Shown here: piece by piece, positions 1 to 43,757 of the stretch | How the letters are laid out: every line of letters starts with the position of its first letter | Numbering within the stretch: position 1 is the stretch's first letter | Sequence record: MT682706.1 | DNA: 43,757 bases | Source of the DNA: Escherichia phage vB_EcoS_FP | Strand: one strand, 5' to 3' | Notes under the pieces: generated by a model | Seen by the model: the letters and a program-made list of their open reading frames with translations, nothing else | Databases searched by the model: none | Told to the model about the DNA's origin: nothing | Position numbers and translations under genes: made by a program

Positions 1-7514: not shown

Positions 7515-8768
7515 ATGGTTAAGACAGACAGCTACGCCAATATCTTTCTAGGCGGCAGTGATGGTAGTGAGATTTACGGGAGTTTGCAGAACCAAGCCCC
7601 TACAATTCTGGCTTCGCTTTATGCGGATAATGCGCTGGTGCGTCGAATCATCGACACAATCCCGGAAACAGCACTAGCGGCAGGATTCCACATTGATGGT
7701 ATTGATGATGAGCCTGCATTCTGGTCGCGCTGGGACTATCTAGAACTAACAAAGCACATCAATGAAGCCTGGTCGTGGGCTAGATTGTTCGGTGGAGCAG
7801 CAATTGTTGCTATCGTTAAGGACAATAGAGCGCTAACAAGTCCGGCCAGAGAAGGTGCTGAGCTTGAAACCGTTCGCGTTTACGACCGTACTCAAGTAAA
7901 AGTACAAACTCGCGAAGAGAATCCCCGTAACGCACGTTTTGGCAAGCCACTAACCTATCGCATCACCACTAATGAGAGCGATATGTTCTATGATGTGCAC
8001 TACACCCGAATTCATATCATCGATGGCGAGCGAATTCCTAACGTAATGCGTCGGCAAAATGATGGCTGGGGCCGCAGCGTTCTATCCAGTGACATTCTTG
8101 ACTCAATCAAGGATTACACCAACTGCGAACGACTTGCTACGCAGTTACTGAAGCGCAAGCAGCAGGCGGTGTGGAAAGCCAAAGGTCTTGCTGAATTGTG
8201 TGATGATAGCGAGGGATTTGGTGCCGCAAGGTTGCGCCTAGCACAGGTTGATAACAATAGCGGCGTTGGTCAGGCGATTGGCATTGACGCGGAATCTGAA
8301 GAGTATAGCGTTCTAAACTCTGATATTGGTGGGATTGATGCGTTCCTGGATAAGAAGTTTGACAGAATTGTTGCGCTGAGCGGTATTCATGAGATTATCC
8401 TGAAGAATAAGAACGTTGGCGGCGTATCATCAAGTCAGAACACCGCATTGGAGACATTCCATAAGCTAGTCGATCGCAAGCGTAACGCTGAACTACTGCC
8501 GATTCTCGGGTTCCTGATTCCGTTCATTTCAGACGAGCAGGAATGGTCAGTGGAGTTTAATCCCCTAGCGCAGGAATCAAGTAAGGATAAGGCCGAGATT
8601 CTTGAGAAGAACGTAAACAGTATTGCGGCACTAATTGCAGCTGGCGCTATGGATACCAGCGAAGCCCGTGACACACTACGCGCTATCGCACCAGAAGTTA
8701 AGATTGGTGATGGTGATATTGAGTCCACACAAAAAGAACCAGTAGAGGAGGTTGTAATTAATGAGTAA
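7515..8768 (+). CDS. portal protein
   Basis: 417 aa; position after TerL; start at ATG 7515 with GGAGA RBS (the 7488 ATG lies inside the terminator hairpin). Confidence 0.8.
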   Translation: MVKTDSYANIFLGGSDGSEIYGSLQNQAPTILASLYADNALVRRIIDTIPETALAAGFHIDGIDDEPAFWSRWDYLELTKHINEAWSWARLFGGAAIVAIVKDNRALTSPAREGAELETVRVYDRTQVKVQTREENPRNARFGKPLTYRITTNESDMFYDVHYTRIHIIDGERIPNVMRRQNDGWGRSVLSSDILDSIKDYTNCERLATQLLKRKQQAVWKAKGLAELCDDSEGFGAARLRLAQVDNNSGVGQAIGIDAESEEYSVLNSDIGGIDAFLDKKFDRIVALSGIHEIILKNKNVGGVSSSQNTALETFHKLVDRKRNAELLPILGFLIPFISDEQEWSVEFNPLAQESSKDKAEILEKNVNSIAALIAAGAMDTSEARDTLRAIAPEVKIGDGDIESTQKEPVEEVVINE

Positions 8769-9849
8769 AATCCGCTATGACAGCGCAAAGTTTAAGGCAA
8801 TAATCGACGAGAATGGATTTCTAGTAGATACACCAGTAGTCGCACGCCTTGGCGTGCAAGTCTACTACATGGAGGACGGTAGCACGGTTCGAGAGTTTCG
8901 CCCAGCCGAGGAGGTTTTCAAGGATGAATCTCTGGCAAGTTACCAGGGTAAGCCAATGACTCTTGACCATGTTTTCGTTAACTCAGAGAACGCTAAAGAG
9001 GTAGTGGTAGGTTCCGTTACTGGCAAAGCTGAGCCATTGGGTAGCTCAGTGGTTGCTCCGATTGTTGTTTACGATAACACAGCCATTCAGGAAGCTATGG
9101 CAGGTAACGCCAAGGAGTTATCCGTTGGCTACTCTGCAATTCTTGACGAAACCCCTGGCTGGGGCGATCCTATTACTGGTGAGTACGTCCTTAAATCTGA
9201 TGGTGATCAATTCGAAGTGCCAGATGGTTGGCAGGAGTTCGACGCAATTCAGCGTGACATTAAAGTGAACCATCTCGCAATGGTATATAAAGGTCGCGCA
9301 GGTATTGCCAAATTGAACATGGACGGTGAGCAGGAAAACCCGTATACTACTGACGTTGATATCAATAAAGAGGATAAACAGGAAATGACAGTTAAAATTA
9401 AACTCGACGGCGCGCAGGAATTCGAAGTCGCCCCGGAAATCGCTTCTCACATCGAAGCACTGAACGCAAAGGCTGACACCGCAATCGCTGAGCGCGATGC
9501 ACTGAAAGCTAAAGTTGATGCAATGCCTGCTGAGATCGAGGCCGCAGTCGCCAAGGCGAAAGCTGATGCTGATGCTCTCGCTGCACTGGTTGCTGTTGCT
9601 GCTGAAGCTGGTGTCAAGGCTGACGGCCTGGATGCTAAAGGCATTAAAGTGGCTTACGTTAAAGAAGTCTCCGGCCTTGATGTTTCCGAGAAGTCTGACG
9701 CGTACATCGACGCAGCGTTCGACATTGCCAAAGAATCTGATAAAATGGCTGAAGTACGTAAAGCGACTACCGCTTCCGACAAATCTGACAGCGCCGTAGA
9801 GCCTAAGAAATTAGACCCGCGTGCTCGTTTAGCTAAAATTAAGAAATAA
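8761..9849 (+). CDS. head morphogenesis protein (prohead protease/scaffold-like, Ala-rich coiled-coil C-terminus)
   Basis: 362 aa; position between portal and capsid; alanine-rich AKADADALAALVAVAAEAG segment. Confidence 0.55.
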   Translation: MSKIRYDSAKFKAIIDENGFLVDTPVVARLGVQVYYMEDGSTVREFRPAEEVFKDESLASYQGKPMTLDHVFVNSENAKEVVVGSVTGKAEPLGSSVVAPIVVYDNTAIQEAMAGNAKELSVGYSAILDETPGWGDPITGEYVLKSDGDQFEVPDGWQEFDAIQRDIKVNHLAMVYKGRAGIAKLNMDGEQENPYTTDVDINKEDKQEMTVKIKLDGAQEFEVAPEIASHIEALNAKADTAIAERDALKAKVDAMPAEIEAAVAKAKADADALAALVAVAAEAGVKADGLDAKGIKVAYVKEVSGLDVSEKSDAYIDAAFDIAKESDKMAEVRKATTASDKSDSAVEPKKLDPRARLAKIKK

Positions 9850-9860
9850 GGAGTTATAAC

Positions 9861-10355
9861 ATGGCAATTCGTTCCGTAGCACTGGCTGGTATGGTTTCTG
9901 ATACCTCTCTGTACAACATCGATGGCGCTTGTGTAGTTGGCGGCACAGCACCAATTCCGGCTGGCACTGTTGTTAAATTCACAACCGCTCAGTCTGTAGA
10001 TGGCCACAAGCTTGTGGAGGCGACTGGCCTCACTGCGGGTAATGCTCTCGGTGTGGTTGTTCGCTCTCATTATCAGACCCCGGATGGAACTGCTCGCGTA
10101 AATGAAGCGGTTAACGTAATGACTCACGGTAGAATCTGGGTTCGCTCAAAGCTTACTTCTGCACCAACATTTGGCCAACCAGTTAAAGTTTCTACCACTG
10201 GATTGGTTGAAGATTCAGGCACGATTGACACTGGGTGGACTTTTGCGGGTGGTTACATCAAAAACACTGGCACAGACCCGCAAGACCTTAGCGTTGATGG
10301 CGCACTAGTTGAAGTTCAGCTTACTCAATCCGCAAAATCAACTACTGCAGCTTAA
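9861..10355 (+). CDS. head decoration-like protein
   Basis: 164 aa; immediately upstream of major capsid gene; strong RBS. Confidence 0.45.
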   Translation: MAIRSVALAGMVSDTSLYNIDGACVVGGTAPIPAGTVVKFTTAQSVDGHKLVEATGLTAGNALGVVVRSHYQTPDGTARVNEAVNVMTHGRIWVRSKLTSAPTFGQPVKVSTTGLVEDSGTIDTGWTFAGGYIKNTGTDPQDLSVDGALVEVQLTQSAKSTTAA

Positions 10356-10371
10356 TAATTAAGATATATAA

Positions 10372-10397
10372 AGCCTCCTTCGGGAGGTTTTTTTACA
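10372..10397 (+). terminator. intrinsic terminator followed by sigma70-like promoter (TTGCGT, 16 nt, TATAAT)
   Basis: AAGCCTCCTTCGGGAGGTTTTTTT. Confidence 0.7.
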
Positions 10398-10466
10398 CCA
10401 TTGCGTGGGTTAAAAACTCGTGTATAATGAATCCGTAGACACATAACTGAAAAGGAACAATAAAGA

Positions 10467-11411
10467 ATGGCCATTAAATTTGACGCAGAACAAGCAAAAA
10501 TCACTGCTCACCTCGAGCAAATGGGCGTAGAAAAAGCTGATGCCGCTGGTATCTGGACCGTTAGCCAGCTTACCGCTGCTCTGAACCGTGCTTACGAAAA
10601 AGAATACGCAGAAAACTCAGTTGTTAATATCTTCCCTGTAACAAATGAAATTCCTGGTCACGCGAAGTATTTCGAATACCCAGAATTTGATGGTGTTGGC
10701 ATTGCTCAGATTATCGCTGATTACTCTGACGACTTGCCGCTGGTTGATGCGTTTATGAACGAGAAACAAGGCAAAGTGTTCCGTTTCGGTAACGCATTCC
10801 TGATTTCTATTGATGAAATTAAAGCTGGCGCCGCAACTGGTCAGTCTCTGTCGACTCGCAAACAGGCACTAGCTTTCGAAGCGCACGACAACCTGCTGGA
10901 TAAACTGGTGTGGTCTGGTTCCACTCCGCACGGCATCCGTAGCGTATTCGACCACCCGAACATCAACAACGTTGTTGCCACTCCAAACTGGGGTATCGCG
11001 GACAACGCGATTAGTGATATCACTGCGATGATTGATGCGGTTGAGAGATCAACCCAGGGCCTACATCATGTAACTGACATTCTGCTTCCAGCTTCCGCTC
11101 GTCGAGTGATGCAGGAACTGTTTCCGCAGACAAACCTAAGTTACGGCGAATTGTTCACTCGTAACAATCCGGGTCTGACCATTCGCTTTATGCAGTTCCT
11201 GGACAACTACGATGGCGCAGGTGGCAAGGCTGCTCTGGCGTTTGAAAAGAATCCACTCAATATGTCTATTGAGATTCCAGAAGCTACTAACGTACTTCCT
11301 GGGCAACCTAAGGACTTGCACTTTAAGTACCCTGTAACATCAAAAGCGACGGGTTTGATTGTTTATCGCCCCCTGACGATGGCTGCAATCAAAGGCATCA
11401 CCTTCTTGTGA
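10467..11411 (+). CDS. major capsid protein
   Basis: 314 aa; own strong promoter and terminator; position in head module. Confidence 0.8.
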   Translation: MAIKFDAEQAKITAHLEQMGVEKADAAGIWTVSQLTAALNRAYEKEYAENSVVNIFPVTNEIPGHAKYFEYPEFDGVGIAQIIADYSDDLPLVDAFMNEKQGKVFRFGNAFLISIDEIKAGAATGQSLSTRKQALAFEAHDNLLDKLVWSGSTPHGIRSVFDHPNINNVVATPNWGIADNAISDITAMIDAVERSTQGLHHVTDILLPASARRVMQELFPQTNLSYGELFTRNNPGLTIRFMQFLDNYDGAGGKAALAFEKNPLNMSIEIPEATNVLPGQPKDLHFKYPVTSKATGLIVYRPLTMAAIKGITFL

Positions 11412-11416
11412 TAAAT

Positions 11417-11442
11417 CGCCCTCTTCGGAGGGCTTTTTTTTT
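11417..11442 (+). terminator. intrinsic terminator
   Basis: CGCCCTCTTCGGAGGGC plus T9. Confidence 0.75.
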
Positions 11443-11506
11443 ACGTCTGTACCAAATGGGATTGTTGGGTTATAATCACTCAATCAGATAAACAAAGGAG
11501 ACAAAA

Positions 11507-11752
11507 ATGATTCGTTTAGAACACACTGGCGCTTGCCTTATCGTTTACAAGGGTGAGAAATATTTGCCTGGTGACACTTTCGAGGTTGATGAAATTTGCG
11601 ACGGACTAAAGCGTTTAATCGCAGAGGGTAAACTCACTATTGAAGGTGACGCTAAAGCAACCAAGCAAATCGCGCAAGAAATTGTTAGCAAGAAAAAGCG
11701 CAAAGAACCGAAGACCATCTCCGAAGCTGAGACTGGTAACGAGTACAAATAA
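11507..11752 (+). CDS. small hypothetical head-module protein (81 aa), own transcription unit
   Basis: Flanked by terminators; RBS AAGGAG. Confidence 0.6.
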   Translation: MIRLEHTGACLIVYKGEKYLPGDTFEVDEICDGLKRLIAEGKLTIEGDAKATKQIAQEIVSKKKRKEPKTISEAETGNEYK

Positions 11753-11757
11753 CAAAC

Positions 11758-11780
11758 AGGGCGCTTCGGCGTCCTTTATT
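11758..11780 (+). terminator. intrinsic terminator
   Basis: AGGGCGCTTCGGCGTCCTTTATT. Confidence 0.55.
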
Positions 11781-12195
11781 GTATGGAGCTAATATGAATG
11801 ATGCAATTTTGGCGTTTATGCGCTCTCTTGTTCCTGCGCTTAAAGCGGTGGATGACGAAGCAATTAATGTATGGATTGATTTGGCACGTCTATATGTATG
11901 CGAAAGCAAGTTTGGAGCAGACAAAGATAAGGCTATTGGCCTTTGCGCGCTGCACCTAATGCTTGCTGATGGCGCGTTTAAGGGCGAGAATGAGGGCCTG
12001 GAAACATACAGCCGTAGAATGGCAAGTTACGCGCTGAGCGGTGAATTCTCTATCACCTATGATAACCAATCAGCAATCCAAGGTGATTTATCATCTTCCT
12101 CATGGGGCCGTATGTACAAGGCGCTTCTTCGCAAGAAAGGTGGCGGCTTTGGATTGATTACTTCCGCTGGTGGCGGTGGGTGCGGTTGCCGATGA
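11779..12195 (+). CDS. head-tail connector/adaptor protein
   Basis: 138 aa; position; Gly-rich C-terminus. Confidence 0.5.
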   Translation: MYGANMNDAILAFMRSLVPALKAVDDEAINVWIDLARLYVCESKFGADKDKAIGLCALHLMLADGAFKGENEGLETYSRRMASYALSGEFSITYDNQSAIQGDLSSSSWGRMYKALLRKKGGGFGLITSAGGGGCGCR

Positions 12196-12563
12196 ACTAC
12201 AACGAAATCGAATCAATTACTCGCGCTGGAATTAACTTCTTTAGTGATGCTAATGGCGTTTATGAAATGAGCACTGGTGATGGATATGTTGAAATCGTTA
12301 ACGGCGTTGAAGTTGAAGTTCCTTCGCAAACATTTCAGCTGAAAGGCTTGGTGCGAGAAATCAAGACGCGCGATATAGATGGCGAGTTTATCCAGTTTGG
12401 CGATAAGCGCGGAATCTTCACGGCGCAGGTGGAAATTAAGCAGGGTTATCAGATTAAGGTTGATGGCGAGACTTTTGTTGTTGTTGACCCTAGACCTGTA
12501 AAGCCAACCGGTACAGTTGTTGGTTATAGACCGATTCTTCGTAGGGTGGCTACTCATGGCTAG
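12192..12563 (+). CDS. head closure / head-tail joining protein
   Basis: ATGA overlap; 123 aa; position. Confidence 0.5.
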   Translation: MNYNEIESITRAGINFFSDANGVYEMSTGDGYVEIVNGVEVEVPSQTFQLKGLVREIKTRDIDGEFIQFGDKRGIFTAQVEIKQGYQIKVDGETFVVVDPRPVKPTGTVVGYRPILRRVATHG

Positions 12564-13005
12564 TTTTATACCGAAGGCTAATGGCGGGGTTATTGAATTT
12601 AGCCGCTCCATCTCTGAGTGGATAGATAAGGTTGAGTCTGGAGTTGAGGAGGTTGTCGCAGGAACCATTATCAATACAGCCAAGGGTCTGGTAGATCAGT
12701 CACCGGTTGACACTGGTAGATTTAAAGCCAACTGGCAAATAACAGCAAACTCCCCGGCTCAGCAGTCAGTAATTGACTATGATAAACTTGGAACAGAGAC
12801 CAAAAGAGCACTCGCAAGACAGGCAAGGGCGGTAGCCAGAGCAAAGGGAACAAAGGTCATTTACATAACAAACAGGCTTGATTACTCAATTCACCTTGAG
12901 TATGGCGGCTCGGGTCAGGCGCCAAACGGCATTATTAGGATTGTTCAAATGCGGCTTGGTCGATACTTCCAGGAGGCGGTAGAGGAGGCTAAACGTGCAC
13001 TATGA
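12556..13005 (+). CDS. tail completion / neck protein
   Basis: In-frame ATG overlapping upstream stop; position. Confidence 0.5.
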   Translation: MASFIPKANGGVIEFSRSISEWIDKVESGVEEVVAGTIINTAKGLVDQSPVDTGRFKANWQITANSPAQQSVIDYDKLGTETKRALARQARAVARAKGTKVIYITNRLDYSIHLEYGGSGQAPNGIIRIVQMRLGRYFQEAVEEAKRAL

Positions 13006-13396
13006 ATTGTCTATAGCTGCCAGGAAATATGTTAATGATTTGCTGGTGAGCATCTTCCCAGTCAGATATCCAGTATCTTGGGAAAACGTTGCTTTCACTC
13101 CTCCAGCAGATGGCTCTATCTGGCTAAAGTATGACTACACAGAAGTTGATACTGTAACATACGGGCTGAGCAGGAAGTGCAAATACTATGTAGGGATGGT
13201 GCAGGTTTCTGTCTTCTTCAGTCCAGGTACTGGCATTGATAAGCCGAGACAAATAGCTAATCGATTGGCAGAATCTATCGTTGATGGTACAATGCTTGAC
13301 AGCGGGACCATTTATGAGTCTGGAGTTGTTAACCCGGTTATCAAATCCAAGTCTGGGTGGTTTATCCCGGTTCATTTTTATGTTCGTCTAGACTAA
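12995..13396 (+). CDS. tail terminator-like protein
   Basis: 133 aa; position upstream of major tail protein. Confidence 0.45.
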   Translation: MHYELSIAARKYVNDLLVSIFPVRYPVSWENVAFTPPADGSIWLKYDYTEVDTVTYGLSRKCKYYVGMVQVSVFFSPGTGIDKPRQIANRLAESIVDGTMLDSGTIYESGVVNPVIKSKSGWFIPVHFYVRLD

Positions 13397-13411
13397 CAAA
13401 AGGAAAAATAA

Positions 13412-14068
13412 ATGGCTCATTTATCAAATGGCACGCAGGTCTTCGTAGAAGGATCTCGCGGAACTCCAATTGACGTAACTGCAATCTCTAACGCAGATAA
13501 ACCAGTTTTAACCGTATCTAGCGCATCTGGCCTGGCTAAGGGTGACTACCTTCTGTTTACCGCCTCCAGCTCAACCCTACTTAGCGACAAACATGTGCGA
13601 GTAACTGAAGTTTCTGGCACTTCGGTAACAGTTGAAGGTATTGATACCTCCAATACCACTAAGTTCCCTGCTGGCTTAACTGGTGAGGTTGTTAAGATTG
13701 ACTCATGGTTCGAAGTCCCGTGTGTTCAGGACGTATCTACTGACGGCGGCGAACAGCAGTTTGTTAACTTCCAGTGTCTTTCTGATGACCGCGAGCAGCA
13801 GATTCCGACTTATAAGTCTGCGGTAACAAACACCTTCACCTTTGCTCACGAGTACACCAACCCGGTCTATCCGGTTCTGCGTAAGTACGATGAGTCTGGC
13901 CAGGTTGTTGCAATTCGTCTGTTCGTACCTCGCGCTCAGGAAATGCGTTTGCAGTCCGGCACTATCGCTTTCAACGACACCCCTACCATTGGTGTTAACG
14001 AAATCGAAACGGTATCCATCGCTGTATCCATTCGTGGTCGTCTGTCCTCTGTGGCAGCTGAAGTTTAA
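13412..14068 (+). CDS. major tail protein
   Basis: 218 aa; strong RBS; followed by terminator; position upstream of chaperones and tape measure. Confidence 0.7.
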   Translation: MAHLSNGTQVFVEGSRGTPIDVTAISNADKPVLTVSSASGLAKGDYLLFTASSSTLLSDKHVRVTEVSGTSVTVEGIDTSNTTKFPAGLTGEVVKIDSWFEVPCVQDVSTDGGEQQFVNFQCLSDDREQQIPTYKSAVTNTFTFAHEYTNPVYPVLRKYDESGQVVAIRLFVPRAQEMRLQSGTIAFNDTPTIGVNEIETVSIAVSIRGRLSSVAAEV

Positions 14069-14073
14069 AACAC

Positions 14074-14098
14074 AAACCCTCTTCGGAGGGTTTTTTAT
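14074..14098 (+). terminator. intrinsic terminator
   Basis: AACCCTCTTCGGAGGGTTTTTTATT. Confidence 0.75.
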
Positions 14099-14100
14099 TG

Positions 14101-14160
14101 CACAGCACTTTTTGATAAAGCACTTATTCAGTTTTGCTGTATAGTTAACTCATCGAAACG
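14101..14160 (+). promoter_or_regulatory. phage-specific promoter-like module (variant)
   Basis: CAGCACTTTTTGATAAA, 22 nt, TATAGTTAACTCATCGAAACGA. Confidence 0.5.
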
Positions 14161-14178
14161 AAATGAGAGACTAAAGAA

Positions 14179-14427
14179 ATGAATAACGTTAAAAACATCA
14201 TCAAGCTTGCTGCGGTTCTGGTCGCTTTTTATGCAGCAGTTCAGATTGTCAACCCAACTGGCGAGGTTGATGCAAATAGCAAGGCAAACAAATATACTGT
14301 TGAGTTTGCTAAAGCTGAGCGAGCATGTCAGAATCTTGTGGGTAGCAAGGTTGACCAAATCATGAAATATGGAAAAGAGGTTTGTAAGGACTCAGCCGCT
14401 AAGATTGCAAAAGAAAACACTAAGTAA
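14179..14427 (+). CDS. small secreted/membrane-anchored protein (82 aa), moron-like insert in tail module
   Basis: N-terminal hydrophobic segment IIKLAAVLVAFYAAVQIV; own promoter module and upstream terminator. Confidence 0.55.
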   Translation: MNNVKNIIKLAAVLVAFYAAVQIVNPTGEVDANSKANKYTVEFAKAERACQNLVGSKVDQIMKYGKEVCKDSAAKIAKENTK

Positions 14428-14465
14428 TAGAATACATACTCACAAACAATAAGAGGATTAACAAA

Positions 14466-14780
14466 ATGGCAAAGTTCAAACTTTCACTGGCAGCACTCCC
14501 TGACTTTAAGTTGCCTGTAAAATTCAAGCTGGCTAACGACCAGGATGTAGAGGTTATCTTTACAGTTAAGCACAAGAAAACATCTGAGTTGCAGGAATTG
14601 CTTAGCAGGGAGGATTTAAGCACAAAAGAACTTATTATGGCAATTGCCTCTGATTGGGATTTGGAGGAGGAATACAACGAAGATAACGTTAATGAGTTCT
14701 CCGACCTGTTCCCAGCCTCAACCGTTGCACTTACTACCGCTTATATGCAGGCACTGGCAGGCCAGCGGGCAAAAAACTAA
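14466..14780 (+). CDS. tail assembly chaperone (G-like)
   Basis: Position upstream of tape measure; ends in slippery A_AAA_AAC. Confidence 0.7.
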   Translation: MAKFKLSLAALPDFKLPVKFKLANDQDVEVIFTVKHKKTSELQELLSREDLSTKELIMAIASDWDLEEEYNEDNVNEFSDLFPASTVALTTAYMQALAGQRAKN

Positions 14781-15100
14781 AGAGGGCGGTGTATCTACAG
14801 TACCAGTCAGAGCCAACTGATGCCGAACTGGAAGCTATTGGGATGCGCCGCTCTGATTACGAAGACGAAGAGCCTGAAGTTTTACACTTCGACGACAACA
14901 TGATGAAGGCTTGGGACATTTATTGTTCAATGGCCACGCAATGGAGGGTTGGAGCTAACGGAGCTACAGGGTTAGATTACAACGTGCTAAATTTCCTCTT
15001 TAGAGTGTATAATGTCTCAGAAGAAGAATTGGTGCTCAGTGATTTACGCATCCTTGAAGCTAAGGCTCTCGAGATGATGGATAATCTGAGAAAAAAATAA
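14466..15100 (+). CDS. tail assembly chaperone GT-like fusion via programmed -1 frameshift at A_AAA_AAC (14771-14777)
   Basis: Slippery heptamer in frame with the G codons; -1 frame continues as ...KKLKRAVYLQYQSEPTD into ORF ending 15100. Confidence 0.55.
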
Positions 15101-15120
15101 CCCGCTTCGGCGGGTTTTCT
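15100..15120 (+). terminator. intrinsic terminator-like hairpin
   Basis: ACCCGCTTCGGCGGGTTTT. Confidence 0.45.
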
Positions 15121-15135
15121 ATTATGGAGGCTTAG

Positions 15136-18114
15136 ATGGCAACAAATGAATTAGCCGGAATCACACTAGCCGTAGACGTCTCGCAGGTAGACAGGGGAAC
15201 GCAATCCCTACAAAAGTTCAGGCAGGCAAACCAGCAGGCTGCTTCCGGTATTAGTGAGTTCGTCAACGCTGAACAGGTCGCTAAAAACCAGGCTAGAGAT
15301 ACCGCTCGCGCACTGGCTGAACAGCAAGCATCTTTAGCTAAATTGCAAACAGCTATTGATCCAACTGCGGCAAAGTTCCGAAAGCTGCAAGAGGCTGCTG
15401 TAGGTCTTGACAAGGCTTTCGCGGCTGGAGTAGTTCCTGATGAGGAGTTTTTCCGCTTAGGTGAAGCCCTTGAAACGCAGAGCGCAAAACTTGCTCGTTC
15501 ACGTGCGGCGCTAACTGAAGAGGGAAGGGCGGCAGCTCAAGCCGCAAAGGATAAGGCAAAGGCAAAGGCTGAAGCTGATAGGTTCATTGCGTCACTTGAG
15601 CGACAGGCTCAAGCGGCAACATTGACGCGTGAGGAGTACTTAAAATTACAGGCTGCCCAGCTTGGGGTGAGCTCTCAGGCAGCACCTATTATTGACAGAA
15701 TCGCCGATGCATCACAGAAGGCAAACACCCAGCTAATTGCTCAGAGTAAGGCTTTTCAGAAATCAGGATTAAGCGCAGGTCAATACAAGAACGCAATTTC
15801 TCAGCTGCCAGCGCAGATTACTGATATTGGCACGTCTCTTGCTGGCGGCATTCCGATTTGGCTTATTGCAATTCAGCAGGGTGGGCAGATCAAGGATGCA
15901 TTTGGCGGTATTGGTAACACCTTTAGATTCGCGCTTGCTGCTTTAAACCCATTCAACGTAGCAGTTGGGGTTCTCGGTGGCGCTCTTATTGCTTTAGGTG
16001 TCGGTGCAGCTCAGGCTGAAAGTGAATTCAGAGCATTAAACTCTGCCATTGCATTCTCCAACAACTCCACAATCGCATCAATCTCGCAGGTTAGAGATTT
16101 GGTTAGCTCCGTTTCTGATGCTACTGGTGCAACCAGAGGACTTGTGACTAGCATCGCAACAAGCCTTATTGAGCAAGGGAACCTTACGCTGACGCAGATT
16201 GACAAGATTACCAAATCAACCGCCAGATGGGCGCAGTTGACAGGTAAGGATGCGAAGGAGATTACTGGTTACTATAACCAGATTGCGAGCGACCCAATTC
16301 AAGGACTTGCTGATTTAGACAAGAGGTTTAACTTCCTTACACAGGGGCAGTTAACAACAATTGAAAGATTGAGAGAGACTAGGGGTGAGGTTGAAGCTGT
16401 TACCGCCGCGATTGATATTTTCAGCAAGTCACAGGAAGCTAACCTTAACGACATAGCTGCGCAGTTAACCCCACTTGAGTTGGCCTGGAATGATTTTAGA
16501 AAGTACATCTCTGATATCTGGGATGCAATTAGTCGTAGAACGGTTGGGGCGCTGAACTTGTTTGTTGACGTAATAGCAGGAACAATTGAGCAAATCAGGG
16601 TCTTCCTTAACAGCGGTGACGTGCTGATTGGTGAATTCGTAATTAGCTCAATTCAGGCGTTGCAGAACATACCTGGTCTTGATGGTGTCGGTGATGACGT
16701 TATCAAGGCTCAGCGTGAGATTATCGATGCAGCTAAGAAGAATAACCTTGAACTAGAAAAGTCTATCAGGGAGCGAGACGCTAGAATAAGAAAAGGAGAA
16801 ATGGGTTACGTTACTAGCAGAGAAAATCAGAATACCAATGAGCAGCCAGGCACGGATGAGGAGTTTGCAAAGAGGAAGAAGGCGCTTCAGGATGAGCTTG
16901 ACGCGATTAAGAAGAACAGGAAAGAGGAAAATGGGAGGGTTAAGGAGCAAAGGGATTTAACAATAGGTTATGAATCTGGCGTTCTGGCACTTCAGGCTCA
17001 ACTCAAAGTTCTTCAGGAAAACAGGGATATTGGCGCAGTAATAAGCAACGAGCGCAAGCAGTACCTTCAGGAGGAAGCAAATTTCAGGATTCTTGAGCAG
17101 AGGCAAATTGATGGATCAATAACCAAAGAGCAGGGCAGGCTTCTTATTGAGAAAGATAAGGTTCTTCAACTGGCCAGACAGAAGGCCGAATTGGGTGACC
17201 AGATTGTTTTGCAGGAACGAGCCAATAAGTTGGCTGAAGTTAACCGCAAAAAGATTCTTCAGATTAACAATGAAGCGAGTAACATTGACTTGGGTGCTGG
17301 GTTATCATCTCGTGAGCAGCAAAGAGCTAAGGAGATTCAGGCTCTTAAGTCCAATCAGGTCAATGCTGGTGGCTCTCTTGATGATGTTGATTTTCAGCGG
17401 TTGCTGGAAGCAAGAAAGGAATACTACAAGCAGGAGGATAATCTTAGGTCAGACTGGCAATCAGGTGTAACATCCACTCTCGCCGACTTGACAGAGAAAT
17501 ATACAGACTACAATCAGATAGCTAAGGATTTAACCGTTGCGGCATTCGACGGGATCACAGAGCAAATCACCAACCTTGTAACCACTGGTGAGACCAATTT
17601 TAGGGAGTTCACATCAAACATCCTCAAAATGATTGCGAAGATTGCAACTCAGTTACTTTTGGTTAAGGCCATCGAATCAACATTGACTAGCTTTGGTGGT
17701 GGTGGAGGTAATGCGTTTGGCTCTTTTGCGTCTGCTATAGGTTTCTCCGGTGGCGGTTACACTGGTGACGGCGGTAAGTACCAGCCAGCAGGCACTGTGC
17801 ACCGTGGTGAGTTTGTATTCACAAAAGAAGCTACAAGCCGAATCGGTGTGAAAAACCTTTACGCGCTAATGAAGGGGTATGCAAACGGCGGCGCTGTAGG
17901 TGGTCCATCTGGTTATGCAAATGGCGGCTTGGTTTCTGGTGGTGCGGATGTTAATGTTAGCGGCATCACCGTTAACGTGAGCTCTGGTGTTGGTAGCGAC
18001 CCAGAGCAAGCTAAGGCGCTGCAAAGCGGAGTCAAGGCTATCGTAGCGGAAGAGATTGCGCAGTCTTTCCAGCAGGGCGGCAGGGCGTATCAGTACCTGC
18101 GCGGATTCAACTAA
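15136..18114 (+). CDS. tail tape measure protein
   Basis: 992 aa; coiled-coil-rich N-terminal half; Gly-rich C-terminal region; position. Confidence 0.9.
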   Translation: MATNELAGITLAVDVSQVDRGTQSLQKFRQANQQAASGISEFVNAEQVAKNQARDTARALAEQQASLAKLQTAIDPTAAKFRKLQEAAVGLDKAFAAGVVPDEEFFRLGEALETQSAKLARSRAALTEEGRAAAQAAKDKAKAKAEADRFIASLERQAQAATLTREEYLKLQAAQLGVSSQAAPIIDRIADASQKANTQLIAQSKAFQKSGLSAGQYKNAISQLPAQITDIGTSLAGGIPIWLIAIQQGGQIKDAFGGIGNTFRFALAALNPFNVAVGVLGGALIALGVGAAQAESEFRALNSAIAFSNNSTIASISQVRDLVSSVSDATGATRGLVTSIATSLIEQGNLTLTQIDKITKSTARWAQLTGKDAKEITGYYNQIASDPIQGLADLDKRFNFLTQGQLTTIERLRETRGEVEAVTAAIDIFSKSQEANLNDIAAQLTPLELAWNDFRKYISDIWDAISRRTVGALNLFVDVIAGTIEQIRVFLNSGDVLIGEFVISSIQALQNIPGLDGVGDDVIKAQREIIDAAKKNNLELEKSIRERDARIRKGEMGYVTSRENQNTNEQPGTDEEFAKRKKALQDELDAIKKNRKEENGRVKEQRDLTIGYESGVLALQAQLKVLQENRDIGAVISNERKQYLQEEANFRILEQRQIDGSITKEQGRLLIEKDKVLQLARQKAELGDQIVLQERANKLAEVNRKKILQINNEASNIDLGAGLSSREQQRAKEIQALKSNQVNAGGSLDDVDFQRLLEARKEYYKQEDNLRSDWQSGVTSTLADLTEKYTDYNQIAKDLTVAAFDGITEQITNLVTTGETNFREFTSNILKMIAKIATQLLLVKAIESTLTSFGGGGGNAFGSFASAIGFSGGGYTGDGGKYQPAGTVHRGEFVFTKEATSRIGVKNLYALMKGYANGGAVGGPSGYANGGLVSGGADVNVSGITVNVSSGVGSDPEQAKALQSGVKAIVAEEIAQSFQQGGRAYQYLRGFN

Positions 18115-18144
18115 TTAACGGGGCTTCGGCCCCTAAGGATTTTT

Positions 18145-18495
18145 ATGGCTATCGATACTTTTAACTGGTGCACTCAGATACAGGGTGGATCAGCTTCATT
18201 CAGTAATACGAACAACGTGAGAATTGTTAGCTTTGGCAATGGTTTTGAGCAAAGAGGCACGGGCGGTTATCGCAGCAACAAGCGTAGCTACCAGATGACT
18301 TACACCAACAAGGACTGGCGAGATGTTATGGATTTTTGCTTCAATCACATTATTACTCCATTCTTCTGGACCACACCGCAGGGTGACACATCAATGTTTG
18401 TGATTCAGCAGGATAGCATTAGTGTTACACCGCTCAGTAAGGAAGTTCAGACTGTAAGCATGCAATTCGTAGAAGTATTTAGTTCAATGCGTTAA
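18145..18495 (+). CDS. minor tail protein (lambda M-like)
   Basis: 116 aa; position right after tape measure. Confidence 0.75.
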   Translation: MAIDTFNWCTQIQGGSASFSNTNNVRIVSFGNGFEQRGTGGYRSNKRSYQMTYTNKDWRDVMDFCFNHIITPFFWTTPQGDTSMFVIQQDSISVTPLSKEVQTVSMQFVEVFSSMR

Positions 18496-18498
18496 ACT

Positions 18499-18524
18499 AA
18501 GCCCCTATGCGGGGCTTTTTTATT
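18499..18524 (+). terminator. intrinsic terminator-like hairpin
   Basis: AAGCCCCTATGCGGGGCTTTTTTATT. Confidence 0.5.
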
Positions 18525-18534
18525 GGAGAAATAT

Positions 18535-19290
18535 ATGCTAAGTCCAAAGTTTGAAAATCAGTTGCAAAGTCTTTTCCCTGGCGAGATTGTGACACTAATC
18601 CAGGTTGACGGAACCTCCTTCGGAAGTCTCGTTTACAACTTCCACAATGAGAACATTTCATACACGCCAGAAGAGATTATGCTGTCCCAGATGAATGGCG
18701 AGCCACTACCAGAGAAAACCATCACCTTTCGCGGTGAAGAGTATGGTCCTAGACCTTTCGGTATCTCTGGCATCAATATGACTTCTGACGGCAAAGCCAA
18801 CAAAGTAACACTAACAGTATCAAACGTAGACCAGCGTATTAGCGCACTTATCCGTACTTACAATGGATTGGTTAAGGCTAAGGTTACAATCTGGATCACC
18901 ACGCGGGATAACATCAATGAAGACGGAAGCATTGCTGATGGTGATTATCGCAGATTCGTTTACTTCATTGAGCGACCGAAGCAGGTTGATTACAAAACTG
19001 CGTCATTTGAGCTGAGTAGCCCGATGGATATGGATGGCATTTATATCCCCGCAAGACTTGTTCAGTCTGTTTGCTATTGGGCTTCTAGGGGCTGGTATCG
19101 TAGCGGTAATGGGTGTGCTTATGCTGGAAATAGATACTTTAATAAGGATGATGAGCCAGTGGCAGATCCTTCATTAGACTTCTGTGCAGGAACTGTTAAC
19201 AGTTGCAAACTTAGATTTGGTGAGAATAATCAGTTAGATTTCGGCGGATGCGCGGCAGCAAGCCTTCAAGCTAAAGCCAACCAGAGTTAA
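18535..19290 (+). CDS. minor tail protein (lambda L-like)
   Basis: C-terminal cysteine cluster C..C..C..C; RBS GGAGAA; position. Confidence 0.75.
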   Translation: MLSPKFENQLQSLFPGEIVTLIQVDGTSFGSLVYNFHNENISYTPEEIMLSQMNGEPLPEKTITFRGEEYGPRPFGISGINMTSDGKANKVTLTVSNVDQRISALIRTYNGLVKAKVTIWITTRDNINEDGSIADGDYRRFVYFIERPKQVDYKTASFELSSPMDMDGIYIPARLVQSVCYWASRGWYRSGNGCAYAGNRYFNKDDEPVADPSLDFCAGTVNSCKLRFGENNQLDFGGCAAASLQAKANQS

Positions 19291-19300
19291 GGGGGAACAA

Positions 19301-20059
19301 ATGCTTACACCAAAAATTAAACTTGAAATCTTCCAGCACGCAAAAGAAGCTTACCCGCATGAGTGCTGTGGAGTTGTAACTCAGAAGGGCCGAGCCCAGA
19401 AGTATCACAGAATCACCAATGCAAGCAAAGACCCTGAGAATGAATTTATCCTTGACTCAGGTGAGTATGCGAGTGTCGCCTTTAACCTGGCTGATAATGA
19501 ATCTATTGTTTACGTAGTTCACTCTCACACAGGCGACGGAGCAACAACAAGACCTAGCCCAGCGGATATTTGCAGCTGCAACGAGTGCGAGATTCCTTAT
19601 GTTATCGTCAGCATTCCGGAGGGAGATATGCGCATCCTTGAGCCATCATCTATGTCACTGATTGGTCGCCCGTGGGGGCTTGGTAGCTTTGATTGCTGGG
19701 GGCTTGTGATGGAATTCCACAAGAAATACGGAGTAAAACTGAATGACTACCGAGTTAATTACCCGTGGTGGGAGAAGCGGTACAATGAAAATATCTATGA
19801 CGACAACTGGATTAAGGAAGGATTTGAGCTGGTAAAAACTTCAGATATTCCTATTGGCTCAATGATTATGATGCAGGTGCAAAGTGAAGTGACAAACCAC
19901 GCCGGAATCTACATTGGCAACAACAGATTCATTCATCACCTTTATGGTAAAATGAGTTCAGTTGATATCTACTCCGATTACTGGCGAGAGCGCACTGTGC
20001 GAATCGTTCGCCATAAGGATTTACCAGAGGATGTAATTTATGACACAGAAACTTATTGA
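19301..20059 (+). CDS. tail assembly protein K-like (JAMM/MPN + NlpC/P60)
   Basis: HECCGVV and HSHT motifs; 252 aa; position. Confidence 0.8.
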   Translation: MLTPKIKLEIFQHAKEAYPHECCGVVTQKGRAQKYHRITNASKDPENEFILDSGEYASVAFNLADNESIVYVVHSHTGDGATTRPSPADICSCNECEIPYVIVSIPEGDMRILEPSSMSLIGRPWGLGSFDCWGLVMEFHKKYGVKLNDYRVNYPWWEKRYNENIYDDNWIKEGFELVKTSDIPIGSMIMMQVQSEVTNHAGIYIGNNRFIHHLYGKMSSVDIYSDYWRERTVRIVRHKDLPEDVIYDTETY

Positions 20060-20612
20060 TATTAAGCTGGGGCTTTCCTTGGGCCGTAAGTTTGGAAAGA
20101 TTCACCAAATGGCAGTGAGTAGTGTGCCCGAGGCTATGCGAGCACTTTGCTCACAGATTCCAGCATTCAAAGAATTCATGAACAGTCATGTCGGTCAGAA
20201 CACAAGATACGCCGTGTTCGTTGATGGCAAAAATGTGAATGAGCATAGGATTGCTGATTTTAGTGCCGTTCAGGAGATACGCATCTTACCAATCCCTCAA
20301 GGCCGTAAGTCTGGCGGGCTTTTTCAGACTATTTTAGGCGCCGCTCTTATCACGGTTGGCATCTTTACCGGGCAGATTTATCTTGTTGGCGCTGGTGTTT
20401 CTCTGGCTGCTGGCGGTATTGCTCAATTACTCTCGCCGCAAGCGACTGGATTAAAGACCCAGAGCAACAAAACAAGCAACCGCGCCTCTTACGCATTCGG
20501 CTCGGCTGTGAACACTGTAGCTGCTGGTTATCCAGTATGCCTTCCATATGGCTACCGAACGGTTGGCGGTTCTGTGTTTAGTGCAGGCAGTTATTCCGAA
20601 GACATTGCTTAA
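20040..20612 (+). CDS. tail assembly protein I-like
   Basis: 190 aa; hydrophobic Gly-rich C-terminal segment; overlaps K; position. Confidence 0.7.
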   Translation: MTQKLIDIKLGLSLGRKFGKIHQMAVSSVPEAMRALCSQIPAFKEFMNSHVGQNTRYAVFVDGKNVNEHRIADFSAVQEIRILPIPQGRKSGGLFQTILGAALITVGIFTGQIYLVGAGVSLAAGGIAQLLSPQATGLKTQSNKTSNRASYAFGSAVNTVAAGYPVCLPYGYRTVGGSVFSAGSYSEDIA

Positions 20613-20619
20613 ATATCAT

Positions 20620-20645
20620 ACCCGCCTAGTGCGGGTTTTTTATTT
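20620..20645 (+). terminator. intrinsic terminator-like hairpin
   Basis: ACCCGCCTAGTGCGGGTTTTTTATTT. Confidence 0.5.
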
Positions 20646-20692
20646 AGTGTAGAATGTTACAAATGATCAAAACAAACATGAGGCTTTGTGAT

Positions 20693-23600
20693 ATGGCTGA
20701 AGATATTAAGATTTATGGTGCTAAGGGTGGTAGTCAGAAGCCGCATCAACCGGTGGAGCAGGAAGATAACCTCATTTCACTAAACAAGGTTAAGGTGTTG
20801 CTTGCTGTCGCTGACGGAGAGGTTGATTCAAACTTCTCAATGAAGGATTTATACCTTGCTGACGTTCCGGTGCAAAACCAGGATGGTAGCTACAACTACG
20901 AAGGTGTTCGCGCTGAGTTCCGCTCTGGTACGCAGTATCAGGATTACATCGCTGGGCTTGACGGTGCTAACTCAGAGATTCAGGCTTCCAGAGAAATCAC
21001 GAACGATACCCCATACATCATTGCGGTTAACAATACTCAGCTATCAGCGATTCGTGTAAAGCTATATTGGCCTAGACTGGTTAAGCAAGAAAGCAATGGA
21101 GACCTGAACGGAACAACCTGCGAATATGCAATTGATCTTTCTGTTAATGGTGGCGCTTATCAGGAATATACTCGAGGAGTTGCTAACGGGAAGACAACTA
21201 CAGGTTACGACCGCAGCATTCGTGTAAACCTTCCAGCTGAATTTGATAGCGCATTGGTTCGCATCCGTAAGATTACAGCAGATTCGACGAGTAGCACATT
21301 GGTTAACGGGATGCAGATTACAACCTATCAGGAGGTAATCGACGCTAAATTCCGCTATCCGCTTACAGCTCTTGTTTACGTTGAGTTTGGCTCTGACCTT
21401 TTTCCTAACGGTATCCCGACAATATCTATCAAGAAGCGATGGAAGTTGATTCAGGTTCCTACAAACTACGACCCTGAAACAAGAACTTACAGTGGCACAT
21501 GGAATGGTCTATTTAAAATGGCATGGTCAAATAACCCTGCATGGGTTCTTTATGACTTAGTGACAAACCGCCGCTACGGTCTTGATCAGAGAGAGCTGGG
21601 TGTAGAGATTGATAAGTGGGGTCTGTACGAAGCTGCGCAATTCTGTGACCAAATGGTTCCAGATGGAAAAGGCGGCATGGAGCCGCGCTACCTGTGCGAT
21701 ATGGTTGTGCAGAATAAAGTTGAGGCTTACACGCTAATTCGTGATATCTGTTCGATCTTCCGTGGCCTGACTTTCTATGATGGCGAAAAGATTGGTATCG
21801 TAGTTGATAAGCCTCGTAATCCATCTTACATCTTCACGAATGATAACGTTGTAAACGGATTGTTCAGCCGCACCTTTGCCAGTGATAAAAGCCTTTACAC
21901 CACGGCAAACGTTCAGTTTGATGATGTTGAGAACAACTATCAGCAGGATGTTGAACCAGTATTCGAATTAGAGGCAACTCGTCGTTTTGGATTTAACCCT
22001 GTAGATTTAACTGCGATTGGATGTACTCGCAGAAGTGAAGCAAACAGACGTGGCAGATGGCTCCTGAAAACCAACCTAAGAAGCGAAACTATTAGCTTCA
22101 CCACTGGGTTGGAGGGCATGATTCCGATGATTGGCGAGGTGATTGCGGTCAATGACGCGGCATGGTCTAGCAACTATCAGCTAAACCTTTCCGGTCGTAT
22201 TGAATCAGTTCAGGGGTTGCAGGTTTTCACCCCATTTAAAGTTGACGCAGCGCCTGGTGACAGAATTCTCCTGAACAAGCCTGACGGAAGTCCAGAAGCG
22301 AGAACTATTGCAAGCGTATCTGATGATGGTAGAACAATAAACCTTAACACTGCGTTCAGCTTTGTAGCCCAGCCTGATACTGTATTCGCAATTGATAAGG
22401 ATAACCTCGCGCTTCAACAATATGTTGTGACAGGGATTCAAAAAGCAGATTCTGACGGTTCGGATTCATTCCAGTACACAATTACTGCTGTAGAGTATGA
22501 CCCGAACAAGTATGACGAGATTGACTACGGCGTTAACATTACTGACCGTCCTACTTCAATTGTGGAACCTGACAGATTGTCTCCACCTGATAACTTAACA
22601 GTATCAAGCTACAGCAAGGTTGTTCAGGGTTTATCGGTTGAGACGATGGTAATTGGTTGGGATAAAGCGCCATACGCTAAAACATACAATGTTCAGTGGA
22701 GGAAAGAGAATGGCAACTGGATTAACGTACCAAGAACAGCTAGTACAGAGGTTGATATCGAAGGTATTTACGCAGGAATCTATGACGTTAGGGTTCGCAG
22801 CGTATCAGATACTGAAAACGTGTCTGCCTGGTCTGACATTGTAACGGTATCACTAACTGGCAAGATTGGCCGCCCATCTGCGCCTACTGCTATCACGGCA
22901 TCAACTGATGAAGTATTTGGTATTCGTGTTAAATGGGGATTCCCTGATGGATCCGGTGATACTGCTTACACTGAACTTCAGCAGGTTCCTGATAATGGCG
23001 ATGGTACTTACAATCCTGATAACGCAAGTTTGCTTACGCTGCTGCCTTATCCAGCCTATGAATACTGGCATACTCCAATTCAGCCAGGTAAGGTTATCTG
23101 GTATCGCGCAAGATTGATTGACAGAATAGGTAATACGTCTGATTGGTCTAGTTTCGCAAGAGGCATGAGTACTGACGACGCAAACATTATCAATGATTAC
23201 ATCAAGGTTGATATTGAAGGCTCGGAAGGATTCAAATACCTCGAGCAGAATGCGATTCAAAAGAATCAGGACATTCAGAACCAGGCAGAATCAATCCTTG
23301 AGAACGCATTAGCTAATGACACTGATGTTCGTCGCATGACTAAGGAGAACGGCAAGCGTAAGGCTGAATATGTTCAGGCAGTGAATCTCATAGCTGATGA
23401 AACTCAGGCGCGCGTAGAGGCTCTCACAGCCCTTAAAGCACAGATAGATGATGAAGTTGTAGCGTCGATTACAGAAGTTCAGACTGCATTAGCCACAGAG
23501 ACAGAAGCAAGAACTACTGCAGACACGGCTCTATCAGCAAGACTTGGAGAAAACGAGGCAGCTCTAAACCAGAAGTTAGACGCATTCTCTAATGCCACAT

Positions 23601-24064
23601 CAACTGGCGTGCAATACGGAATTAGTCTTGGCCTGAAATACAATGGTCAGACTTATTCATCCGGCATGAGCATGGAGCTAGTTGGCACTGGTGGTAATGT
23701 TCGTAGTCAATTCATTTTTGACGCAAACAGATTCGCGATCAGTAACGGCATTGGTTCTGGCTCCGGTCAGTGGCAGCTCCCCTTCGTTGTCGAGAACGGA
23801 AACGTAATCATCCGAAGTGCGGTAATTGGTGATGGCTCAATTACTAACGCGAAGATTGGTGACTTTATTCAGTCCAGCAACTACGTAGCAGGAAGCACGG
23901 GGTGGAGGATTGATAAGTCTGGTAACGCTGAGATTCGCGGTAAACTGTACGCCAACAGTGGTGAGTTCGCATTCAACGGAATAAATAATACGGTACAGAT
24001 TAACGGAAACGGAATCACGGTTAACTTACCTGGAGGGGGAAGAGTTGTGGTAGGTACGTTCTAA
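20693..24064 (+). CDS. central tail fibre / host specificity protein (lambda J-like)
   Basis: About 1123 aa from ATG 20693; position after M-L-K-I; size and domain layout. Confidence 0.85.
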   Translation: MAEDIKIYGAKGGSQKPHQPVEQEDNLISLNKVKVLLAVADGEVDSNFSMKDLYLADVPVQNQDGSYNYEGVRAEFRSGTQYQDYIAGLDGANSEIQASREITNDTPYIIAVNNTQLSAIRVKLYWPRLVKQESNGDLNGTTCEYAIDLSVNGGAYQEYTRGVANGKTTTGYDRSIRVNLPAEFDSALVRIRKITADSTSSTLVNGMQITTYQEVIDAKFRYPLTALVYVEFGSDLFPNGIPTISIKKRWKLIQVPTNYDPETRTYSGTWNGLFKMAWSNNPAWVLYDLVTNRRYGLDQRELGVEIDKWGLYEAAQFCDQMVPDGKGGMEPRYLCDMVVQNKVEAYTLIRDICSIFRGLTFYDGEKIGIVVDKPRNPSYIFTNDNVVNGLFSRTFASDKSLYTTANVQFDDVENNYQQDVEPVFELEATRRFGFNPVDLTAIGCTRRSEANRRGRWLLKTNLRSETISFTTGLEGMIPMIGEVIAVNDAAWSSNYQLNLSGRIESVQGLQVFTPFKVDAAPGDRILLNKPDGSPEARTIASVSDDGRTINLNTAFSFVAQPDTVFAIDKDNLALQQYVVTGIQKADSDGSDSFQYTITAVEYDPNKYDEIDYGVNITDRPTSIVEPDRLSPPDNLTVSSYSKVVQGLSVETMVIGWDKAPYAKTYNVQWRKENGNWINVPRTASTEVDIEGIYAGIYDVRVRSVSDTENVSAWSDIVTVSLTGKIGRPSAPTAITASTDEVFGIRVKWGFPDGSGDTAYTELQQVPDNGDGTYNPDNASLLTLLPYPAYEYWHTPIQPGKVIWYRARLIDRIGNTSDWSSFARGMSTDDANIINDYIKVDIEGSEGFKYLEQNAIQKNQDIQNQAESILENALANDTDVRRMTKENGKRKAEYVQAVNLIADETQARVEALTALKAQIDDEVVASITEVQTALATETEARTTADTALSARLGENEAALNQKLDAFSNATSTGVQYGISLGLKYNGQTYSSGMSMELVGTGGNVRSQFIFDANRFAISNGIGSGSGQWQLPFVVENGNVIIRSAVIGDGSITNAKIGDFIQSSNYVAGSTGWRIDKSGNAEIRGKLYANSGEFAFNGINNTVQINGNGITVNLPGGGRVVVGTF

Positions 24065-24067
24065 AAC

Positions 24068-24092
24068 AAAAGCCCCGAAAGGGGCTTTATAT
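24068..24092. terminator. bidirectional intrinsic terminator
   Basis: AAAGCCCCGAAAGGGGCTTT between convergent genes. Confidence 0.7.
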
Positions 24093-25028
24093 TTAATACA
24101 TATCAGGAAGGTAAGGAAGTGGCATTGATATTGTTACGTCAGGCCTATTTCCTATCTCGTATCTAACAATCCTTGATCCCGTGCCAGATCTAACATACCC
24201 ATTGCTCATTACGATTCCTTTGTTTCTCAACTCCTTATATGCTCGTATTGCCCTTGTGTTAAACCCACATCTGAGTATTGGGAAGTAAGATTCGCCAATG
24301 TACTGATTGCTACCTGATAGGTTTATGAATCCAGAAACAACCAATGGCCTAGTTACGGTCGACAGCGTACAAACACCATTTGAATTAAATATGTTTAATC
24401 CAGGACCTGGCGTTGGTGCTACCATCTGAAATATAAGAAGGTCCATAGTTACACTTCCTGGAGTGTCACCAGTATCTTCCGTATTTATGTTTGTGCATAC
24501 CAGCTGGTTACTACCATTGTATTCAACTGATACGCCGGAGTTGTTCCACTTTCCAAACGGTATACCATAAATTGGCAGTGTGTATGTGTTGGTGAAAGAT
24601 ATTCTCTGAGCAAACTTGCATACTAATAGCCTGTCAGTGGTGGTTATAGAAGTAAAGTCAGTACTGTCAGTAACGTAAATACCCTGGCCTGTAGATGCTC
24701 TTAGTACCTCAACAACAGTACCAGAAAATTGAGTTATACGGTCAGAATATCCATTCTCATAACCAATCGATATTGTTCCGCTTGATGCTGTTGATGAGAA
24801 TCCATTTATGTAGTAAATCTCAACACCTCTATCAAGCTCAAATGAGTATGCGCCATTGTTAGGTATAAGGAACCTTGACGCTCCTTCATTACCCTGAATT
24901 GAAAAATTTTTGCTAAATCCACCACTGGAGACGTTGAAGTTACCAGCGAAGTTTAAAGCACGCATCCCTGCGGTTATTGTCATTGGCTTTCTTCCGTCAT
25001 TGAGGTCTATATAAATACCTTGAGTCAT
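24093..25028 (-). CDS. putative receptor-binding protein (311 aa)
   Basis: Minus-strand gene convergent with J; start ATG overlaps lipoprotein stop (TAATG) with AAGGAG RBS; Ser/Thr/Gly/Asn-rich. Confidence 0.5.
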   Translation of the reverse strand: MTQGIYIDLNDGRKPMTITAGMRALNFAGNFNVSSGGFSKNFSIQGNEGASRFLIPNNGAYSFELDRGVEIYYINGFSSTASSGTISIGYENGYSDRITQFSGTVVEVLRASTGQGIYVTDSTDFTSITTTDRLLVCKFAQRISFTNTYTLPIYGIPFGKWNNSGVSVEYNGSNQLVCTNINTEDTGDTPGSVTMDLLIFQMVAPTPGPGLNIFNSNGVCTLSTVTRPLVVSGFINLSGSNQYIGESYFPILRCGFNTRAIRAYKELRNKGIVMSNGYVRSGTGSRIVRYEIGNRPDVTISMPLPYLPDMY

Positions 25029-25258
25029 TAATTCCACTCCTTAGAACCATAATCACGAACAGATCCGCTGGAGCCTTTAATACCATCGTAGCGAATGTCA
25101 ATTTCACCAGCCGAAACTACTACGCCACCTTTCCATTTAGCTACGCACACGCCGTTTGAGGACGCTGCACACCAACCATCCGGGCGGGGAGCTGATGAAC
25201 AACCAACCGTCATGATTACTGCCGCTGCGATGATTGGTAATTTGATTAAGTTAGTCAT
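25028..25258 (-). CDS. lipoprotein, candidate superinfection-exclusion (Llp/Cor-like)
   Basis: Signal peptide plus lipobox MTVGCSS; 76 aa; adjacent to putative receptor-binding protein gene; driven by phage promoter module. Confidence 0.6.
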
Positions 25259-25282
25259 TTTTAAATCCTTAGTAAGTGCGTT

Positions 25283-25344
25283 TCGTTTCGATGAACTAAT
25301 AATACAACCGTCGGTGCGGAATGTCTTTAGCTATTCGTGCTATT
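25283..25344 (-). promoter_or_regulatory. phage-specific promoter-like module driving lipoprotein/RBP operon
   Basis: Minus strand: AATAGCACGAATAGCTAAAG ... TATTATTAGTTCATCGAAACGAAACG. Confidence 0.5.
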
Positions 25345-25720
25345 GTATACGCGTAACCAATGTAACTCGATGTATACAATCTCATCCGCGAAAAATGATA
25401 TACGCGCTGTTACGGCAATTTACGCATTGGTTACATTAAAATATCTATATATATCAACCTTTTACTCTTATTATTATTATTATATATATTACTGTGTATA
25501 TCATGTAACTACTTCTATAGAGTGTTCCGGTTATAATTTTAATATCATGTGGATTTATACAGTATTGCGTGGCAGCTATACCAATGCACCCCCTGCAAGA
25601 AACGGTATACACGATATACACGATGGTTACATTGAGCTATAGCTGGGCTGAGATGCCAAAAAGCGTAACTAGTACCAATACCTACACGGAATTACAGTAA
25701 TTCGCACGTAAACTTAATAA
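25345..25720. repeat. AT-rich non-coding control region B (homologous to region A); (TTA)n microsatellite; TACGCNNTGGTTACAT iteron-like sites
   Basis: No ORF with coding signal; shared blocks with 247-540. Confidence 0.7.
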
Positions 25721-25721
25721 A

Positions 25722-26000
25722 TTGATAGGCAAAAACGATATGACTTATCACCTGCCAATGCATATGATTACCTCATCGAAAGCAAGCAACCAGAGAGACA
25801 CAGAAATGACCTACTACATTATCAAAGAGAAAAACAACGCACTATTCGGCGACTGCTACTTTGGTGGTCCCGCTGGATACACAACGAATAAGAACGAGGC
25901 AGACCGATTCGAGACTAAAGAAGAAGCCAGAGATGTACTGACCGGTTACTTCACTGAGGAAGATTTGAAATCGGTTAAGATTGTTAAGGTTAAGGATTGA
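25722..26000 (+). CDS. hypothetical protein (start uncertain)
   Basis: ORF track. Confidence 0.45.
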   Translation: MIGKNDMTYHLPMHMITSSKASNQRDTEMTYYIIKEKNNALFGDCYFGGPAGYTTNKNEADRFETKEEARDVLTGYFTEEDLKSVKIVKVKD

Positions 26001-26224
26001 TTAAGATGAAAACATGTGAAGAGAATTTTATATCACTAAATGATTTTATTGGTGATGATTTTGACTATTCTGATGTAATTGTTACATGGACTGCTGGAGG
26101 AGACGTTTTTTCAGATATGCTGATTTATAGTACAGACTATAGCAACTATCATTGGGAAGAAGACGAAGAATACGAAGAGGCTAGACTTTATTATTCTGAA
26201 ATCATTAACGTTAAGAGCGTTTAA
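25997..26224 (+). CDS. highly acidic small protein (75 aa)
   Basis: ATGA overlap; D/E-rich (EEDEEYEE); immediately upstream of exonuclease. Confidence 0.5.
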   Translation: MIKMKTCEENFISLNDFIGDDFDYSDVIVTWTAGGDVFSDMLIYSTDYSNYHWEEDEEYEEARLYYSEIINVKSV

Positions 26225-26228
26225 GAAA

Positions 26229-27212
26229 ATGACATTTACCGTATACACACGAGAAGAGCTATCAAACTCGGAGTACCACGCTGAAACTGACCACATCTCA
26301 GGTAGCTCACTTGTCGAGATTATTCAGGGTTCACCAGCTAAGTGGAAGTTCAAGCAGCGCAATAATGACAGCAGGGCGCTTAAGTTTGGCACGCTGAGTC
26401 ACACTTACATCCTGGAAGGTGACATGTTTGATAAAAAATACCTGCGAGCAACAGACCTTGATGCAATTGAAGGCTTAATTACAAGCCAGGCTGGATTAGC
26501 AGCAGCTCTGAAAAAAGTTGGTGTAGCTGGCACGTCAGGGAAGGGGTATAGCGAGCTAGTAGAGATGATGTATCGCTCTGGCGAGGATTGGGATGTTAAA
26601 TGGTTAATTGAGCAGCAGGAGAGCGCACAGGCTCTTATAGAGGGTAAGGAGCTAGTTAGCGCAGAAGACTACGACAAAGTGGTGGCGATGCGCGAGGTTC
26701 TTTGCAATATTCCGGCTTACAATGCGATCATTAATAGCGAGACAGCACAAAAAGAGCTATCAATATTCGGCGAGATTCTAGGTGATGAAGATAATCCCGG
26801 TGTCGGCGTTAAGATTCGAATCGACCATGTTGATGTTGTTGATGGTGTTGTTTATATCACAGATTACAAGACGACAGCAGACGCAAGCCCTGAAGGATTC
26901 GGTAAGTCAGCATTCAAACATGGATACCTTGCAAAAATGGCTCTTCAGCGCGATCTGTTTGTGAAGGCATTCAACGAGAAGAGAAAGGTTGTTGTGAGAT
27001 TGCTAGCCCAGGAGAAGGTGGAGCCATACCTACCAATGTCTTACACGCTAACAGATGAGCAGCTTCGCATTGGACGACTACAATACCTTGAAGCACTTGC
27101 CACTTACAAAAAGTGCAAGGAACTAGATATCTGGCCTGGCTACTCGAATGGCATTACAGAGCAAGAGCTATTAGTTCCTGAGTGGGCTATTAAACAGTAT
27201 AAGGAAATCTAA
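26229..27212 (+). CDS. PD-(D/E)xK family exonuclease (YqaJ/lambda Exo-like)
   Basis: Block IRIDHVD...VYITDYKTT resembles the D..(D/E)xK nuclease core; position upstream of ERF and SSB. Confidence 0.55.
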   Translation: MTFTVYTREELSNSEYHAETDHISGSSLVEIIQGSPAKWKFKQRNNDSRALKFGTLSHTYILEGDMFDKKYLRATDLDAIEGLITSQAGLAAALKKVGVAGTSGKGYSELVEMMYRSGEDWDVKWLIEQQESAQALIEGKELVSAEDYDKVVAMREVLCNIPAYNAIINSETAQKELSIFGEILGDEDNPGVGVKIRIDHVDVVDGVVYITDYKTTADASPEGFGKSAFKHGYLAKMALQRDLFVKAFNEKRKVVVRLLAQEKVEPYLPMSYTLTDEQLRIGRLQYLEALATYKKCKELDIWPGYSNGITEQELLVPEWAIKQYKEI

Positions 27213-27260
27213 ATAGCACTTTTTGTTAAAACGAAATGTATGTTTCTCGCTATATTTGAA
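27212..27260 (+). promoter_or_regulatory. phage-specific promoter-like module (variant)
   Basis: AATAGCACTTTTTGTTAAAA, 22 nt, TATATTTG. Confidence 0.45.
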
Positions 27261-27283
27261 AACACACAAAATACAAATAAGGA

Positions 27284-27739
27284 TTGATTATGTTAAAATT
27301 AGAGCACGTCAATTTCCCAATCACGTTTAACAGTCATGGAAATGGTGAGATTACTTTCAACACAAAAGATTATGGGTTGTGGGCAGATGGTGAAGTTTCC
27401 ACTATTGACCTGGATCATTTCATTAAACAACACAACATAAAGAACCCCAATAACTCACGCAAAAAAGATTACTATTACTACAGTATTAGTAATGAACAGA
27501 ATACACACAATACATCTATACAGTATGCTCCGATCGAGAATATGCCAATTGGAGCAACTTTAAAAGGTGTGCAGCTTGATGTTGAATCATGGTTAGAGAT
27601 TACCATAGAGCCTAAATCAATAGAGGTGTGCGAAGATGTAGTAAAACTTACATCACATCACGGCACCATTGGTAATAAGACCGAAAATCGTGGAATCAGC
27701 ATTAAGCGCGGAACGCTTGTCCGCTACGATGTTAAATGA
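27284..27739 (+). CDS. hypothetical protein (151 aa), cassette flanked by promoter modules
   Basis: ORF track; RBS AAGGA. Confidence 0.55.
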   Translation: MIMLKLEHVNFPITFNSHGNGEITFNTKDYGLWADGEVSTIDLDHFIKQHNIKNPNNSRKKDYYYYSISNEQNTHNTSIQYAPIENMPIGATLKGVQLDVESWLEITIEPKSIEVCEDVVKLTSHHGTIGNKTENRGISIKRGTLVRYDVK

Positions 27740-27787
27740 TAATGATCGCATAGCTTGGTTTTTCCTAAGTCGCATAAAGGTGATGGT

Positions 27788-27840
27788 AAATAGCACGAAT
27801 TGCTAAAGCAATGTGGGATAGCTGATGTATAGTTACCCCA
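27788..27840 (+). promoter_or_regulatory. phage-specific promoter-like module
   Basis: AATAGCACGAATTGCTAAAG, 22 nt, TATAGTTACCCCATCAACAACGAACGAGG. Confidence 0.55.
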
Positions 27841-27862
27841 TCAACAACGAACGAGGTTAAAG

Positions 27863-28513
27863 ATGCAAATTTCAGAATCATGCAAGTCAATTTTAAACGC
27901 GCTACACACTGCTAAATCGCTATTTGCGAAGGCTGAAAAATCTAAGCAGAACTATCACTTAAAGAATAAGTACGCAACCTTAGAAGACGTATTGGCGGCC
28001 GTTGAGCCTGGTTTAGATGAGTGTGGTTTGGTTATGTTCCAGAGTGTGCTTGATGACGAACATTCGAATCGCATGAAGGTTGAGACAAAGCTGTTCCATG
28101 CGGAGTCAGGCGAATGGGTTAGCTTCTTAATGATTGTACCAATCAGCAAGAATGATGCTCAAGGTTACGGCTCAGCTTTAACATACGCTCGACGATACGG
28201 AATCACAGCGGCACTAGGTCTTAGCCAGGCAGATGATGATGGCAATCTGGCAGCGAAAGGCGTAAAAGACTTTAAACGAGAGCTTGAGAAATGTAACGCA
28301 TTGGATGAGCTTCGTAACGTATGGAAAGAGGCAAAACAATCACTTGATGCGGCAGGATGGAAGGTTTTTGAACCACACATTATTGAGCGCAAGGCAGAAA
28401 TCGAAGCTAATGCAATGACTGGCTTTAACCCAGCCACACCTAAGAAAGTTGCAGAAAAAAGTAGTGATAAAGAAAAGAATGAAGTAGAATCACAACAAAT
28501 CGACACGTTCTAA
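27863..28513 (+). CDS. erf: ERF-family single-strand annealing protein
   Basis: ERF-like block YATLEDVLAAVEPGL...ALTYARRYGITAALGL; position next to SSB. Confidence 0.7.
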   Translation: MQISESCKSILNALHTAKSLFAKAEKSKQNYHLKNKYATLEDVLAAVEPGLDECGLVMFQSVLDDEHSNRMKVETKLFHAESGEWVSFLMIVPISKNDAQGYGSALTYARRYGITAALGLSQADDDGNLAAKGVKDFKRELEKCNALDELRNVWKEAKQSLDAAGWKVFEPHIIERKAEIEANAMTGFNPATPKKVAEKSSDKEKNEVESQQIDTF

Positions 28514-28555
28514 ATTAATTGGGGCTTCGGCCCCAACAAGCACAGAGAGATAAAA

Positions 28556-28972
28556 ATGCACGTAATTACTGGTCAGATTCGCCGCGCTCCATTCACTAAA
28601 GAAGGTCAAAACGCTAACGGTAACTGGAAAATGTTCGCGGTTGATTTGAGTGAGAGATACAAGGATAAAGATGGGCAAGCTCAGTACACCAACTACCGCG
28701 CTGTGCTTTTCGCTAAAGAGTCTATGCTGGATTGGTATAACGAAGCATTTCAGGAGGGTAAGGTTGTTAGCTTAAGTTCCGAGAGCTTGTCGGTTGATGT
28801 TCGAGATAAAGATGGAAAGACCTACGTAACAGTCAATATGAACAATCCACGACTTGAGTTTAGTCAGCGTGGTGACTCACAGCCGCAGCAAAATCAGCAA
28901 CCACAGCAGCAGCATCGACAGCCCCAGCAGCCACAGCATCAAAGTCAATTCAACGATGATATCCCCTTCTGA
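28556..28972 (+). CDS. ssb: single-stranded DNA-binding protein
   Basis: OB-fold-sized N-terminus, Q/P-rich linker, acidic C-terminal tail DDIPF. Confidence 0.75.
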   Translation: MHVITGQIRRAPFTKEGQNANGNWKMFAVDLSERYKDKDGQAQYTNYRAVLFAKESMLDWYNEAFQEGKVVSLSSESLSVDVRDKDGKTYVTVNMNNPRLEFSQRGDSQPQQNQQPQQQHRQPQQPQHQSQFNDDIPF

Positions 28973-28980
28973 TAAAAGAT

Positions 28981-29005
28981 AAAGCCCCTTTCGGGGCTTT
29001 TTTAT
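28981..29005. terminator. bidirectional intrinsic terminator
   Basis: AAAGCCCCTTTCGGGGCTTTTTTAT between convergent ssb and tailspike. Confidence 0.75.
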
Positions 29006-29008
29006 TTA

Positions 29009-31525
29009 TTAAACATAGCTGTTTACAAAAGTAATTTTTCCTCCAGGTCTTTTATATGAGTAGGAGTAGTTCTTATTCTCAGGAAGAATAATATTAGGTG
29101 AACTATAAGACAAGGAAAGAAAAGGAGCATCAAACAGGTATTCGTTTTCCGTCATTATTGCGTATGTTGAACTTAGTGAGCTATTGAATCTAACAGATGA
29201 ACCAATTAAAAACCTTGTAGATGAGCCAATCAATCTTATTGCCGATAACTCATCAGTTCTTGGATTAACACCCCACTCATCAATAGTGCAGCAATCAACT
29301 GATCCACTAGAGTTTCTTAGTCTAAAGGCGTGCCCATTAATACCATTTATAACACCACTAGAAAAAGCAATTGAATTACAGTTGTAAGCATCAAGAAAAA
29401 CATCAGTTCTTGATGTTGGTGTTGAGTACGAGCCCTTACCTAAAGCGTCGAAGCTACTACATACAATCCTATCCGCATTTACAGCTTTTATGCAAACCAT
29501 GTTTGACTCAATAGTTGTCATTGAGTGAACAAAGTGAGCGTTTGAAATTTGAACACCAGAAACCCTCCTTGTGTCATTTCCAGATATTAGAAGTATTGGA
29601 ACTGACGAATTTGATGTATTTGTTGTTTCACCGATGTATATGTTTGACATGGCTGTGTTTATATGATTAGTTTCATCATCTTGCGGCTCAATAGCTATAG
29701 CTCCGACATCCATACCCCCATTGCAAAACAAATTGTTTACCCTGTTACCTCCAGCGGAAAGTCTAAGAGGTACAGATCCGCCATAAATTTCGACCGTATC
29801 AATAACACTATCAGAGTAAACCCTAATTCCACCACCCGAAGCGAATTTTGCAGGGTCTGATATATCCGTTGCATTACAGTAAATTCTCTCAAATCTTGAT
29901 AGCCCCTGACCTGAATATATAAACCAAGTATTGAATCGATTCCCTGATAAATCCCTATACTCCCATCCACCTCCAGATTCATGAAGTATAGCGTGCTGAC
30001 AAGACCATTCACCATCAAATGAAATTCCCTCAAACTTAACTGCGTCTACTCCACTAAGTCCTTTATTTGATGTGAATATTGATCTTTGATTTGGTGTGGC
30101 TGGTTTAATTATCGTCGACCCTAAATAAGCCTGATTCCCACCCTTTCCAAGAAATTTAACCCCAGAAGCTACTTGGTTTAGCTCGATCTCCGATGTTCTT
30201 ATCACTCCAGCAGGAAACTCCAAAACCTTAACCCCTGCGTAAATGGCTTTAATTATTGCATCCTTGTTATCAGCAACATGTACTCCGCCACCGTAAGATT
30301 CAATCTTTGATGATATTGGCCTTAGCTTCCATTTTTCATCTAATTCTGGAGATGATGGAAGCACCGAGCCTTCAGTTATCTGCCCATCATATGAGTATTG
30401 ATTACCATTGTAATTAAATGACTGATAGTTTGATGTCAGCTTCTTACCTTGCGTGAAATCCCCAGATGAAAAGTACCCATTAATCTTATTAATAGCAGCA
30501 TCAACATCTTGCTTCGAGTAAACATCAAGATTAGTTCTTGCTAATGACTTATTTGCAACATCAGAGAGATTCAATGACTTTTGAAAAGTCTCATTTTTTG
30601 AGTAAACATCAAGCAAACCCCTAACCCTTATAGCAGAAGAGCCACCAGCAGCAGCATCTCCACCTGGAACGCTTAGAAGCTCCCTTACATAAAAACTCCT
30701 AGAACCAGTAGCTCCAGTAAAGGTAATTTCCGCAACCCTAAAAACTGCGTTTGAGGCTGTAGAAGGAGAAACTCTTACTACGTTACTTCCATTAATACCG
30801 CGCGTCGCAAGAACATCAATACAAATAGTAGTGTTTGTCGCCGGGAACATTGAGCTTAAGTCTGCTGGAATGTTAACCATGTTGTCAATTCTGCACTGGT
30901 AACTACCACCTGAATAAAATTGCATTGTCTGCCAGTCAAGTGATCCTAGCAGTGGTGTTGTAGTACTTCCTATGCCGTGTTCTGCAAAGTAAGCCACTGC
31001 TGCGGTATTCCCAGCTGCATTTATTGCAGCAACGGTTCTTTTGTATGAGTTCTGTGCATTATTGCTGGCGCCAACGGCAGTTGATGCGCTTTCTGCGGCA
31101 GCAACCTGACTAGCAAGAGCCTCCGCAGCTCCAGTAGTGGATTGATTTGCAAGTTTCTCGAAGCGAGGCCAGTCGAAAGTGTCTTGACCAATAAATTGCA
31201 GCAATCCTTCGATGGATGTCTCCTTGGACTGGTAGTAACGCAAAGTCTCTGCTACATCCTGAGCCAACCCCTGAACGGTAATTCCATCGTGCGCAAGAAT
31301 TGCATAACCAGTTCCTGCAGGAACAGTTTCAGAATTAGGGTTGTAAACATTAATCTGCGTGTCGCTAATGATTTCAGAGATGGTGTAAATCTTTAGCGGG
31401 TTAGTTTTGAAAATGATAGTTGCACCTACGCGAATCAGTGTAAGCGGTGCTTTCCATGTTGTCCCCACGCCAGTTACCTCGCCAGTTGCGGCCAGCGACG
31501 CTGTTCCTAAGTCATAAATTGCCAT
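29009..31525 (-). CDS. tailspike / lateral tail fibre (beta-helix, candidate polysaccharide depolymerase)
   Basis: About 838 aa from ATG 31525 (RBS GGAGAC); conserved-looking N-terminal anchor, Ala-rich coiled segment, long Ser/Gly/Asn/Thr-rich repeat-like region. Confidence 0.65.
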   Translation of the reverse strand: MAIYDLGTASLAATGEVTGVGTTWKAPLTLIRVGATIIFKTNPLKIYTISEIISDTQINVYNPNSETVPAGTGYAILAHDGITVQGLAQDVAETLRYYQSKETSIEGLLQFIGQDTFDWPRFEKLANQSTTGAAEALASQVAAAESASTAVGASNNAQNSYKRTVAAINAAGNTAAVAYFAEHGIGSTTTPLLGSLDWQTMQFYSGGSYQCRIDNMVNIPADLSSMFPATNTTICIDVLATRGINGSNVVRVSPSTASNAVFRVAEITFTGATGSRSFYVRELLSVPGGDAAAGGSSAIRVRGLLDVYSKNETFQKSLNLSDVANKSLARTNLDVYSKQDVDAAINKINGYFSSGDFTQGKKLTSNYQSFNYNGNQYSYDGQITEGSVLPSSPELDEKWKLRPISSKIESYGGGVHVADNKDAIIKAIYAGVKVLEFPAGVIRTSEIELNQVASGVKFLGKGGNQAYLGSTIIKPATPNQRSIFTSNKGLSGVDAVKFEGISFDGEWSCQHAILHESGGGWEYRDLSGNRFNTWFIYSGQGLSRFERIYCNATDISDPAKFASGGGIRVYSDSVIDTVEIYGGSVPLRLSAGGNRVNNLFCNGGMDVGAIAIEPQDDETNHINTAMSNIYIGETTNTSNSSVPILLISGNDTRRVSGVQISNAHFVHSMTTIESNMVCIKAVNADRIVCSSFDALGKGSYSTPTSRTDVFLDAYNCNSIAFSSGVINGINGHAFRLRNSSGSVDCCTIDEWGVNPRTDELSAIRLIGSSTRFLIGSSVRFNSSLSSTYAIMTENEYLFDAPFLSLSYSSPNIILPENKNYSYSYKRPGGKITFVNSYV

Positions 31526-31591
31526 TGTGTAAAGTCTCCATTTGTAAAATAGCACTAATTGCTAAGTTGGATTGTAGCATCTTTCAGGCAT

Positions 31592-31612
31592 AAAAAAACC
31601 TCCCAAAGGAGG
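31592..31612 (-). terminator. intrinsic terminator (minus strand) after primase
   Basis: Minus strand: AACCTCCTTTGGGAGGTTTTTTT. Confidence 0.65.
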
Positions 31613-32539
31613 TTAGTCTAGTAATTCGCTTGCTTTGTATATTCGCTTTCTTATGCCTGACTTGAAAAAATTATCATCATTTGGCATTACCACATCAAGA
31701 TTGCGATCGTCAGCAACAGCGAGTAAATCAAAATCGTGGCGAGTACAAGCGACGCGTAACTTGTAGTTTCTAAGCGCATAAGCAACCATTTCCATGTTGT
31801 AACTGGAGTGGCAAACAAGTACGCAGCGGTTGCCAGTAGCAATATGAACGCGAACACCATCAATCCAATTATCGACCAGATAAGCGTACTCATCATCTTT
31901 AAAGGCACCAATAACAGCAATAGACTGGCGAGTGTAATCTTTTGCAGCATAACTAACATCTCCATCTTCATTGATAAACATTACATTGCACATTTCTTCC
32001 GATATGCCGTCACTATAAGCCATAAAACACGGTATTGCGTGTATTATTTCGCCTGATTTTGTTCTGCCAACATCAAAGCCAAACTCGCTATAGATACCCT
32101 CGTATGTACTGAGCGGAGTTGATTCTACTCTTTCCGTCCTTTCCATTATCTCTAAGCATCTTTCGTGGTCAATCTGGGAGCCCATTTTATAAGGGGATGT
32201 ACGTGAGGCCCTCTTATTTGCTTTAGCTACAACCTCAATAGGAACTAAGTTTAGCCAGTCACCAAGCGTATCTATTGTTTCACTATAACTCATTCCAGAA
32301 CACTTCATTACCCAACCTACACCAGAATCATTTCCACATTGGTTGCATATTGCTGCGCCATTTCCCTTTTCTTGACCTAACTCATCAGTGAATCGAAACC
32401 TATCCTTGCCAAAGCAGTAAGGGCACGGACCGTGCTTCTTGCTGAGATTCTCCTTTGTCCATCCAAGATGCGATGAGTAGAACTCACTCCACATCCCTTT
32501 CATCTTGGATATCACTTCGTTCTTATCATGGTGACTCAT
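31613..32539 (-). CDS. DNA primase-like protein (zinc ribbon CPYC...CNQC)
   Basis: Start at ATG 32539 (RBS GGAGGT); N-terminal C4 zinc-binding motif; position near helicase. Confidence 0.5.
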   Translation of the reverse strand: MSHHDKNEVISKMKGMWSEFYSSHLGWTKENLSKKHGPCPYCFGKDRFRFTDELGQEKGNGAAICNQCGNDSGVGWVMKCSGMSYSETIDTLGDWLNLVPIEVVAKANKRASRTSPYKMGSQIDHERCLEIMERTERVESTPLSTYEGIYSEFGFDVGRTKSGEIIHAIPCFMAYSDGISEEMCNVMFINEDGDVSYAAKDYTRQSIAVIGAFKDDEYAYLVDNWIDGVRVHIATGNRCVLVCHSSYNMEMVAYALRNYKLRVACTRHDFDLLAVADDRNLDVVMPNDDNFFKSGIRKRIYKASELLD

Positions 32540-32559
32540 AATTACCTCCATAAACAATA

Positions 32560-32612
32560 AAGGCACTATACATAATGCACAGTGCCATTGTTTATCAATT
32601 CGTGCTATTTCC
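32560..32612 (-). promoter_or_regulatory. phage-specific promoter-like module (minus strand)
   Basis: Minus strand: AAATAGCACGAATTGATAAA, 22 nt, TATAGTGCC. Confidence 0.5.
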
Positions 32613-33087
32613 CTTGCTCTTTAGCTTTTCGTGCTGCCTCGTTAGCGGCCTTAATCTTGCGCCATGATCGACACTCTGGCTTCGTGGCTAACTCAGCCTC
32701 AGTGACCACACGCAGCATGTGACGTTTTTTGCAACGTAGTGTAAGTGGCTTTCCGTTGCCATCGAATTGCAAATCTGGTCGGCAGAATGTAGCGCGAAAG
32801 CCTTCTCCATTTCGTTTGTAGTAGTTGTGCGACAACTGAGCACCGCGTGCAGAAATCATACCACGCTTAAACCATTCTTCCACGGCCTGTGGTGTTACCT
32901 TTAATTTCTTTGCCATATTTGCCTTTGTGCCGAAGAAATCAAGAACAATTTCCAGCCGCGCACGTAAACCCGCCCTTACCTCATCTTTCAAAACGTAGTA
33001 ACCTGAAGGTCGTTTTCGCTGCTTTTTATCTTCAGTGCGGATGGTTCCGTTATTGCCGTTAATGGTTCTCTTGTCGACTGTATTCAT
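32605..33087 (-). CDS. HTH DNA-binding protein (Cro/YdaS-like), basic
   Basis: HTH block AKKLKVTPQAVEEWFKRGMISARGA; ATG 33087 with GAGGTAATAAG RBS. Confidence 0.55.
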   Translation of the reverse strand: MNTVDKRTINGNNGTIRTEDKKQRKRPSGYYVLKDEVRAGLRARLEIVLDFFGTKANMAKKLKVTPQAVEEWFKRGMISARGAQLSHNYYKRNGEGFRATFCRPDLQFDGNGKPLTLRCKKRHMLRVVTEAELATKPECRSWRKIKAANEAARKAKEQGK

Positions 33088-33098
33088 CTTATTACCTC

Positions 33099-33146
33099 GA
33101 TAGCATTTTTTGTTAAAAGTCATCCTGATTTGATGGTAATATTGTA
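33099..33146 (+). promoter_or_regulatory. phage-specific promoter-like module (variant) for helicase operon
   Basis: GATAGCATTTTTTGTTAAAAG, 22 nt, TAATATTGTAC; divergent from HTH gene. Confidence 0.45.
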
Positions 33147-33188
33147 CTCAATTAAACGCTACAAGACAATTTTTATAGGAATTTAGAT

Positions 33189-35183
33189 ATGTTGCCTATC
33201 GAGAAGCTGGTTGCCAACTTTGATAAAGAAAGAATTAAACAGATTCAGAAAGACTATCAGTTTGGAGAGATAACCCCTTACGAATTCCAGTGCGTTACAT
33301 TTGACGCAATTGGGAAGGCTATTGGCAAGTACGAAGCGCCATTTATCGCAGACCTTTCCGTATCGGCTGGTAAGACAATCATTCTCGCTATGATTGGTAA
33401 GCGTATGGAGCAGCTTGGCCTTCCTTATATGGTGCTTTCTCGCCAGTCAGAGATAATCAGCCAGAACTCAGAAGAGCTTCGCAATTTTGGCATCCGTAAT
33501 AGCGTCTATTGCTCCGGGCTTAACGTTAAATCAGTTTATTACCCAACCATAGTTGCCAGTGAGGGCACGGCAGCTAACGGCTTATTTAAGGGGCTTGGTG
33601 ACTATGTTCCGGCTGTTATCGCAATCGATGAATGTCACATGGTCGATCACATGGATATCGTGGAAGCTGAAGAGAACGAAGAAACATTTGAACAAATGAG
33701 CACAAAGAAAGGCGAGATGGTTTTTAAGGATGGCGTTAATACTGGATTGCTTGGTACTGGTCGTGCGCAGTACACGCTAATAATCACTGAGATGAAGCGT
33801 CGCTGCCGTGAAAAATACGGGCGGGAGCTTCGTATATTCGGCCTTACTGGTAGCCCTTATCGAAACAATGATCGTATCGTCGTTAGCAATCCAAATATCC
33901 GTGGGTTCTGGCGAAAAACTGTGATTCAGGTTCCAACAAATTACCTTGTTGATTTGGGATTCGTGGTTCCAACTGTTTACGGCGAGGTTGGTGACCTTGG
34001 TTATGACCTTAGCGAATTTGCGCCTGATGGAAGCGATGGGGTTAAGGATTTTAGCAAAAAAGAAATGGATGCAATGGCTGCAAAGATTCACGACAACCAA
34101 TCCATGACTCAAAAGATAATGGGTTTTGTTGTAAAAATACTAGAGACCCGCAACGCAGCATTGGTTACTTGTGCTGGTAAGCTCCATTGTGATGAGGCCG
34201 CTGCGGCACTGCCAGATAGATACCCTTACGCTATCATTACTGATTCTACGGGGGAGAAGAAGCGCAGGGAGATTCTTGCTGATTGCCAGACAGGGAAGTA
34301 CAAAATCATATTCCAGATTGGTTGTCTAACCACGGGCGTGTCGGTTCCACCGTGGGATACAAGCGTGATACTTAGAAAGATCGGCAGCCTTACACTAATG
34401 ATCCAGTTGCTTGGTCGGGGTATGCGAATTCTAAAGAAAAAGCATATAGAAATGGGGATGAAAAAAGATGATCACCTTGTTCTGGACTTCGCTGGCGCAC
34501 TTGATGACATGGCAGAGCTTTACTTTGACCCAATAATTGAGGAGCTTCAGGCTGAGAAGTTTAAATCCTCAAGAAAAGGTGGTGATGAGGTTCGCCAGTG
34601 TCCGCAATGTGGATATGAGAACTCGCCATTTGCTAGACGCTGTAGCAATAAGATTGATGGTGTTAGATGCGATCACTTTTTCCAGTTCACAACATGTGAT
34701 GATATTACCGACCAACAAACAAAGGCGGTAATCAAGAAAGGTTGTGGAACTAAAAATGACATAGCAGCAAAAGTTTGTCGTGAATGCGGAGAAATTCTTA
34801 AAGACCCAAACGCTAACCTGACTGGAAAGATGTATCGTCGCGGAGACTATTTGCGAGTTTATGATTTTCAAGTTGGTTTAAGCAAGAATCAAACGGGCAT
34901 TGTAGTTAAGTACAATATCATGGCCCACAACGGAGAAAGATTTAACGCTTGGGAGTTCTTCAATCCAGAATCTGACCATAGGGTTTGTAGTGTGCTTTGG
35001 AAAAACTTTTGCCTTGCTCACATTGAAAATCGCGCTGAAGCAGCACGAATTGGCAGACTGAAGAATGCCAGAATGATTATGACTAACGCAGATAAGTTTC
35101 GTGCGCCAGTCCAGGTGACACACCGCAAGAATGGCAAAGGAAAGGATATAATAGCTTTTAAGAATTTTGGAGAATTGTTATGA
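33189..35183 (+). CDS. SF2 DEAD/DExH-family helicase with C-terminal zinc-ribbon motifs
   Basis: Walker A SAGKT, motif II DECH, CPQCG...C..C zinc-binding motifs. Confidence 0.85.
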   Translation: MLPIEKLVANFDKERIKQIQKDYQFGEITPYEFQCVTFDAIGKAIGKYEAPFIADLSVSAGKTIILAMIGKRMEQLGLPYMVLSRQSEIISQNSEELRNFGIRNSVYCSGLNVKSVYYPTIVASEGTAANGLFKGLGDYVPAVIAIDECHMVDHMDIVEAEENEETFEQMSTKKGEMVFKDGVNTGLLGTGRAQYTLIITEMKRRCREKYGRELRIFGLTGSPYRNNDRIVVSNPNIRGFWRKTVIQVPTNYLVDLGFVVPTVYGEVGDLGYDLSEFAPDGSDGVKDFSKKEMDAMAAKIHDNQSMTQKIMGFVVKILETRNAALVTCAGKLHCDEAAAALPDRYPYAIITDSTGEKKRREILADCQTGKYKIIFQIGCLTTGVSVPPWDTSVILRKIGSLTLMIQLLGRGMRILKKKHIEMGMKKDDHLVLDFAGALDDMAELYFDPIIEELQAEKFKSSRKGGDEVRQCPQCGYENSPFARRCSNKIDGVRCDHFFQFTTCDDITDQQTKAVIKKGCGTKNDIAAKVCRECGEILKDPNANLTGKMYRRGDYLRVYDFQVGLSKNQTGIVVKYNIMAHNGERFNAWEFFNPESDHRVCSVLWKNFCLAHIENRAEAARIGRLKNARMIMTNADKFRAPVQVTHRKNGKGKDIIAFKNFGELL

Positions 35184-35599
35184 ACATTACAGACAAAGTT
35201 GATTACATTGAGTTTTACTCTGGACCGGTTAAGTCGTGTCCGAAAGAGGATGACGAACAAATCTTTTGCTCTGATTGGGTTAAGTATAACTACCCAGATA
35301 TGGTATTTTTCCACTGCGTGAATGAGGGAAAGAAAACCATTGGTCAAGCAAGAAAGGACCAGGCTAAAGGTTTGCTTAAAGGGGTTTCTGACTGCTTATT
35401 CCTGATACCTGAATCTCTGCGTGGCAAATACCCTTTCGGAGCCATAGAGCTAAAGAGAGCAGGAAAAACCCAGGCAAGTCCAGTCAGCAATGAACAGAAG
35501 TCCTTCCTGAAAAGCGTGAGAGAATCAGGGGGTTTCGCTGCCGTGGCTTACGGACGAGAAGGTTTTCTTGCAGCATTCAAAGAAATGATTTCAAAATAG
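35180..35599 (+). CDS. VRR-NUC domain nuclease
   Basis: 139 aa; AIELKRAGKTQAS...Q.KS block; ATGA overlap with helicase. Confidence 0.6.
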   Translation: MNITDKVDYIEFYSGPVKSCPKEDDEQIFCSDWVKYNYPDMVFFHCVNEGKKTIGQARKDQAKGLLKGVSDCLFLIPESLRGKYPFGAIELKRAGKTQASPVSNEQKSFLKSVRESGGFAAVAYGREGFLAAFKEMISK

Positions 35600-35645
35600 C
35601 ACGAATTGCTAAAGAGATTTCGCAGGGATGCGATATAGTTACTCC
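35595..35645 (+). promoter_or_regulatory. phage-specific promoter-like module
   Basis: AATAGCACGAATTGCTAAAG, 22 nt, TATAGTTACTCCATCGAAACGAAACG. Confidence 0.55.
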
Positions 35646-35675
35646 ATCGAAACGAAACGCAGAGGGAGAAACAAA

Positions 35676-35876
35676 ATGGCTACTATCCTTACTGGTAAAT
35701 TCTACGAATCACGCAAAACTGGTTATGAATATGAATTAGGAATTACTCCTGATTCTTATATTCTGATTGATGTTGAAGATGCAAACTATGCATTCGAAGT
35801 TAGCCCGACATTCAAAGATGATCTGGAAACTGTTAAAAACGCATTCGGCGAAAAATTTGATGAGGTATCAGAATAA
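35676..35876 (+). CDS. hypothetical protein (66 aa)
   Basis: ATG 35676 with RBS AGAGGGAGAAA. Confidence 0.5.
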   Translation: MATILTGKFYESRKTGYEYELGITPDSYILIDVEDANYAFEVSPTFKDDLETVKNAFGEKFDEVSE

Positions 35877-36097
35877 TGGCAATCTTTACATTTGAAAATC
35901 AATGGGAAGTCTTTAAGCTAATGGCAGTTGAGGAACTAAAGAAGTCTGGATTTAACAAAAACCCCTGGGACTTAGCATTTTGCCTTGATATGAGCTTTGA
36001 AGAAGATTACCTGAACACAGATGTAGAAACATGGCGTGACCGTATGGTTGCAGACATTGCAGAAATGAAAAAAGATTGCCCAGAGGATTTTGAATAA
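35876..36097 (+). CDS. hypothetical protein (73 aa)
   Basis: TAATG overlap. Confidence 0.5.
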   Translation: MAIFTFENQWEVFKLMAVEELKKSGFNKNPWDLAFCLDMSFEEDYLNTDVETWRDRMVADIAEMKKDCPEDFE

Positions 36098-36222
36098 TGA
36101 AAATAGTAGACAAAGAGATGTTTGAAATTGCGCAATCTTACGCAAATGACGCAGTTAAAACCGGATCAGAATATTGCTGGATGTGTGCTAAAGAATACCT
36201 GAAAATGGCTTACGGATTATGA
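36097..36222 (+). CDS. small hypothetical protein (41 aa)
   Basis: TAATG overlap upstream, ATGA overlap downstream. Confidence 0.35.
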   Translation: MKIVDKEMFEIAQSYANDAVKTGSEYCWMCAKEYLKMAYGL

Positions 36223-36467
36223 TAGTTGAAACCGGACGCGCCGCAGTATGGGCGCACTGTGGAGAAGCGGGTTTGCAGGATGACATTAAGAAGATCTCCA
36301 GCTTCTTTGACATAAAAGATATCAGCGTTGTCTTTAATGGTAAATTCTCTTACATGGATGAGCGACCAAGAAAATACGTAAGAGTTAAACCAGGGGTTAG
36401 AATTGATGTTAACGAGTTCCTTAAATCTGAGGGATTCAAGTTTAAGATAACGAAGCCTAAGGATTAA
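36219..36467 (+). CDS. hypothetical protein (82 aa)
   Basis: ORF track. Confidence 0.5.
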   Translation: MIVETGRAAVWAHCGEAGLQDDIKKISSFFDIKDISVVFNGKFSYMDERPRKYVRVKPGVRIDVNEFLKSEGFKFKITKPKD

Positions 36468-36469
36468 GT

Positions 36470-36721
36470 ATGTTGGGTTTAGATTTTCAGCCAGAGCATT
36501 ACGATTTAGTATATGGGCAAAGTGGAGCTAAGTTTAGGGCGATACCTATTGCTGACTGGTTCCCTCCTGATTATGCGGATGTGAATGCAAAAACTAAAGA
36601 CGGTAAGTGGGTACAGATTTACTACTCTCCAGCATGCGGAAACCTTTGCATGACTGACCTTGACCAGAAGTTAACAATTAGTGCTGATTTGATTGACTGC
36701 TGGTTAAAAGAAGTTGAATGA
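36470..36721 (+). CDS. hypothetical protein (83 aa)
   Basis: ORF track. Confidence 0.5.
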   Translation: MLGLDFQPEHYDLVYGQSGAKFRAIPIADWFPPDYADVNAKTKDGKWVQIYYSPACGNLCMTDLDQKLTISADLIDCWLKEVE

Positions 36722-36804
36722 GAGCCCTAATACTAGTAGCATTAGTCCCAATGTTTAGCTTTACTATCTTATACTTTATCGCAATGAATTAAGGAACTTA
36801 TATA

Positions 36805-37935
36805 ATGGCAACTGCAAAAATCACTAACGAACAACTACGCGAAGAACTGGCTAATGGCATGACCAACAAGGCAATCGCAGAGAAATACGGAATGAACATT
36901 CGCAACGTTGAATTGCGTCGTAGTAAATTAGCGAAGAGCGGGGAATTGCACGGCAACCCAGGCATCAAGAAGCTAGTTCCTGAAGGTTATATGGTTAAAG
37001 GCACATCAACGATGATTGATGCCGAAGGTAACGAAAAGATTCGTTGGGTTAAAACATCCGTAGATAATGAGCGCCTTGAGGTTTTAATGGAGAAAGCTAG
37101 AGATGCATTCTGCTCTGATTTGCCAAAGGCAGATGTGGTCAACCACTCAGGAAATGAAGTTAACTCTGAATTAATGACTCTTTACCCGATTTTCGATATC
37201 CATATCGGCATGATGGCACATCGTCATGAATCTGGTGAGAATTATGACACGAAAACGGCAGAGAAATTAATGGGATCATATTTTGACCATGCAATTTCTG
37301 TATCTCCAGCCTCAGAGAAAGCAGTAATTTTAGTTGGCGGCGACTTCCTTCACTCAGACGGACTTGAGGCTGTAACCCCAGCAAGCGGACACTGCCTTGA
37401 TCAAGATAGCCGATATGCTAAGTTAGTTTATGTGGCAATTCGCTCAATTCGTGGCGCGGTAGAGAAGATGCTTAAGAAACACAAGGAAGTAGAGATTCAA
37501 ATCATAGAGGGAAATCACGACCAGAGTGGTATGATTTGGCTCCGTGCGGCAATGGCTGCATTTTATGAAAACGAGAATCGCGTGTTTGTTGATACCAGTC
37601 CGGCAATCATGCACAAGACGCGATTTGGTTCAACATTACTTGGTTACACGCACGGCCACACAATGAAGAAAGCTGAGGGTCGACTCGCGGCAATGGCGAC
37701 AGACTACCGCAAAGACTTTGGTGAATGTGAATTCGTTTACTGCCATTCCGGCCATTTCCATCATGCAACCGTTACAGAATGCACTCTTGGGATTGATGAG
37801 GTGCACCCTGCACTTGCCAGCAAGGACGCATATGCAGCACGGGGAGGGTGGCGATCATACCGACAGGCTGCTGCAATTGTTTACCACAAGAATTTTGGCG
37901 AGGTTGGTAGACACATTTATCGCCCTGGTATGTAA
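36805..37935 (+). CDS. HTH domain fused to calcineurin-like metallophosphoesterase
   Basis: N-terminal HTH-like segment; phosphoesterase motifs DIHIG, GGDFLHSDG, EGNHDQ. Confidence 0.55.
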   Translation: MATAKITNEQLREELANGMTNKAIAEKYGMNIRNVELRRSKLAKSGELHGNPGIKKLVPEGYMVKGTSTMIDAEGNEKIRWVKTSVDNERLEVLMEKARDAFCSDLPKADVVNHSGNEVNSELMTLYPIFDIHIGMMAHRHESGENYDTKTAEKLMGSYFDHAISVSPASEKAVILVGGDFLHSDGLEAVTPASGHCLDQDSRYAKLVYVAIRSIRGAVEKMLKKHKEVEIQIIEGNHDQSGMIWLRAAMAAFYENENRVFVDTSPAIMHKTRFGSTLLGYTHGHTMKKAEGRLAAMATDYRKDFGECEFVYCHSGHFHHATVTECTLGIDEVHPALASKDAYAARGGWRSYRQAAAIVYHKNFGEVGRHIYRPGM

Positions 37936-38008
37936 ATAGCACTTTTGTTAATAAAGCCTCAAAGGATTGAGGCAAAATGAATAAACGATAAAGAGATGAG
38001 GAATTGTA

Positions 38009-38482
38009 ATGATTTACGTATTTGATATCGATGGAACTATAGCTAATAATGAGCATAGAAGTCACCTCTTGCCATCCAGCGACCTTCACTTGACTTCAAG
38101 TTGGAAGGATTACAATAAAGCCTGTTCTGGAGACTCACCAATAATTCCAATGATAAAAATGATGAATGCTTTAGCTGAGTCATCTCAAGTTTACATAATG
38201 ACCTCAAGAAGTGATGAAGTTGAATGGAGAACCCTTGAGTGGCTTCAGGATAATGATGTTGAGTATGATTCGATATACATGAGAAGTCGACATGACAACC
38301 GAAAAGATTACAAAATAAAAGAGGAATGGCTCAATGAAATCAGTGGTGGCTATAAAGGCAATGTGGTTATTTTTGAAGATAACCCAAAAGTAATTAAGCA
38401 CCTAAGAAGTCGCGGATACACAGTTATGGCTGTATGTGAATATGAAGAACTACCTAAAGATTGCGAATCTCACGGAGAATGA
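38009..38482 (+). CDS. HAD-superfamily phosphatase (5' nucleotidase / PNK-phosphatase-like)
   Basis: N-terminal DxDGT motif (VFDIDGTIA); 157 aa. Confidence 0.6.
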   Translation: MIYVFDIDGTIANNEHRSHLLPSSDLHLTSSWKDYNKACSGDSPIIPMIKMMNALAESSQVYIMTSRSDEVEWRTLEWLQDNDVEYDSIYMRSRHDNRKDYKIKEEWLNEISGGYKGNVVIFEDNPKVIKHLRSRGYTVMAVCEYEELPKDCESHGE

Positions 38483-39039
38483 AAATGACTAAATTATTTA
38501 TCCTTAACGGACCGGCTGGAGTTGGCAAGGACACTATCGCAGATGTTATGCTCGAGTTGGGTGTTGTTGATGGGAAAGTTTCATTCAAGTCACCAATGTT
38601 CGATGTAGCCAGGGGGATGCTATCAAAGGATGAATTTGATTGGTTTATTGAGAACTACAACAACCGAGACGAGAAAGAAAAGCATCAAGAGATACTTGGC
38701 GGTAAAAGCATTCGAGAATTTATGATTTGGATTAGCGAGTCTGTAATGAAGCCAGTCTTTGGTGATTATGTTTTCGGTAAAAGGCTAGCCCAGTCACTTG
38801 GTGATGGTTGCTACATTTGCGCTGACGGTGGGTTTGCTAGCGAGATTAAGCCACTGATCGACACTGGTGTTGAGGTCACGTTAATCAGATTGCATAGGGC
38901 AGGGTACAAATTTGATGGCGATAGTCGCTCATACATTCATGGGGTGTGCGCAAGAGAAATTGATGTTCGTGTTGTTGATGGTGATATTGATGGAACATCA
39001 GCATTGGTAAGGCACGTAATAAATAGCACGAATTGCTAA
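38479..39039 (+). CDS. P-loop kinase (dNMP kinase-like)
   Basis: Walker A GPAGVGKDT; ATG 38479 with ACGGAG RBS; runs through a promoter motif, ending NSTNC. Confidence 0.6.
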   Translation: MKMTKLFILNGPAGVGKDTIADVMLELGVVDGKVSFKSPMFDVARGMLSKDEFDWFIENYNNRDEKEKHQEILGGKSIREFMIWISESVMKPVFGDYVFGKRLAQSLGDGCYICADGGFASEIKPLIDTGVEVTLIRLHRAGYKFDGDSRSYIHGVCAREIDVRVVDGDIDGTSALVRHVINSTNC

Positions 39040-39072
39040 AGATAATAATAAAAACTTGGTTATAGTTAACAC
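39021..39072 (+). promoter_or_regulatory. phage-specific promoter-like module
   Basis: AATAGCACGAATTGCTAAAG, 22 nt, TATAGTTAACACATCGAAACGAGATG. Confidence 0.55.
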
Positions 39073-39083
39073 ATCGAAACGAG

Positions 39084-39284
39084 ATGAACCAAGCGAGGAA
39101 AAACAAAATGACTAAAATGATTTACTGCACCAAGAACAACTCCAAGACCCTGCCATTTACTGTTAACCAGCCGTACAACGCAGAGTACCAGGGCGATGGA
39201 TACTACAAGATTTACGGAGACGATATGACGCACATCTTAGCGCCGATTGATGGTTCGTTAGTTGAATTTATTATCGCTGACTAG
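39084..39284 (+). CDS. hypothetical protein (66 aa)
   Basis: RBS GAGGAAAAAC; ORF track. Confidence 0.55.
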   Translation: MNQARKNKMTKMIYCTKNNSKTLPFTVNQPYNAEYQGDGYYKIYGDDMTHILAPIDGSLVEFIIAD

Positions 39285-39308
39285 CGCAGAAAAAACATAG
39301 CTTTACAA

Positions 39309-39338
39309 GCGGGGGGCCTTTTGGCTCCCCTTTTTTAT
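39309..39338 (+). terminator. intrinsic terminator
   Basis: GCGGGGGGCCTTTTGGCTCCCC plus T-run. Confidence 0.65.
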
Positions 39339-39414
39339 GCTTCTTTTCCGAACGGTGCTAATGTATCATTCTTTTATTAACTTAATCATTAACAAATACA
39401 TAAAGGTGGATCAC

Positions 39415-39630
39415 ATGAGGGAAGTAATCAACGCCGCTACAGCATCAACTGGCGGGGCTGCGGTAACTGGCGCAGCAACTGGTCAAATGACTATAGCAAT
39501 AATCAGCCTTATCGCTCTAATCATTTTTGGAGTTTGGGGTGCTTACTGGAAGTATAAGGATAGTCAAGCCATCAGGCGGGCGCTTGAAGCTGGAGACTTG
39601 AAAACAGCAATCAATATAAGGAACAAATAA
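39415..39630 (+). CDS. holin (candidate)
   Basis: 71 aa with one strongly hydrophobic segment MTIAIISLIALIIFGVWGAYW; immediately upstream of endolysin; RBS AAAGGTGG. Confidence 0.55.
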   Translation: MREVINAATASTGGAAVTGAATGQMTIAIISLIALIIFGVWGAYWKYKDSQAIRRALEAGDLKTAINIRNK

Positions 39631-40116
39631 ATGAAGCAGAAGCTGCTAATTAGCGCGGCTACGGCTGCGGCAATATACATCGCAGCGCCGCTTATTGAGC
39701 TCGTTGAGGGTGTGGAGAACAAGCCTTACATGGACATTGCTGGAATCCCTACAGTTTGTTCAGGTATTACTGGACCTGACGTTGTTTGGGGTAAAACTTA
39801 CAGTAACAGGGAGTGCCGGAACCTACTGGAGAAGCACATCCAGATTCATGCTAAGTATGTTCAGGATGCGGTTACCTACCCAATTGCACGGCAGACAAGG
39901 GCAGCGCTAATCAGCTTTAGCTACAACGTTGGTGGTCATGCCATGAAGAACTCAACGGCAATTAGACTTATCAATCAGGGTAAAGTGGAGCAGGGTTGTA
40001 AGGCTCTTGGGATGTGGAATAAAGCTACCGTTAACGGCAAAAAGGTTATTGTTAAGGGTTTGGTTAATCGCAGGAACGAGGAGGTTAAGCTATGCTTAAG
40101 TGGATTGCAGCGTTAG
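39631..40116 (+). CDS. SAR endolysin (lysozyme, P21 R-like)
   Basis: N-terminal SAR-like hydrophobic segment; blocks KPYMDIAGIPTVCSGIT and SFSYNVGGHA recalled to resemble phage P21 R lysozyme. Confidence 0.85.
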   Translation: MKQKLLISAATAAAIYIAAPLIELVEGVENKPYMDIAGIPTVCSGITGPDVVWGKTYSNRECRNLLEKHIQIHAKYVQDAVTYPIARQTRAALISFSYNVGGHAMKNSTAIRLINQGKVEQGCKALGMWNKATVNGKKVIVKGLVNRRNEEVKLCLSGLQR

Positions 40117-40481
40117 TAATGTGCGTGGCCTTATCTGGATGCTCAGCAACATCTGCGCTGACTGGTTTGATTGGCAGCAATCCAGAAATTAGCGCACAGG
40201 CTGGAGCAGAAAACAACAAGGTTGGTGTTGGGTTAACTAACAAGGTTGACTCCAGTAACTCCAGCGATGCTTCCTTTAAGGATTCTAGCGTAGGCTCTCT
40301 GGATAGCTCGAGCGGAAAAAAGACTGCTGACAATTCGATTAAGGCCTCAACAATCACTGCCGAAAAGATTGAAATTACCAATAACGAATCATCATCGCTT
40401 CCGTGGGTTGGAACAGGAGCTATGGGTCTACTGGTTTTGATTCTCCTGACCGTAATCTTAAGACGTAAAAAAGCCTCCTAA
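40092..40481 (+). CDS. unimolecular spanin (T1 gp11-like)
   Basis: Lipobox LSGC at N-terminus plus C-terminal transmembrane segment LLVLILLTVIL; overlaps endolysin end. Confidence 0.6.
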   Translation: MLKWIAALVMCVALSGCSATSALTGLIGSNPEISAQAGAENNKVGVGLTNKVDSSNSSDASFKDSSVGSLDSSSGKKTADNSIKASTITAEKIEITNNESSSLPWVGTGAMGLLVLILLTVILRRKKAS

Positions 40482-40497
40482 TGGAGGCTATATTTTT
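40467..40497. terminator. bidirectional terminator-like hairpin
   Basis: AAGCCTCCTAATGGAGGCT flanked by A-run and T-run between convergent genes. Confidence 0.55.
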
Positions 40498-40831
40498 AGC
40501 TAAATAACTCGTCGTCAGTCATTGTTCCTATATTCATCATCTCTTTTATGTACTTGCTCTGATACCCGTTAAGTGCCTCAAAGTTAAAGTCGAATGGCCT
40601 TTTCAAACTCCCATTACTAACAAACTCACCACACTTACCATCAATGTAACCAGCACTAAGCATCTTCGCGCAGAACTCCTTTGAAGCGGCGCTGCAAAAC
40701 TCTCGATGTGATAAACCAGCTGCCTTGCTGAATCTCTGAGAGTCCTTATGTTGGTAGATGAATCGCGCCAAATGCTGGCGCGTGAAGTGTGAATACGACT
40801 CGCAGAAGCGGTACAAATCCAAAATAAACAC
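40496..40831 (-). CDS. hypothetical protein (111 aa)
   Basis: ORF track; last gene of minus-strand early operon, downstream of ATPase. Confidence 0.5.
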   Translation of the reverse strand: MFILDLYRFCESYSHFTRQHLARFIYQHKDSQRFSKAAGLSHREFCSAASKEFCAKMLSAGYIDGKCGEFVSNGSLKRPFDFNFEALNGYQSKYIKEMMNIGTMTDDELFS

Positions 40832-40834
40832 TCA

Positions 40835-42418
40835 TCACCCCAATAGTCGTGGATTAATGTAAACTTTATCACCAATCAGGCACGTATAGTTTTTCTCATC
40901 AAGCATTGGCAGCAAGTGATCTTTAATCTTAGTCATTACTCCAGCTTGAGCCTCGAACGGCTTAACCTTGCGAGCCGCTTCATATAGCGAACGAATACCT
41001 ACTACTCCTTTCCCGCTCTTGCCTTGCTTAATCAGGATATCAATCAGCTTATTCATCTCGGCATTGTCGCCAGCGTGACCGGCGGCGTTAGCAGATGACA
41101 AATAAGTCTTACTCAGTTCCTGGAACATAATTACAGCCTCTTGCATGGTGTCGAGCTCGATTTCTCTGGACTTCTGTGGACTCCCACCGCTAGGGTTGAA
41201 CCAGTTACGCACAGTGTGAAGAACCGCCGCAATCCTGATTGCCTGCTTATCGAACTTACCCAGCGCGCCGCGCAACATGGTGTGGGAATACTTACCGCCG
41301 TCCGCAAGGTGAGGTTCCATCTCCTGACGAGCGCGGTTGAGATATTTCATTGCTGAATTGCTAACCGTTAGTTTTACATCCTGCTCATTCATGATTTCAT
41401 GAACAAGACGGAAGTAGTCAGCCTTCAACCCGCCATCAATTGGTTCATAAGTAGATTCGCCATTTTCATCAACAAATACACGCTCGCCCAGGAGTGACTT
41501 TTCACGTACAAGCAGGAAACGCTCAGATACACCGATACCACGAGCGCCAGCGTTCATGATAGCGTTGATTGTCTCATCCTGTGCAATTACAGAGATGCAA
41601 CCCATAGCAACAAAGCTCATATTGTTTTCTCCGTTCGCACGCGCAATGGACACGTTGCCAGCATCCCATGCCTTCAGTACAAGCTCGCTGTTCGTTTTCT
41701 TTGAGCCGTCACCATAGGTCATGCCTAATAGTGAGTTGACGCTAGTTGCCTCATCAGAGATTACAGCAAAGTTGCCCTGGCGGTTGTTGATTCGGGCCAG
41801 ACCTTCTGGTGTGGTATCGGATACAGGGAAAACGATATCACAGAGCTTTTCCAGCTTTTCCTCAAGATCCTCTTTCTCCTCAAAAAGTGAGGCCATCTCT
41901 GATGGTGACTTTTCCTGCTTCATCTCTTTGGATAATGCAGATAGTTTTGCCATGATCTTCTTGCGCTCACGCTTTCTCACTTCATTCAGCCGCTCAGTCT
42001 CAGCAATCATTGGAGCAATTGAAAGTGAGTTGATTGCTGATTTACCAGTCGATGGTGGCTGGCTTGTTACAACATAAAGCGAAGTCGGTTGCTGAGTTCC
42101 GTGATACTCAACGGTAAAGCGGCCTAGCATCGCAGCGGAAATACACCCCAGGAAGTGCATGTACGCGGACGACTCCGGGAACTGAACTGAGCGAGCAATG
42201 TTAGCTGACAGCTTACCAACAACATCAACATCATTGCCGAGTGAGATTGCGGGATACTTGTCATTTGCAGCATCAATCTCGACTGGTGCTTTCCAGAATG
42301 ATTGAGATTGGCGATAGCCATTTGCATTGATGGCTACTCGCAGTGGCGGGAGGTTGTCTGCGGCAGCAATTGCCATAACCTGTTCAACAGATAGTTTATC
42401 TTCGTTGAAGTCAAACAT
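40835..42418 (-). CDS. P-loop NTPase (possible SF3 helicase / replication initiator)
   Basis: About 527 aa from ATG 42418 (RBS GGAGAG); Walker A TSQPPSTGKS, Walker B FAVISDEATS; N- and C-terminal domains paralogous to 1162-1707. Confidence 0.7.
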   Translation of the reverse strand: MFDFNEDKLSVEQVMAIAAADNLPPLRVAINANGYRQSQSFWKAPVEIDAANDKYPAISLGNDVDVVGKLSANIARSVQFPESSAYMHFLGCISAAMLGRFTVEYHGTQQPTSLYVVTSQPPSTGKSAINSLSIAPMIAETERLNEVRKRERKKIMAKLSALSKEMKQEKSPSEMASLFEEKEDLEEKLEKLCDIVFPVSDTTPEGLARINNRQGNFAVISDEATSVNSLLGMTYGDGSKKTNSELVLKAWDAGNVSIARANGENNMSFVAMGCISVIAQDETINAIMNAGARGIGVSERFLLVREKSLLGERVFVDENGESTYEPIDGGLKADYFRLVHEIMNEQDVKLTVSNSAMKYLNRARQEMEPHLADGGKYSHTMLRGALGKFDKQAIRIAAVLHTVRNWFNPSGGSPQKSREIELDTMQEAVIMFQELSKTYLSSANAAGHAGDNAEMNKLIDILIKQGKSGKGVVGIRSLYEAARKVKPFEAQAGVMTKIKDHLLPMLDEKNYTCLIGDKVYINPRLLG

Positions 42419-42449
42419 TACTTTCTCTCCGTATTGTTTCTGAGCGGCC

Positions 42450-42496
42450 ATTATATCAACGACCGCTTATAATTCATTATCAATTTGTGCTATTTA
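42450..42496 (-). promoter_or_regulatory. phage-specific promoter-like module (minus strand) for ATPase gene
   Basis: Minus strand: AAATAGCACAAATTGATAA, 22 nt, TATAAT, with the -10 overlapping the first in-frame ATG at 42451. Confidence 0.5.
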
Positions 42497-42847
42497 CAGG
42501 TATTGAGCCTCGAAGTGGTAGTCCCCACAAACTGTAACAAAGCCAACATCTTCGTCACGATATAGCTGCCATGCGCTACCCTCCTTATCGTAAATGTATC
42601 CAGCGCGCTGCCCAAGTCCAGCATGGAGATCTACTTGATATCGCTTCCCTTCAGTGAAGTACTTACGAATGGATGAGCGATGATTAACCTTTGTGCAGTA
42701 AATGGTCTTTGTCTTGATGTACTTACCGCGCTCCTCCAGGTTAACCCATTTCCCATCTTTCTTGATTTGTTCTACACCATCTTTAACGCGAGCTTTGTAT
42801 AGTACGTTTTCGTTGCTAATCCAGTTTTTGGTAGTCGTAGTAGTCAT
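42494..42847 (-). CDS. hypothetical protein (117 aa)
   Basis: ATG 42847 with RBS AAGGGTAAAAG; own promoter module. Confidence 0.55.
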   Translation of the reverse strand: MTTTTTKNWISNENVLYKARVKDGVEQIKKDGKWVNLEERGKYIKTKTIYCTKVNHRSSIRKYFTEGKRYQVDLHAGLGQRAGYIYDKEGSAWQLYRDEDVGFVTVCGDYHFEAQYL

Positions 42848-42869
42848 TTCTTTTACCCTTCGTTGTTTC

Positions 42870-42930
42870 GTTTCGATGAGATTAATATACATGAAAAGCC
42901 CCGAAGGGCTTTAGCAATTCGTGCTATTGC
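42870..42930 (-). promoter_or_regulatory. phage-specific promoter-like module (minus strand) containing a terminator-like hairpin in its spacer
   Basis: Minus strand: AATAGCACGAATTGCTAAAGCCCTTCGGGGCTTTTCATG-TATATTAATCTCATCGAAACGAAAC. Confidence 0.55.
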
Positions 42931-43072
42931 GTGCCTTTTCTATCGCCTTAAGCATGATTTCGTGACTTTCCAGTAAGTCCTCTCGGAACCAATCTCCGCA
43001 AGGCCATCCCTTACCGCTGTATGCGCTTACGACCTCAAGGTCGAAATAATTTATCTCAGATGGCAGGAGCAT
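42911..43072 (-). CDS. small hypothetical protein (53 aa)
   Basis: Own translation: MLLPSEINYFDLEVVSAYSGKGWPCGDWFREDLLESHEIMLKAIEKARNSTNC; ATGA overlap with upstream gene. Confidence 0.4.
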   Translation of the reverse strand: MLLPSEINYFDLEVVSAYSGKGWPCGDWFREDLLESHEIMLKAIEKARNSTNC

Positions 43073-43269
43073 CAGTAGTCCTCCTCATCTTCTTGTTCAA
43101 AGTCCCACACAATGTATTCGCCCAATCTTTGAATCTCAGCGCCAGAAAGAAAGACACCTAAAGCGAACGATCTGTCTTCATCAGTCTTAAAATACTCCAA
43201 AGGGTATCGTTCGTAAAATTTATTAATTAAATGTGCAATGTCAAACTTATCTGATTGCTTAATCATCAC
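43072..43269 (-). CDS. acidic small early protein (65 aa)
   Basis: ORF track; acidic C-terminus FEQEDEEDY. Confidence 0.5.
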   Translation of the reverse strand: MMIKQSDKFDIAHLINKFYERYPLEYFKTDEDRSFALGVFLSGAEIQRLGEYIVWDFEQEDEEDY

Positions 43270-43505
43270 TTCACCTCATCAAAAGTTGCAACGCCAGGAA
43301 TAAACATTTTAACCTTCCAGCCTGCGATCGCAATCCATCCAGAATCGTGCTTGTGCGGTCGCTCATCGCCATTAATCAACCATTCGTTCGGGATTGTCTT
43401 GCCGTTAATGATTAGAGGCTCAGCGTCGTATACAGAGCCCTTTACGAACGGTGTCAAAACCTTCTTGTCCGTGCTGGTGATACAGTTAGTGCAGCGAATT
43501 TTCAT
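43266..43505 (-). CDS. small early protein with CxxC motif (79 aa)
   Basis: ORF track; RBS GAGGATTGAG. Confidence 0.5.
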   Translation of the reverse strand: MKIRCTNCITSTDKKVLTPFVKGSVYDAEPLIINGKTIPNEWLINGDERPHKHDSGWIAIAGWKVKMFIPGVATFDEVK

Positions 43506-43515
43506 ATCTCAATCC

Positions 43516-43695
43516 TCAAATAAATGGTAGGCATTCGGCGCATCCAAGTCCATCACAGCACAGGAATTCATCCTCTGACTGGAATTGCTTAGCCAAGTCG
43601 ATGTCCAGCTTTCCGAGCAACACAAGTTCTGTGTAATCTTCGTTAAGCCCAATCAGTGCGCATTCGTTACGTAGTTCATCTTTATCAATCTTCAT
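43516..43695 (-). CDS. acidic small protein, first gene of minus-strand early operon (59 aa)
   Basis: Own translation: MKIDKDELRNECALIGLNEDYTELVLLGKLDIDLAKQFQSEDEFLCCDGLGCAECLPFI; RBS GAGGGGATAGAT; net charge about -9. Confidence 0.5.
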   Translation of the reverse strand: MKIDKDELRNECALIGLNEDYTELVLLGKLDIDLAKQFQSEDEFLCCDGLGCAECLPFI

Positions 43696-43699
43696 ATCT

Positions 43700-43757
43700 A
43701 TCCCCTCGTTTTTGATGAGCTAACTATAGCCTCGCCAGACAAACATGTCTTTAGCAA
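43700..43757 (-). promoter_or_regulatory. phage-specific promoter-like module (minus strand), truncated by window end and completed by bases 1-20
   Basis: Minus strand: TTGCTAAAG, 23 nt, TATAGTTAGCTCATCAAAAACGAGGGG; upstream half GGCACTTTT is the reverse complement of window positions 1-17. Confidence 0.5.

Follow-up and report, generated by a model that had tools for sequence, protein, structure and literature searches.

What does a gene for a small, apparently exported protein do in the middle of the tail gene block of a virulent phage? The question is raised by an ORF of 82 codons found between the major tail protein gene and the tail assembly chaperone genes of Escherichia phage vB_EcoS_FP (record MT682706.1), whose whole sequence of 43,757 nucleotides was analysed and is called here the window. 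An earlier note, based on the letters of this DNA, had proposed that the ORF is a moron-like autonomous unit with its own phage-specific promoter, encoding a secreted or membrane protein with a host-interaction or exclusion function. Megablast places the phage among the T1-like coliphages of the subfamily Braunvirinae (Rtp-like), near the genera Guelphvirus and Veterinaerplatzvirus, its closest match being phage BEK6 (95% identity). The ORF and its surroundings are organised as follows:

13412..14068: major tail protein gene, directly upstream of the cassette (phrog_584, E 3e-88)
14074..14099, + strand: intrinsic terminator closing the major tail protein gene (8-bp stem, 4 G-C pairs, TTCG loop, T-run)
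14102..14119, + strand: Drexlerviridae direct-repeat promoter element ACAGCACTTTTTGATAAA, a copy of the repeat with consensus ATAGCACnnnTTGnTAAA
14140..14145, + strand: TATAGT, putative -10 hexamer, with exactly 20 nt between it and the repeat
14146..14178, + strand: conserved leader TAACTCATCGAAACGAAATGAGAGACTAAAGAA, kept before both types of cargo found at this position
14179..14427, + strand: the 82-aa ORF, ATG start (phrog_22925, E 3.3e-53 over residues 1-82 of 82)
14405..14433, + strand: sigma-70-like sequence TTGCAA-17-TAGAAT, which covers the 3' end of the ORF and lies shortly before the chaperone gene
14466..14780 and 14789..15100, + strand: tail assembly chaperone ORFs, G/GT-like (phrog_569, 17368, 680)
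15099-15116: terminator 3' of the chaperone genes
15136..18114: tape measure gene (992 aa)

The layout described in the earlier note, an 82-aa ORF lying between a major tail protein gene closed by a strong terminator and the chaperone genes, is confirmed in all its elements. The terminator, AAACCCTC-TTCG-GAGGGTTT followed by TTTTAT, has a folding energy of -11.5 kcal/mol (z = -4.8; 0 of 200 shuffled sequences fold equally well). It is identical across all aligned Braunvirinae and forms the upstream edge of the slot that houses the ORF. An Rfam scan of positions 13900-14600 gave only sub-threshold matches, which are driven by the hairpin of this terminator. For the tail chaperone genes, the record of phage OzMSK has a frameshifted product annotated. 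An antisense ORF (14128..14358, - strand) was rejected, having no support and a substitution pattern that fits the + frame.

The repeat at 14102-14119 is a partial palindrome centred near position -42, counted from the inferred start of transcription. The window contains 15 copies of ATAGCACnnnTTGCTAAA where chance would give 0.19; the copy at 14102-14119 is among them and has 2 mismatches to the consensus (0-1 in relatives). In 11-12 of the 15 copies, this one included, a hexamer TATAGT, TATAAT or TATATT is positioned exactly 20 nt downstream, and about 26-35 nt separate the hexamer from the start codon at repeat promoters. Within the leader of the 82-aa ORF are a Shine-Dalgarno-like GAGAG and, at 14163-14174, a mini-ORF of 3 codons (ATGAGAGACTAA). 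The GAGAG(N8-10)ATG context of the start codon of the 82-aa ORF has similar counterparts at other promoters and genes of the phage, and six repeat copies of the window also have the leader CATCGAAACGAAA in common. A 21-nt direct repeat aaATAGCACnnnTTGnTAAAA found ~76 nt before start codons has been published for TLS, T1, Rtp and Rogue1, with a stoperator, an enhancer site or a UP element as the options considered in the TLS paper (PMC11447400). The window copy begins at nearly the same distance, 77 nt from the ATG of the 82-aa ORF. That 11-12 of the 15 copies keep the fixed 20-nt spacing to the -10 hexamer speaks for an upstream promoter element. A literature search for transcript starts in Drexlerviridae found no data. 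A consensus sigma-70 scan did not call the promoter at 14102-14145 because the spacer between the TTGATA within the repeat and TATAGT is 22 nt long; the module is thus no canonical sigma-70 promoter.

Though real and phage-specific, the repeat module represents the general promoter type of this phage. Its copies precede small early ORFs, the terminase/structural operon, the receptor-binding locus and the recombination, replication and lysis genes; since transcription units of every kind are preceded by repeat promoters, these do not mark add-on genes. Between the 82-aa ORF and the chaperone gene (14427 to 14466) there is no terminator, the next one being that at 15099-15116. The 82-aa gene must therefore be co-transcribed with the chaperone genes, which the promoter probably serves too, and its unit is not fully autonomous. 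The autonomy claimed for it is thus not sustained, while for the claimed own, phage-specific promoter the repeat and its standard geometry are present, as a putative promoter that is neither peculiar to this gene nor recognised by the sigma-70 scan. The sigma-70-like match at 14405..14433 could, on weak evidence, be a secondary promoter for the chaperone genes: it fits 9 of 12 positions, such matches are no commoner in the window than in shuffled sequences, and the record of phage EC3a has a promoter annotated at the equivalent place. In the scheme that we propose, the repeat promoter would restart transcription past the strong terminator that closes the major tail protein gene, with the 82-aa ORF as the first gene on the restarted transcript and the chaperone genes after it.

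This arrangement would also suit an ORF that is only a passenger, the promoter serving to restart transcription of the chaperone and tape measure genes and the ORFs of the slot being near-neutral fillers or selfish hitchhikers. The lack of a terminator after the ORF goes in that direction. So does the situation in Rogunavirinae, which have an extended -10 promoter TGTTATAAT at the equivalent site, without the repeat and without an ORF, the repeat module falling within an indel relative to this subfamily. The carboxyl-terminal domain of the 82-aa protein also evolves fast, the protein showing 79% amino acid identity where the flanking major tail protein shows 93%. Against these points, the ORF is a real gene under purifying selection (dN/dS 0.06-0.33 over 10 pairs, the most distant of which are nearly saturated with synonymous changes), its reading frame is preserved in all 81 phage records of the family, two cysteines and a motif at the amino terminus are invariant, and every Braunvirinae genome checked retains some gene for an envelope protein in the slot. 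We consequently regard the passenger explanation as improbable.

The family is narrowly distributed. Apart from the 81 records it is found in 38 protein clusters of metagenomic origin, retrieved by a word-indexed search and all in phage-sized contexts, and its members are 82-83 aa long except for those of the ACG-M12 group (88 aa). Dozens of records annotate the gene as "hypothetical protein", and phrog_22925 is a family without assigned function. A profile search of 1.84 billion representatives retrieved only the 82-aa family itself, as a single cluster; Pfam gave no match below E = 0.09 and PADLOC gave none. No homologue was found in prophages or bacteria, all relatives being virulent Drexlerviridae. 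The base composition of the cassette differs modestly from that of its flanks and is more AT-rich: the ORF has a G+C content of 40.6% and the cassette one of 37.1%, compared with 48.7% for the major tail protein gene and 44.1% for the chaperone gene as well as for the window.

The amino terminus of the protein has features of a Sec-type signal, from which export and topology are predicted. Residues 1-9 form a basic n-region with K5 and K9, followed by a 15-residue alanine-rich hydrophobic core, L10-V24 (LAAVLVAFYAAVQIV; LAAALGAFYLAIQIV in the second clade), with a mean Kyte-Doolittle hydropathy of 2.39. The hydrophobic segment announced in the earlier note is thus present, although as a stable membrane helix this core would be borderline. 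A possible c-region follows in residues 25-32 (NPTGEVDA); its putative signal-peptidase site VDA|N reads ATA|N in the second clade, and A32 and N33 are nearly invariant across the family. The rest of the protein, residues 33-82, is basic (pI 9.4) and contains the two invariant cysteines, C50 and C69, whose conservation suggests a periplasmic disulfide. The AlphaFold2 model, of low confidence (pLDDT 64), consists of an amino-terminal helix and a helical hairpin, with the two cysteines not at mirrored positions across the hairpin; a Foldseek search of the PDB with this weak model produced no hit under E = 2. A Cor/Llp/Rtp45-like lipoprotein was considered and rejected: the protein has no lipobox (no L-x-x-C) and its first cysteine is at position 50.

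The signal peptide prediction is backed by phage MSK, whose gene following the major tail protein gene, MSK_000011, was reported positive in SignalP 4.1 and TMHMM, MSK_000010 being the major tail protein and MSK_000014 the tape measure (PMC8421802). The gene order between MSK_000010 and MSK_000014 identifies MSK_000011 as the homologue of the 82-aa gene, and the MSK homologue has a product 96% identical to the 82-aa protein. Comparison of the window with phage ES gave a dN of 0.08 for the first 28 residues and of 0.58 for the rest, with dS above 1. Such a conservation of the amino-terminal segment is odd for a disposable signal peptide and hints at a role of its own. We propose that the basic amino terminus and the hydrophobic core would target the product to the Sec pathway and that a basic helical hairpin of ~50 residues with the two invariant cysteines would end up in the periplasm, either released, if VDA|N is cut, or held at the inner membrane by an uncleaved signal.

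In Rogunavirinae (Sadiya, AHP24), Klebsiella phage K50 and Tempevirinae (BubbaBully) the major tail protein and chaperone genes are separated by a gap of ~70-100 nt without a gene, and in T1 gp41 is directly followed by gp40, the slot being empty according to the notes of the Rtp record. By contrast, the slot is filled in every Braunvirinae genome checked, so that the expectation of an empty position in related phages is borne out in the other subfamilies, in the Klebsiella relative and in T1 but not within Braunvirinae. The cassette is an insertion between genes that are adjacent in related phages, as in the Juhala/Hendrix definition of a moron, in a slot specific to Braunvirinae.

Across the Braunvirinae alignment the terminator, the repeat, the -10 hexamer, the leader and the ribosome-binding site are common while the cargo varies. 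The 82-aa family is the cargo in most genomes. Five phages, Rtp, AugustePiccard, RobRod40, MM01 and TR1, carry instead, behind the same regulatory elements, an unrelated protein of the rtp34 family, the member of TR1 being much diverged. Like the 82-aa protein, the rtp34 homologues are exported and annotated only as hypothetical, and they have two further conserved cysteines. Unlike it, they are lipoproteins of 126-128 aa, with a lipobox LLAGC or LTGC and an asparagine at +2, which makes them probable outer-membrane proteins, and they are paired with a short allele of the tape measure gene. A literature search for rtp34 found nothing. Phages CY1 and Rao1 have an additional 46-aa two-helix membrane peptide (phrog_16572). 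Every type of cargo protein found in the slot is thus targeted to the envelope. A scan of IMG/VR with the leader pattern found six loci, five of them known isolates, and no further cargo type. Taken with the Sec-type features of the 82-aa protein, the inserted slot and its alternative envelope cargo uphold the reading of the gene as one for a moron-like exported protein. The locus is very probably an accessory cassette for exported proteins in a swap-prone slot of Braunvirinae.

What the exported protein would do is less firmly indicated. A first candidate role is that of a receptor mask like Cor or Llp, and the window already has homologues of the receptor-binding protein Rtp44 (79% identity) and of the exclusion lipoprotein Rtp45 (84% identity), the latter at:

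25028-25258, - strand: Rtp45 homologue, lipobox region TVGCSS

The 82-aa cargo occurs in the LptD phages JeanPiccard and OzMSK as well as in the FepA phage IME253, and the lipoprotein cargo occurs in the LptD phage AugustePiccard and in Rtp. The receptor-binding locus of Rtp is ~93% identical to that of AugustePiccard, and one paper counts Rtp among the verified LptD phages. The cargo class does not track the terminal receptor type and is independent of it; this, together with the presence of the Rtp44 and Rtp45 homologues, led us to reject a receptor mask.

The cargo class does follow another gene. Comparison of the window with Rtp reveals only two unrelated islands, the cargo itself and the centre of the tape measure gene, separated by 1.5 kb of DNA that is 81-99% identical. 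The second island is located at:

15958..17065 (approximate limits in the Rtp comparison), + strand: central segment of the tape measure gene, second mosaic island, whose allele matches the cargo class of the slot

In every genome checked the cargo class matches the central allele of the tape measure gene. The short Rtp-type centre (at least 89% identity, other records being below 50%) is confined to five phages, which are also the five that have lipoprotein cargo. The long allele (at least 90% identity) is present in ~75 records, a number matched by the ~74-75 records with the corresponding 82-aa cargo. The match is seen in both chaperone backgrounds, the first found in the window, Rtp, AugustePiccard, RobRod40 and MM01 and the second in CY1 and TR1. 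An assignment of RobRod40 to the other chaperone type was discarded, the region after its G gene being 95% identical to that of the window and only the annotated start differing. Two phages are less regular: in ACG-M12 the cargo is 52% identical to that of the window for a tape measure centre 93% identical, and the TR1 lipoprotein is 31% identical to rtp34 for a centre 95% identical to that of Rtp. Neither of these mismatches in divergence fits a tight co-evolution. The match between cargo and tape measure rests on ~2 independent contrasts, and historical linkage could be its source. A literature search retrieved no account of a shared cassette with alternative envelope cargo nor of a match with tape measure alleles.

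The location among tail genes and the match with the tape measure allele could also mean that the 82-aa protein is a tail assembly factor or virion component acting with the tape measure protein. We find this highly improbable because the Sec-type amino terminus would take the protein out of the cytoplasm, where tails are assembled, and because the gene is absent from subfamilies with homologous tails and replaced by a lipoprotein gene in five phages. The virion proteins reported for MSK do not include the homologue (PMC8421802), and the ACG-M12 paper has no virion proteomics. The gene is therefore not a structural component conserved in all relatives, as required for the moron-like reading. 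We propose that its product would be no part of the virion or of its assembly and most likely alters the envelope of the infected cell.

Only during injection does the tape measure protein come into contact with proteins of the periplasm, and a cargo that follows its allele thus fits a blocker of incoming phages acting after receptor binding. Exclusion of superinfecting phages at that stage is the mechanism that we prefer, as a tentative hypothesis. The protein would act in the periplasm or at the inner membrane, where it would interfere with the tape measure protein or the DNA conduit of the arriving phage. A more specific version, which we hold to be rather unlikely at present, is that the slot encodes allele-matched blockers of DNA injection, the 82-aa hairpin protein going with the long allele and the rtp34 outer-membrane lipoprotein with the short one. 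Each blocker would then recognise the central domain of the matching tape measure protein as it crosses the periplasm, and sibling phages would be kept out of the infected cell whatever their receptor, by a second layer of exclusion that is specific to the tape measure and adds to the Rtp45-type mask.

An exported protein expressed with late genes might have another duty, such as the tuning of lysis timing as a periplasmic antiholin of the T4 RI type, protection of the progeny from being lost on cell debris or the countering of an envelope-associated host defence. The weak alanine-rich core described above, in both clades, resembles signal-anchor-release domains, and T4 RI has a releasable weak membrane anchor; the transcript is common with late tail genes and all alternative cargo are envelope proteins. 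Other data speak against such duties. The lysis cassette lies 25 kb away (~39023-40481) behind its own repeat promoter, and the Pfam and Foldseek/PDB searches reveal no sequence or fold similarity to RI or to any solved protein. Protection against debris is normally receptor-specific and already the task of the Rtp45-like lipoprotein, and neither PADLOC nor any other pointer indicates anti-defence. We view another late job of this kind as fairly unlikely.

Post-receptor exclusion, the preferred mechanism, has a precedent in gp15 of HK97, the moron that was described first (Juhala 2000; Cumby 2012; reviewed in PMC3594210). Encoded in the tail operon, this small protein of the inner membrane blocks DNA entry depending on the tail of the incoming phage (PMC3594210). 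The 82-aa protein resembles gp15 in being a small envelope protein encoded by an add-on gene near the chaperone and tape measure genes and missing from close relatives. The dependence of gp15 on the incoming tail, after receptor binding, parallels the match between cargo class and tape measure allele in the window phage. The two proteins differ in that they have no sequence similarity, the 82-aa protein having no match to YebO or another Pfam family. The slot of the 82-aa gene is upstream of the chaperone genes, that of gp15 downstream. HK97 is temperate and expresses gp15 from the prophage, with a promoter and a terminator of its own, while the phage of the window is virulent and its gene has no own terminator. 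The classical rationale for morons, a benefit to the lysogen from genes that a repressed prophage expresses, is hence probably inapplicable here, and any benefit of exclusion would be short-lived in a virulent phage.

Cor, Llp and Rtp45, the receptor-masking exclusion proteins of T1-like and T5-like phages, are likewise small envelope proteins of virulent siphophages, produced during infection, and block further phage entry. They differ in being lipoproteins encoded beside the receptor-binding gene and varying with the receptor, whereas the 82-aa family spans LptD and FepA phages. The T4 proteins Imm, Sp (spackle) and RI are of similar size (83-97 aa), have an amino-terminal membrane or signal segment and are produced in lytic infection, their site of action being the periplasm or the inner membrane. 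They are a functional analogy only, with no match to the 82-aa protein in sequence or fold.

The locus belongs to a known kind, that of accessory genes for envelope proteins in phage tail operons, and its repeat promoter type is already published. If the 82-aa ORF were a mere passenger, it would amount to an ordinary hypothetical gene of small size at a variable position. Laboratories and fermentations are notoriously contaminated by T1-like and Rtp-like phages, which are also candidates for phage therapy, and to our knowledge the closure of the infected cell to competitors is known in them only at the receptor level (Cor, Llp, Rtp45). If the preferred hypothesis is true, a second envelope factor independent of the receptor would provide an entry point to the poorly understood periplasmic step of DNA delivery by siphophages, with its greatest value if the cargo class really tracks the tape measure allele, and expression of the 82-aa gene could render production strains resistant without editing the essential LptD. 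The main interest of the cassette is the simple experimental access that it would offer to receptor-independent exclusion in T1-like phages.

Fifteen copies of the repeat ATAGCACnnnTTGnTAAA, an element already published for Drexlerviridae (PMC11447400), are distributed along both strands of the window:
1704, 2215, 3150, 5318, 14102, 27213, 27790, 31549, 33100, 35596 and 39023, (+) strand: repeat copies
25326, 32591, 42476 and 42910, (-) strand: repeat copies

In the window the geometry of the element is fixed: 11-12 of the 15 copies have a -10 hexamer exactly 20 nt past the repeat. Within the repeat lies a palindrome, TAGCA-N5-TGCTA, centred near -42. This arrangement is more suggestive of a class II activator site, or of an upstream promoter element at a fixed position, than of a 'stoperator'. 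A helix-turn-helix regulator gene (32605..33123, (-) strand) that shares 97% identity with rtp52 is flanked by one divergent pair of copies. The product of this gene is a candidate for the repeat-binding protein.

The repeat copy at 14102 precedes the gene coding for the 82-aa predicted exported protein, whose start codon lies 4 nt downstream of a leader mini-ORF of three codons (ATG AGA GAC TAA; window 14163-14174). The mini-ORF is kept upstream of both cargo types found at this position, the 82-aa family and the unrelated rtp34-family lipoprotein (window, EC3a, ACG-M12, ES and Rtp). Its role may lie in translational coupling or regulation, or it may be no more than a piece of the ribosome-binding region. 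A second putative promoter is found at the other end of the gene:
14405-14433: sigma-70-like match TTGCAA-17-TAGAAT, in the 3'-terminal part of the 82-aa ORF and directly 5' of the chaperone gene

A promoter is annotated at the equivalent place in the GenBank record of EC3a. Such a promoter could render expression of the chaperone genes independent of the cassette promoter.

In phages CY1 and Rao1 a 46-aa ORF without annotation, MILIGMLTAFFYYATGLTFWVSLGAAIGTYFVSALLALIVRALRNR, is positioned downstream of the repeat promoter and upstream of the 82-aa homologue (~2340-2480 of the CY1 locus L008 and ~1335-1475 of the Rao1 locus L019). The peptide has two predicted membrane helices and matches phrog_16572 (E 2e-5). 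Since this ORF sits between the promoter and the 82-aa homologue, the slot of CY1 and Rao1 codes for two small membrane proteins.

A repeat promoter also precedes the receptor-binding locus. The intergenic region upstream of this locus shares two direct repeat pairs with the window's left end:
24093..25258, (-) strand: receptor-binding and exclusion lipoprotein locus, with its own repeat promoter at 25326 (-)
263-363 and 25407-25507: direct repeat pair, 101 nt
478-546 and 25603-25671: direct repeat pair, 69 nt

The 314-aa receptor-binding protein shares 79% identity with Rtp44, and the 76-aa exclusion lipoprotein, which carries the lipobox TVGC, 84% identity with Rtp45. The two direct repeat pairs display 77-78% identity and a constant offset of ~25.1 kb.

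The major tail protein gene shares 90-96% nucleotide identity with Rtp except in its N-terminal third (13445-13745), where the value falls locally to 68-80%. The dN/dS of the gene relative to 12210I is high (0.39). The segment 13445-13745 has the appearance of a short stretch of mosaicism within the gene for the tail tube.

Across the tail region, the records of Campylobacter phage A110b (MG065688.1) and Pseudomonas phage PsgS01F (PP134917.1) have 92-94% identity to E. coli Braunvirinae phages, and the length of PP134917.1 (44,679 bp) is that of an E. coli phage record. Their host names are probably wrong or the phages contaminants.

Among Braunvirinae the tape measure gene (15136..18114) has a mosaic island in its central part (15958-17065), for which there are at least three alleles. 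The long form (proteins of 990-992 aa) exists in two versions with ~58% mutual identity, and the short form gives proteins of 920-923 aa. Long and short forms are unrelated in the central island, while both ends of the gene are 75-100% identical. The 70-aa difference between tape measure proteins should alter tail length.

Follow-up and report, generated by a model that had tools for sequence, protein, structure and literature searches.

Frameshifting in Tail Assembly Chaperone Genes

Tail assembly chaperone genes of the G/GT type are reportedly recognized, in the scheme attributed to Xu, Hendrix and Duda in 2004, by the position of the two ORFs, their overlap in the -1 frame, a slippery sequence in phase with the upstream ORF, and conservation. 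For phage λ, the mechanism has been described together with a G:GT ratio of 30:1 and the binding of T to the tube protein (reviewed in PMC5009743, which cites Levin, Hendrix and Casjens 1993 and Xu, Hendrix and Duda 2004, 2013 and 2014). The locus considered here resembles that of λ in having an overlapping pair of ORFs, similar in size to those of λ, between the genes for the major tail protein and the tape measure protein. There are, however, several differences. The λ slip site is G_GGA_AAG, whereas the one found here is A_AAA_AAC and lies right at the stop codon; the protein families are Phage_TAC_4 and DUF1799, other than those of λ G and T; the heptamer is followed, after 5 nt, by a large predicted hairpin; and a terminator-like hairpin parts T from the tape measure gene.

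Closer comparisons come from the T1-like phages. The T1 pair itself (gp40/gp39) is homologous to the genes treated here, a "conserved translational frameshift" has been noted in the T1-like Citrobacter phage Stevie (PMC4319613), and a frameshift has been reported for E. coli phage U136B (PMC8104045). In Escherichia phage OzMSK (PQ659294), which has about 92% nucleotide identity to the present sequence, the heptamer, stop, spacer and hairpin are identical, leaving essentially no difference between the two sites, and a joined CDS at the same position carries the note "frameshifted product of tail assembly chaperone". Joined CDSs are also present in the records of Klebsiella phage Sushi (NC_028774) and Serratia phage Smarc4, both of which, unlike the present phage, lack the canonical heptamer. 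The joined spans are 635 nt in OzMSK, 641 nt in Sushi and 683 nt in Smarc4; with 1 nt added, each becomes a multiple of 3, as fits a -1 shift. A search of the literature for protein, ribosome-profiling, reporter or genetic data on the fusion found none for any member of the Drexlerviridae.

The same heptamer has been noted in more distant phages. In Acinetobacter phage Loki (gp12/gp13), AAAAAAC adjoins the stop of the chaperone gene (PMC5313236), and for the haloarchaeal virus HCTV-2 the g-t shift site is given as A_AAA_AAC (PMC5009743). As in the present case, A_AAA_AAC serves in both as the chaperone frameshift motif, and the sites there are also predicted ones, but the hosts and the protein sequences are unrelated. 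Within the host, the relevant comparison is with the E. coli dnaX gene, whose gamma/tau signal consists of the heptamer A_AAA_AAG, an upstream SD-like element and a downstream hairpin. The phage site would be read by the same translation machinery, and it likewise combines an A-rich heptamer read by tRNA-Lys with a predicted stem-loop a few nucleotides downstream. Unlike dnaX, however, its seventh base is C rather than G, and consequently the A-site tRNA is that for Asn. Furthermore, it shows no conserved upstream SD-like element and, with its different heptamer, lacks the tripartite signal of the dnaX type, and its shifted frame encodes a long extension, whereas the dnaX shift leads to early termination.

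The Locus in Phage vB_EcoS_FP

The window, by which we mean the whole stretch of DNA that was analysed, is the 43,757-nt sequence of Escherichia phage vB_EcoS_FP (MT682706.1), read as one strand from 5' to 3'. Over the region of interest it has 92-94% nucleotide identity to Escherichia phages BEK6, IME542, IME253, DTL, EC3a and OzMSK. Because these coliphages include EC3a, which is classified as Drexlerviridae, Braunvirinae, Guelphvirus, the phage is placed on its sequence as a T1-like coliphage of the Drexlerviridae, subfamily Braunvirinae, of the Rtp/Guelphvirus type.

The gene order on the + strand is Phage_tail_3, Phage_TAC_4, DUF1799, TMP_2, which places G and T after the major tail gene and ahead of the tape measure gene. 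The upstream neighbour (13412..14068, +) encodes the major tail (tube) protein (Pfam Phage_tail_3, E 7.5e-68), and its counterparts in relatives are annotated as major tail protein or T1 gp41-like. An additional ORF of 82 aa (14179-14427) lies between this gene and G. The G-like tail assembly chaperone ORF (14466..14780, +), which defines the zero frame, encodes 104 aa and matches Phage_TAC_4 (PF08748) with E 8e-33 and 113.7 bits, above the gathering threshold of 21.1; it also matches phrog_569, and its OzMSK counterpart is annotated as T1 gp40-like. The T segment in the -1 frame (14777..15100, +) comprises 107 codons plus the TAA at 15098-15100 and matches DUF1799 (PF08809) with E 5.5e-16 and 59.0 bits, again above the gathering threshold (26), as well as phrog_680. 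The tape measure gene follows (15136..18114, +; Pfam TMP_2, E 3.3e-49; Tape_meas_lam_C, E 7.2e-16). Both the synteny and the domains thus match the conserved G/GT arrangement directly upstream of the tape measure gene that had been proposed in the first-pass annotation.

Between T and the tape measure gene there is a terminator-like GC hairpin followed by a T-run (15099..15116, +), and a terminator is annotated at the same spot in EC3a and Sushi. A fusion of T to the tape measure protein through an in-phase A_AAA_AAA at 15091-97 was considered and rejected, as the -1 frame at that point stops at the TAG at 15133-35.

The Slip Site and Its Conservation

The 3' end of the G ORF reads ...CAG CGG GCA AAA AAC TAA, with GCA at 14769-71, AAA at 14772-74, AAC at 14775-77 and TAA at 14778-80. 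Direct reading of these letters confirms the canonical heptamer A_AAA_AAC at 14771..14777 (+), in X_XXY_YYZ phase with ORF 14466-14780. It had been described as lying two codons before the stop; the heptamer does cover the last two sense codons, but the second of these touches the TAA directly. The stop itself lies within a 5-nt spacer, UAAAG (14778..14782, +).

The T frame stands in the -1 relation to G (G starts at 0 mod 3, and the T frame is 2 mod 3). Its last upstream stop is at 14693-95; from 14696 onward it stays open until the TAA at 15098-15100, in agreement with the earlier statement that it runs without a stop into the ORF ending at 15100. The two frames therefore overlap for 85 nt (14696..14780, +), a stretch without -1 frame stops, in which a shift at any point would fuse G to T. 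In the window, this overlap contains one in-phase X_XXY_YYZ, that at 14771, and no other slip site; a TTTCCCA is present in the overlap of one relative (L008) and is not conserved. A -1 shift at the heptamer would lead to the reading CTA AAG AGG GCG GTG TAT... and to a fusion of 211 aa with the sequence ...GQRAKN-LKRAVYLQYQ... across the junction. Inspection by eye of GGYCAGCGNGYA revealed no upstream SD-like stimulator of the dnaX type, and the third positions in that segment vary.

How often such a site might arise by chance was estimated in two ways. In-frame X_XXY_YYZ heptamers number 35 per 10418 codons in the + strand ORFs of the window, which for an overlap of 28 codons gives an expectation of about 0.09, against the 1 present. 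In addition, given the peptide Ala-Lys-Asn, the codons GCA AAA AAC would be used about 8% of the time by the window's codon usage. By themselves, these figures would constitute modest evidence, and the weight is carried by conservation among related sequences.

To assess this conservation, 26 related loci (some of them redundant) were collected by tblastn, peptide patterns and record look-ups, giving a set of 27 sequences with the window. Identity of the G protein across the set ranges from 28% to 98%, and G homologues were found in 993 phage records. Of the 27 sequences, 17 have AAAAAAC followed by TAA at the corresponding position; the codon preceding AAA in these 17 is GCA, GTA or GAA (Ala, Val or Glu), always with A as its third base, which the heptamer demands. 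All Braunvirinae but one record end the G homologue in this way, as do the Tempevirinae BlueShadow and tunus, the Tunavirinae SRT8 and JMPW1, and the Dhillonvirus "bob", whose G protein is just 28.7% identical. Furthermore, the stop abuts the heptamer in every relative that carries it. A pattern scan of IMG/VR yielded further loci with AAAAAAC and TAA, along with unrelated chaperone pairs that have the same "...KN*" ending and in which both frames are open for at least about 100 codons.

The canonical heptamer is absent, however, from the Rogunavirinae (GCA_AAG_GTC_TAA), Webervirus (GCA_AAA_GTY_TAA) and Serratia phage Smarc4 (GAA_AAG_TCC_TAA), all of which still have, 1-2 codons ahead of the stop, a codon for Lys in an A_AAR context. 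Since the Rogunavirinae retain the G/T arrangement with neither the canonical heptamer nor a stable hairpin, these elements are not strictly required in the family.

Evidence for Translation of the -1 Frame

The peptide encoded in the -1 frame begins L(K/R)RAVYL, from the first post-slip codon, in all Drexlerviridae lineages examined, while the more distant bob and Smarc4 have different starts (LIEAARRF and LSAAIDSY). The codons for L(K/R)RAVYL vary synonymously: AGG, CGG or CGC for Arg, GCG or GCA for Ala, GTG, GTT or GTA for Val, and CTA or CTG for Leu. Such synonymous change in the codons of the post-slip peptide is, on this comparison, a mark of purifying selection on a translated sequence.

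The only candidate for an independent start of T is the GTG at 14789..14791 (+), codon 5 of the -1 segment, which is preceded by the SD-like sequence AGAGGG at 14781-86. A start-capable GTG at codon 5 is confined to the Braunvirinae; the Tempevirinae, Tunavirinae, Rogunavirinae and Webervirus have GTT or GTA there. Within the Braunvirinae, the SD-like bases are themselves variable, being ACGAGC in EC3a and Rtp. The first ATG, GTG or TTG of the T frame is found at codon 42 in tunus and JMPW1, at codon 51 in Webervirus and at codon 68 in bob. Over the first 40-70 codons, most relatives outside the Braunvirinae thus offer no start. In records that do not join the two ORFs, the T starts are truncated and inconsistent from record to record.

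Evidence for a single product also comes from phrog_17368, a fused-chaperone profile of 213 positions. The G ORF matches its positions 1-107 and the T segment its positions 109-210, and the junction of the two matches falls exactly at the slip site. Residues 1-207 of the conceptual fusion match positions 1-210 in a single stretch (E 9.2e-81).

Taken together, the reading frames, the conservation, the fusion profile and the joined annotations support the programmed -1 frameshift between the two chaperone ORFs that had been postulated at the outset. Gene position, -1 overlap, a slip site in phase and conservation in relatives are all present at the locus, with the caveat of the Braunvirinae GTG at codon 5. 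By comparative sequence analysis, it is strongly supported that the site is the G/GT recoding signal of a T1-like coliphage, and a GT fusion is very probably made by a -1 shift at A_AAA_AAC (14771-14777).

A Predicted Hairpin Downstream of the Slip Site

RNA structure prediction 3' of the heptamer had been suggested as a check on the frameshift, and it gives a stable hairpin that starts 5 nt downstream. This predicted stimulatory structure (14783..14854, +) is 72 nt long. Its lower stem pairs 14783-14796 with 14841-14854, and its upper stems pair 14798-14807 with 14827-14840, with a bulge at 14832-35. A spacer of 5 nt between the heptamer and the modelled hairpin would fit the canonical -1 PRF cassette, in which the spacer is 5-9 nt.

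When 14778-14870 is folded, the result is a long irregular hairpin with an MFE of -35.1 kcal/mol (z -4.4), and none of 200 dinucleotide shuffles is as stable. With synonymous codons randomized and the T peptide held fixed, the mean is -19.7 kcal/mol (sd 3.9), and 1 in 1000 such sequences is as stable as the native one. In these models, then, the stability of the hairpin is greater than the coding sequence explains. Among 4368 overlapping 80-nt segments of the + strand, the hairpin ranks third, and the better folds are solely overlapping segments of one region at about 17931-17981. The structure depends on a distant pairing partner: short-range folding of the 48-63 nt downstream of the heptamer gives no significant structure (z +0.2 to +0.9), and the hairpin emerges only when the distal arm, 14827-14854, is included. 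A scan of 14400-15200 against Rfam with E up to 1 yielded no family at 14700-14900, and the only matches were sub-threshold ones at the terminator (15049-15167).

Comparison within the Braunvirinae shows the predicted hairpin to be kept in 9/9 sequences, with z from -2.9 to -5.6. The stem columns of these nine are invariant, and variation is limited to the apical region and the base of the stem, where the changes are one-sided only (G-U to A-U at 14785 and A-U to C/U at 14783). Third positions in paired bases vary less often (3/19) than third positions in the rest of G-T (97/192; p 0.004), but against the T region alone the difference is not significant (3/18 vs 30/80; p 0.11). Lowered synonymous variation in the stems would thus provide suggestive, weak support for the hairpin. 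In the model, both the GTG at 14789-91 and the SD-like AGAGGG are buried in the lower stem.

Outside the Braunvirinae, the predicted structures are of other kinds. Where the window has the 72-nt hairpin, the Tempevirinae and Tunavirinae have a different, compact one, GGGCGGUU..UCUG-N6-CAGAAACCGCCC, predicted to start 6-7 nt past the heptamer. GC-rich hairpins that start 4-7 nt downstream are predicted in bob and in unrelated chaperone genes ending in AAAAAAC-TAA. The pattern used for the IMG/VR scan fixed GCGGT in the 5' arm, and the census of hairpins is biased on that arm; loci that were retrieved independently, by tblastn and peptide patterns, give the same picture. In the Rogunavirinae, there is no stable downstream structure (z about +0.8).

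Other Explanations for the Two Reading Frames

It could be supposed that T is simply a separate protein, made either by initiation of its own at GTG 14789, using AGAGGG, or by reinitiation 9 nt downstream after termination at TAA 14778-80. Such a reading would draw on the SD-like sequence ahead of the GTG, on a distance between stop and GTG that is short enough for coupling, on a remark in the OzMSK record ("also has independent RBS"), and on the many records in which two distinct CDSs are annotated. However, the GTG has become a Val codon that is no start (GTT or GTA) in the Tempevirinae, Tunavirinae, Rogunavirinae and Webervirus, and although the peptide is conserved from codon 1 onward, several of these relatives have no possible start before codons 42-68. 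Moreover, LKRA, the four codons ahead of the GTG, is conserved through synonymous changes and therefore must be translated. In addition, the SD-like bases vary within the Braunvirinae, the GTG sits inside a stem predicted at -35 kcal/mol, and the differing T starts among records suggest that there is no real start to annotate. Independent synthesis of T in place of the fusion is consequently quite improbable; to judge by the sequences compared, starts at the GTG may supply a certain amount of unfused T in the Braunvirinae, but they cannot be the conserved route. Still harder to credit, and next to impossible in our estimate, is the idea that the T ORF is open by chance, or is a gene in decay, beside a coincidental heptamer. 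The expectation of about 0.09 for one in-phase heptamer in a 28-codon overlap is admittedly not negligible, but the T segment is a bona fide DUF1799/phrog_680 domain, conserved in many phage records, and the heptamer is conserved across subfamilies.

If T is reached from G, the change of frame might nevertheless occur in transcription, through slippage of RNA polymerase on the A6 run at 14771-76 such that some transcripts lose one A (or gain two). Efficient slippage by bacterial RNA polymerase generally requires runs of about 8-9 or more A/T, and a run of only six falls short of this. The homopolymer is there, and such fusions are known to arise through transcriptional slippage as well (PMC5009743), but runs of at least six A are common, with 17 on the + strand of the window. 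What is conserved, furthermore, is a phased heptamer with C at position 7, followed by a stop and, at 5-7 nt, by a hairpin, which is a ribosomal signature, and the Rogunavirinae and Webervirus keep the G/T arrangement on A3-A4, which is unable to support slippage. A contribution of this kind is very improbable. A ribosomal shift that involves a single tRNA is less easily dismissed, although we consider it unlikely. In this case, it would be either the P-site tRNA-Lys that slips on A_AAA, with the A site unoccupied, or the P-site tRNA-Asn that slips at a slowly decoded TAA. The relatives that lack the heptamer preserve just the Lys codon in an A_AAR context (GCA_AAG_GTC_TAA, GCA_AAA_GTY_TAA and GAA_AAG_TCC_TAA), the stop abuts the heptamer wherever a heptamer is found, and A_AAG is shift-prone by itself in E. 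coli (PMC5009743). However, the full heptamer, including the preceding third-position A and the AAC, is conserved far past what a single-tRNA slip needs. The junction peptide would distinguish some of these events, being AKN-LKR after a tandem slip or a slip at the stop, and AKK-LKR if the P-site Lys tRNA slips before Asn is decoded.

A Model for the Synthesis of GT

In the favored model, a tandem -1 slip on the heptamer, most ribosomes that translate 14466-14780 would terminate at the TAA at 14778-80 and release the 104-aa G protein, while a minority would slip back by one base on A_AAA_AAC. The tRNA-Lys would move from AAA at 14772-74 to 14771-73 and the tRNA-Asn from AAC at 14775-77 to AAA at 14774-76. 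The slipped ribosomes would then read CUA AAG AGG GCG GUG... and produce the 211-aa fusion with the DUF1799 (T) domain. As modelled, the hairpin at 14783-14854 would probably cause the ribosome to pause over the heptamer and raise the frequency of slippage, and the adjacent stop may also aid the slip. By hiding the GTG, the predicted hairpin would probably also ensure that T is made only as part of the fusion.

Because A_AAA_AAC is reported to be far less prone to shifting in E. coli than A_AAA_AAG (PMC5009743), the efficiency of the shift is expected to be low. By analogy with λ, which needs only about 3%, a low efficiency would be enough, and GT is expected to be the minor product and G the major one. 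Also by this analogy, the tape measure protein would be covered by many copies of G and a few of GT, polymerization of the tube would start through recruitment of the tail tube protein by the T domain, and the finished virion would contain neither G nor GT.

These considerations have led to a further proposal about the hairpin itself, which we put forward tentatively, as somewhat less than an even prospect. The 72-nt structure may be a stimulator specific to the Braunvirinae that took the place of the compact hairpin of the T1 type, its 3' arm having been displaced by about 45 nt downstream into the codons for Gly-Met-Arg-Arg-Ser. It would sequester the lineage-specific GTG and SD-like sequence such that T is made only as a fusion, while the Rogunavirinae would shift on a bare A_AAG with neither heptamer nor hairpin.

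Implications for the T1-Like Phages

A G/GT frameshift at this position is a textbook feature, already known and annotated at the homologous site of the 92%-identical phage OzMSK. What is mildly new is the lineage-specific 72-nt hairpin, as predicted, together with the apparent turnover of the cis-signal within the Drexlerviridae, where the modelled forms are a compact hairpin, a long hairpin, or neither heptamer nor hairpin. GenBank records of this phage group mostly give the pair as two separate CDSs that are "hypothetical" or mislabelled "tape measure"; a corrected annotation would consist of a 104-aa G and a 211-aa GT, with the join at 14777/14777.

Since the G:GT ratio controls tail assembly in λ, the site would, by analogy, be relevant to the engineering or refactoring of T1-like phages, and tail assembly would probably fail if codon optimization recoded either the heptamer or the hairpin. 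In addition, the clade-specific hairpins and the heptamer-less sites of the Rogunavirinae and Webervirus offer a small natural series, albeit an incremental one, on the minimal bacterial -1 signal. If the proposal of a Braunvirinae-specific hairpin is true, the cis-signal of a conserved recoding event would turn over fast within one phage family.

Relatives with a different sequence at the slip site

In one Braunvirinae relative, Escherichia phage 2725-N35 (locus L003; MN840485), the slip site at 2172-2181 contains a run of five A residues rather than six, and consequently the ORF of the tail assembly chaperone G is extended to 117 aa and T, the downstream segment of the chaperone, lies in the +1 frame. 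The shortened run reflects either an error in sequencing the homopolymer or natural variation, and in the latter case a different shift would be needed. Elsewhere, an X_XXY_YYZ heptamer is absent at the G stop, as seen in the loci of the Rogunavirinae (L013-L018), Webervirus (L023-L024), and Smarc4 (L026), where the sequence reads GCA_AAG_GTC_TAA, GCA_AAA_GTY_TAA, and GAA_AAG_TCC_TAA, respectively. All of these loci retain the overlap of G and T and the L(K/R)RAVYL junction, and in the Rogunavirinae no hairpin is predicted downstream of the G stop. A slip by a single tRNA-Lys would be needed in these three groups.

The list of matches to this coliphage region also contains about 20 records labeled "Campylobacter phage" and one labeled "Pseudomonas phage," with identities of 92-94%; MG065688 (Campylobacter phage A110b) and PP134917 (Pseudomonas phage PsgS01F) are examples. 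These host labels look doubtful.

Other heptamers and stable folds in the window

In-phase A_AAA_AAG heptamers are found at 5779-5785, within the ORF at 5390-5902, and at 40316-40322, within the ORF at 40092-40481. An overlapping ORF (5787-7466) begins 8 nt after the first of these; however, because it lies in the +1 rather than the -1 frame, a fusion of the G/GT type between it and ORF 5390-5902 is not expected. Folds about as stable as the predicted frameshift hairpin (14783-14854) occur elsewhere on the plus strand in only two places, approximately 17931-17981 and 42271-42311, where 80-nt windows have predicted stabilities of -31 to -35 kcal/mol. The former falls within the tape measure gene, in its Gly-rich 3' portion.

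Sequences flanking the chaperone genes

A plus-strand ORF of 82 aa (14179-14427), which separates the major tail gene from the chaperone gene, has a hydrophobic N-terminus and matches phrog_22925 (category: unknown function; E = 3e-53). A terminator-like hairpin (14074-14093) is present on one side of it and a promoter-like site (14405-14433) on the other. The locus comparison places this ORF in Braunvirinae relatives; in Rogunavirinae, Tempevirinae, Tunavirinae, and Webervirus loci, the interval between the two genes is only about 75-110 nt. The ORF looks like a moron-type insert.

At the other end, a second in-phase slippery-type heptamer, A_AAA_AAA (15091-15097), lies directly 5' of the T stop. 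A -1 shift here would enter the tape measure frame; however, a fusion of T to the tape measure protein is impossible, since the shifted frame meets a TAG at 15133-15135, immediately 5' of the ATG at 15136. Just beyond this heptamer, the T stop codon is overlapped by a GC-rich hairpin with a T-run (15099-15116) that resembles a terminator on either strand; the tape measure ATG lies 20 nt further on. A terminator is annotated at the equivalent position in the EC3a and Sushi records. The ratio of chaperone to tape measure protein could be tuned by a terminator between the two genes.

Follow-up and report, generated by a model that had tools for sequence, protein, structure and literature searches.

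In T5, T1 and phi80, small lipobox proteins are encoded beside the host-recognition genes. These systems pair a receptor-binding protein (RBP) at the siphovirus tail tip, such as T5 pb5 (oad), with a lipoprotein that disables the receptor from the periplasm (Llp in T5; Cor in T1, phi80 and N15), the receptor being FhuA, a TonB-dependent transporter. Other phages depend on LptD, as established through resistant lptD mutants for JeanPiccard (Bas02), AugustePiccard (Bas01), TheodorHerzl and Oekolampad (Bas18, Dhillonvirus), and likewise genetically for OzMSK; E. coli lptD mutants that block JeanPiccard and OzMSK carry the deletion Y658-Y678::H or the change L394-V396::Y. In purified form the Oekolampad RBP is soluble and attaches to LptDE from the extracellular side, and its structure was solved on open LptDE (PDB 9RPT/9RPW/9RQI); the family fold comprises two lectin-like beta-sandwiches with tip loops. 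The lipoprotein Rtp45 of phage Rtp has been seen by cryo-EM on the periplasmic side of LptDE (PDB 9RPS, solved on LptDE(M)). In the available part of the paper on that structure, LptDE binding and a structural clash are shown, a Cys30-Cys38 disulfide is described, and blocking is attributed to steric displacement of an LptD loop, in contrast to the allostery of T5 Llp; that part reports no in vivo exclusion assay for Rtp45. The genomic position was described in 2021 as the 'bona fide RBP locus downstream of gpJ'.

We analysed a minus-strand gene pair in Escherichia phage vB_EcoS_FP (MT682706.1), using the 43,757-nucleotide sequence in full (hereafter the window). The phage belongs to the Drexlerviridae, subfamily Braunvirinae, near Veterinaerplatzvirus and MSK. 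Comparison with the systems above indicates, with a probability of roughly 0.9, that the pair serves this T1-like phage as a host-recognition cassette of the LptD type, formed by an RBP and an LptD-blocking lipoprotein. Phage modules of this kind have already been characterised and published, and the present copy is an ordinary one.

Organisation of the gene pair

The initial annotation described a minus-strand lipoprotein gene followed by a 311-aa gene, overlapping at TAATG and convergent with a J-like gene, and this arrangement is borne out in full. Both open reading frames are present (Table 1), and direct reading places the TAA stop of the lipoprotein gene (25030-25028) and the RBP ATG (25028-25026) with one base in common, AAGGAG lying 8 nt 5' of that ATG. 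A mechanical list of open reading frames begins the RBP at a GTG at 25037, giving 314 aa; this start was rejected and the length set at 311 aa, because the homologues all begin at the ATG (M-A/T-Q-G-I-Y-I-D). The stop codons of the RBP gene (24093) and the J gene (24064) are 29 nt apart on opposite strands, and the hairpin between them has an 8-bp stem, T-runs on both strands, and a distance of 4 nt to either stop.

Table 1. Positions of the gene pair and associated features in the window.
Feature	Position	Strand	Basis
Predicted superinfection-exclusion lipoprotein precursor, Rtp45 type, 76 aa	25258-25028	minus	Pfam PF24052, PDB 9RPS_D, lipobox
RBP, 311 aa, DUF6453 / Rtp44 / Bas02_0024 type; predicted receptor LptD	25028-24093	minus	Pfam, PDB 9RPT chain C, homologue identity
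J-like central tail-tip (fibre) protein, 1136 aa, presumed RBP carrier	20654-24064	plus	PHROG 31, Pfam
Last ~43 codons of J, travelling with the RBP cassette	23936-24064	plus	TheodorHerzl and Oekolampad comparisons
Translational coupling site: AAGGAG 25042-25037, 8 nt, TAATG 25030-25026	25026-25042	minus	Direct sequence reading
Two-way intrinsic-terminator-like hairpin AAAGCCCC-GAAA-GGGGCTTT	24069-24088	both	Terminator scan
Promoter-like module of the gene pair	25343-25277	minus	Repeat search, alignment to relatives
Inverted-repeat box ATAGCACGAATAGCTA	25343-25328	minus	Part of promoter-like module
-35-like AAGACA	25327-25322	minus	Followed by 17-nt spacer
-10-like TATTAT	25304-25299	minus	Part of promoter-like module
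Leader TCATCGAAACGAAAC	25294-25280	minus	Part of promoter-like module
Rtp52-like helix-turn-helix protein, candidate regulator	32605-33087	minus	97% identical to Rtp52

Against JeanPiccard, the RBP gene shows 90 synonymous and 14 nonsynonymous changes, a pN/pS of 0.05; the lipoprotein gene has a value of about 0.2, and RBP values overall range from 0.05 to 0.22; these ratios indicate that both genes are under purifying selection. The low pN/pS, together with Pfam matches to DUF6453 (E 6e-118) and PF24052 Phage_lipoprotein (E 8e-35), both well over their cut-offs, identifies them as real genes and not chance reading frames. An Rfam scan of the window returned tRNA only, with no known RNA element at the locus. 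Among E. coli chromosomes, a distant DUF6453 match was found in just 3 of 5426 genomes, and the pair is therefore essentially a phage cassette.

JeanPiccard (bas02_0024/bas02_0025) and Veterinaerplatzvirus vB_EcoS-12210I (gp07/gp06) have the two genes in the same order, with identical lengths (311 and 76 aa) and an identical TAATG overlap. JeanPiccard also has the same box upstream, but carries a Dcm-like methyltransferase gene between two box copies that the window does without, and many synonymous differences separate the two. Rtp (rtp44/rtp45) has the same locus and intergenic layout with no methyltransferase. The closest relatives for the rest of the genome are OzMSK/MSK, at about 90% nucleotide identity, although their RBP allele is different. 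A stop/start overlap of 1 nt is annotated in Rtp, JeanPiccard, TheodorHerzl, AugustePiccard and OzMSK, whereas the Oekolampad genes are 2 nt apart. The antisense position of the RBP gene had been thought unusual; it is not, since the layout is alike in all six relatives compared (these five phages and Oekolampad) and was described in 2021.

Relationship to the LptD-dependent phages

The two proteins had been proposed to be an exclusion lipoprotein and an RBP, and homology searches with both, which the initial annotation had recommended, lead to structures on LptDE: 9RPT for the 311-aa protein and 9RPS for the lipoprotein. The larger protein is rich in Ser, Thr, Gly and Asn, as noted earlier (38.9% in sum). 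Its residues 4-291 cover profile positions 1-290 of the 291 in DUF6453, and residues 2-311 align with chain C of 9RPT, the Oekolampad RBP (E 8.9e-39); the reconstructed chain is 100% identical to bas18_0025 when checked against the Oekolampad genome. Identity is 98.7% to the vB_EcoS-12210I protein, 97% to that of LptD-dependent JeanPiccard (about 10 of 311 residues differ), 87% to TheodorHerzl, 80% to AugustePiccard and 79% to Rtp44, which is a sister allele, and declines to 32-41% for the Oekolampad and OzMSK alleles; the N-terminus is conserved across alleles. Support for LptD as the receptor comes from structure for the 32%-identical Oekolampad protein, and from genetics for phages with RBPs at 97%, 87% and 80% identity.

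Oekolampad has the same protein families, likewise placed after J, and shares the receptor class, at 32% (RBP), 33% (lipoprotein) and 36% (J backbone) identity. Its RBP differs from that of the window by insertions and deletions in loops, among them the one that holds Gln299, a residue named in the 9RPT paper, and this loop is absent from the window allele. With this absence and an identity of 32%, the details of LptD contact may differ from those in Oekolampad. Judged by sequence homology, the window protein would adopt the two lectin-like beta-sandwiches and tip loops of its family; a single-sequence AlphaFold2 model of it has a mean pLDDT of 28.7, too low to serve as a check.

For the 76-aa protein, the reported signal peptide and lipobox are present: the n-region holds a single Lys, the core is hydrophobic, and the lipobox T-V-G-C is followed by a Ser at +2. 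The mature form begins C-S-S at Cys20 and has about 57 aa (about 6 kDa). Residues 1-76 align with 9RPS chain D at 84% identity (E 9e-41), and this chain equals the rtp45 translation when checked against the Rtp genome. The Rtp45, JeanPiccard and AugustePiccard homologues are 84-86% identical to it (JeanPiccard, 84%), and G19-C20 of the lipobox, Cys30 and Cys38 are invariant among seven homologues. The lipobox, Cys30/Cys38 and size of about 6 kDa agree with the features named in the Rtp45 paper, and we count the published mechanism in favour of this reading.

By that mechanism, the lipoprotein would be exported, acylated at Cys20 and, with Ser at +2, directed to the outer membrane, into its inner leaflet. 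In this place it would bind the LptDE translocon on its periplasmic side and push a hairpin up the LptD lumen, as shown for the 84%-identical Rtp45, displacing extracellular loop 4 and so preventing the phage RBP from binding. The infected cell would be spared superinfection, and progeny would not be wasted on infected cells and debris. The RBP, made through translational coupling, would be soluble and mounted on the C-terminal end of J, from where it would insert into the extracellular side of LptD, the predicted terminal receptor on the next host. We infer the receptor, virion incorporation, expression timing and exclusion for vB_EcoS_FP from sequence likeness to these relatives. Host range and resistance could then be predicted: lptD mutations in loop 4 and loop 11 should block this phage.

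Two further readings concern the receptor. Strong divergence among the RBP alleles of the family leaves some room for a target other than LptD, or for a second receptor of the kind described in a 2026 preprint, where AugustePiccard requires NupG besides LptD by way of a J domain. Either is very improbable here, given that the RBP is so close to that of LptD-dependent JeanPiccard, that the DUF6453-type alleles tested so far all map to LptD, and that the window J is without the 36-aa insertion of AugustePiccard J, matching Rtp and JeanPiccard at that point. Alternatively, the lipoprotein could be a Cor/Llp-type FhuA blocker unrelated to the receptor of vB_EcoS_FP, which would suit its size class, its lipobox and a place beside host-recognition genes as in T5, T1 and phi80. 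Its 84% identity to an LptDE-bound protein makes this scarcely credible, and searches with the lipoprotein found only PF24052 in Pfam (E up to 0.1) and only Rtp45 among PDB sequences (E up to 1), though an FhuA-Llp structure is deposited there. The RBP similarly matched DUF6453 and a sub-threshold DUF5689 in Pfam (E up to 0.1) and 9RPT alone in the PDB (E up to 1), so that these sequence searches detected no relationship of either protein to pb5, Llp or Cor. The initial analogy with Llp and Cor consequently stands as a likeness of function, a tip RBP with a lipoprotein that disables its receptor, and fails as one of sequence, of receptor (LptD, not FhuA) and of mode (steric, not allosteric).

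A different reading makes the 311-aa protein a membrane protein or moron for host takeover that never enters the virion. It draws on PHROG 1265 ('membrane protein', category moron/host takeover), on RefSeq records that give the homologue the same label, and on a promoter-like box that the gene shares with non-structural genes. Gel-band proteomics of related O157 phages identified seven virion proteins, the RBP homologue not among them, an absence to be expected of a tip protein present in few copies, and not informative. No separate RBP is resolved in the in situ structure of T1, and we found no direct virion evidence for a DUF6453-type RBP reported in the proteomics papers on related phages or the T1 structure paper. 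Against a membrane protein, the Oekolampad homologue was soluble when purified and bound the extracellular face of LptDE, and no long hydrophobic segment is seen in the window sequence; the RBP allele, moreover, correlates with receptor specificity across families, and the C-terminal end of J is transferred together with the RBP gene. We regard the host-takeover reading as very improbable, and the 'membrane protein' label of RefSeq and PHROG as misleading. Under the preferred reading, an RBP with an LptD-blocking lipoprotein, the genome can be confidently annotated as that of a predicted LptD-dependent T1-like phage.

Exchange of the cassette between lineages

The J protein belongs to PHROG 31 ('central tail fiber J'), has the Pfam domains FNIII-A_GpJ and Phage_Tail_Tip, and shares 97% identity with Rtp43 and 96% with the J proteins of JeanPiccard and OzMSK. 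When 19-28 kb of the window is compared with TheodorHerzl (Dhillonvirus), nucleotide similarity is confined to 23936-25249. The last 38 aa of J are near-identical between the window and TheodorHerzl. Oekolampad differs in this stretch, although the rest of its J has 98% identity to that of TheodorHerzl. Nucleotide identity to Rtp changes over the same interval: it is about 91% ahead of it, 68-80% within about 23900-25300 (68-72% at the lowest, inside the RBP gene) and 94% beyond. As these two independent comparisons agree on the borders, the exchange unit as read from the alignments is the last ~43 codons of J with the RBP and lipoprotein genes, at about 23936-25250/25300. These parts pass jointly between phage lineages, and the RBP would presumably dock at the C-terminal end of J. 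Such a placement finds indirect support in the last ~40 aa of J, which co-vary with the RBP allele, and in the conserved N-terminus of the RBP. The same borders define a swap unit for retargeting, made up of the J end and both genes.

Across Drexlerviridae whose RBPs reach just 39-41% identity, the lipoprotein remains 70-86% identical. One could suppose, as two linked proposals, that the Bas02/Rtp-type RBP engages LptD in a mode or state unlike that of Oekolampad, and that the lipoprotein cross-excludes all LptD-targeting alleles; we hold this combination to be doubtful.

The upstream box and its candidate regulator

A repeated phage promoter module had been reported ahead of the pair, and the repeat is indeed there: when up to 2 mismatches are allowed, the window contains ATAGCACGAATTGCTA 10 times, where 0.04 occurrences would be expected. 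The module lies 85 nt upstream of the lipoprotein ATG, and most copies of the box, which can also be written ATAGCACGAAT(T/A)GCTA, stand 5' of replication and recombination genes, including those for Erf, primase and helicase. A promoter-like box at this place is kept in all four Drexlerviridae relatives aligned (Rtp, JeanPiccard, AugustePiccard and OzMSK); the segment from box to ATG is conserved in them, and the DNA further upstream is unrelated. We infer promoter activity for the module. A minus-strand transcript of both genes would start at the module, about 25343-25299, and end at the hairpin held in common with the J operon.

A simple sigma-70 reading was rejected, given that TTGCTA and the -10-like hexamer are separated by about 22 nt and that the copies show no conservation at the true -35 position. 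The conserved block has more the look of a site for protein binding. The 'early-type' label given to the promoter is plausible, since copies of the box also stand ahead of the Erf, primase and helicase genes. The box carries an inverted repeat that resembles a regulator site, and a phage regulator may therefore control expression, which would then not be simply early.

That regulator is probably the Rtp52-like protein of the window, which shows a weak Cro-like helix-turn-helix match under the Pfam cut-off. Literature searches for the box string AGCACGAATTGCTA did not find it, and those for Rtp52 and for DUF6453 gave nothing relevant. Rtp52 and its ~10 inverted repeats are reportedly covered in the Rtp genome description by Wietzorrek and colleagues from 2006, and the window box would be a site of this kind. 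The gene pair may thus be switched on alongside the replication genes through an inverted-repeat box bound by the Rtp52-like regulator. Rtp52 is annotated in GenBank as a 'putative transcriptional regulator', and a search of the Rtp genome that allowed up to 2 mismatches matched the box 12 times.

Gene pair and its published class

On the minus strand of the vB_EcoS_FP genome, a gene for a 76-aa lipoprotein is followed by one for a 311-aa receptor-binding protein (RBP), facing J, the J-like central tail-tip gene. The lipoprotein stop and the RBP start have one base in common within TAATG (25030-25026), and AAGGAG lies 8 nt 5' of the RBP start. A GTG start at 25037, taken from a mechanical ORF list, was rejected, every homologue having an ATG start. 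The lipoprotein N-terminus comprises a single lysine, a hydrophobic core and a lipobox closing at Cys20, with Ser at +2, which is consistent with outer-membrane sorting by the Lol pathway. Both ORFs are real genes, since their scores against Pfam DUF6453 (RBP, E 6e-118) and PF24052, 'Phage lipoprotein family' (E 8e-35), lie far over the cut-offs and their differences from relatives are mostly synonymous (pN/pS about 0.2 in the lipoprotein gene and, in the comparison with JeanPiccard, 0.05 in the RBP gene). The initial annotation described the pair, its coupling, the lipobox, the RBP composition (Ser, Thr, Gly and Asn make up 38.9%) and the convergence with J accurately.

Features of the window, with position and strand
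Feature	Position	Strand	Basis or remark
Lipoprotein ORF, 76 aa	25258-25028	minus	ORF reading
RBP ORF, 311 aa	25028-24093	minus	ORF reading; start fixed by homologues
J-like tail-tip gene, 1136 aa	20654-24064	plus	convergent with gene pair; preceded by lambda L, K and I homologues
8-bp GC-rich hairpin, T-runs on both strands	24069-24088	both	between J and RBP stop codons
Module of lipoprotein-RBP pair	85 nt 5' of lipoprotein ATG	minus	box and promoter-like elements
Box copies	2215-2230, 3150-3165, 27790-27805, 31549-31564, 35596-35611, 39023-39038	plus	match to ATAGCACGAATTGCTA
Box copies	25328-25343, 32593-32608, 42478-42493, 42912-42927	minus	match to ATAGCACGAATTGCTA
AT-rich non-coding segment	25299-25498		between divergent lipoprotein and recombination-gene operons
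Rtp52-like HTH protein	32605-33087		97% identical to Rtp52
tRNA-Arg (anticodon TCT)	4244-4321	plus	found by ARAGORN and Rfam
Lateral tail fibre gene, 848 aa	29009-31555	minus	

Sequence searches of the PDB returned a single match for each protein: 9RPS chain D for the lipoprotein (E 9e-41, residues 1-76) and 9RPT chain C for the 311-aa protein (E 8.9e-39, residues 2-311). The former structure shows Rtp45, the superinfection-exclusion lipoprotein encoded by phage Rtp, in complex with Shigella flexneri LptDE(M), while 9RPT, 9RPW and 9RQI are LptDE with the RBP of phage Oekolampad (Dunbar et al., PNAS 2025, PMC12685063). Checked in the genomes, the 9RPS chain is the rtp45 translation and that of 9RPT matches Oekolampad bas18_0025 at 100% identity. 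The RBP is 98.7% identical to that of the Veterinaerplatzvirus group (vB_EcoS-12210I), 97% to JeanPiccard (Bas02), 87% to TheodorHerzl (Bas14) and HK578, 80% to AugustePiccard (Bas01), 79% to Rtp44, 41% to OzMSK and 32% to Oekolampad; the lipoprotein is 86% identical to that of AugustePiccard, 84% to Rtp45 and JeanPiccard, 70% to OzMSK and 33% to Oekolampad. Small in-frame deletions in lptD, which encodes an E. coli outer-membrane protein, block JeanPiccard, AugustePiccard, TheodorHerzl and Oekolampad (Maffei et al., PLoS Biol 2021, PMC8594841), OzMSK has the same LptD dependence (Black et al.), and the correlation of locus with receptor is upheld at larger scale (2026 preprint). The pair agrees with the published LptD-type RBP/Rtp45-type lipoprotein class in every sequence-level criterion. 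Judged by sequence, the locus is an ordinary member of this already known class, because its products are homologous to the solved proteins and its RBP is closely related to those of LptD-dependent phages such as JeanPiccard. The homology searches and the LptD-dependent relatives thus support the earlier reading of the pair as exclusion lipoprotein and RBP. The genome itself is that of a Braunvirinae-type T1-like phage, with nucleotide identity of about 90% to OzMSK/MSK and 89% to Veterinaerplatzvirus records.

An analogy had also been drawn with Llp and Cor. The working logic is indeed that of the T5 pb5/Llp and Cor systems; however, the pair belongs to neither family, and receptor class and blocking mechanism differ. 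Permissive-threshold Pfam and PDB sequence searches of both proteins gave no Llp, Cor or pb5 relatives, returning only DUF6453/9RPT, PF24052/9RPS and one sub-threshold DUF5689 match for the RBP.

Rtp45 occupies a site between LptE and LptM at the periplasmic face of LptDE, where it and the base of LptD strand 6 join in a beta-sheet. It carries a Cys30-Cys38 disulfide, and its hairpin reaches up the LptD lumen and raises extracellular loop 4 by as much as 20 Å, a state incompatible with RBP binding (PMC12685063). In the homologue alignment the vB_EcoS_FP lipoprotein keeps the lipobox, Cys30, Cys38 and the C-terminal S-x-E-W; by analogy with its relatives, it would block LptDE from the periplasm as Rtp45 does. 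The RBP of Oekolampad penetrates far into an open state of LptDE from the extracellular side, its tail-proximal part being disordered (PMC12685063), and the RBP studied here would likewise enter LptD from outside; the loop bearing Oekolampad Gln299 is missing from it.

In public resources the RBP family (NC_049813 gp07; PHROG 1265) is labelled 'membrane protein' (in PHROG under the category moron/host takeover), which is misleading; most records call the homologue 'hypothetical protein', and a receptor-binding protein is annotated in OzMSK alone. Of 5426 complete E. coli genomes, just three (NZ_CP036177, 2502518-2503468; NZ_CP038336; NZ_CP172145) carry a distant DUF6453 gene (64-66% nucleotide identity), presumably in prophages, and lambdoid phage mEp515 encodes a 62%-identical protein; the cassette is therefore not restricted to virulent T1-like phages. 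DUF6453 genes 37-80% identical to coliphage alleles also occur under 'Campylobacter phage' in seven records and under Acinetobacter and Aeromonas in one record each, in genomes of T1-like size; these records may be mislabelled as to host or represent contaminating coliphages.

Exchange cassette and the proposed joint with J

Between 19 and 28 kb, the sole nucleotide similarity to TheodorHerzl lies at 23936-25249, and identity to Rtp passes from about 91% in J to 68-80% at about 23900-25300 and back to 94% in the intergenic region. The borders agree between these two independent comparisons, and the unit of exchange therefore comprises the J end, the terminator hairpin, the RBP gene and the lipoprotein gene. 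OzMSK has the J backbone in common with vB_EcoS_FP (98%, residues 1-900) and a different RBP allele, nucleotide similarity ending at 24131. The putative promoter of the pair belongs to the recipient backbone rather than to the exchange unit.

We infer that the RBP is attached to J, because all RBP alleles keep the N-terminal ~25 residues, 7/7 phages keep the extreme J C-terminus (LPGGGRV-VG), and the last ~40 residues of J track the RBP allele, not the J backbone. Thus J of TheodorHerzl and Oekolampad are 98% identical over residues 1-900 and 77% over the last 100, while the last 38 residues of TheodorHerzl J nearly equal those found here. This link is not new, since receptor-specific C-terminal segments of J have been described (2026 preprint). 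AugustePiccard J carries a 36-aa insertion within its coiled-coil-like part, aligned to about aa 930 of the present J (about 23440) and absent from vB_EcoS_FP, Rtp, JeanPiccard and OzMSK; NupG dependence of AugustePiccard has been ascribed to a J domain (2026 preprint). In sequence, the present J resembles that of LptD-only phages.

Promoter-like module and recurrent box

The module of the pair reads, in order, ATAGCACGAATAGCTA (25343-25328), AAGACA, a 17-nt spacer, TATTAT (AAGACA to TATTAT, 25327-25299), TCATCGAAACGAAAC and a Shine-Dalgarno sequence. Its box, ATAGCACGAATTGCTA, includes the inverted repeat TAGCA-N5-TGCTA; with up to 2 mismatches, this 16-mer has 10 copies in the window against 0.04 expected, and 12 matches in Rtp. 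About 20 nt after each window copy is a TATAGT-like hexamer, often followed by the leader CATCGAAACGAAAC. Copies stand 5' of the genes for Erf recombinase, primase (followed by the lateral tail fibre gene), helicase and the exclusion lipoprotein, and of small unknown ORFs; none lies inside the morphogenesis operon, which begins with the terminase genes and extends to J. A literature search with the box string found no match. In Rtp, JeanPiccard, AugustePiccard and OzMSK the module is kept as far as the start codon of the lipoprotein gene, with unrelated DNA further upstream. Box distribution and conservation fit the proposal of a separate, phage-specific and non-late promoter module for the pair, of putative activity and timing.

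The conserved block looks like a regulator site, because it sits upstream of the -35 position and the -35 sequence itself varies between copies. Rtp52 was reportedly proposed to be a regulator with some ten inverted repeats of this kind, and the box is probably the binding site of the Rtp52-like HTH protein. Early synthesis is expected of exclusion proteins in general (stated in a T5 paper, which cites Decker et al. 1994 for Llp), and by analogy would be expected of this lipoprotein; early production of a low-copy tip protein through coupling is no obstacle to assembly. The antisense layout, which the initial annotation had called unusual, is common to every relative examined and hence not anomalous here.

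A DNA methyltransferase gene lies directly 5' of the lipoprotein gene in JeanPiccard (4015-4704), AugustePiccard (4014-4703) and OzMSK (8065-8757), flanked by two box copies; vB_EcoS_FP (25259-25345) and Rtp are without it and have one box there, which suggests that gene cassettes are won or lost via recombination between boxes. The AT-rich segment is 94% identical to Rtp, above any 200-nt block in the cassette (68-80%) or J. Runs of (ATA)n/(TAT)n and several short palindromes occur in it, and divergent promoters or another control element may be located there.

The tRNA-Arg is also annotated in related Veterinaerplatzvirus records. The lateral tail fibre gene shares a strand with the primase gene and lies 3' of it, and a box variant is found exactly where the tail fibre gene begins; the N-terminal 350 aa of the fibre product match tail-fibre PHROGs and the C-terminal 490 aa a PHROG labelled 'haemolysin-type calcium binding'.

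Follow-up and report, generated by a model that had tools for sequence, protein, structure and literature searches.

Genes of the recombination operon

We analysed a 43,757-nt stretch of DNA (hereafter the window) from Escherichia phage vB_EcoS_FP (MT682706.1), a T1-like siphovirus of the Drexlerviridae (Braunvirinae). Within the phage collection it is most closely related to BEK6 (88% identity in this region) and JeanPiccard/Bas02, and the literature on vB_EcoS_FP consists of genome announcements only. The locus under study is a recombination operon in which a small acidic gene lies between a conserved 64-aa gene and the gene for an Exo VIII/RecE-like nuclease, with genes for an Erf-family annealing protein and a single-stranded DNA-binding protein (SSB) further downstream (Table 1). 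A preliminary description of this DNA had placed the acidic gene directly 5' of a phage PD-(D/E)xK exonuclease, and this arrangement was borne out: the gene for the exonuclease (motif IRIDHVD...ITDYK) has its ATG at 26229, after a gap of 4 nt from the stop codon of the acidic gene. The Exo VIII, Erf and SSB neighbours were also as claimed, with a 151-aa open reading frame (ORF) between the exonuclease and Erf genes that the description had not mentioned.

Table 1. Features of the recombination operon and occupants of the same slot in related phages (positions are those of the window unless a locus is named).
Feature	Position	Strand	Remarks
Conserved 64-aa gene	25806..26000	+	phrog_5247/35664, no annotated function
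Shine-Dalgarno-like AAGGA	25992..25996	+	9 nt 5' of ATG 26006; within the last codons of the upstream gene
Acidic orphan gene, 72 aa	26006..26224	+	ATG 26006, TAA 26222-26224; identical to QLF80594.1
Exo VIII/RecE-like PD-(D/E)xK nuclease (DUF3799), 327 aa	26229..27212	+	phrog_412, E 1.3e-96; PF12684, E 1.3e-19
151-aa ORF, phrog_7116 (no annotated function)	27284..27739	+	GC 37.5%; second accessory slot, between exo and erf
Erf-family single-strand annealing protein, 216 aa	27863..28513	+	PF04404, E 2e-26; phrog_155, E 4e-47
SSB, 138 aa	28556..28972	+	phrog_44, E 2.3e-30; C-terminus ...QSQFNDDIPF
Bidirectional intrinsic-terminator-like hairpin	28981..29000	.	8-bp stem with 5 GC pairs, T-runs on both sides; closes the operon
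phrog_1222 slot occupants	L006:2776-3000, L010:2771-3000, L023:12789-12983		same slot as window 26001-26228

The 64-aa gene opens the operon in Braunvirinae and Rogunavirinae, and exo is the first operon gene in Tunavirinae, Tempevirinae and Klebsiella relatives. The AlphaFold2 (AF2) model of the 64-aa protein (pLDDT 83) has a strand-strand-helix-strand order; its fold relatives in BFVD were solely uncharacterised small proteins of many unrelated phages, and a search of the PDB with this model returned no fold match and no functional lead. The slot between exo and erf, filled in the window by the 151-aa ORF, contains nothing, small ORFs or a Dam-type methyltransferase in relatives (a Dam-type N6-adenine methyltransferase in JeanPiccard and locus L003, a 49-aa DUF7336 protein in L032). 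Dcm-like and Dam-like methyltransferases occupy other variable slots of this operon, and the variable genes surrounding it form a functional mixture, including a Rha antirepressor, a homing endonuclease and methyltransferases. E. coli SSB recruits host proteins through a canonical acidic C-terminal tip, and the DDIPF tip of the phage SSB suggests that this protein plugs into the host SSB interactome. Promoter and terminator scans gave no internal signal of note in the operon, and an Rfam scan of the operon region gave no RNA element.

Start codon and coding status of the acidic gene

The acidic gene had been described as encoding 75 aa from a TTG at 25997. This longer ORF is present, in the same frame and ending at the same TAA (26222-26224), but the ATG at 26006 is the better-supported start, which is a probable correction of 9 nt. 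The BEK6 annotation and every homologue call, in five clusters, give a protein of 72 aa from the same methionine (MKTCEENF...), and homologous loci have the same layout of AAGGA and start codon. The deposited protein with the matching sequence, from Escherichia phage vB_EcoS_FP, is annotated as 'hypothetical protein FP_0041'. The 75-aa form could nevertheless be made as well, since a TTG or GTG lies exactly three codons 5' of the ATG in all four loci compared. The stop codon of the upstream gene (25998-26000) lies 5 nt before the ATG, and such tight gene packing is compatible with the translational coupling that had been proposed for the acidic gene.

Comparative sequence analysis confirmed the acidic ORF as a genuine gene: it occupies the same slot in other carriers, with a ratio of nonsynonymous to synonymous divergence (dN/dS) of 0.2–0.76. 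An ORF overlapping it on the minus strand (26111-26296) was rejected, as no annotation supports it.

Composition, conservation and predicted structure of the acidic protein

The high content of aspartate and glutamate noted in the preliminary description, including the segment WEEDEEYEEARLYYSE, is a property of the 72-aa product, which is the most acidic in the window. D and E make up 18 of its 72 residues (25%), against three K or R, giving a net charge of about -15 at pH 7; its mass is 8.5 kDa and its computed pI sits at the calculator's floor of 4.05. Among 71 non-overlapping ORFs of the window it is the extreme, with a net charge per residue of -0.208, or about 3.2 standard deviations below the mean (-0.008, sd 0.062). 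The protein is also rich in aromatic residues (13, or 18%). Across the family, 46 of the 72 positions are invariant, among them 11 of the 13 aromatic and 12 of the 18 acidic residues. Small size, a high proportion of D and E and a very low pI, all present here, are traits of the DNA-mimic class by the criteria of Wang et al., as cited in PMC9836394.

Structure prediction gave no usable model. In the Uversky charge-hydropathy plot the protein lies a little to the disordered side of the boundary (H 0.45 against 0.488). The AF2 model, built from a six-sequence alignment, reached a pLDDT of 47 and tentatively shows three strands and one C-terminal helix; a fold search with this model gave no matches.

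Three more small ORFs of the window are acidic (43516-43695 and 43072-43266 on the minus strand, 35876-36097 on the plus strand), with a charge per residue of -0.14 to -0.15. They belong to the conserved families phrog_9053, phrog_27229 and phrog_2676, whose function is unannotated, and judged solely on charge they are just as good candidates for DNA mimicry. Acidity by itself is thus not diagnostic.

A rare family found in phages

A word-indexed search of 5.8 billion proteins recovered an acidic family that consists of five clusters; identity is at least 78% throughout, and the frame always spans exactly 72 codons. Nothing real beyond this family emerged when 1.84 billion representatives were searched exhaustively with a profile; one candidate, P0007 (685 aa, nine stretches), was dismissed as a tandem-repeat artefact whose score was summed from weak matches to 'YLDEIINIK'. 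DNA scans of IMG/VR, JGI metagenomes and 185,579 genomes, together with a tblastn search of plasmids, returned just near-identical phage copies of the gene, and the identical protein occurs on at least 23 metagenome contigs with differing flanks. In a tblastn search of 50,697 phage genomes (E ≤ 10), BEK6 was the sole match. Homologues of the adjacent exonuclease are present in 1361 phage records, a single one of which (BEK6) has the acidic gene. Over 99% of the phages that share this recombination module carry neither the acidic gene nor a positional analogue, which indicates that the module does not need it.

Family libraries gave little. Pfam and NCBIfam yielded no family match, the one Pfam result at E ≤ 1 being DUF7663 (E 0.065, below cut-off). 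PHROGs gave a single weak match, to phrog_8166 (E 0.01–0.012), a family of unannotated function. The sequence search of the PDB gave no significant match (best E 0.24). P22 Abc2 and other anti-RecBCD and anti-restriction families did not match the protein in Pfam, PHROGs or NCBIfam, libraries that are assumed to contain models of each such inhibitor family.

A swap slot directly 5' of exo

The acidic gene lies between the 64-aa gene and exo in 14 of 14 carrier loci, namely the window, BEK6, two Logan contigs and 10 further metagenome contigs, although the flanks are mosaic and the accessory surroundings differ. The same position is empty in most relatives, with a 3-nt gap in JeanPiccard, RobRod40, Sd1 and several IMG/VR genomes, and in other Braunvirinae (the Veterinaerplatzvirus group) it holds an unrelated phrog_1222 protein of 63–65 aa (MKAFIDINKSPYND...), whose function is unannotated. 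This makes the junction a swap slot that occurs in at least three states: empty, the acidic gene, or phrog_1222.

The genes meeting at this junction end alike. The 64-aa gene, the acidic gene and the phrog_1222 gene terminate in V-K-type codons (GTTAAGG, GTTAAGA and GTGAAAATAAA, respectively; window 25980-26000 and 26205-26228, and just 5' of 3001 in L006 and L010), and these ends double as the Shine-Dalgarno sequence of the following gene. Speculatively, the shared GTTAAG(G/A) microhomology may mediate insertion, loss or exchange of the cassette.

Base composition sets the acidic gene apart from its surroundings. Its GC content is 32%, compared with 43–46% in the flanking genes and 44% in the window, which puts it at the 0.6th percentile of windows of the same size; GC at third codon positions (GC3) is 25% versus 46–51% in the flanking genes. 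Its divergence also follows a different course. Between two carrier lineages, dS is 0.16–0.37 in the acidic gene versus 0.84–2.6 in the 64-aa gene, exo and erf, that is, 3–10 times lower, and dN (0.08–0.12) is comparable to that of the flanks. The resulting dN/dS, below 1 in all pairs, is 3–5 times higher than the 0.03–0.16 of the flanks. From these values we infer that the cassette spread between lineages after the flanks had diverged and that the protein evolves faster than its neighbours. This pattern of GC3 and divergence is the signature expected of a mobile, host-interacting gene.

The preliminary description had treated the acidic gene as a member of the recombination module in the manner of lambda gam. 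That reading is weakened by the presence of the gene in just one of 1361 records, the variability of the slot, the outlying composition and the separate history. Sequence comparisons instead point to a rare, recently mobile, horizontally acquired and dispensable accessory cassette that is not integral to the recombination module.

Comparison with known inhibitors and DNA mimics

Lambda Gam (PF06064), an acidic accessory protein, is a DNA-mimic inhibitor of RecBCD and also an inhibitor of Kiwa; it serves as the functional model for the hypothesis of the preliminary description. Its gene is located directly before bet in transcription order, next to the exo/annealase pair, much as the acidic gene is located directly before the exonuclease gene. 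The proteins themselves differ: Gam has 138 aa, is all-helical and carries -0.058 charges per residue, versus 72 aa and -0.208 for the acidic protein. A blastp comparison with lambda Gam (J02459) gave an E value of 34, and PF06064 was not matched in the Pfam scan.

T7 gene 5.9, an annotated RecBCD inhibitor, offers an even closer analogy than the lambda gam and P22 abc genes named in the preliminary description, as it lies directly 5' of the gene 6 exonuclease, which it overlaps, and the acidic gene likewise directly precedes the Exo VIII gene. The D and E content is 25% in both proteins, at -0.154 charges per residue in gp5.9 and -0.208 in the acidic protein. However, gp5.9 is shorter (52 versus 72 aa), has fewer aromatic residues (6% versus 18%) and is conserved in its phage group, whereas the acidic gene is a rare cassette. 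In a two-sequence database, blastp aligned the acidic protein with gp5.9 (V01146) at 23.5% identity over 34 aa (E 0.51), which is not significant. Gam and gp5.9 are helical dimers, unlike the three strands and C-terminal helix tentatively predicted here; yet gp5.9 starts with a beta element at its N-terminus and continues into a helix (PMC9836394), an order that loosely resembles the tentative strand-then-helix prediction for the acidic protein (pLDDT 47). Gp5.9 and Gam have no common sequence or fold, and small size with acidity is an accepted hallmark of DNA mimics (PMC9836394). Absence of homology is therefore what would be expected of a further member of the RecBCD-inhibitor class.

The charge density of the acidic protein is comparable to that of anti-restriction mimics of the Ocr/ArdA type, although it is much smaller. 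These mimics are early-expressed accessory anti-defence proteins, and the operon in relatives of the window phage also carries anti-restriction genes, of the methyltransferase type. No match to an Ocr/ArdA-type family was found for the acidic protein in Pfam, PHROGs or NCBIfam. HK75 Gp33 and Oad2 are likewise encoded by small, uncharacterised, swappable genes of recombination operons (10.64898/2026.07.10.737580); they manipulate RecBCD or defence systems and reside in temperate lambdoid phages, whereas the acidic gene resides in virulent Drexlerviridae. The same preprint makes the case that new RecBCD inhibitors, along with anti-immunity genes, are concentrated at recombination loci. As far as sequence evidence goes, the acidic protein is tied to no characterised inhibitor or DNA mimic.

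A possible decoy and its alternatives

With its variable slot and foreign composition, the acidic gene looks like a swappable anti-host accessory gene. By analogy with the inhibitors above, we tentatively favour a role as a DNA-mimicking decoy that counters a DNA-processing enzyme of the host, a reading that we regard as quite possible though short of probable. The cassette would have entered the Exo VIII-Erf-SSB operon between its first gene and exo, and would be co-expressed with the operon. Its acidic, aromatic-rich product may then occupy the DNA-binding surface of the host enzyme, and the decoy would thereby protect phage DNA ends or intermediates of recombination and replication. RecBCD, the target suggested in the preliminary description, is the single most likely one, but taken on its own an unlikely choice; restriction or BREX-type nucleases come next, at a slightly lower likelihood. 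The Dcm- and Dam-type methyltransferases in the other variable slots of the operon make an anti-restriction target about as plausible as RecBCD. Mimicry of the SSB C-terminal tip, suggested by DDF and DFD motifs in the acidic protein, was set aside because tip function requires a free C-terminal phenylalanine carboxylate.

The operon location might instead be incidental. The protein could serve host takeover or some accessory role that has nothing to do with nucleases, for instance as an inhibitor of RNA polymerase or of a nucleoid protein, as a decoy for an Abi sensor or as an agent of superinfection exclusion; T7 Gp2, gp5.5 and T4 Arn are examples of such host-takeover inhibitors. The alternative occupant of the slot, phrog_1222, is unrelated to the acidic protein in sequence, so the slot does not dictate function, and the GTTAAG(G/A) microhomology could simply make the junction permissive for insertion. 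The functional mixture of the variable genes around the operon agrees with this. Extreme negative charge still favours a nucleic-acid-binding partner, however, and no particular alternative target has positive evidence, which leaves an incidental location conceivable but rather unlikely in our judgement. Its close linkage to exo could also mean that the acidic, aromatic protein, resembling ssDNA, binds a recombination protein of the phage itself (Exo VIII, Erf or the OB-fold of SSB), tuning resection or annealing or serving Exo VIII as a nuclease-immunity or chaperone partner. The gene lies just 4 nt 5' of exo and keeps its linkage to the 64-aa-gene/exo junction despite mosaic flanks; the phage SSB retains its DDIPF tip, and acidic, aromatic tails of the SSB type bind DNA-binding clefts. 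Yet Exo VIII proteins 90–92% identical work without the acidic gene in JeanPiccard, RobRod40 and many other phages, and the history of the gene is decoupled from that of exo and erf, with a foreign base composition. We consider such a modulator distinctly improbable.

Rarity and repeated absence from close relatives would also suit a passenger gene that lacks function or is decaying, whether selfish or neutral, and that is on its way to being lost, as would the dN/dS of up to 0.76 in one pair and the charge-hydropathy value on the disordered side. The conservation of the gene argues the other way: the frame is intact at exactly 72 codons in all clusters, 46 of 72 residues and 11 of 13 aromatics are invariant, dN/dS stays below 1 in every pair, and the same protein recurs on at least 23 contigs with differing flanks. 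Chance persistence of an open frame of 72 codons in DNA of 32% GC is itself unlikely, and a passenger is in our view very unlikely.

Roughly half of the small ORFs of T1-like phages have no assigned function. In the literature searched, no RecBCD or restriction countermeasure has been described in T1-like phages or other Drexlerviridae, methyltransferases aside. If the decoy reading is correct and RecBCD or another nuclease is inhibited, the 72-aa protein would add a new, compact scaffold to the DNA mimics, with possible uses in recombineering, in cell-free expression on linear DNA templates and in probing defence systems that guard RecBCD. The recombination operon of a virulent siphovirus would then be an anti-defence hotspot, as lately proposed for lambdoid phages. 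If no nuclease is inhibited, the acidic gene would be one more orphan accessory gene.

Chi sites in carriers and non-carriers

The octamer Chi (GCTGGTGG) occurs in the window at 812, 12166 and 17365 on the plus strand and at 30642 on the minus strand, four sites against 0.86 expected; two of 100 shuffled sequences reached four. To our knowledge the lambda genome has no Chi sites, in contrast to the four of the window phage. We compared five Braunvirinae genomes (the window, L011, L022, L023 and L024). Chi sites co-oriented with the structural genes numbered 3, 1, 6, 4 and 3, against about 0.55 expected in each. Summed over the five, there were 17 co-oriented sites versus about 2.8 expected, and 2 in the opposite orientation versus about 2.0 expected. 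This enrichment could stem from selection for Chi, in which case RecBCD would be at work during infection; alternatively, codon usage (GCT GGT GG) could account for it.

Co-oriented sites number 3 and 1 in the two genomes with the acidic gene and 6, 4 and 3 in the non-carriers, a difference that is not significant (two genomes versus three, with sites shared by descent). The counts in carriers, lowest or equal-lowest of the five, agree with a relaxed dependence on Chi, in a comparison of two with three non-independent genomes in which codon bias is uncontrolled. Carrier genomes still have Chi sites, which we count against a RecBCD inhibitor. The fullest version of the RecBCD hypothesis is that the acidic protein founds a new family of DNA-mimic RecBCD inhibitors, carried on a mobile cassette, that it is the first RecBCD countermeasure in T1-like phages, and that it has freed its carriers from dependence on co-oriented Chi; we regard this as doubtful.

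One of the five genomes, L024, is deposited as 'Campylobacter phage A110b' (MG065688.1, UNVERIFIED). It is a typical E. coli-type member of the Braunvirinae, with an Exo VIII 91% identical to that of the window, and its assignment to a Campylobacter host looks doubtful.

Follow-up and report, generated by a model that had tools for sequence, protein, structure and literature searches.

Escherichia phage vB_EcoS_FP (FP) is a siphovirus obtained from poultry beds in Spain during work on phages of porcine enterotoxigenic E. coli (ETEC), and has a genome of 43,757 bp with a 44.1% G+C content (MT682706; PMC7471389). The window referred to below is the whole of this stretch. By megablast, its right half shows 88-90% identity over 77-83% of its length to BEK6, Msk and the vB_EcoS-2862 group, all T1-like phages; BEK6 is classified in the Drexlerviridae, subfamily Braunvirinae. 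The features of the region studied are collected in Table 1.

Table 1. Features at and around the FP fibre locus (window coordinates)
Feature	Coordinates	Strand	Basis and remarks
Tape measure	15136-18114		PHROG
J-like central fibre	20654-24064		PHROG; end 4.9 kb from fibre gene
Exonuclease VIII	26229-27212		PHROG
Erf	27863-28513		PHROG
SSB	28556-28972		PHROG; convergent with fibre gene
Swapped cassette relative to BEK6: receptor-binding module, 3' untranslated region and terminator	28975..30512		blastn
Bidirectional intrinsic terminator, hairpin AAAGCCCCTTTCGGGGCTTT, at convergent SSB/fibre junction	28981-29000	both	Terminator scan
Lateral tail fibre/tailspike CDS, 838 aa	29009..31525	-	ORF; FP_0046 match; PHROG tail-fibre families
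Receptor-binding module, aa 348-838 and stop	29009..30484	-	Candidate catalytic residues D572, E633
Junction segment, aa 301-347, with fibre motif LDVYSK...NLSDVANKSLARTNLDVYSK; anchor/receptor-binding crossover	30485..30625	-	
Beta-sandwich middle domain, aa 191-300; optional in family	30626..30955	-	AlphaFold2 pLDDT 72-92
Ala-rich (25%) long helix, aa 111-190; presumed trimeric coiled-coil shaft	30956..31195	-	
N-terminal virion-anchor domain, aa 1-110	31196..31525	-	Conserved across Drexlerviridae; Depo32 homology
Putative fibre-gene promoter region	31548..31579	-	Sequence, motif statistics
Terminator-like hairpin AACCTCCTTTGGGAGGTT and T run	31597..31614	-	Directly past primase stop, upstream of fibre gene
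Primase	31613-32566	-	PHROG
Transcriptional regulator (phrog_2856)	32605-33123	-	PHROG
Helicase	33189-35183	+	PHROG

In the open reading frame list of the window, the fibre gene appears as a minus-strand frame of 848 aa (29009..31555) that opens with a GTG codon. This start was rejected: it has no ribosome-binding site, and homologues begin with MAIY or MALY. The in-frame ATG at 31525, from which the protein starts MAIYDLG, is the better choice because a GGAG lies 10 nt upstream (31539-31536) and because homologues start at this residue too; in Depo32, a depolymerase of Klebsiella webervirus GH-K3 that acts on the K2 capsule, the aligned sequence opens with MALYREG. The 838-aa minus-strand frame named in a preliminary description of this DNA is thus real, as translation from 31525 gives exactly that length. 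The product is 100% identical to FP_0046, a 'hypothetical protein' deposited for vB_EcoS_FP.

The same description placed the gene about 5 kb past J and between recombination and replication genes, and both statements agree with the annotation: the gap from the central fibre is 4.9 kb, with exonuclease VIII, Erf and SSB on one side and primase, regulator and helicase on the other. The gene order of T1 (NC_005833) is identical: exonuclease VIII (ST29), Erf (ST28), ST27, terminators and the minus-strand tail fibre ST26, followed by ST25, primase (ST24, minus strand), a terminator, regulator (ST23, minus strand) and helicase (ST22, plus strand), and its depositors annotated rho-independent terminators in both orientations beside ST26. 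The fibre-gene order is also the same in BEK6 and in L004, a metagenomic T1-like contig. FP shares slot, strand, flanks and convergent-junction terminator with the lateral fibres of the Drexlerviridae (T1 ST26, BEK6 QGH76881 ['tail fibers protein'] and JeanPiccard [Bas02]), the gene lying, as in that family, between exonuclease VIII/Erf/SSB and primase/helicase and convergent with SSB. This locus was described in the BASEL study (including its Fig. S1C), where it was found to be variable except at its 5' end (PMC8594841). Judged by gene order, the FP fibre gene occupies the locus used by the whole family. As T1, BEK6 and L004 share this order, location on the opposite strand at a distance from the tail module is ancestral architecture; the preliminary description had taken it as the mark of a mobile cassette, a view that the synteny contradicts. 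DNA similarity between FP and T1 is detectable only over 226 bp (31409-31634; 66% identity), from the last part of the primase gene across the intergenic region into the first ~40 fibre codons.

The hairpin at the convergent junction folds with -17.9 kcal/mol on the plus strand (z -4.7) and -15.3 kcal/mol on the minus strand (z -3.6) relative to shuffled sequence, and the minus-strand T tail (ATCTTTTATC) is the weaker of the two. The same 20-mer is also found past the J gene (24069-24088), and T1, BEK6 and L004 have GC-rich hairpins with flanking A/T runs at the corresponding junction. The bidirectional terminator ascribed earlier to the fibre gene does score on both strands, but on this comparison it is conserved at the convergent junction across the family and was not brought in by the fibre gene alone. 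The hairpin past the primase stop (-12.3 kcal/mol, z -3.9) is likewise kept in BEK6, L004 and T1; where the T1 stem differs (CCGCC/GGCGG), the changes are paired.

A consensus scan found no sigma-70 -35/-10 promoter for the fibre gene. An extended -10-like sequence, TGcTACAAT (31579-31571), was seen by eye; it is followed by 5 nt, one copy of an 18-nt near-palindrome (TTAGCAATTAGTGCTATT, 31565-31548), and then the GGAG and the ATG. T1 has TGaTAAAAT, 6 nt and the same palindrome, and the arrangement is also common to BEK6 and L004. Owing to the upstream terminator, the promoter-like element and the downstream bidirectional terminator, the fibre gene appears to be a monocistronic unit with its own transcription. 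The 18-nt motif occurs throughout the genome, and while its position at the fibre gene is operator-like, it lies at about -42 at a dozen other promoters. A literature search with the motif sequence gave nothing relevant.

PHROG profiles split the fibre protein at aa 347/348: aa 1-348 match the tail-fibre family phrog_24092 (E 1.6e-128), and aa 347-836 match phrog_34776 (E 3e-164), which comprises Kuttervirus proteins named 'haemolysin-type calcium binding'. This legacy name is unsupported, with no RTX nonapeptide repeats, no HemolysinCabind domain and no Pfam match. Scans of the whole protein returned 0 Pfam families at E<=1, so that neither PF13229 (Beta_helix) nor PF12708 is matched at the gathering threshold, and no NCBIfam match. 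Among phage records, 906 match the protein, and the top listed matches outside the Ackermannviridae cover the N-terminal part only. A PDB sequence search with the whole protein gave matches confined to the N-terminal 163 aa, which are homologous to the N-terminus of the Depo32 chains 7vyv, 7vz3 and 7lzj (E 1e-33); since the corresponding part of Depo32 is invisible in the map, the anchor has no solved structure. AlphaFold2 modelling of aa 1-350 is weak overall (pLDDT 62) and indicates a small beta domain at 1-77 (low confidence), a long helix at 119-181, a beta-sandwich at about 190-290 (pLDDT 72-92) and short helices at 298-349. Foldseek found no significant match for this model, beta-sandwich included (best E 0.09).

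The AlphaFold2 monomer model of aa 341-838, built with 32 homologues, is almost all-beta (pLDDT 87, pTM 0.85) and predicts a small N-terminal subdomain, a right-handed parallel beta-helix and then C-terminal strands. Structure prediction had been proposed beforehand as a check on the tailspike plan of N-terminal anchor, Ala-rich helical linker and C-terminal right-handed beta-helix, and this plan is now supported by both prediction and homology; the model does not show the lack of a beta-helix that was to count against it. The composition described at that time also holds, with alanine enriched in aa 111-190 and aa 348-838 rich in S (13%), G (10%), I (9%) and N (8%). The protein is assumed to be a homotrimer by analogy with Depo32 and other tailspikes, and, by homology, it would be located on the virion as side fibres.

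Comparison of anchor and body across relatives, also proposed earlier as a check, separates the two halves of the protein. The N-terminus is conserved family-wide: over 331-340 aa it is 93% identical to BEK6 and 86% identical to JeanPiccard, while the C-terminal 490 aa bear no relation to the corresponding parts in BEK6, JeanPiccard and T1. The FP and BEK6 proteins share ...NLSDV..K..ARTNLDVYSK up to aa 340 and are unrelated beyond it. At the DNA level (blastn), the two phages are 91% identical over 30513-32266 and 84% identical over 27820-28974, with nothing between; identity resumes just past the SSB stop codon. L004 is 91% identical to FP across 27859-30567. When the best 119 database homologues are considered, 114 have the N-terminal part only, and homology ends at aa 310-359 in 104 of these; the remaining 5 have the C-terminal module. 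The C-termini of the N-terminal homologues are diverse (Pectate_lyase_3, Beta_helix, the Peptidase_S74 chaperone and PF27114). The FP receptor-binding region has a G+C content of 38.4%, the lowest of the 1.5-kb windows (0.24% of genome windows are as low), whereas that of the 5' part of the gene is 44.8%, close to the genome value. A second joint is seen in two metagenomic proteins (P0004 and P0006) that keep aa 1-143 and 314-838 (94% and 70% identity over 314-838) and have no alignable counterpart of aa 144-313, including the 190-290 domain; about 45 residues replace these 170. Anchor and receptor-binding module were found together in no protein among 50,697 GenBank phage records.

The receptor-binding module is 51-52% identical to the C-terminal half of TSP4 in the kuttervirus (Ackermannviridae) phages EP75 (gp169), PhiSH19, SenALZ1, SJ3, ST-W77, moki and SPTD1, with FP aa 348-836 aligned to gp169 residues ~519-1010. 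TSP4 shares this C-terminal part and the predicted beta-helix fold with FP but carries gp10-like XD1-XD3 attachment domains, which FP lacks, its N-terminus being a T1-type anchor. The identity is also below the 75% at or above which tailspikes are assigned to the same receptor-binding subtype (PMC8432352). At 53-54% identity over aa 348-837, the module is present on several further anchors: on a P22 head-binding anchor (PF09008) in E. coli prophages (P0121, beside bioA and in the company of Arc, Mnt, Ant and gp16); with Tail_spike_N (PF18668) in 44-kb siphoviruses that are ~89-91% identical to the Kagunavirus phages K1H, Bas71 and Bas72 (P0128); and with a T7 tail-fibre N-terminus plus Tail_spike_N (P0124). 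Both the anchors and the virion types of these tailspikes differ from those of FP. A related module also occurs in Citrobacter freundii (P0141). The receptor-binding family is a small one: a search of 1.84 billion cluster representatives gave 66 relatives at E<=1e-3. A profile of its alignment, when searched against solved structures, matched only the foreign anchor domains of other members, so the module has no solved relative at the sequence level; one relative (P0147, 28-33% identical) matches PF12708 (Pect-lyase_RHGA_epim). By sequence, then, the module that entered FP belongs to a small family found on Kuttervirus TSP4, P22-like, Kagunavirus-like and T7-type anchors, and the FP fibre is best classed as an orphan TSP4-type receptor-binding module on a T1-type anchor. 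The anchor and helical region (aa 1-163) are in turn shared with the Klebsiella webervirus depolymerases (Depo32 of GH-K3 [PDB 7VZ3/7VYV], DpK2 and depoKP36), which belong to the same phage family and have the same plan of anchor, helix bundle, connector and beta-helix.

We conclude, with a probability of about 0.85, that the FP gene encodes the lateral tail fibre/tailspike of a T1-like siphovirus, in which a conserved anchor carries a swapped polysaccharide-binding beta-helix. The N-terminal ~110 residues would dock the fibre on the tail, the Ala-rich helix, the beta-sandwich domain and the short conserved junction motif would form a shaft, and the beta-helix of the C-terminal ~490 residues would bind, and probably cleave, a host surface polysaccharide, most likely O-antigen. 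Binding or cleavage of this glycan would let the phage adsorb reversibly at first and open a way across the glycan layer; irreversible binding would follow when the J-protein tail tip takes hold of an outer-membrane protein. For the FP fibre we infer enzymatic activity, the glycan targeted, adsorption in two steps and the promoter. The model accepted for the Drexlerviridae has the lateral fibres attach reversibly to O-antigen before the tail tip binds a protein of the outer membrane (PMC8594841; PMC13164509), although O-antigen binding by these fibres 'has never been directly demonstrated', according to the BASEL authors (PMC8594841). The role in O-antigen or capsule specificity suggested in the preliminary description would, by analogy, fit this model for the locus.

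The cassette idea of that description, read as recent acquisition of the whole gene together with its terminator, would make the locus a self-contained host-range unit inserted between recombination and replication genes. The orientation opposite to the left-hand neighbours, the hairpin terminator at either end and the unusually low G+C content of the 3' half of the gene would all suit such an origin. T1 (Tunavirinae), BEK6 (Braunvirinae) and metagenomic relatives, however, show identical gene order and orientation. The 5'-terminal 1 kb of the fibre gene and its upstream region are 91% identical to BEK6 with a genome-typical G+C content, and the adjoining primase and regulator genes share the strand of the fibre gene. 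Being already contradicted by synteny, acquisition of the gene as a whole is highly improbable. What survives of the proposal is exchange of the 3' 1.5 kb (28975-30512), which is foreign relative to BEK6, but not of the 5' part of the gene. Whether the swapped module is an enzyme can also be considered from its alignment with 56 relatives at 25-70% identity, in which the candidate catalytic residues D572 and E633 and the neighbouring E579 are kept in 57, 56 (the other having D) and 54 of the 57 sequences, respectively; S571, G592-G593, N602 and T619/N623/T624 are conserved nearby. This acidic pattern is as expected for a glycosidase or lyase active site over adjacent rungs and provides moderate evidence that the module is an enzyme, and the Klebsiella webervirus proteins with a homologous anchor are experimentally validated trimeric capsule depolymerases. 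It is nevertheless conceivable that the beta-helix recognizes a glycan without depolymerase activity, or that a decayed module is kept mainly for structure: EP75 TSP4 gave neither a halo nor inhibition on any strain tested (PMC8217332), SPTD1 TSP4 is dispensable for known hosts and its authors raise the possibility of a non-functional C-terminus (PMC9965104), and sequence scans (Pfam, NCBIfam) detect no family of glycosidases or lyases. Against this, D572 is invariant and E633 nearly so down to 25% identity, for which selection on a catalytic site is one reading, spread over five virion platforms is hard to square with a dead domain, and the appropriate host may simply have been absent from the negative halo assays. 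We regard a binding-only fibre as unlikely.

A capsule or other exopolysaccharide (K antigen, colanic acid or ECA) in place of O-antigen as the target is similarly doubtful. Related modules are carried on classically O-antigen-targeting platforms (P22-like prophages and Kuttervirus tailspikes), and O-antigen is also the target in the model accepted for Drexlerviridae of E. coli, though neither point is decisive. A first lead to the antigen comes from 5,426 complete E. coli genomes, among which a related module was found in one strain, NCTC8623; its gene is 99.5% identical to the P0121 gene and has 68% DNA identity to FP over a 384-bp core. NCTC8623 is given as EPEC O125:H2 (PMC5704137), and the tailspike of a prophage usually fits the O-antigen of its lysogen, a logic used in PMC10408124. 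As identity to FP is 54% and a single strain is concerned, O125 is a lead and not an assignment. The serogroup predictions of PMC10408124 cover neither the module subtype of FP nor the Drexlerviridae, and the host-prediction table for tailspike subtypes in PMC8432352 has no entry for this module type. We tentatively suggest that the only tailspike of FP is a member of the orphan Kuttervirus TSP4 family, for which two experimental studies found no target, and, since related modules are found in NCTC8623 (O125) and Citrobacter, that this family may target E. coli/Citrobacter O-antigens. The O-antigens proposed would be ones missing from earlier Salmonella/STEC test panels. Separately, the 18-nt palindrome, which is shared family-wide, may exert inverted control on the fibre gene.

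The arrangement described here is textbook for the Drexlerviridae, in a genome that was already public, and is no new kind of system. It provides a further clear case of one receptor-binding module being shared among five virion platforms, which represent all three tail types. Recombination would replace everything 3' of the ...ARTNLDVYSK junction and thereby change host range, and this junction may offer a ready-made splice point for host-range engineering of T1-like phages. As a simple one-spike phage with a known ETEC isolation host, FP could de-orphan the TSP4 family of EP75 and SPTD1 by allowing its target to be found. In FP itself, the fibre gene probably sets which surface polysaccharide type of E. 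coli the phage attacks, which is relevant to its proposed use against porcine ETEC.

Residues 191–300 of the lateral tail fibre (window 30626-30955) are confidently predicted to form a beta-sandwich domain (pLDDT 72–92), for which no structural or family relative was detectable. Residues 144–313, which include this domain, have no alignable counterpart in two metagenomic relatives of the fibre protein, P0004 and P0006, although these share 94% and 70% identity with it, respectively, over residues 314–838. The receptor-binding module of the fibre is also found in a P22-like prophage integrated beside ybhB-bioA-bioB; among 5,426 complete genomes of E. coli, NCTC8623 (listed as O125:H2) is the only one with this prophage module. 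Between five (DNA) and 20 (protein) GenBank records matching FP are named "Campylobacter phage", with C. jejuni as host. This is an odd host for matches to a T1-like E. coli phage, and mislabelled or contaminating phages may be the source.

A 20-nt terminator hairpin, AAAGCCCCTTTCGGGGCTTT, occurs in the window as two identical copies (chance expectation 0), each at a convergent junction. When FP 28972-29001 is compared with the related T1-like phage BEK6, the sole match is to the junction that follows J, the central fibre gene. Just downstream of J, the interval 24700-26200 ranks second-lowest in the genome for G+C (about 38.8%); it takes in a minus-strand "membrane protein" ORF and small ORFs. 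In small siphoviruses, the same position is a variable terminal receptor-binding/Cor-type locus (PMC8594841).

An 18-nt near-palindrome, AATAGCACGAATTGCTAA, is present in 14 copies in the window (0.27 expected) and in 20 copies in T1 (0.21 expected). None of the window copies falls inside the structural module (5.3–25.3 kb), and a literature search for the motif found no paper containing it. Approximately 12 of the window copies are oriented toward a downstream gene and are spaced exactly 21 nt from a -10-like hexamer on their 3' side, which is TATAGT, TATAAT or TATATT in most cases and weaker at 5317 and 25327; the hexamer is usually followed by a conserved leader (approximately CATCGAAACGA), then an RBS and an ATG. 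By this geometry, the centre of the near-palindrome would be positioned near -42, an arrangement like that of an activator-dependent promoter. The exception is the copy preceding the fibre gene, which lies immediately downstream of a -10-like box.

Coordinates of repeats, ORF and prophage modules (window unless a record is named)
Feature	Coordinates	Strand	Detail
Near-palindrome	1703-1720, 2214-2231, 3149-3166, 5317-5334, 25327-25344, 27212-27229, 27789-27806, 31548-31565, 32592-32609, 35595-35612, 36671-36688, 39022-39039, 42477-42494, 42911-42928		
Terminator hairpin	24069-24088		J / minus-strand ORF 24093-25037
Terminator hairpin	28981-29000		SSB / fibre
"Membrane protein" ORF	24093-25037	-	314 aa; phrog_1265
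P22-like prophage module	L006 4001-5929		E. coli GCA_040785665.1
P22-like prophage module	NZ_LR134234.1 1615190-1616679

Follow-up and report, generated by a model that had tools for sequence, protein, structure and literature searches.

The window, meaning the whole 43,757-nt stretch of DNA analysed here, is a Drexlerviridae genome (phage vB_EcoS_FP). At 32605-33087 (minus strand) it carries a regulator gene whose back-to-back arrangement with the helicase promoter is conserved; the locus is a plausible, still tentative control node, to which the gene product may bind. We propose, with somewhat less than even confidence, a bidirectional promoter switch of a T1-like lytic phage, in which the regulator would bind a 20-bp element, activate the promoter modules that carry it and repress its own gene. 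The node comprises the following features:

31613..32539, minus strand: DNA primase gene, served by the module at 32591-32610
32562..32586, minus strand: terminator-like hairpin GGCACT...AGTGCC plus TTTATTGTTT, enclosing the primase -10 TATAGT (32570-32565)
32591..32610, minus strand: upstream element of the primase promoter, AAATAGCACGAATTGATAAA, overlapping the regulator stop codon TAG (32607-32605)
32605..33087, minus strand: regulator gene, T1 gp23 ortholog, phrog_2856, 160 aa
33095..33098, minus strand: regulator Shine-Dalgarno sequence GAGG, 6 nt before the ATG at 33087
33100..33119, plus strand: variant upstream element of the helicase promoter (P_hel), ATAGCATTTTTTGTTAAAAG, adjoining the regulator Shine-Dalgarno sequence
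33137..33143, plus strand: helicase promoter -10, TAATAT/AATATT, with no -35 hexamer 16-18 bp upstream
33141..33169, minus strand: regulator promoter (P_reg), canonical sigma70 type, -35 TTGTCT (33169-33164), N17, -10 TACAAT (33146-33141)
33189..35599, plus strand: helicase and VRR-NUC nuclease operon (helicase 33189-35183, VRR-NUC 35180-35599)

As the original prediction held, the regulator (minus strand) is transcribed divergently from the helicase and VRR-NUC genes (plus strand), and a variant module overlaps its 5' region: ATAGCATTTTTTGTTAAAAG lies in the 5'-UTR DNA, 1 nt from the Shine-Dalgarno sequence, and not in coding sequence. A longer, 172-aa reading of the gene from 33123 has no Shine-Dalgarno sequence. 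The gene forms a monocistronic unit with modules on both sides, and the hairpin at 32562-32586 probably ends its transcript; a terminator-like hairpin likewise follows the gene in other clades, and the T1 annotation agrees.

The -10 of P_reg overlaps the helicase -10 on the opposite strand. Across the family, the two hexamers overlap within 0-3 nt in 62 of 65 distinct intergenic sequences, and the P_reg -10 of the relatives is mostly a perfect TATAAT. P_reg is one of only four gene-facing intergenic canonical sigma70 matches in the window, and was also picked up independently by a promoter-scan tool. A promoter scan of one sequence is not significant by itself (9 matches vs 8.4 ± 3.3 in shuffles), and it is the conservation across relatives that supports P_reg. 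The earlier description of the locus as a candidate control node is supported by the regulator's own promoter, the overlapping -10 hexamers and the flanking modules.

The encoded protein is basic (pI 10.36; K+R = 38 vs D+E = 17), and its AF2 model (pLDDT 88) has a five-helix all-alpha core fold with a Cro-type HTH, in agreement with the predicted basic Cro-like HTH protein. An invariant, disordered N-terminal arm (residues 5-24) is followed by the HTH, a small C-domain (96-127) and a basic C-terminal helix; the predicted HTH helices are H1 35-52, H2 55-62, H3 66-75 and H4 80-93. The best PDB matches of the model are all-alpha Cro proteins, and the family profile matches P22 Cro and Xfaso Cro. 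Pfam scores fall below the curated cut-offs (P22_Cro PF14549, 26.1 vs 30.2 bits; YdaS PF15943, 19.9 vs 30); precomputed PF14549/PF15943 matches are present on some homologs. The all-alpha Cro comparators (P22 Cro 1rzs, N15 Cro 2hin/6on0 and Xfaso1 Cro 3bd1; PF14549/PF15943) are about 60-70 aa long, whereas the regulator has 160 aa, its additions being a 30-residue invariant disordered arm, a 30-residue C-domain and a basic tail.

We found 113 homologs. The phrog_2856 profile, 'transcriptional regulator', matches residues 1-157 (E=2.9e-84), and T1 gp23 (YP_003922, also annotated 'transcriptional regulator') is homologous over its full length with 52% identity. The T1 gp23 and Drexlerviridae orthologs have the same primase/helicase position and the same flanking promoter elements, so the regulator is a member of this family with no essential difference; the function assigned to the family is an annotation, and no experiments on it were found in the literature searched. 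The gene lies between divergent primase and helicase genes in the window, OzMSK, T1, Vc1 and metagenomic contigs.

Conservation is uneven along the protein. Variation within the fold is greatest in helices 2 and 3 (residue entropy 2.24 and 2.23 bits), compared with 0.86 bits in the N-arm, 0.72 in the loop 76-79 and 1.27 in the C-domain. In helix 3 the weighted frequency of the commonest residue is above 0.6 only at W72 (89%) and R75 (79%). The arm carries the basic, invariant motif DKRxxNGNNGxxRGxDKKxRKRP, and the C-domain the signature GFRAxFCRPDLxFDxNGKP...RC.

The 20-bp element, with the consensus aaATAGCACnnnTTGnTAAAa, stands ahead of most promoters of the phage. Apart from the helicase and primase copies, we located the following copies in the window:

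1704..1721, plus strand: module copy, upstream element
2215..2232, plus strand: module copy, consensus
3150..3167, plus strand: module copy, consensus
5318..5335, plus strand: module copy with a weak -10, ahead of ORF 5390-5902
14102..14119, plus strand: degenerate module copy, ahead of ORF 14179-14427
25326..25343, minus strand: module copy, ahead of ORF 25258-25028
27213..27230, plus strand: module copy, ahead of ORF 27290-27739
27790..27807, plus strand: module copy, consensus, ahead of the Erf recombinase
31549..31566, plus strand: orphan upstream element, lacking both a -10 and a downstream gene
35596..35613, plus strand: module copy, consensus, ahead of ORF 35676-35876
39023..39040, plus strand: module copy, consensus, ahead of the lysis region
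42476..42493, minus strand: module copy, ahead of the DUF3987 ATPase gene
42910..42927, minus strand: consensus module copy whose spacer contains a terminator

Promoter anatomy was derived from a logo of 196 non-redundant copies taken family-wide. In these copies the element sits rigidly 22 bp upstream of the -10, which is found at a fixed offset (T 60%, A 71%, T 65%, w, w, T 78%), G occupies -14 in 65%, and the predicted start is marked by CA. The promoters have no -35: positions -35 to -30 read AAAAmm, and no TTG occurs at the required place (logo positions 14-20, T-A-A-A-m-m-n). Counted from the predicted +1 (CA, 7 nt after the -10), the element spans -50 to -33 and its dyad is centred at about -42, with half-sites 10 bp apart and an A/T-rich central 3 bp. 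Positions G3, C4, C6 and G12 are conserved in 93-99%. The dyad is asymmetric and covers 5 bp only, as G3 is kept in 98% and the mirror C of TGCTA in 62%, and its flanks (ATAGCAC and TAAAA) are not symmetric. There are about 14 such -35-less promoters in the window, and all oriented copies lie 19-39 nt, from the predicted +1, ahead of a Shine-Dalgarno sequence and start codon. A canonical scan with a minimum of 9/12 picks up a single module copy, the one at 32608 (minus strand), whose first hexamer TAAACA is weak; a stricter intergenic sigma70 scan has no module copy among its matches.

The TAGCA..TGCTA palindrome that had been reported in the modules is enriched: TAGCA-N(0-20)-TGCTA occurs nine times in the window against 1.4 ± 1.1 expected (none of 100 shuffles has as many), and the spacing is N5 in eight cases. 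At the node itself this part of the prediction holds imperfectly, the dyad there being TAGCA (33101-05), N5, TGTTA (33111-15).

The repeat as such has been described before. A 21-nt direct repeat, aaATAGCACnnnTTGnTAAAA, occurs in phage TLS and also in T1, Rtp and Rogue1 (PMC11447400); its consensus and its orientation with transcription are identical to those of the window element. The TLS repeat lies about 76 nt upstream of start codons, to be compared with 50 plus 19-39 nt in the window. Its authors left the function open between a stoperator, an enhancer site and an UP element, naming no binding factor, and the 2024 TLS re-annotation found only three sigma70-like promoters.

Two conventional readings of the module were rejected. 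TTGnTA as an ordinary -35 is at odds with the rigid 22-bp spacing to the -10, and at 17 bp downstream of TTGnTA there is no hexamer resembling a -10. A sigma32-type reading was suggested by CCCCAT after some -10s; this motif is found in only some copies and, counted on one copy, is about 31 bp from the TTG element, which is too long. An UP element (alpha-CTD site) would be an A/T-rich stretch at -40 to -60, unlike the window element with its invariant G3, C4, C6 and G12. A de novo search for 7-mers enriched in each clade was uninformative, since coding bias dominated it.

The element occurs in all of the 89 sequences examined (the window plus 88 loci) that have a full-length regulator homolog, N-arm included, at 2-5 copies per 10 kb. 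In four outgroup phages no regulator homolog was found by tblastn or HMM, and their 88 kb contains no element copy at up to 2 mismatches; these phages share the helicase, primase and exoVIII module, and in three of the four the primase and helicase are directly divergent or split only by a small unrelated ORF. Short regulator relatives without the N-arm are found in contigs without the intergenic module. Regulator and element co-occurrence reflects essentially one evolutionary event, and at least five other non-structural genes have the same phyletic pattern as the regulator. In an IMG/VR scan, multi-copy element clusters occur, among the matches listed, only in contigs of about 26-53 kb and one 7-kb fragment, most multi-copy contigs among these matches being 45-53 kb, the size of Drexlerviridae; single matches elsewhere look like chance. 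The orphan element at 31549 is kept in place in T1 and four other lineages (five in all).

It is rather unlikely that host RNA polymerase alone reads the modules, through the -10 or extended -10 and an unusual upstream element contacted by alpha-CTD or sigma, with the regulator only a local Cro-like autoregulator or early shut-off protein acting on lineage-specific operators. Invariance of the element across host genera is what a highly conserved polymerase would produce as reader, the lineage-varying recognition helix fits lineage-specific operators, G at -14 is frequent, and UP-like enhancers are one option of the TLS authors (PMC11447400). However, the invariant G/C positions do not resemble UP elements, TTGnTA at 22 bp from the -10 is beyond the reach of sigma region 4, element clusters are confined, among the matches listed, to the contigs described above, and the element is absent from same-host relatives without the regulator. 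The orphan copy, conserved without a -10, favours a binding site over an element for RNA polymerase only. Moreover, we found no conserved lineage-specific dyad in the regulator/helicase intergenic region of the window. Long inverted repeats that bracket the -10 in T1 and some clades, not in the window, were considered as lineage-specific operators and rejected; such repeats around the -10 are general to modules and not specific to this node.

The regulator is a reasonable candidate reader of the element. In its favour are its Cro fold, a dyad with a predicted centre near -42 whose half-sites have the 10-bp distance expected for a Cro/cI dimer, the fact that no other gene of this kind has a promoter independent of the modules, and the joint presence and joint absence of gene and element. 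No Pfam DNA-binding domain was detected at the thresholds used in 20 other small or core ORFs. Against it, Cro/cI proteins with a common operator normally keep their recognition-helix residues, whereas helices 2 and 3 of the regulator are hypervariable. Escherichia, Klebsiella, Vibrio (Vc1) and metagenomic lineages all have the same element, although their recognition helices have hardly a residue in common. Helix and element do not covary, as the element does not vary, which is evidence against a helix-3 readout. The imperfect dyad, with its right arm TGTTA at the node, also counts against the regulator, and if early host-takeover genes need modules too, a phage-made activator would add delay. 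Given a hypervariable recognition helix and an invariant element, the N-terminal arm would be the likelier reader if the regulator reads the element at all, and sequence reading, or contact with RNA polymerase, would then probably depend on this arm.

Another point against the regulator is a second HTH protein, which shares its phyletic pattern and has a nearly invariant recognition helix:

36805..37935, plus strand: 376-aa phosphoesterase gene, T1 gp16-like, phrog_704, with an N-terminal tri-helical HTH (residues 8-44)

That this HTH, and not the Cro-like regulator, reads the element seems unlikely. Its AF2 model is tri-helical (H8-16, H21-28, H32-44; core pLDDT about 85), and 49 distinct sequences show almost no variation in its recognition helix GMNIRxVExRxxLAK, which matches the invariance of the element. 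LuxR-type activators typically act from about -42. A relaxed re-search with the N-terminus gave sub-threshold Pfam matches to GerE (E=0.0035) and Sigma70_r4_2 (E=0.077), and one homolog has a precomputed PF08281 match. None of the sequence matches reaches a curated threshold, however, and the fold matches are generic. An Mre11-like nuclease domain, assigned to DNA repair in databases, is fused to the HTH, which may simply tether the enzyme to DNA. We found no canonical promoter or terminator upstream of the gene, which is probably also served by the module at 35596-35613; being apparently transcribed from this module, it could not start the cascade.

We give a slightly lower chance to a joint reading, in which the disordered N-arm, and not a conventional recognition helix, would read the element alone or with the sigma-region-4-like HTH of the phosphoesterase. 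This would constitute a family-specific promoter-specificity device replacing -35 recognition for host sigma70 at a non-canonical 22-bp spacing throughout the Drexlerviridae, with the -10 placed in hairpins that differ from copy to copy and also act as terminators for the unit before.

In the proposed switch, unmodified host sigma70 RNA polymerase would fire TTGTCT-N17-TACAAT first and yield a short monocistronic regulator mRNA. The regulator would then bind aaATAGCACnnnTTGnTAAAa, 22 bp upstream of the -10 in about 14 -35-less promoters. The copy at 33100-33119 maps, on predicted starts, to about -51 to -32 of P_hel and about +17 to +36 of P_reg, and would thus be centred at about -42 of P_hel. 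Given this position and the overlapping -10 hexamers, we infer that occupancy of the element would turn P_hel on and P_reg off. Transcription starts, binding, activation, autorepression and the role of the N-arm are all parts of this predicted scheme. No transcriptomes, start maps, or binding or expression studies of T1, Drexlerviridae or Webervirus were found in the literature searched.

Lambda cI at PRM and class II CRP/FNR contact RNA polymerase from about -42. By analogy with lambda cI at OR2/PRM and class II (-41.5) CRP/FNR, the modules combine a dimer-sized dyad, predicted to be centred near -42, with a poor or absent -35, and, as for lambda cI, a Cro/cI-type HTH would act on divergent promoters in one control region, with autoregulation inferred. 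Unlike these systems, the phage is lytic and has about 14 target promoters spread over its genome, its two -10 hexamers share positions where back-to-back placement would be usual, the recognition helix varies, and the regulator, whose binding is predicted, has an additional invariant N-arm and C-domain. Phage Mu Mor/C and T4 MotA are phage factors that replace -35 recognition at -35-less promoters of host sigma70 polymerase. The modules may be likened to these as a set of -35-less promoters, but the fold differs, and the MotA box has its centre at about -30 and a distance of 11-13 bp to the -10, compared with a predicted -42 and 22 bp for the window element. None of the ORFs tested was recognised as a homolog of AsiA or MotA.

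It is improbable that the regulator binds the elements and represses, shutting off early and middle promoters late in infection in the manner of stoperators or of Cro. Its fold is that of Cro repressors, the elements point in the direction of transcription, a feature of stoperators according to the TLS authors, and the node copy lies downstream of the regulator's own predicted start, a repressing position. Yet the module promoters have no -35, and therefore upstream activation must come from something. The element also keeps a fixed distance upstream of the -10 and does not lie inside transcription units. L5-type mycobacteriophage stoperators are asymmetric repressor sites that follow the direction of transcription and lie in transcribed DNA beyond the promoters; the element shares the orientation but is upstream of the -10 and not in transcribed regions, except for the node copy with respect to P_reg. 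Finally, the phage is lytic, and no integrase or immunity repressor is among the annotated genes of T1 or of the close relative OzMSK.

Least probable is a regulator that is no transcription factor and serves replication or recombination as an accessory, for example as an origin- or helicase-loading DNA-binding protein. Its position between primase and helicase in every lineage and its conserved surfaces outside the recognition helix would suit this role; against it, the outgroups run the same replication module without the regulator, and the overlapping promoters and flanking modules point to transcription control.

The repeat aaATAGCACnnnTTGnTAAAa in TLS, T1 and Rtp was already published with its function left open. 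New are its rigid 22-bp link to the -10, the missing -35 and the dyad with its predicted centre at about -42; the regulator's own sigma70 promoter, with a -10 overlapping the helicase -10 in 62 of 65 distinct relatives; and the presence of the element in all 89 sequences examined with a full-length homolog, with four outgroups lacking both. These lead to three testable statements: that promoters of a -35-less class have the repeat as their upstream half, that its candidate readers are two conserved phage HTH proteins, and that one of these proteins is part of a conserved switch with overlapping promoters beside the replication genes. Few coliphages and Klebsiella phages are as common as the T1-like phages (Drexlerviridae), which serve in therapy and are also pests of fermentations. 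The proposal bears on how these phages programme host polymerase; if true, it would provide a compact, portable activator/promoter pair and would explain temporal control across the whole phage family.

Over 31.5-35.5 kb the window shares ~92% identity with Veterinaerplatzvirus coliphages (Drexlerviridae, Braunvirinae), and its overall gene order is that of the annotated relative OzMSK and of phage T1. The regulator, whose ortholog in T1 is gp23, is transcribed divergently from the helicase and VRR-NUC genes:

32605-33087, minus strand: regulator ORF, 160 aa, with a GAGG Shine-Dalgarno (SD) sequence 6 nt before the ATG at 33087
33189-35183, plus strand: helicase, divergent from the regulator
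35180-35599, plus strand: VRR-NUC, divergent from the regulator

The regulator is basic (pI 10.4; 38 K+R versus 17 D+E), resembles P22_Cro (E=7.5e-6) and YdaS (6.5e-4) in Pfam, both sub-threshold, and belongs over its full length to phrog_2856 'transcriptional regulator' (PHROGs, E=2.9e-84). An AlphaFold2 model with 36 homologs as input (pLDDT 88; >94 across residues 30-130) starts with 30 disordered residues (the N-arm), continues with helices at 35-52, 55-62, 66-75 and 80-93, and ends in a small C-domain (96-127) followed by a basic helix at the C-terminus. Thus, the original prediction holds: this is a basic YdaS/Cro-like HTH protein, and its gene diverges from the helicase operon.

The intergenic region between the regulator and the helicase (the node) contains three features:

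33100-33119, plus strand: node element ATAGCATTTTTTGTTAAAAG, beginning one base past the regulator's SD
33137-33143, plus strand: helicase promoter -10, TAATAT/AATATT, with the helicase ATG at 33189
33169..33141, minus strand: regulator promoter (P_reg), TTGTCT-N17-TACAAT, from a promoter scan

A variant promoter module had been noted at the regulator's 5' side, and the node element, one base from the SD, bears this out: T replaces C at position 7, and TGTTA replaces TGCTA. At this position, in the window as in 65 related intergenic sequences, the element always has a 'TTT' spacer (ATAGCA[C/T]TTTTTG[T/C]TAAA); the 'GAA' type, common elsewhere in these genomes, was never found at the node in these 65 sequences. 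One promoter match carries little weight, because matches in this region are no more numerous than in shuffles. We compared the same intergenic region from all relatives (65 distinct sequences, protein identity down to 52%), and in 62 of the 65 the best sigma70-type promoter on the regulator strand has its -10 within 0-3 nt of the helicase -10. Across relatives the P_reg -10 is mostly a perfect TATAAT, with the -35 at 16-17 bp (Klebsiella weberviruses have TTGTCA, for example, and T1 has TTGAAT). Because the core common to both promoters, TATTATA, is a -10 sequence on either strand, P_reg and the helicase promoter cannot be occupied together. The node element lies at ~-42 of the helicase promoter and at ~+17..+36 of P_reg.

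Only four intergenic canonical sigma70-type promoter matches (>=9/12) face a gene in the whole window:

572-600, plus strand: faces ORF 641-1162 (DUF7174)
14405-14433, plus strand: faces ORF 14466-14780
26124-26152, plus strand: faces exonuclease VIII
33141-33169, minus strand: P_reg, faces the regulator

These are candidate module-independent (immediate-early?) promoters, and they echo the 'only three sigma70-like promoters' described for phage TLS (PMC11447400). The regulator's stop codon falls within the next module, that of the primase (32591-32610, minus strand), the -10 of which is enclosed by a terminator-like hairpin (32586..32562); other clades show this arrangement too, and the T1 annotation lists it as a terminator. 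Given P_reg and the downstream module and hairpin, the regulator is a one-gene unit with a host-type promoter and module promoters on both sides. Together with the position of the node element and the overlap in 62 of 65 relatives, this supports the proposed 'control node', an architecture that is real and conserved.

The palindrome TAGCA..TGCTA reported in the modules also held up: TAGCA-N(0-20)-TGCTA occurs 9 times in the window versus 1.4 expected, and 0 of 100 shuffles attain 9. A fuller search of the window recovered ~15 copies of AAATAGCACGAATTGCTAAA-N20-TATAGTTAC-CCATCGAAACGAAA, and T1 has ~25 copies with an identical layout. The upstream part of the module had already been published for TLS as the 21-nt repeat aaATAGCACnnnTTGnTAAAA, with T1, Rtp and Rogue1 mentioned; that paper names no factor and weighs a stoperator, an enhancer site or a UP element as its role (PMC11447400). 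In a logo of 196 non-redundant copies from 84 related sequences, ATAGCAC, TTG and TAAA are near-invariant; at the centre stand three bases, G/T followed by A/T-A/T. At a constant offset, 22 bp past TTGnTA, comes a hexamer resembling TATAAT (T.60 A.71 T.65 w w T.78), with G at -14 in 65% of copies and a CA dinucleotide 7 nt past the hexamer, the expected start (-1/+1: C 61%, A 71%, then an A-rich run); the logo has no TTG at the position required of a -35. By these offsets the element spans about -50 to -33, with the TAGCA/TGCTA centre at ~-42. Every oriented copy in the window has an SD and start codon 19-39 nt downstream of the predicted +1. The modules are probably promoters without a -35, the repeat forming their upstream half. 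From the predicted +1 onward, 6-20 nt past each module -10 in the window, runs a conserved initial transcribed sequence, CATCGAAACGAAA (e.g., 27839-27852, 35645-35658 and 39072-39085), which may be a leader, translation enhancer or processing signal.

In many modules the -10 is bracketed by an inverted repeat that differs in sequence from copy to copy, such as GGGGTAA-TTTGATATAG-TTACCCC. Examples, also found in many related loci, are:

2236-2262, window: inverted repeat around a module -10
32562-32586, minus strand, window: inverted repeat around a module -10
36462-36500, T1 locus L003: inverted repeat around a module -10

Perfect stems of >=6 bp occur in 30% of 116 non-redundant copies versus 8.6% (maximum 14.8%) in controls with arms swapped between copies, and the mean stem is 4.92 versus 4.09 +/- 0.08. 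Some of these repeats are followed by a T-run and resemble terminators of the upstream unit; others have no T-run. Rho-independent terminators of the preceding unit also lie inside the 22-bp spacer between element and -10 (CCCGCTCCGGAGGGTTCTGTTAT; GCCCTTCGGGGCTTTTCATG), so that terminator and next promoter overlap, as in T1 at 39976 and 41956:

1722-1744, window: terminator embedded in a module spacer
42885-42907, minus strand, window: terminator embedded in a module spacer

Elsewhere in the window, two diverged direct repeats (~100 and 69 nt, 77-78% identity) and AT-rich TATATA-type stretches (repeat families D3, D8 and D10) are common to 263-546, at the left end, and 25332-25671, in the divergent region at 25.4 kb; they may represent a regulatory or origin-like region that has been duplicated. 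A 170-aa ORF (5390-5902, plus strand) with its own weak module copy (5318-5902 overall) lies between the small and large terminase genes, which are adjacent in OzMSK; it has the look of a mobile-gene insertion and may encode a homing endonuclease.

That the regulator binds the palindrome is plausible, and we regard it as a candidate reading that falls somewhat short of probable. The regulator fold seems to fit the element geometry: the half-sites are spaced 10 bp apart around a predicted centre at -42, and the promoter has no -35, as is the case for lambda cI at PRM and for class II activators. One copy of the element stands apart from any promoter:

31549-31566, plus strand: orphan element, with no -10 and no downstream gene

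Located downstream of the primase gene, with the primase terminator on one side and the tailspike start on the other, it points into the primase 3' end and is kept in the same place and orientation in five lineages besides the window (T1 and the related loci L016, L085, L211 and L214); a copy without a -10 suits a putative protein-binding site.

All 89 examined sequences with a full-length regulator homolog (the window and 88 loci, including the most divergent homologs from an exhaustive HMM search) have 2-5 element copies per 10 kb. The helicase family, with 1,467 phage records, is wider than the regulator family, with 824, and four outgroups, Salmonella phage seszw, Klebsiella phages IME279 (whole genome) and KP591P1, and Vibrio phage K135, have helicase, primase, VRR-NUC and exoVIII genes in common with the window. 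Neither tblastn nor HMM searches found a regulator homolog in these four, and the element has 0 copies at <=2 mismatches in their 88 kb (~0.6 expected by chance); three of the four have the primase and helicase genes either directly divergent or parted by just a small unrelated ORF. Short relatives of the regulator (101 aa), located between helicase and primase, keep the HTH and C-domain and are missing the N-arm, and their contigs have no intergenic module. On one such metagenomic contig, L212, a 1-mismatch element copy, ATAGCATCTTTTGCTAAA, lies within the regulator's own coding sequence (8286-8303, plus strand; chance ~0.003 for 9 kb). Co-occurrence supports a link between regulator and element. 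Weighing against regulator binding, it comes down to essentially a single evolutionary event, and at least five further non-structural genes show the same presence/absence pattern. Alone among genes of its kind, the regulator has a predicted module-independent promoter, a requirement of a cascade, which also favors regulator binding.

Other evidence counts against it. In an alignment of 112 sequences (the window's protein and 111 homologs), no part of the fold varies more than the two HTH helices (entropy 2.24 and 2.23 bits; N-arm 0.86, loop 76-79 0.72, C-domain 1.27), and in helix 3 the top residue exceeds a frequency of 0.6 only at W72 (89%) and R75 (79%). The DNA element is identical across Escherichia, Klebsiella, Vibrio and metagenomic lineages, whereas recognition helices in lineages with the same element have almost nothing in common (e.g., PQAVEEWFKRG versus CVRLTNAYRLRG). 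Such a variable helix beside a constant element argues against regulator binding, as does the short and lopsided dyad, in which G3 is 98% conserved and its mirror C 62% (196 copies). If the regulator does read the element, its invariant N-arm (DKRxxNGNNGxxRGxDKKxRKRP) would be a better candidate for the conserved contact, with DNA or polymerase, than the recognition helix. Alternatively, host polymerase alone may recognize the modules, with the regulator acting as a local Cro-like regulator, which we consider rather unlikely.

An invariant DNA site predicts an invariant recognition helix, and a serious rival, the HTH of the 376-aa phosphoesterase (36805-37935, plus strand; T1 gp16-like, phrog_704), fits: its helix GMNIRxVExRxxLAK is nearly invariant among 49 distinct Drexlerviridae sequences. 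The N-terminus (36805-36945) is a tri-helical HTH (helices 8-16, 21-28 and 32-44; AF2) with a sub-threshold LuxR/sigma-region-4 resemblance (Pfam GerE E=0.0035, Sigma70_r4_2 E=0.077), and the gene is among the at least five that follow the regulator's pattern. However, its HTH matches are all sub-threshold or generic, the HTH shares its polypeptide with a nuclease-like domain, and the gene lacks its own promoter, seemingly depending on the module at 35596; we think it improbable that this protein is the element's reader. No further DNA-binding domains were found in 20 other small or core ORFs at Pfam search thresholds; the phosphoesterase was among these 20, and its HTH surfaced only on a relaxed re-search. 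Less probable still is that the regulator binds the element and represses rather than activates, which also assumes binding and partly overlaps the reading we prefer, and least probable is a replication role for the regulator.

The regulator gene and the repeat were already described; newly added here are the anatomy of the promoters, the switch formed by overlapping promoters, the pattern of presence and absence, and a shortlist of two candidates. The likeliest outcome is that the regulator activates the module promoters and that P_reg is autorepressed.

Follow-up and report, generated by a model that had tools for sequence, protein, structure and literature searches.

What does a phage protein do that joins an N-terminal helix-turn-helix (HTH) to a calcineurin-like metallophosphoesterase? 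The question is raised by one gene of Escherichia phage vB_EcoS_FP, a T1-like siphophage akin to ACG-M12 and PCEc3, whose complete 43,757-bp genome (MT682706.1) is the window analysed here. An earlier note, made from the sequence by eye, had drawn attention to the fusion and considered that the protein might be a protein phosphatase that retargets transcription, an SbcD/Mre11-like nuclease, or a regulator of a palindromic promoter module. The gene and its ribosome-binding site are as follows.

36805–37935, plus strand: coding sequence of FP_0056, the HTH-metallophosphoesterase (ATG start, 376 aa; protein 100% identical; PHROG 704, E = 2.9e-152)
36791–36795, plus strand: Shine-Dalgarno sequence AAGGA, 9 nt upstream of the ATG, read off the sequence

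Detection of the two domains

All three phosphoesterase motifs quoted by the earlier note are present in the open reading frame: DIHIG (aa 131–135), GGDFLHSDG (aa 178–186) and EGNHDQ (aa 235–240). Two more that it had not listed, THGH (H283, motif IV) and SGHFHH (H317/H319, motif V), follow downstream, and the putative HTH sequence, TNKAIAEKYGMNIRNVELRRSKLAKSG, corresponds to aa 20–46. When FP_0056 alone was searched against Pfam, the best matches to Metallophos (E = 0.05) and GerE (E = 0.053) both fell short of the curated thresholds; because Pfam thus misses both domains, the call made by eye was a genuine detection. On the contrary, the PHROG 704 profile ("DNA repair exonuclease") aligns with nearly the whole protein, matching aa 4–376 to positions 2–388 of 390. 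The fused architecture of HTH and metallophosphoesterase is real, far beyond chance.

Predicted structure and domain architecture

Structure prediction, which had been suggested as a check, was carried out with AlphaFold2 using a 150-sequence alignment as input. The resulting model (mean pLDDT 93.3, pTM 0.79) contains both an HTH of the general tri-helical fold and a phosphoesterase fold, connected as follows.

36826–36939, plus strand: N-terminal three-helix HTH, aa 8–45 (helices 8–16, 21–28 and 32–45), from the AlphaFold2 model
36940–36984, plus strand: flexible linker, aa 46–60 (pLDDT 50–76, without secondary structure)
36985–37116, plus strand: beta-hairpin, aa 62–86, and helix, about aa 88–104, with the signature KGxS...G....WVKT, from conservation and the model
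37162–37932, plus strand: metallophosphoesterase core, aa 120–376, from the AlphaFold2 model (pLDDT 96–99)

The claim of an HTH in the first 60 residues or so is upheld by profile searches as well as by the predicted fold. A profile of 60 N-terminal domains from the family matched LuxR/GerE-type and sigma-region-4 HTHs in the PDB, namely RhlR (2e-6), DesR (9e-6) and CnrH (2e-5), and also FixJ and NarL. Single family members matched HTH_23, HTH_28, HTH_8, Sigma70_r4_2 (best 6e-11) and GerE (best 2e-9) in Pfam. The DNA-binding domain of LuxR/GerE proteins has four helices; the HTH of FP_0056 is modelled with three. We conclude that the HTH is probably of the LuxR, sigma-region-4 or resolvase kind and is predicted to bind DNA, helix 3 likely being the recognition helix. 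Of 150 diverse relatives, 145 have at least 60 residues ahead of G75 of the hairpin; the N-terminal domain thus belongs to the standard architecture of the family. A search of longer family members for informative domain fusions returned extra HTHs only; some carry two in tandem before the core, such as a 482-aa member (aa 21–60 and 101–142).

Conservation of the catalytic core and of the hairpin

Motif conservation was measured in FP_0056 and 149 representatives of 31–58% identity (n = 150). The five motifs that supply the binuclear metal ligands in the superfamily, DxH, GDxx(D/H), GNH(D/E), H and GHxH, were all found, together with a sixth motif specific to the family.

37195–37203, plus strand: motif I, D131-I-H133 (D131 in 149/150, H133 in 150/150)
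37339–37353, plus strand: motif II, G179-D180-F-L-H183, GDxxH (G179 and D180 invariant, D180 in 150/150; H183 in 146/150)
37375–37413, plus strand: family-specific motif T191-P-x-S-G-H-x-L198-D199-x-D201-x-R203, between motifs II and III
37510–37521, plus strand: motif III, G236-N237-H238-D239 (N237 and H238 in 149/150 each)
37651–37659, plus strand: motif IV, H283-G-H285 (H283 in 149/150)
37750–37761, plus strand: motif V, G316-H317-F-H319 (H317 in 144/150, H319 in 149/150)

Conservation at the metal-ligand positions therefore ranges from 144 to 150 of the 150 sequences (96–100%), as expected of the catalytic core proposed by the earlier note. The family-specific motif is kept nearly as well (T191 in 148 of the 150, L198 in 143, D199 in 149, D201 in 142 and R203 in 145). 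Motif II bears a histidine (GDxxH), as it does in Mre11; at this position protein phosphatases carry GDxxDR instead.

The segment before the core is also under constraint: G75 and W81 are at least 90% conserved, and S68, G75 and W81 are invariant in one alignment. FP_0056 and the T1 homologue, gp16, are 66% identical overall, but aa 61–100 (36985–37104) are 95% identical against about 40–85% in the rest of the protein, making the hairpin and its helix the most constrained part in this comparison, above the catalytic core. Because 14 of the 40 codons in this segment differ synonymously, its protein identity reflects strong purifying selection and not a recent exchange of DNA. This pattern of substitution suggests that the hairpin module may contact DNA, the catalytic core or a host factor.

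Size, spread and naming of the family

A tblastn search located the family in 2,016 of 50,697 phage records, or about 4% of deposited phage genomes, with hosts including Escherichia, Klebsiella, Salmonella, Vibrio, Rhodobacter and Ruegeria. An exhaustive HMMER search (E ≤ 1e-3) yielded 4,679 clusters at 50% identity, nearly all of 370–420 aa, and 59 loci of bacterial genomes carry the family, mostly in prophage-like regions of Alpha-, Beta- and Gammaproteobacteria. As a sequence group the family is known, as PHROG 704 and as the product of T1 gene 16. Its database names are inconsistent ("DNA repair exonuclease", "phosphoesterase", "Ser/Thr phosphatase", "DNA polymerase II small subunit"), and that of PHROG 704 is an automatic annotation rather than the outcome of a functional test. 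In the literature searched we found no biochemical or genetic study of the function of the family, and no description of the HTH fusion, of the gene cassette or of the parallel with phage T5 A1 presented below.

Several records carry T1-like sequence under other names, among them Pseudomonas phage PsgS01F, Campylobacter phage A110b and others, Streptococcus phage MBBL140 and a metagenome-assembled contig labelled "Bacillota bacterium". PsgS01F matches the region of T1-like coliphages with 89.6% DNA identity, and A110b and the Bacillota contig match it with 97–98% protein identity; these records look like host mis-assignments or contamination.

The nearest folds are DNA nucleases

Although FP_0056 alone retrieved no match from the PDB by sequence, the full-length family profile gave matches to SbcD, Mre11 and Nuclease MPE. 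These were marginal only, for which reason the domains were searched separately. The phosphoesterase also has a weak sequence match to PdeM, a ligase-associated endonuclease of the DNA-damage response. At the level of structure, the top neighbours of the FP_0056 model are polynucleotide nucleases. The proposal of an SbcD/Mre11-like enzyme thus stands as regards the GDxxH motif II and the nuclease-type core, which align over 184–193 residues (about 15% identity) of chains 319–476 residues long. It fails as regards the accessory parts. Mre11 and SbcD have a C-terminal capping domain, whereas FP_0056 ends at aa 376 with the last strands of the core and has the N-terminal HTH and hairpin module instead. 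No Rad50/SbcC-like gene is annotated in the 30-kb stretch of PCEc3 or in the whole T1 genome, and where the window has open reading frames longer than 500 aa, the PCEc3 and T1 annotations show tail, tape-measure, tail-fibre, helicase and terminase genes at the matching positions. The DP1 subunit of archaeal DNA polymerase D, a 3′-5′ proofreading exonuclease, is 14% identical to FP_0056. DP1 begins with an OB domain, for which FP_0056 has no predicted helix-free segment of sufficient length, and neither a DP2 partner nor a DNA polymerase is annotated in T1-like genomes (PCEc3 stretch, T1).

The HTH-linker-hairpin-phosphoesterase architecture, the intact set of conserved residues at the positions of the metal-ligand and catalytic motifs and the nearest folds being DNA nucleases are the established facts of this locus. 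The best reading of them, in which we have moderate confidence, is that of a nuclease, tethered to DNA, that takes part in degrading DNA or in processing its ends. The three-helix HTH, the linker of about 15 residues, the hairpin-helix adaptor and the binuclear metallophosphoesterase core would make up a two-module enzyme, whose core would be a Mn2+/Mg2+-dependent DNA phosphodiesterase with exo- or endonuclease activity. Held on duplex DNA by the HTH, this enzyme would act without a partner of the Rad50/SbcC type.

A functional analogue in phage T5

The closest functional parallel comes from protein A1 of phage T5, a pre-early protein described as required for the degradation of host DNA and as sufficient to cause it, and a predicted metallo-phosphatase with structural features of double-strand-break-repair and polymerase-proofreading nucleases, whose activity as a purified nuclease is still to be demonstrated (10.64898/2026.04.02.716235). 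The structural neighbours named for A1 are those found here for FP_0056 (10.64898/2026.04.02.716235). As in FP_0056, motifs I–V are present (DIH304, NHD396, HGH476 and GHTH500 in A1) with no partner of the Rad50 type. Relatives of A1 of about 530 aa and 45–48% identity have an N-terminal HTH at aa 8–45 (HTH_23, HTH_38, HTH_7 and CENP-B_N; five proteins), whereas the N-terminus of T5 A1 itself differs, and T5 encodes a separate DNA-binding protein, A2, as well as the dNMP phosphatase Dmp in the same region.

We considered whether FP_0056 belongs to the A1 family and rejected this assignment. Profile-profile comparison with hhalign gave a probability of 14% over the full length and 29% for the phosphoesterase domain (E about 1e-3), with only motifs III–V collinear. 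A1 is longer (556 aa) and has a conserved middle domain of about 200 aa without counterpart in FP_0056, while the FP_0056 family has its own hairpin module and TPxSGHxLDxDxR motif, unlike A1. Given this weak similarity, we regard T5 A1 as a functional analogue, convergent or very distant, and not as a family member. By this analogy, FP_0056 might be the counterpart of A1 in T1-like and many other phages.

A three-gene cassette and the end-healing alternative

The phosphoesterase gene lies in a plus-strand block (35628–39039) with a copy of the promoter palindrome at either end (35595 and 39022). From the upstream palindrome to the phosphoesterase gene, no plus-strand terminator-like site was found except a weak one inside the open reading frame 35628–35876. 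Two putative partner genes follow.

38009–38482, plus strand: partner 1, PNKP-type HAD phosphatase, 157 aa (Pfam HAD_PNKP, E = 4.7e-18; PDB Pnkp1 4xrp, E = 1e-4)
38485–39039, plus strand: partner 2, dNMP-kinase-like P-loop protein (PHROG 139, E = 1.9e-41)

The start of the P-loop gene at ATG 38485 (MTKLFILNGPAGVGKD...) was assigned by homology to the PCEc3 annotation; the list of open reading frames starts it at TTG 38461, overlapping the HAD gene. A hairpin, GCCTCAAAGGATTGAGGC, lies at 37956–37973 between the phosphoesterase and HAD genes, with a T-run on the minus strand only, although every neighbouring gene is on the plus strand; after gene 16 of T1, the corresponding site is annotated as a rho-independent terminator. 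Further upstream, the region 33189–35599 encodes a 664-aa helicase (PHROG 16, DNA helicase; Pfam Helicase_C) with zinc-ribbon motifs and a tail that weakly resembles ParB_C, and a VRR-NUC nuclease (35180–35599), the two genes overlapping by 4 nt. T1 has the same pair as genes 22 and 21.

The order phosphoesterase, HAD_PNKP and P-loop is common to FP-like Drexlerviridae, to Kagunavirus and to the SP6-like podovirus Era103. In the Kagunavirus Escherichia phage G AB-2017 (9365–11923) the cassette forms an opposite-strand island among tail genes, in Era103 (18114–21316) it adjoins an ATP-dependent DNA ligase gene, and in a vibriophage of the Zobellviridae the HAD gene lies two small open reading frames downstream of the phosphoesterase. 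We sampled 80 IMG/VR loci using a 7-sequence alignment as query. The HAD gene lies 6–211 nt downstream of the phosphoesterase in 20 of them, 19 of which also have the P-loop gene, and these cassette-bearing loci, about a quarter of the sample, come from several unrelated phage families. In the remaining 60 neither gene occurs anywhere in the flanks, and in T1 the phosphoesterase is gene 16 while the phosphatase and kinase are genes 64 and 62, about 35 kb away. Present in several lineages but split in T1 and missing from most sampled loci, the linkage is therefore recurrent, mobile and facultative. Neighbours elsewhere include lysis genes, terminase and DnaB-type helicase, and often enzymes of nucleotide metabolism: thymidylate synthase, ThyX, ribonucleotide reductase and a dATP/dGTP diphosphohydrolase domain. 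PADLOC defence models matched none of the three cassette proteins.

The cassette invites a reading in which the phosphoesterase, together with the PNKP-type phosphatase and the P-loop kinase, cleans damaged ends (3′-phosphate, 2′,3′-cyclic phosphate or otherwise blocked) so that a ligase of host or phage can reseal the cuts made by host defence nucleases in DNA or RNA. Bacterial Pnkp uses a calcineurin-type phosphoesterase for end healing, and the conserved order of the three genes across unrelated lineages, the ligase that abuts them in Era103, the weak PdeM match and the resemblance of the HAD protein both to Pfam HAD_PNKP and to the phosphatase domain of Pnkp1, an RNA-repair enzyme, all fit this interpretation. 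It is harder to reconcile with the lack of a PNKP-like neighbour in most family members and with the fact that no ligase is annotated in the T1-like genomes PCEc3 and T1. Moreover, the P-loop protein groups with dNMP kinases (PHROG 139; a homologue has Pfam P-mevalo_kinase) and not with polynucleotide kinases, and an HTH is unexpected on an RNA-repair enzyme. We consider end healing possible but unlikely.

Still less probable is a small-molecule phosphoesterase that would act on dNDPs and dNTPs or on cyclic or oligonucleotide signals, tuning nucleotide pools or destroying host immune signals, with the HTH serving localization or autoregulation only. The top structural neighbours are enzymes of polynucleotides, a near-universal HTH predicted to bind DNA is hard to explain on an enzyme of soluble nucleotides, and the lack of a PADLOC match also speaks against it. 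If FP_0056 is instead a DNA-tethered nuclease, the DNA breakdown that it carries out might feed, or cooperate with, the PNKP-type 3′-phosphatase and the dNMP-kinase-like protein.

The promoter palindrome and its candidate regulators

We next consider whether the HTH could serve the promoter module of the phage. The 17-mer AATAGCACGAATTGCTA, a TAGCA-N5-TGCTA palindrome, is part of a fixed promoter module and occurs in 11 copies in the window.

1703, 2214, 3149, 25328 (minus strand), 27789, 31548, 32593 (minus strand), 35595, 39022, 42478 (minus strand) and 42912 (minus strand): start positions of the palindrome copies
35595–35611, plus strand: palindrome upstream of the three-gene block; the next copy, 39022–39038, is at the end of the P-loop gene

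Nine of the 11 copies are followed, after a spacer of exactly 22 nt, by a −10 element of the TATAGT/TATAAT type, and most of these also have a conserved CATCGAAACGA box between that element and the start codon. This puts the centre of the palindrome close to −42, where class II activators are typically located, and the genes downstream are early, replication and recombination genes. At the 31548 copy the −10 element is missing and a terminator-like hairpin comes next. A variant, AATAGCACTTTT(T)GTTA, occupies 37935–37951 (compare 1703–1719), where it overlaps the last base of the phosphoesterase stop codon and has no −10 element at the usual 22-nt spacing. The 12-mer TAGCACTTTTTG, akin to this variant, is the commonest 12-mer of the T1 genome (8 copies).

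A transcription factor whose HTH binds the palindrome and activates or shuts early promoters, the phosphoesterase being an accessory or sensor domain, would account for several of these features. It is common for HTH proteins of the LuxR type to bind, as dimers, to palindromes near −42, the spacing to the −10 element is fixed in most copies, and the gene itself lies within a block bounded by two such promoters; furthermore, contact of T5 A1 with host RNA polymerase, and a dampening of pre-early promoters by it, have been reported (10.64898/2026.04.02.716235). The distribution of the palindrome argues otherwise. T1 has 10 copies, whereas Kagunavirus G has one (chance level) and Era103 none, and a stricter pattern was found at T1-like loci only, with no occurrence in Kagunavirus-like or prophage loci. 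We regard the regulatory role raised by the earlier note as unlikely, since the palindrome is restricted to T1-like phages and the protein family extends well beyond them, to a phage, for instance, that encodes an RNA polymerase of its own. In addition, FP and T1 share an identical DNA motif although about one third of the residues of helix 3 differ between them. A Cro-like open reading frame (32605–33123, minus strand) has the matching distribution: of the 824 records that contain it, every one sampled is a T1-like genome. By this criterion of sequence distribution, the putative Cro-like protein is the better candidate regulator. Comparison of the recognition helices of both candidates between FP and T1 was uninformative, both having diverged. 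Taken together, these observations make a palindrome-binding role for FP_0056 very unlikely.

There is a similarly slim chance that the protein is a bifunctional take-over factor, the counterpart of T5 A1 in the T1 group. Its phosphoesterase would destroy host DNA while its HTH targets it to specific sites, or to RNA polymerase at the early promoters with the palindrome at −42. A single polypeptide would so link the destruction of the host genome with the protection of the phage's own and with the time at which early genes are transcribed, and the phosphatase and kinase would recycle the nucleotides. Least likely of all, and highly improbable, is a protein phosphatase resembling lambda phosphatase, specific for Ser/Thr or of dual specificity, that would act on RNA polymerase or other proteins of the host. 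The superfamily fold and metal ligands are shared, and some homologue records are named "serine/threonine protein phosphatase", but FP_0056 has GDxxH in motif II and lacks the GDxxDRG, the GNHE and the close fold similarity of lambda-phosphatase and PPP enzymes, which leaves this proposal of the earlier note unsupported.

A putative role in DNA breakdown

As a DNA-tethered nuclease, FP_0056 may contribute to infection by breaking down or trimming DNA, most likely that of the host. The recurrence of the three-gene order in separate phage groups and the frequent nucleotide enzymes nearby speak for such a role. T1 degrades host DNA, a piece of background that was not used as evidence here, and a search of the literature on host-DNA degradation by T1 and on T1 gene 2.5 found nothing relevant. 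Several observations count against this reading: the weak homology to T5 A1, the 60 of 80 loci without HAD or P-loop neighbours, the distance in T1 between gene 16 and the phosphatase and kinase genes, and the occurrence of the family in prophage-like regions, wholesale destruction of host DNA being untypical of temperate phages. The nuclease reading also gives no account of how the phage's own DNA is spared.

This family is among the more widespread phage families for which no tested function was found in the literature searched. If its members are stand-alone, DNA-tethered nucleases resembling Mre11 and DP1, they would be the likely enzymes behind the degradation of DNA, or the processing of its ends, in T1-like, Jersey-like and many marine phages, and the recent result on T5 A1 would extend to a much larger group of viruses. 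The same interpretation, if true, would define a mobile three-gene cassette of nuclease, 3′-phosphatase and kinase whose logic is nucleotide salvage or end repair, and would correct the misleading names "protein phosphatase" and "polymerase subunit" under which these proteins are recorded.

Follow-up and report, generated by a model that had tools for sequence, protein, structure and literature searches.

T1 and TLS break down host DNA and reuse its nucleotides (PMC11447400), and in the Drexlerviridae the gene pair considered here has previously been noted after an exonuclease gene and read as serving nucleotide supply (PMC13164509). The kinase of phage Rao1, gp58 (R1DNK), is a characterised deoxynucleoside monophosphate kinase (DNK). 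According to a preprint on Kongming immunity (Zeng et al., bioRxiv 10.1101/2024.12.20.629578), purified R1DNK phosphorylates dAMP, dGMP, dCMP, and dTMP and triggers Kongming, its K15A mutant being inactive as a trigger; the DNKs encoded by KarlJaspers, a Drexlerviridae phage, and by Klebsiella phage VAC2 are triggers as well. The DNK gp1 of T4 excludes dAMP and dCMP, whereas R1DNK takes all four dNMPs. In the same preprint, the Dmps of T5, Bas26, and VPG01 are described as inhibitors of Kongming (the D22A mutant of T5 Dmp is inactive), Dmps are found mainly in DNK-carrying phages, and the temporal separation of Dmp and DNK in T5 is stressed. Rao1, which carries the phrog_415 HAD protein gp57, is described there as Kongming-sensitive and is rescued by T5 Dmp supplied in trans; the text examined reports no test of a Drexlerviridae HAD. 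Because Kongming, as presented there, exploits phage DNKs to make a dITP alarm signal, the module sits on a known defence/counter-defence axis. A paper on retron Eco2 was considered as a further source on PNK and was set aside, PNK being only a laboratory reagent there. The gene pair is thus already known from the literature, both in Drexlerviridae and through the co-occurrence of DNK and Dmp in connection with Kongming, and the copy described below is an ordinary member.

The window, i.e. the whole 43,757-nt stretch of Escherichia phage vB_EcoS_FP (MT682706.1) that was analysed, represents an Rtp/Rao1-like T1-family coliphage (Drexlerviridae); it is about 43.8 kb long, and related genomes are 44–46 kb. 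The genes and signals of the locus are as follows.

36805..37935, plus strand: metallophosphoesterase with an HTH, 376 aa, annotated as 'DNA repair exonuclease' (phrog_704, 2.9e-152)
37956..37973, no strand assigned: perfect 7-bp hairpin GCCTCAA-AGGA-TTGAGGC, read from the sequence
38009..38482, plus strand: HAD (DxDGT) phosphatase, 157 aa, Dmp / Pnkp-phosphatase family (Pfam HAD_PNKP, phrog_415)
38485..39039, plus strand: predicted DNK, 184 aa (phrog_139)
39084..39284, plus strand: small conserved ORF, phrog_4788 (2e-32), annotated at about 58 aa in relatives
39311..39330, plus strand: intrinsic terminator GGGGGGCC-TTTT-GGCTCCCC followed by T6 (terminator scan)

The HAD and kinase genes are each present in a single copy in the window, and both ORFs have hundreds of homologs, so that neither is a chance ORF. 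The HAD ORF has a GAGG ribosome-binding site 7 nt 5' of its ATG and carries the motif FDIDGT at residues 5–10, and the kinase ORF, which ends at 39039, carries LNGPAGVGKDT. The longest form of the kinase ORF begins at TTG 38461, and an alternative ATG at 38479 overlaps the HAD stop codon as ATGA. Translation is likely to start at ATG 38485, because GGAG is present at 38474–38477, because the homologs are 184 aa long and begin with MTKLF or MKKLI, and because Rao1 gp58 is a 184-aa protein with its catalytic Lys at position 15. This predicted start lies 2 nt past the HAD stop, so that the two genes would abut without overlap; the earlier note, which had described a HAD gene followed 'with overlap' by a Walker-A kinase gene, placed both ORFs correctly, but the overlap probably does not exist.

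No terminator was detected by the scan between the HAD and kinase genes, which lie on one strand 2 nt apart, and the metallophosphoesterase, HAD, and kinase genes apparently share one transcription unit. The hairpin at 37956..37973, located inside the 73 nt that separate the metallophosphoesterase gene from the HAD gene, was scored by the scan solely as terminator-like, on the minus strand, and a promoter scan around the genes yielded a site count no higher than that in shuffled sequence. The small ORF at 39084..39284 is the final gene ahead of the terminator, a position that is kept in SU57, OzMSK, JulesPiccard, and Rao1, and beyond the terminator lies the cassette of holin, endolysin, and spanin genes, separate from the kinase/HAD unit. 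The order metallophosphoesterase, HAD, kinase, small ORF, and holin is identical in Rao1 (PQ221054.1). Mosaicism at the locus is greatest in the HAD gene: its product is 43% identical to Rao1 gp57, versus 90% identity for the metallophosphoesterase (Rao1 gp56) and 69% for the kinase (gp58; 85% similarity over 183 aa). The two HAD proteins represent different alleles of one family, the window protein being shorter by 25 residues at the N-terminus.

Linkage of the two genes is strong. Of 78 viral loci, 66 have the HAD gene co-oriented with, and upstream of, the kinase gene, and the HTH-metallophosphoesterase gene is contiguous with both in 22 of the 78. Natural HAD–kinase fusion proteins were also identified (P0169, present in two samples, and P0176), and in locus L086 a metallophosphoesterase homolog with 42% identity is encoded directly 3' of the fusion gene. 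The context of P0169 was obtained by an exact-match look-up, and a search of viral contigs for its relatives found none. A shared pathway is very probable for HAD and kinase, given that single polypeptides combine both in some phages. The same trio of genes is present in ZPAH7, a T7-like Aeromonas phage, with a Metallophos gene that is unrelated to that of the window. In T1, TLS, and JulesPiccard-type genomes, the pair is located far from the metallophosphoesterase gene. The idea that the pair is a sometimes-absent accessory cassette was rejected: JulesPiccard, in which it is missing at this locus, has an early region that includes HAD, a small ORF, and the kinase, i.e. the pair has been relocated, not lost.

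The motifs DxH, GD, GNH, GH, and GHxH of the metallophosphoesterase are invariant in its family alignment, and its N-terminus contains a weak LuxR/FixJ-type HTH. Profile searches against PDB, Pfam, and NCBIfam returned nothing informative for this protein, only a weak PdeM-like stretch and the weak FixJ-type HTH. Homology to T5 A1 was considered and rejected, as the GNHD motif alone was aligned, with a probability of 3%. T5 A1 is a host-DNA degradation protein whose gene lies next to dmp.

The P-loop protein of the window is, from sequence and fold comparisons, predicted to be a dNMP kinase of the gp1/R1DNK type, not a Pnk-like enzyme. It matches phrog_139 in a profile search (2.5e-40), as does T4 gp1 (1.8e-65; the query sequence was confirmed to be 100% identical to record X03016). 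The best PDB fold match of the kinase model is T4 gp1 (1DEK), and the model shows the two-domain fold of the gp1/R1DNK type, with a P-loop core and a five-helix (NMP-binding) domain; among viral proteins, its structural neighbours bear annotations as dNMP or phosphomevalonate kinases. Sequence methods were less informative: the Pfam search gave no kinase family above the cut-off, single-sequence and profile searches of PDB returned P-loop matches only, so that the relation to 1DEK required a fold search, and hhalign of the kinase profile against the single sequences of T4 gp1 or T4 Pnkp aligned the P-loop alone and did not discriminate between them. In the 184-aa form, the Walker A motif GPAGVGK(15)DT, whose lysine corresponds to K14 of gp1, is invariant across the kinase family alignment.

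Residues of the 1DEK nucleotide pocket, taken from a published list (PMC10653934), were mapped onto the window kinase by a MAFFT alignment at 18% identity. Six are family-invariant (gp1 R68, R132, M135, D175, E181, and W152, corresponding to R63, R79, M82, D116, E122, and F99), the counterpart of gp1 L32, F36, is shared by 31 of 32 sequences, and the P-loop residues G, K, D, and T are also kept. The basic residues K37 and R177 of gp1 are replaced by F and G, respectively (both invariant), and R11 by G (31 of 32 sequences) in the subfamily to which the window kinase belongs. An insertion of about 50 residues that is specific to gp1 is missing from the window protein. The lean towards nucleotide metabolism in the earlier note was thus correct for the kinase, given its phrog_139 membership, its 1DEK fold, and its 69% identity to R1DNK.

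That note had offered, as the other option, two halves of a split T4 Pnk-like RNA-repair enzyme, and this option is not supported. In profile searches, the kinase gave no match to the families of the T4 Pnkp kinase domain (phrog_505, phrog_2071, and phrog_8238), and hhalign against T4 Pnkp covered residues 3–27, i.e. the P-loop, only. The Asp35/Arg38 motif of T4 Pnk, in which Asp35 is the general base, is missing (Arg126 was also sought): after strand 2 the kinase reads VSFKSPMF, with no RDDYR-like motif. T4 Pnk is absent from the best 60 structural neighbours of the kinase. The earlier observation that no RNA ligase is recognisable was borne out among the window ORFs of at least 250 aa, all of which, apart from the two largest tail ORFs, were scanned and assigned to other functions, and no RNA ligase is annotated around the pair in the examined stretches of SU57, OzMSK, and Rao1. 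With no RNA ligase identified in these scans, the data lend no support to RNA repair.

The HAD protein matches Pfam HAD_PNKP (PF25109) over residues 3–143 (4.7e-18; 66.1 bits versus a cut-off of 27.6), and Pnkp1 and T4 Pnkp supply its nearest solved relatives by fold, in the form of their 3'-phosphatase domains. The T4 Pnkp catalytic set is conserved in the HAD protein as D6, D8, T65, K104, D124, R17, and R67. The counterparts of R17 and R67, Arg176 and Arg213, belong to this set according to the T4 mutagenesis literature. D6, D8, T65, K104, and D124 correspond to Asp165, Asp167, Ser211, Lys258, and Asp278 of T4 Pnkp, in which D165 is the nucleophile, D167 the acid-base, S211 and K258 contact the phosphate, and D278 the Mg2+ (PMC3592404). 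HAD is a standalone protein, unlike T4 Pnkp and Capnocytophaga Pnkp1 (1LTQ, 5UJ0, and 4XRP), with neither a Pnk-type kinase domain nor a partner RNA ligase.

In profile searches, the protein also belongs to phrog_415 (4.2e-53), together with Rao1 gp57 (9.8e-60) and T5 Dmp (T5.001; 1.1e-56 over profile positions 3–217 of 218). The catalytic motifs of T5 Dmp, T4 Pnkp, and the window HAD line up in an alignment in which the R, D, K, and D columns are invariant and D22 and D24 of T5 Dmp are aligned with D6 and D8. T5 Dmp and the window HAD share DxDGT with an Arg at +11, T/S-x-R, KDxxxK, DD, and a cap segment of similar length, and each shares its genome with a DNK. T5 Dmp differs from the window protein in having a 24-residue insert, a C-terminal extension of about 50 residues, and no Pfam match, and the direct similarity of the two is limited (BLASTP 2e-4 over 56 residues; hhalign probability 41%, E 2.8e-4, 132 columns). 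T5 dmp is a pre-early gene on the first-step-transfer DNA, expressed before the DNK and not adjacent to it, whereas the window genes are 2 nt apart.

In HAD enzymes generally, the size of the cap relates to that of the substrate. After motif I, the window protein contains a cap insert of 14–16 residues (LLPSSDLHLTSSW) that is common to standalone HADs and absent from T4 Pnkp and Pnkp1; it therefore does not match the minimal Pnkp-type cap, which is open for polymer ends. By sequence, the protein resembles the deoxynucleotidase of T5 as well as the end-healing phosphatase of T4, and its target may be either a 5' or a 3' phosphate.

A differently composed pair is found in the rV5-like phage naam, in which gene 192, encoding a kinase from the same family, has as its immediate downstream neighbour gene 191 for a HAD-superfamily nucleotidase, in a nucleotide-metabolism cluster with ThyA and NrdD (thymidylate synthase follows the nucleotidase). 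The gene order is reversed relative to the window, and the naam phosphatase is of the PF06941 NT5C type (phrog_420), not HAD_PNKP. The window HAD gave no Pfam match to NT5C at E <= 1 by the same method that detects this domain in naam gene 191. Of the dNMP kinase plus 5'-nucleotidase pair that had been suggested earlier, the kinase half holds; the HAD shares phrog_415 with T5 Dmp, but is not of the NT5C type and is at the same time Pnkp-type. The profile comparison of dNMP kinase and PNK families proposed in that note separates the kinase clearly (phrog_139), while the HAD matches both HAD_PNKP and phrog_415; an either/or choice for the HAD accordingly fails, this protein being Pnkp-type by Pfam, fold, and residues, yet a member of phrog_415 with T5 Dmp.

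With a probability of roughly 0.6, the pair consists of a phage dNMP kinase and a Dmp-family HAD nucleotide phosphatase that together manage the deoxynucleotide pool of a T1-like phage. The host chromosome would be degraded and its nucleotides reused by the phage; the kinase, judging from its orthology to the 69%-identical Rao1 enzyme, would convert all four 5'-dNMPs to dNDPs, and host Ndk would finish dNTP synthesis. As its conserved residues and fold suggest, the HAD would act through an aspartyl-phosphate mechanism with D6 as the nucleophile, D8 as the acid-base, T65 and K104 at the phosphate, and D124 at the Mg2+, and it would strip phosphate from mononucleotides rather than from RNA ends, trimming or editing the dNMP pool like T5 Dmp. 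Action on mononucleotides is proposed because phrog_415 is common to this protein and T5 Dmp, because the cap insertion is missing from T4 Pnkp, and because the pairing with a DNK is conserved. Several points argue against pool management of this kind. If a 5'-dNMP phosphatase were produced together with a dNMP kinase, or as one polypeptide with it, both would compete for the same substrate, and the temporal separation of Dmp and DNK that the preprint describes for T5 would be impossible for abutting genes. Because Rao1 is, according to that source, Kongming-sensitive despite gp57, this HAD lineage may not deplete 5'-dAMP efficiently. The replacement of gp1 K37, R177, and R11 in the kinase subfamily, as aligned, would also count against this reading.

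Competition would not arise if the HAD were a true 3'-phosphatase in a three-step line of host-DNA recycling, which we regard as possible though doubtful: the metallophosphoesterase would cut DNA, the HAD would free 3' ends, and the kinase would follow. Acting on oligonucleotides, 3'-dNMPs, or 3',5'-bisphosphates, the HAD would yield usable ends or 5'-dNMPs, phosphatase and kinase thus working sequentially. The closest solved relatives and the fully conserved T4 catalytic set favour such an activity, and the T4 domain hydrolyses 3'-dTMP in addition to polymer ends (PMC3592404). Sequential enzymes are typical candidates for fusion, and HAD–kinase fusions exist; the metallophosphoesterase gene is contiguous with the pair in 22 of the 78 loci, adjoins the fusion gene in a different order, and is replaced at the same place in ZPAH7 by an unrelated Metallophos gene. 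The Kongming sensitivity of Rao1 described in the preprint would fit a HAD that spares 5'-dAMP. However, no nuclease that leaves 3' phosphates is known from T1-like infection. Mre11/SbcD-type metallophosphoesterase nucleases leave a 3'-OH and a 5'-phosphate. The distance between the pair and the metallophosphoesterase gene in T1, TLS, and JulesPiccard-type genomes also argues against this line, as do the PHROG and cap insertion shared with T5 Dmp, a 5'-nucleotidase. Somewhat less probably, the HAD, instead of being a simple 5'-deoxynucleotidase like that of T5, may be a phosphatase that is coupled to the kinase both physically and functionally and has a complementary specificity (a 3'-phosphatase, or an editing nucleotidase for non-canonical dNMPs such as dIMP or dUMP). 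Kinase, HAD, and HTH-metallophosphoesterase would then constitute a three-enzyme module making clean dNDPs from host DNA, in which case the metallophosphoesterase could be the nuclease that attacks the host chromosome in T1-like infection. The coupling would be visible in the abutment, translational linkage, or fusion of the HAD and kinase genes.

Counter-defence is unlikely to be the main role of the HAD. In that case, the enzyme would remove dAMP or dIMP near its own kinase, blunting Kongming or a similar nucleotide-sensing immunity and shielding the phage from a liability that its DNK creates. The inhibition of Kongming by the T5, Bas26, and VPG01 Dmps and the co-occurrence of Dmps with DNKs, both from the preprint, are consistent with this role, as is the presence of T5 Dmp and the window HAD in phrog_415, and the mosaicism of the HAD (43% versus 90 and 69%) is what an arms-race gene might show. 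On the other hand, Rao1, with the same module, is described in that text as sensitive and in need of T5 Dmp in trans, and the temporal model given there for T5 is at odds with a HAD expressed together with the kinase. Highly improbable is a split T4 Pnkp-like system of end healing, in which a 5'-kinase and a 3'-phosphatase would mend either tRNAs cleaved by anticodon nucleases or nicked DNA that bears 5'-OH and 3'-phosphate ends. The Pnkp-type character of the HAD, the fusions that superficially mirror T4 Pnkp, and the 'polynucleotide kinase' label of many database records all point in this direction, but the label is applied because phrog_415 carries it, and this family has no kinase domain and includes T5 Dmp. 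The kinase itself is a dNMP kinase by family, fold, and its identity to R1DNK, without a Pnk-type family match and aligned to T4 Pnk by its P-loop alone, and no RNA ligase was found among the scanned window ORFs or is annotated near the pair in the SU57, OzMSK, and Rao1 stretches. Moreover, if ends were healed to 3'-OH and 5'-phosphate, host RtcB would be deprived of its substrate.

For phage annotation, these results mean that hundreds of records name the HAD a 'polynucleotide kinase' although it has no kinase domain, while the neighbouring 'ATPase' or 'hypothetical protein' is a predicted dNMP kinase with a characterised ortholog. Since Kongming uses kinases of this type to make dITP, a phage with such a module is predicted to trigger it. 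The function of a phosphatase made alongside the kinase, or joined to it as one protein, bears on whether editing or redirection of the dNMP pool takes place in T1-like phages in a way that has not been described.

The window belongs to a T1-family siphovirus (Drexlerviridae), and its DNA is approximately 90% identical to that of OzMSK/Msk, SU57, and ACG-M12. Its larger ORFs include those for terminase, portal, capsid, tail, primase, helicases, and lysis, together with recombination genes (exonuclease VIII, Erf, and SSB). The HAD phosphatase and Walker-A kinase that the earlier note had placed side by side were both identified there, co-oriented and at the coordinates assigned to them. The features concerned are as follows:

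36805-37935, + strand: 376-aa HTH and metallophosphoesterase protein, annotated as 'DNA repair exonuclease', with all canonical motifs invariant
38009-38482, + strand: HAD phosphatase ORF, 157 aa, N-terminus MIYVFDIDGT
38485 (likely ATG)-39039, + strand: P-loop kinase ORF, motif LNGPAGVGKDT
39311-39330, + strand: intrinsic terminator (terminator scan), 8-bp stem with seven G-C pairs followed by T6

A GAGG ribosome-binding site can be read 7 nt ahead of the HAD start. The longest form of the kinase ORF starts at TTG 38461, and at 38479 there is an alternative ATG that overlaps the HAD stop codon (ATGA). The start is likely ATG 38485, because GGAG precedes it at 38474-38477, the kinase homologs are 184 aa long and begin with MTKLF or MKKLI, and gp58 of phage Rao1 has this same length, the catalytic Lys being residue 15. 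From this start, the two genes would abut with 2 nt between them, so the overlap described in the earlier note would disappear. Positioned behind a small ORF (39084-39284) and ahead of the holin gene, the strong terminator sets the lysis cassette apart from the HAD-kinase transcription unit. Between the metallophosphoesterase and HAD genes is a perfect 7-bp hairpin (GCCTCAA-AGGA-TTGAGGC, 37956-37973) without a U-tract on the plus strand, which might serve in RNA processing or stability. Elsewhere in the window, a 181-aa ORF close to the left end (1162-1707; phrog_7327) and the 538-aa helicase (40835-42451; phrog_2373) encoded on the opposite strand have a segment in common, which in the helicase is C-terminal, and each matches the other's PHROG.

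The kinase is a deoxynucleoside monophosphate (dNMP) kinase and not a polynucleotide kinase. The decisive evidence comes from experiments on Rao1 (PQ221054.1), which has the same gene order as the window and whose gp58 (R1DNK) shares 69% identity and 85% similarity with the window kinase. R1DNK was purified by Zeng et al. (bioRxiv 10.1101/2024.12.20.629578), who showed efficient phosphorylation of dAMP, dGMP, and dCMP, with dTMP a substrate as well; the K15A mutant has lost the biological effect, and deletion of R1DNK slightly lowers dATP at no fitness cost. The corresponding kinases of Drexlerviridae phage KarlJaspers and Klebsiella phage VAC2 act like R1DNK in vivo.

Profile searches gave the same assignment. 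No Pfam family scored above cut-off, but the kinase matched phrog_139, 'deoxynucleoside monophosphate kinase' (2.5e-40), which also contains T4 gp1 (1.8e-65; query 100% identical to the T4 record), and none of the PHROGs into which T4 Pnkp falls (phrog_505, phrog_415, and phrog_2071). Viral proteins structurally close to it carry annotations as dNMP kinases or phosphomevalonate kinases. When the published binding residues of T4 gp1 (1DEK; PMC10653934) were mapped onto the family alignment, the equivalents of R68, R132, M135, D175, E181, and W152 were invariant, as were the G, K, D, and T of the P-loop, and that of L32 was kept in 31 of 32 sequences, whereas F, G, and G stand in place of K37, R177, and R11. 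The family thus appears to be a divergent gp1-like subfamily. Some other T1-like phages have the kinase homolog in two parts (JK_59P and JK_60P in Jk06) or with homing-endonuclease inserts (a 518-aa DOD-type protein in JEP1), and an HNH gene interrupts the HAD-kinase locus in ACG-M12-like genomes.

No RNA ligase was found in the window, as the earlier note had stated, or in the annotated stretches examined of close relatives. With the kinase outside the T4 Pnkp PHROGs and its Rao1 relative a dNMP kinase, the proposal of a split Pnkp-like RNA-repair enzyme is not sustained, and the lean of the note towards nucleotide metabolism holds for the kinase half.

The phosphatase stands between two characterized enzymes, the T4 Pnkp phosphatase and T5 Dmp, the classical deoxynucleoside-5'-monophosphatase. 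It scored 66 bits against Pfam HAD_PNKP (cut-off 27.6), and its family profile matched Pnkp1 at 6e-19 and T4 Pnkp at 6e-12 (hhalign, 98.4% probability across T4 residues 161-298). The catalytic set of T4 Pnkp (D165, D167, S211, K258, and D278; Das and Shuman, PMC3592404) is complete (D6, D8, T65, K104, and D124), with R17 and R67 as the counterparts of R176 and R213. T5 Dmp (motif I region WD22LD24GTIINSFHR) matched phrog_415 over its full length (1.1e-56), the PHROG also matched by the window HAD (4.2e-53) and Rao1 gp57 (9.8e-60). Pairwise, the HAD is roughly as far from T5 Dmp (2e-4) as from T4 Pnkp (5e-4), and in a joint alignment identical catalytic columns are invariant across all three. 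Both resemblances raised in the earlier note were therefore recovered. The window HAD is not a nucleotidase of NT5C type, for which the Pfam search gave no match. The segment after motif I is longer in standalone HADs, fusion HADs, and T5 Dmp than in T4 Pnkp and Pnkp1; on general HAD principles, a larger cap would favour small substrates. From its sequence, the window HAD may remove either 5' or 3' phosphates. Escherichia phage MIZ6 (Krischvirus, T-even-type) encodes a second, standalone HAD (locus L085, 3501-3977; 44% identical to the window HAD) whose start overlaps the end of nrdB; a further HAD match in this record is assumed to be the phage's own pseT.

The HAD (38009-38482, compared with 1903-2451 of the Rao1 locus L094) is mosaic: it is only 43% identical between the window and Rao1, compared with 90% for the metallophosphoesterase and 69% for the kinase, and its GC content is 36-39%, against 40-51% and 39-45% for the respective genes. 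These contrasts suggest that alleles of a single family have been exchanged while the gene kept its place.

The HAD and kinase genes are functionally linked. Among 80 viral loci fetched by the kinase profile, a kinase ORF could be called in 78, and in 66 of these 78 a HAD of the window family preceded the kinase by 0-2 kb on the same strand; the order was never reversed. JulesPiccard lacks the pair at the window-equivalent locus and carries it in the early region, as likewise does TLS according to its annotation (Gp09 and Gp14; PMC11447400); the two genes thus move together. Exhaustive profile searching yielded 4,273 kinase representatives, and in two of these one polypeptide joins a HAD_PNKP domain at the N-terminus to a kinase at the C-terminus: P0169 (403 aa), whose sequence recurs unchanged in two independent samples, on contigs reaching 60.8 kb, and P0176 (461 aa). 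The gene behind the P0169 fusion shares 42% identity (2e-106) with the window metallophosphoesterase gene, which is contiguous with HAD and kinase in 22 of the 78 loci, i.e. 22 of the 23 in which HAD and kinase abut. The window metallophosphoesterase has no Pfam or PDB sequence match and no detectable homology to T5 A1; it could be a candidate host-DNA nuclease of T1-like phages. ZPAH7, a T7-like Aeromonas phage, has a Metallophos gene without detectable similarity to it in the equivalent place, after exonuclease and endonuclease genes, and rV5-like phage naam has an NT5C-type HAD and thymidylate synthase after its kinase. All these contexts are those of DNA and nucleotide metabolism. Another protein, P0292 (363 aa), fuses a kinase of the window family to an N-terminal region with weak, sub-threshold HTH-like Pfam matches, which recalls the HTH of the metallophosphoesterase.

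T1-type phages break down host chromosomal DNA and recycle the nucleotides (PMC11447400). The kinase would raise the flux from dNMP to dNDP, the reaction shown for its ortholog, and host Ndk would complete dNTP synthesis. The HAD most likely acts on mononucleotides. A serious rival is that it has 3'-phosphatase or editing specificity, feeding the kinase rather than competing with it. A simple T5-like 5'-nucleotidase role is disfavoured, since Rao1 has gp57 and yet is sensitive to Kongming, a bacterial defence that uses phage dNMP kinases, unless T5 Dmp is supplied; moreover, in the model for T5, Dmp has to act ahead of the kinase (Kongming paper), whereas here the two genes are coupled or fused.

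The window pair is an ordinary example of a known gene pair. 'Polynucleotide kinase' and 'dNMP kinase' genes directly behind the exonuclease gene in Drexlerviridae have been interpreted as nucleotide supply (KanT1 paper, PMC13164509), and co-occurrence of Dmp and dNMP kinase is in the Kongming paper. In the literature examined, we found no mention of natural HAD-kinase fusions, of the recurrent metallophosphoesterase linkage, or of the inclusion of T5 Dmp in phrog_415. That family, labelled 'polynucleotide kinase', contains no kinase domain, and hundreds of phage genome annotations have taken over its label for standalone HAD phosphatases.
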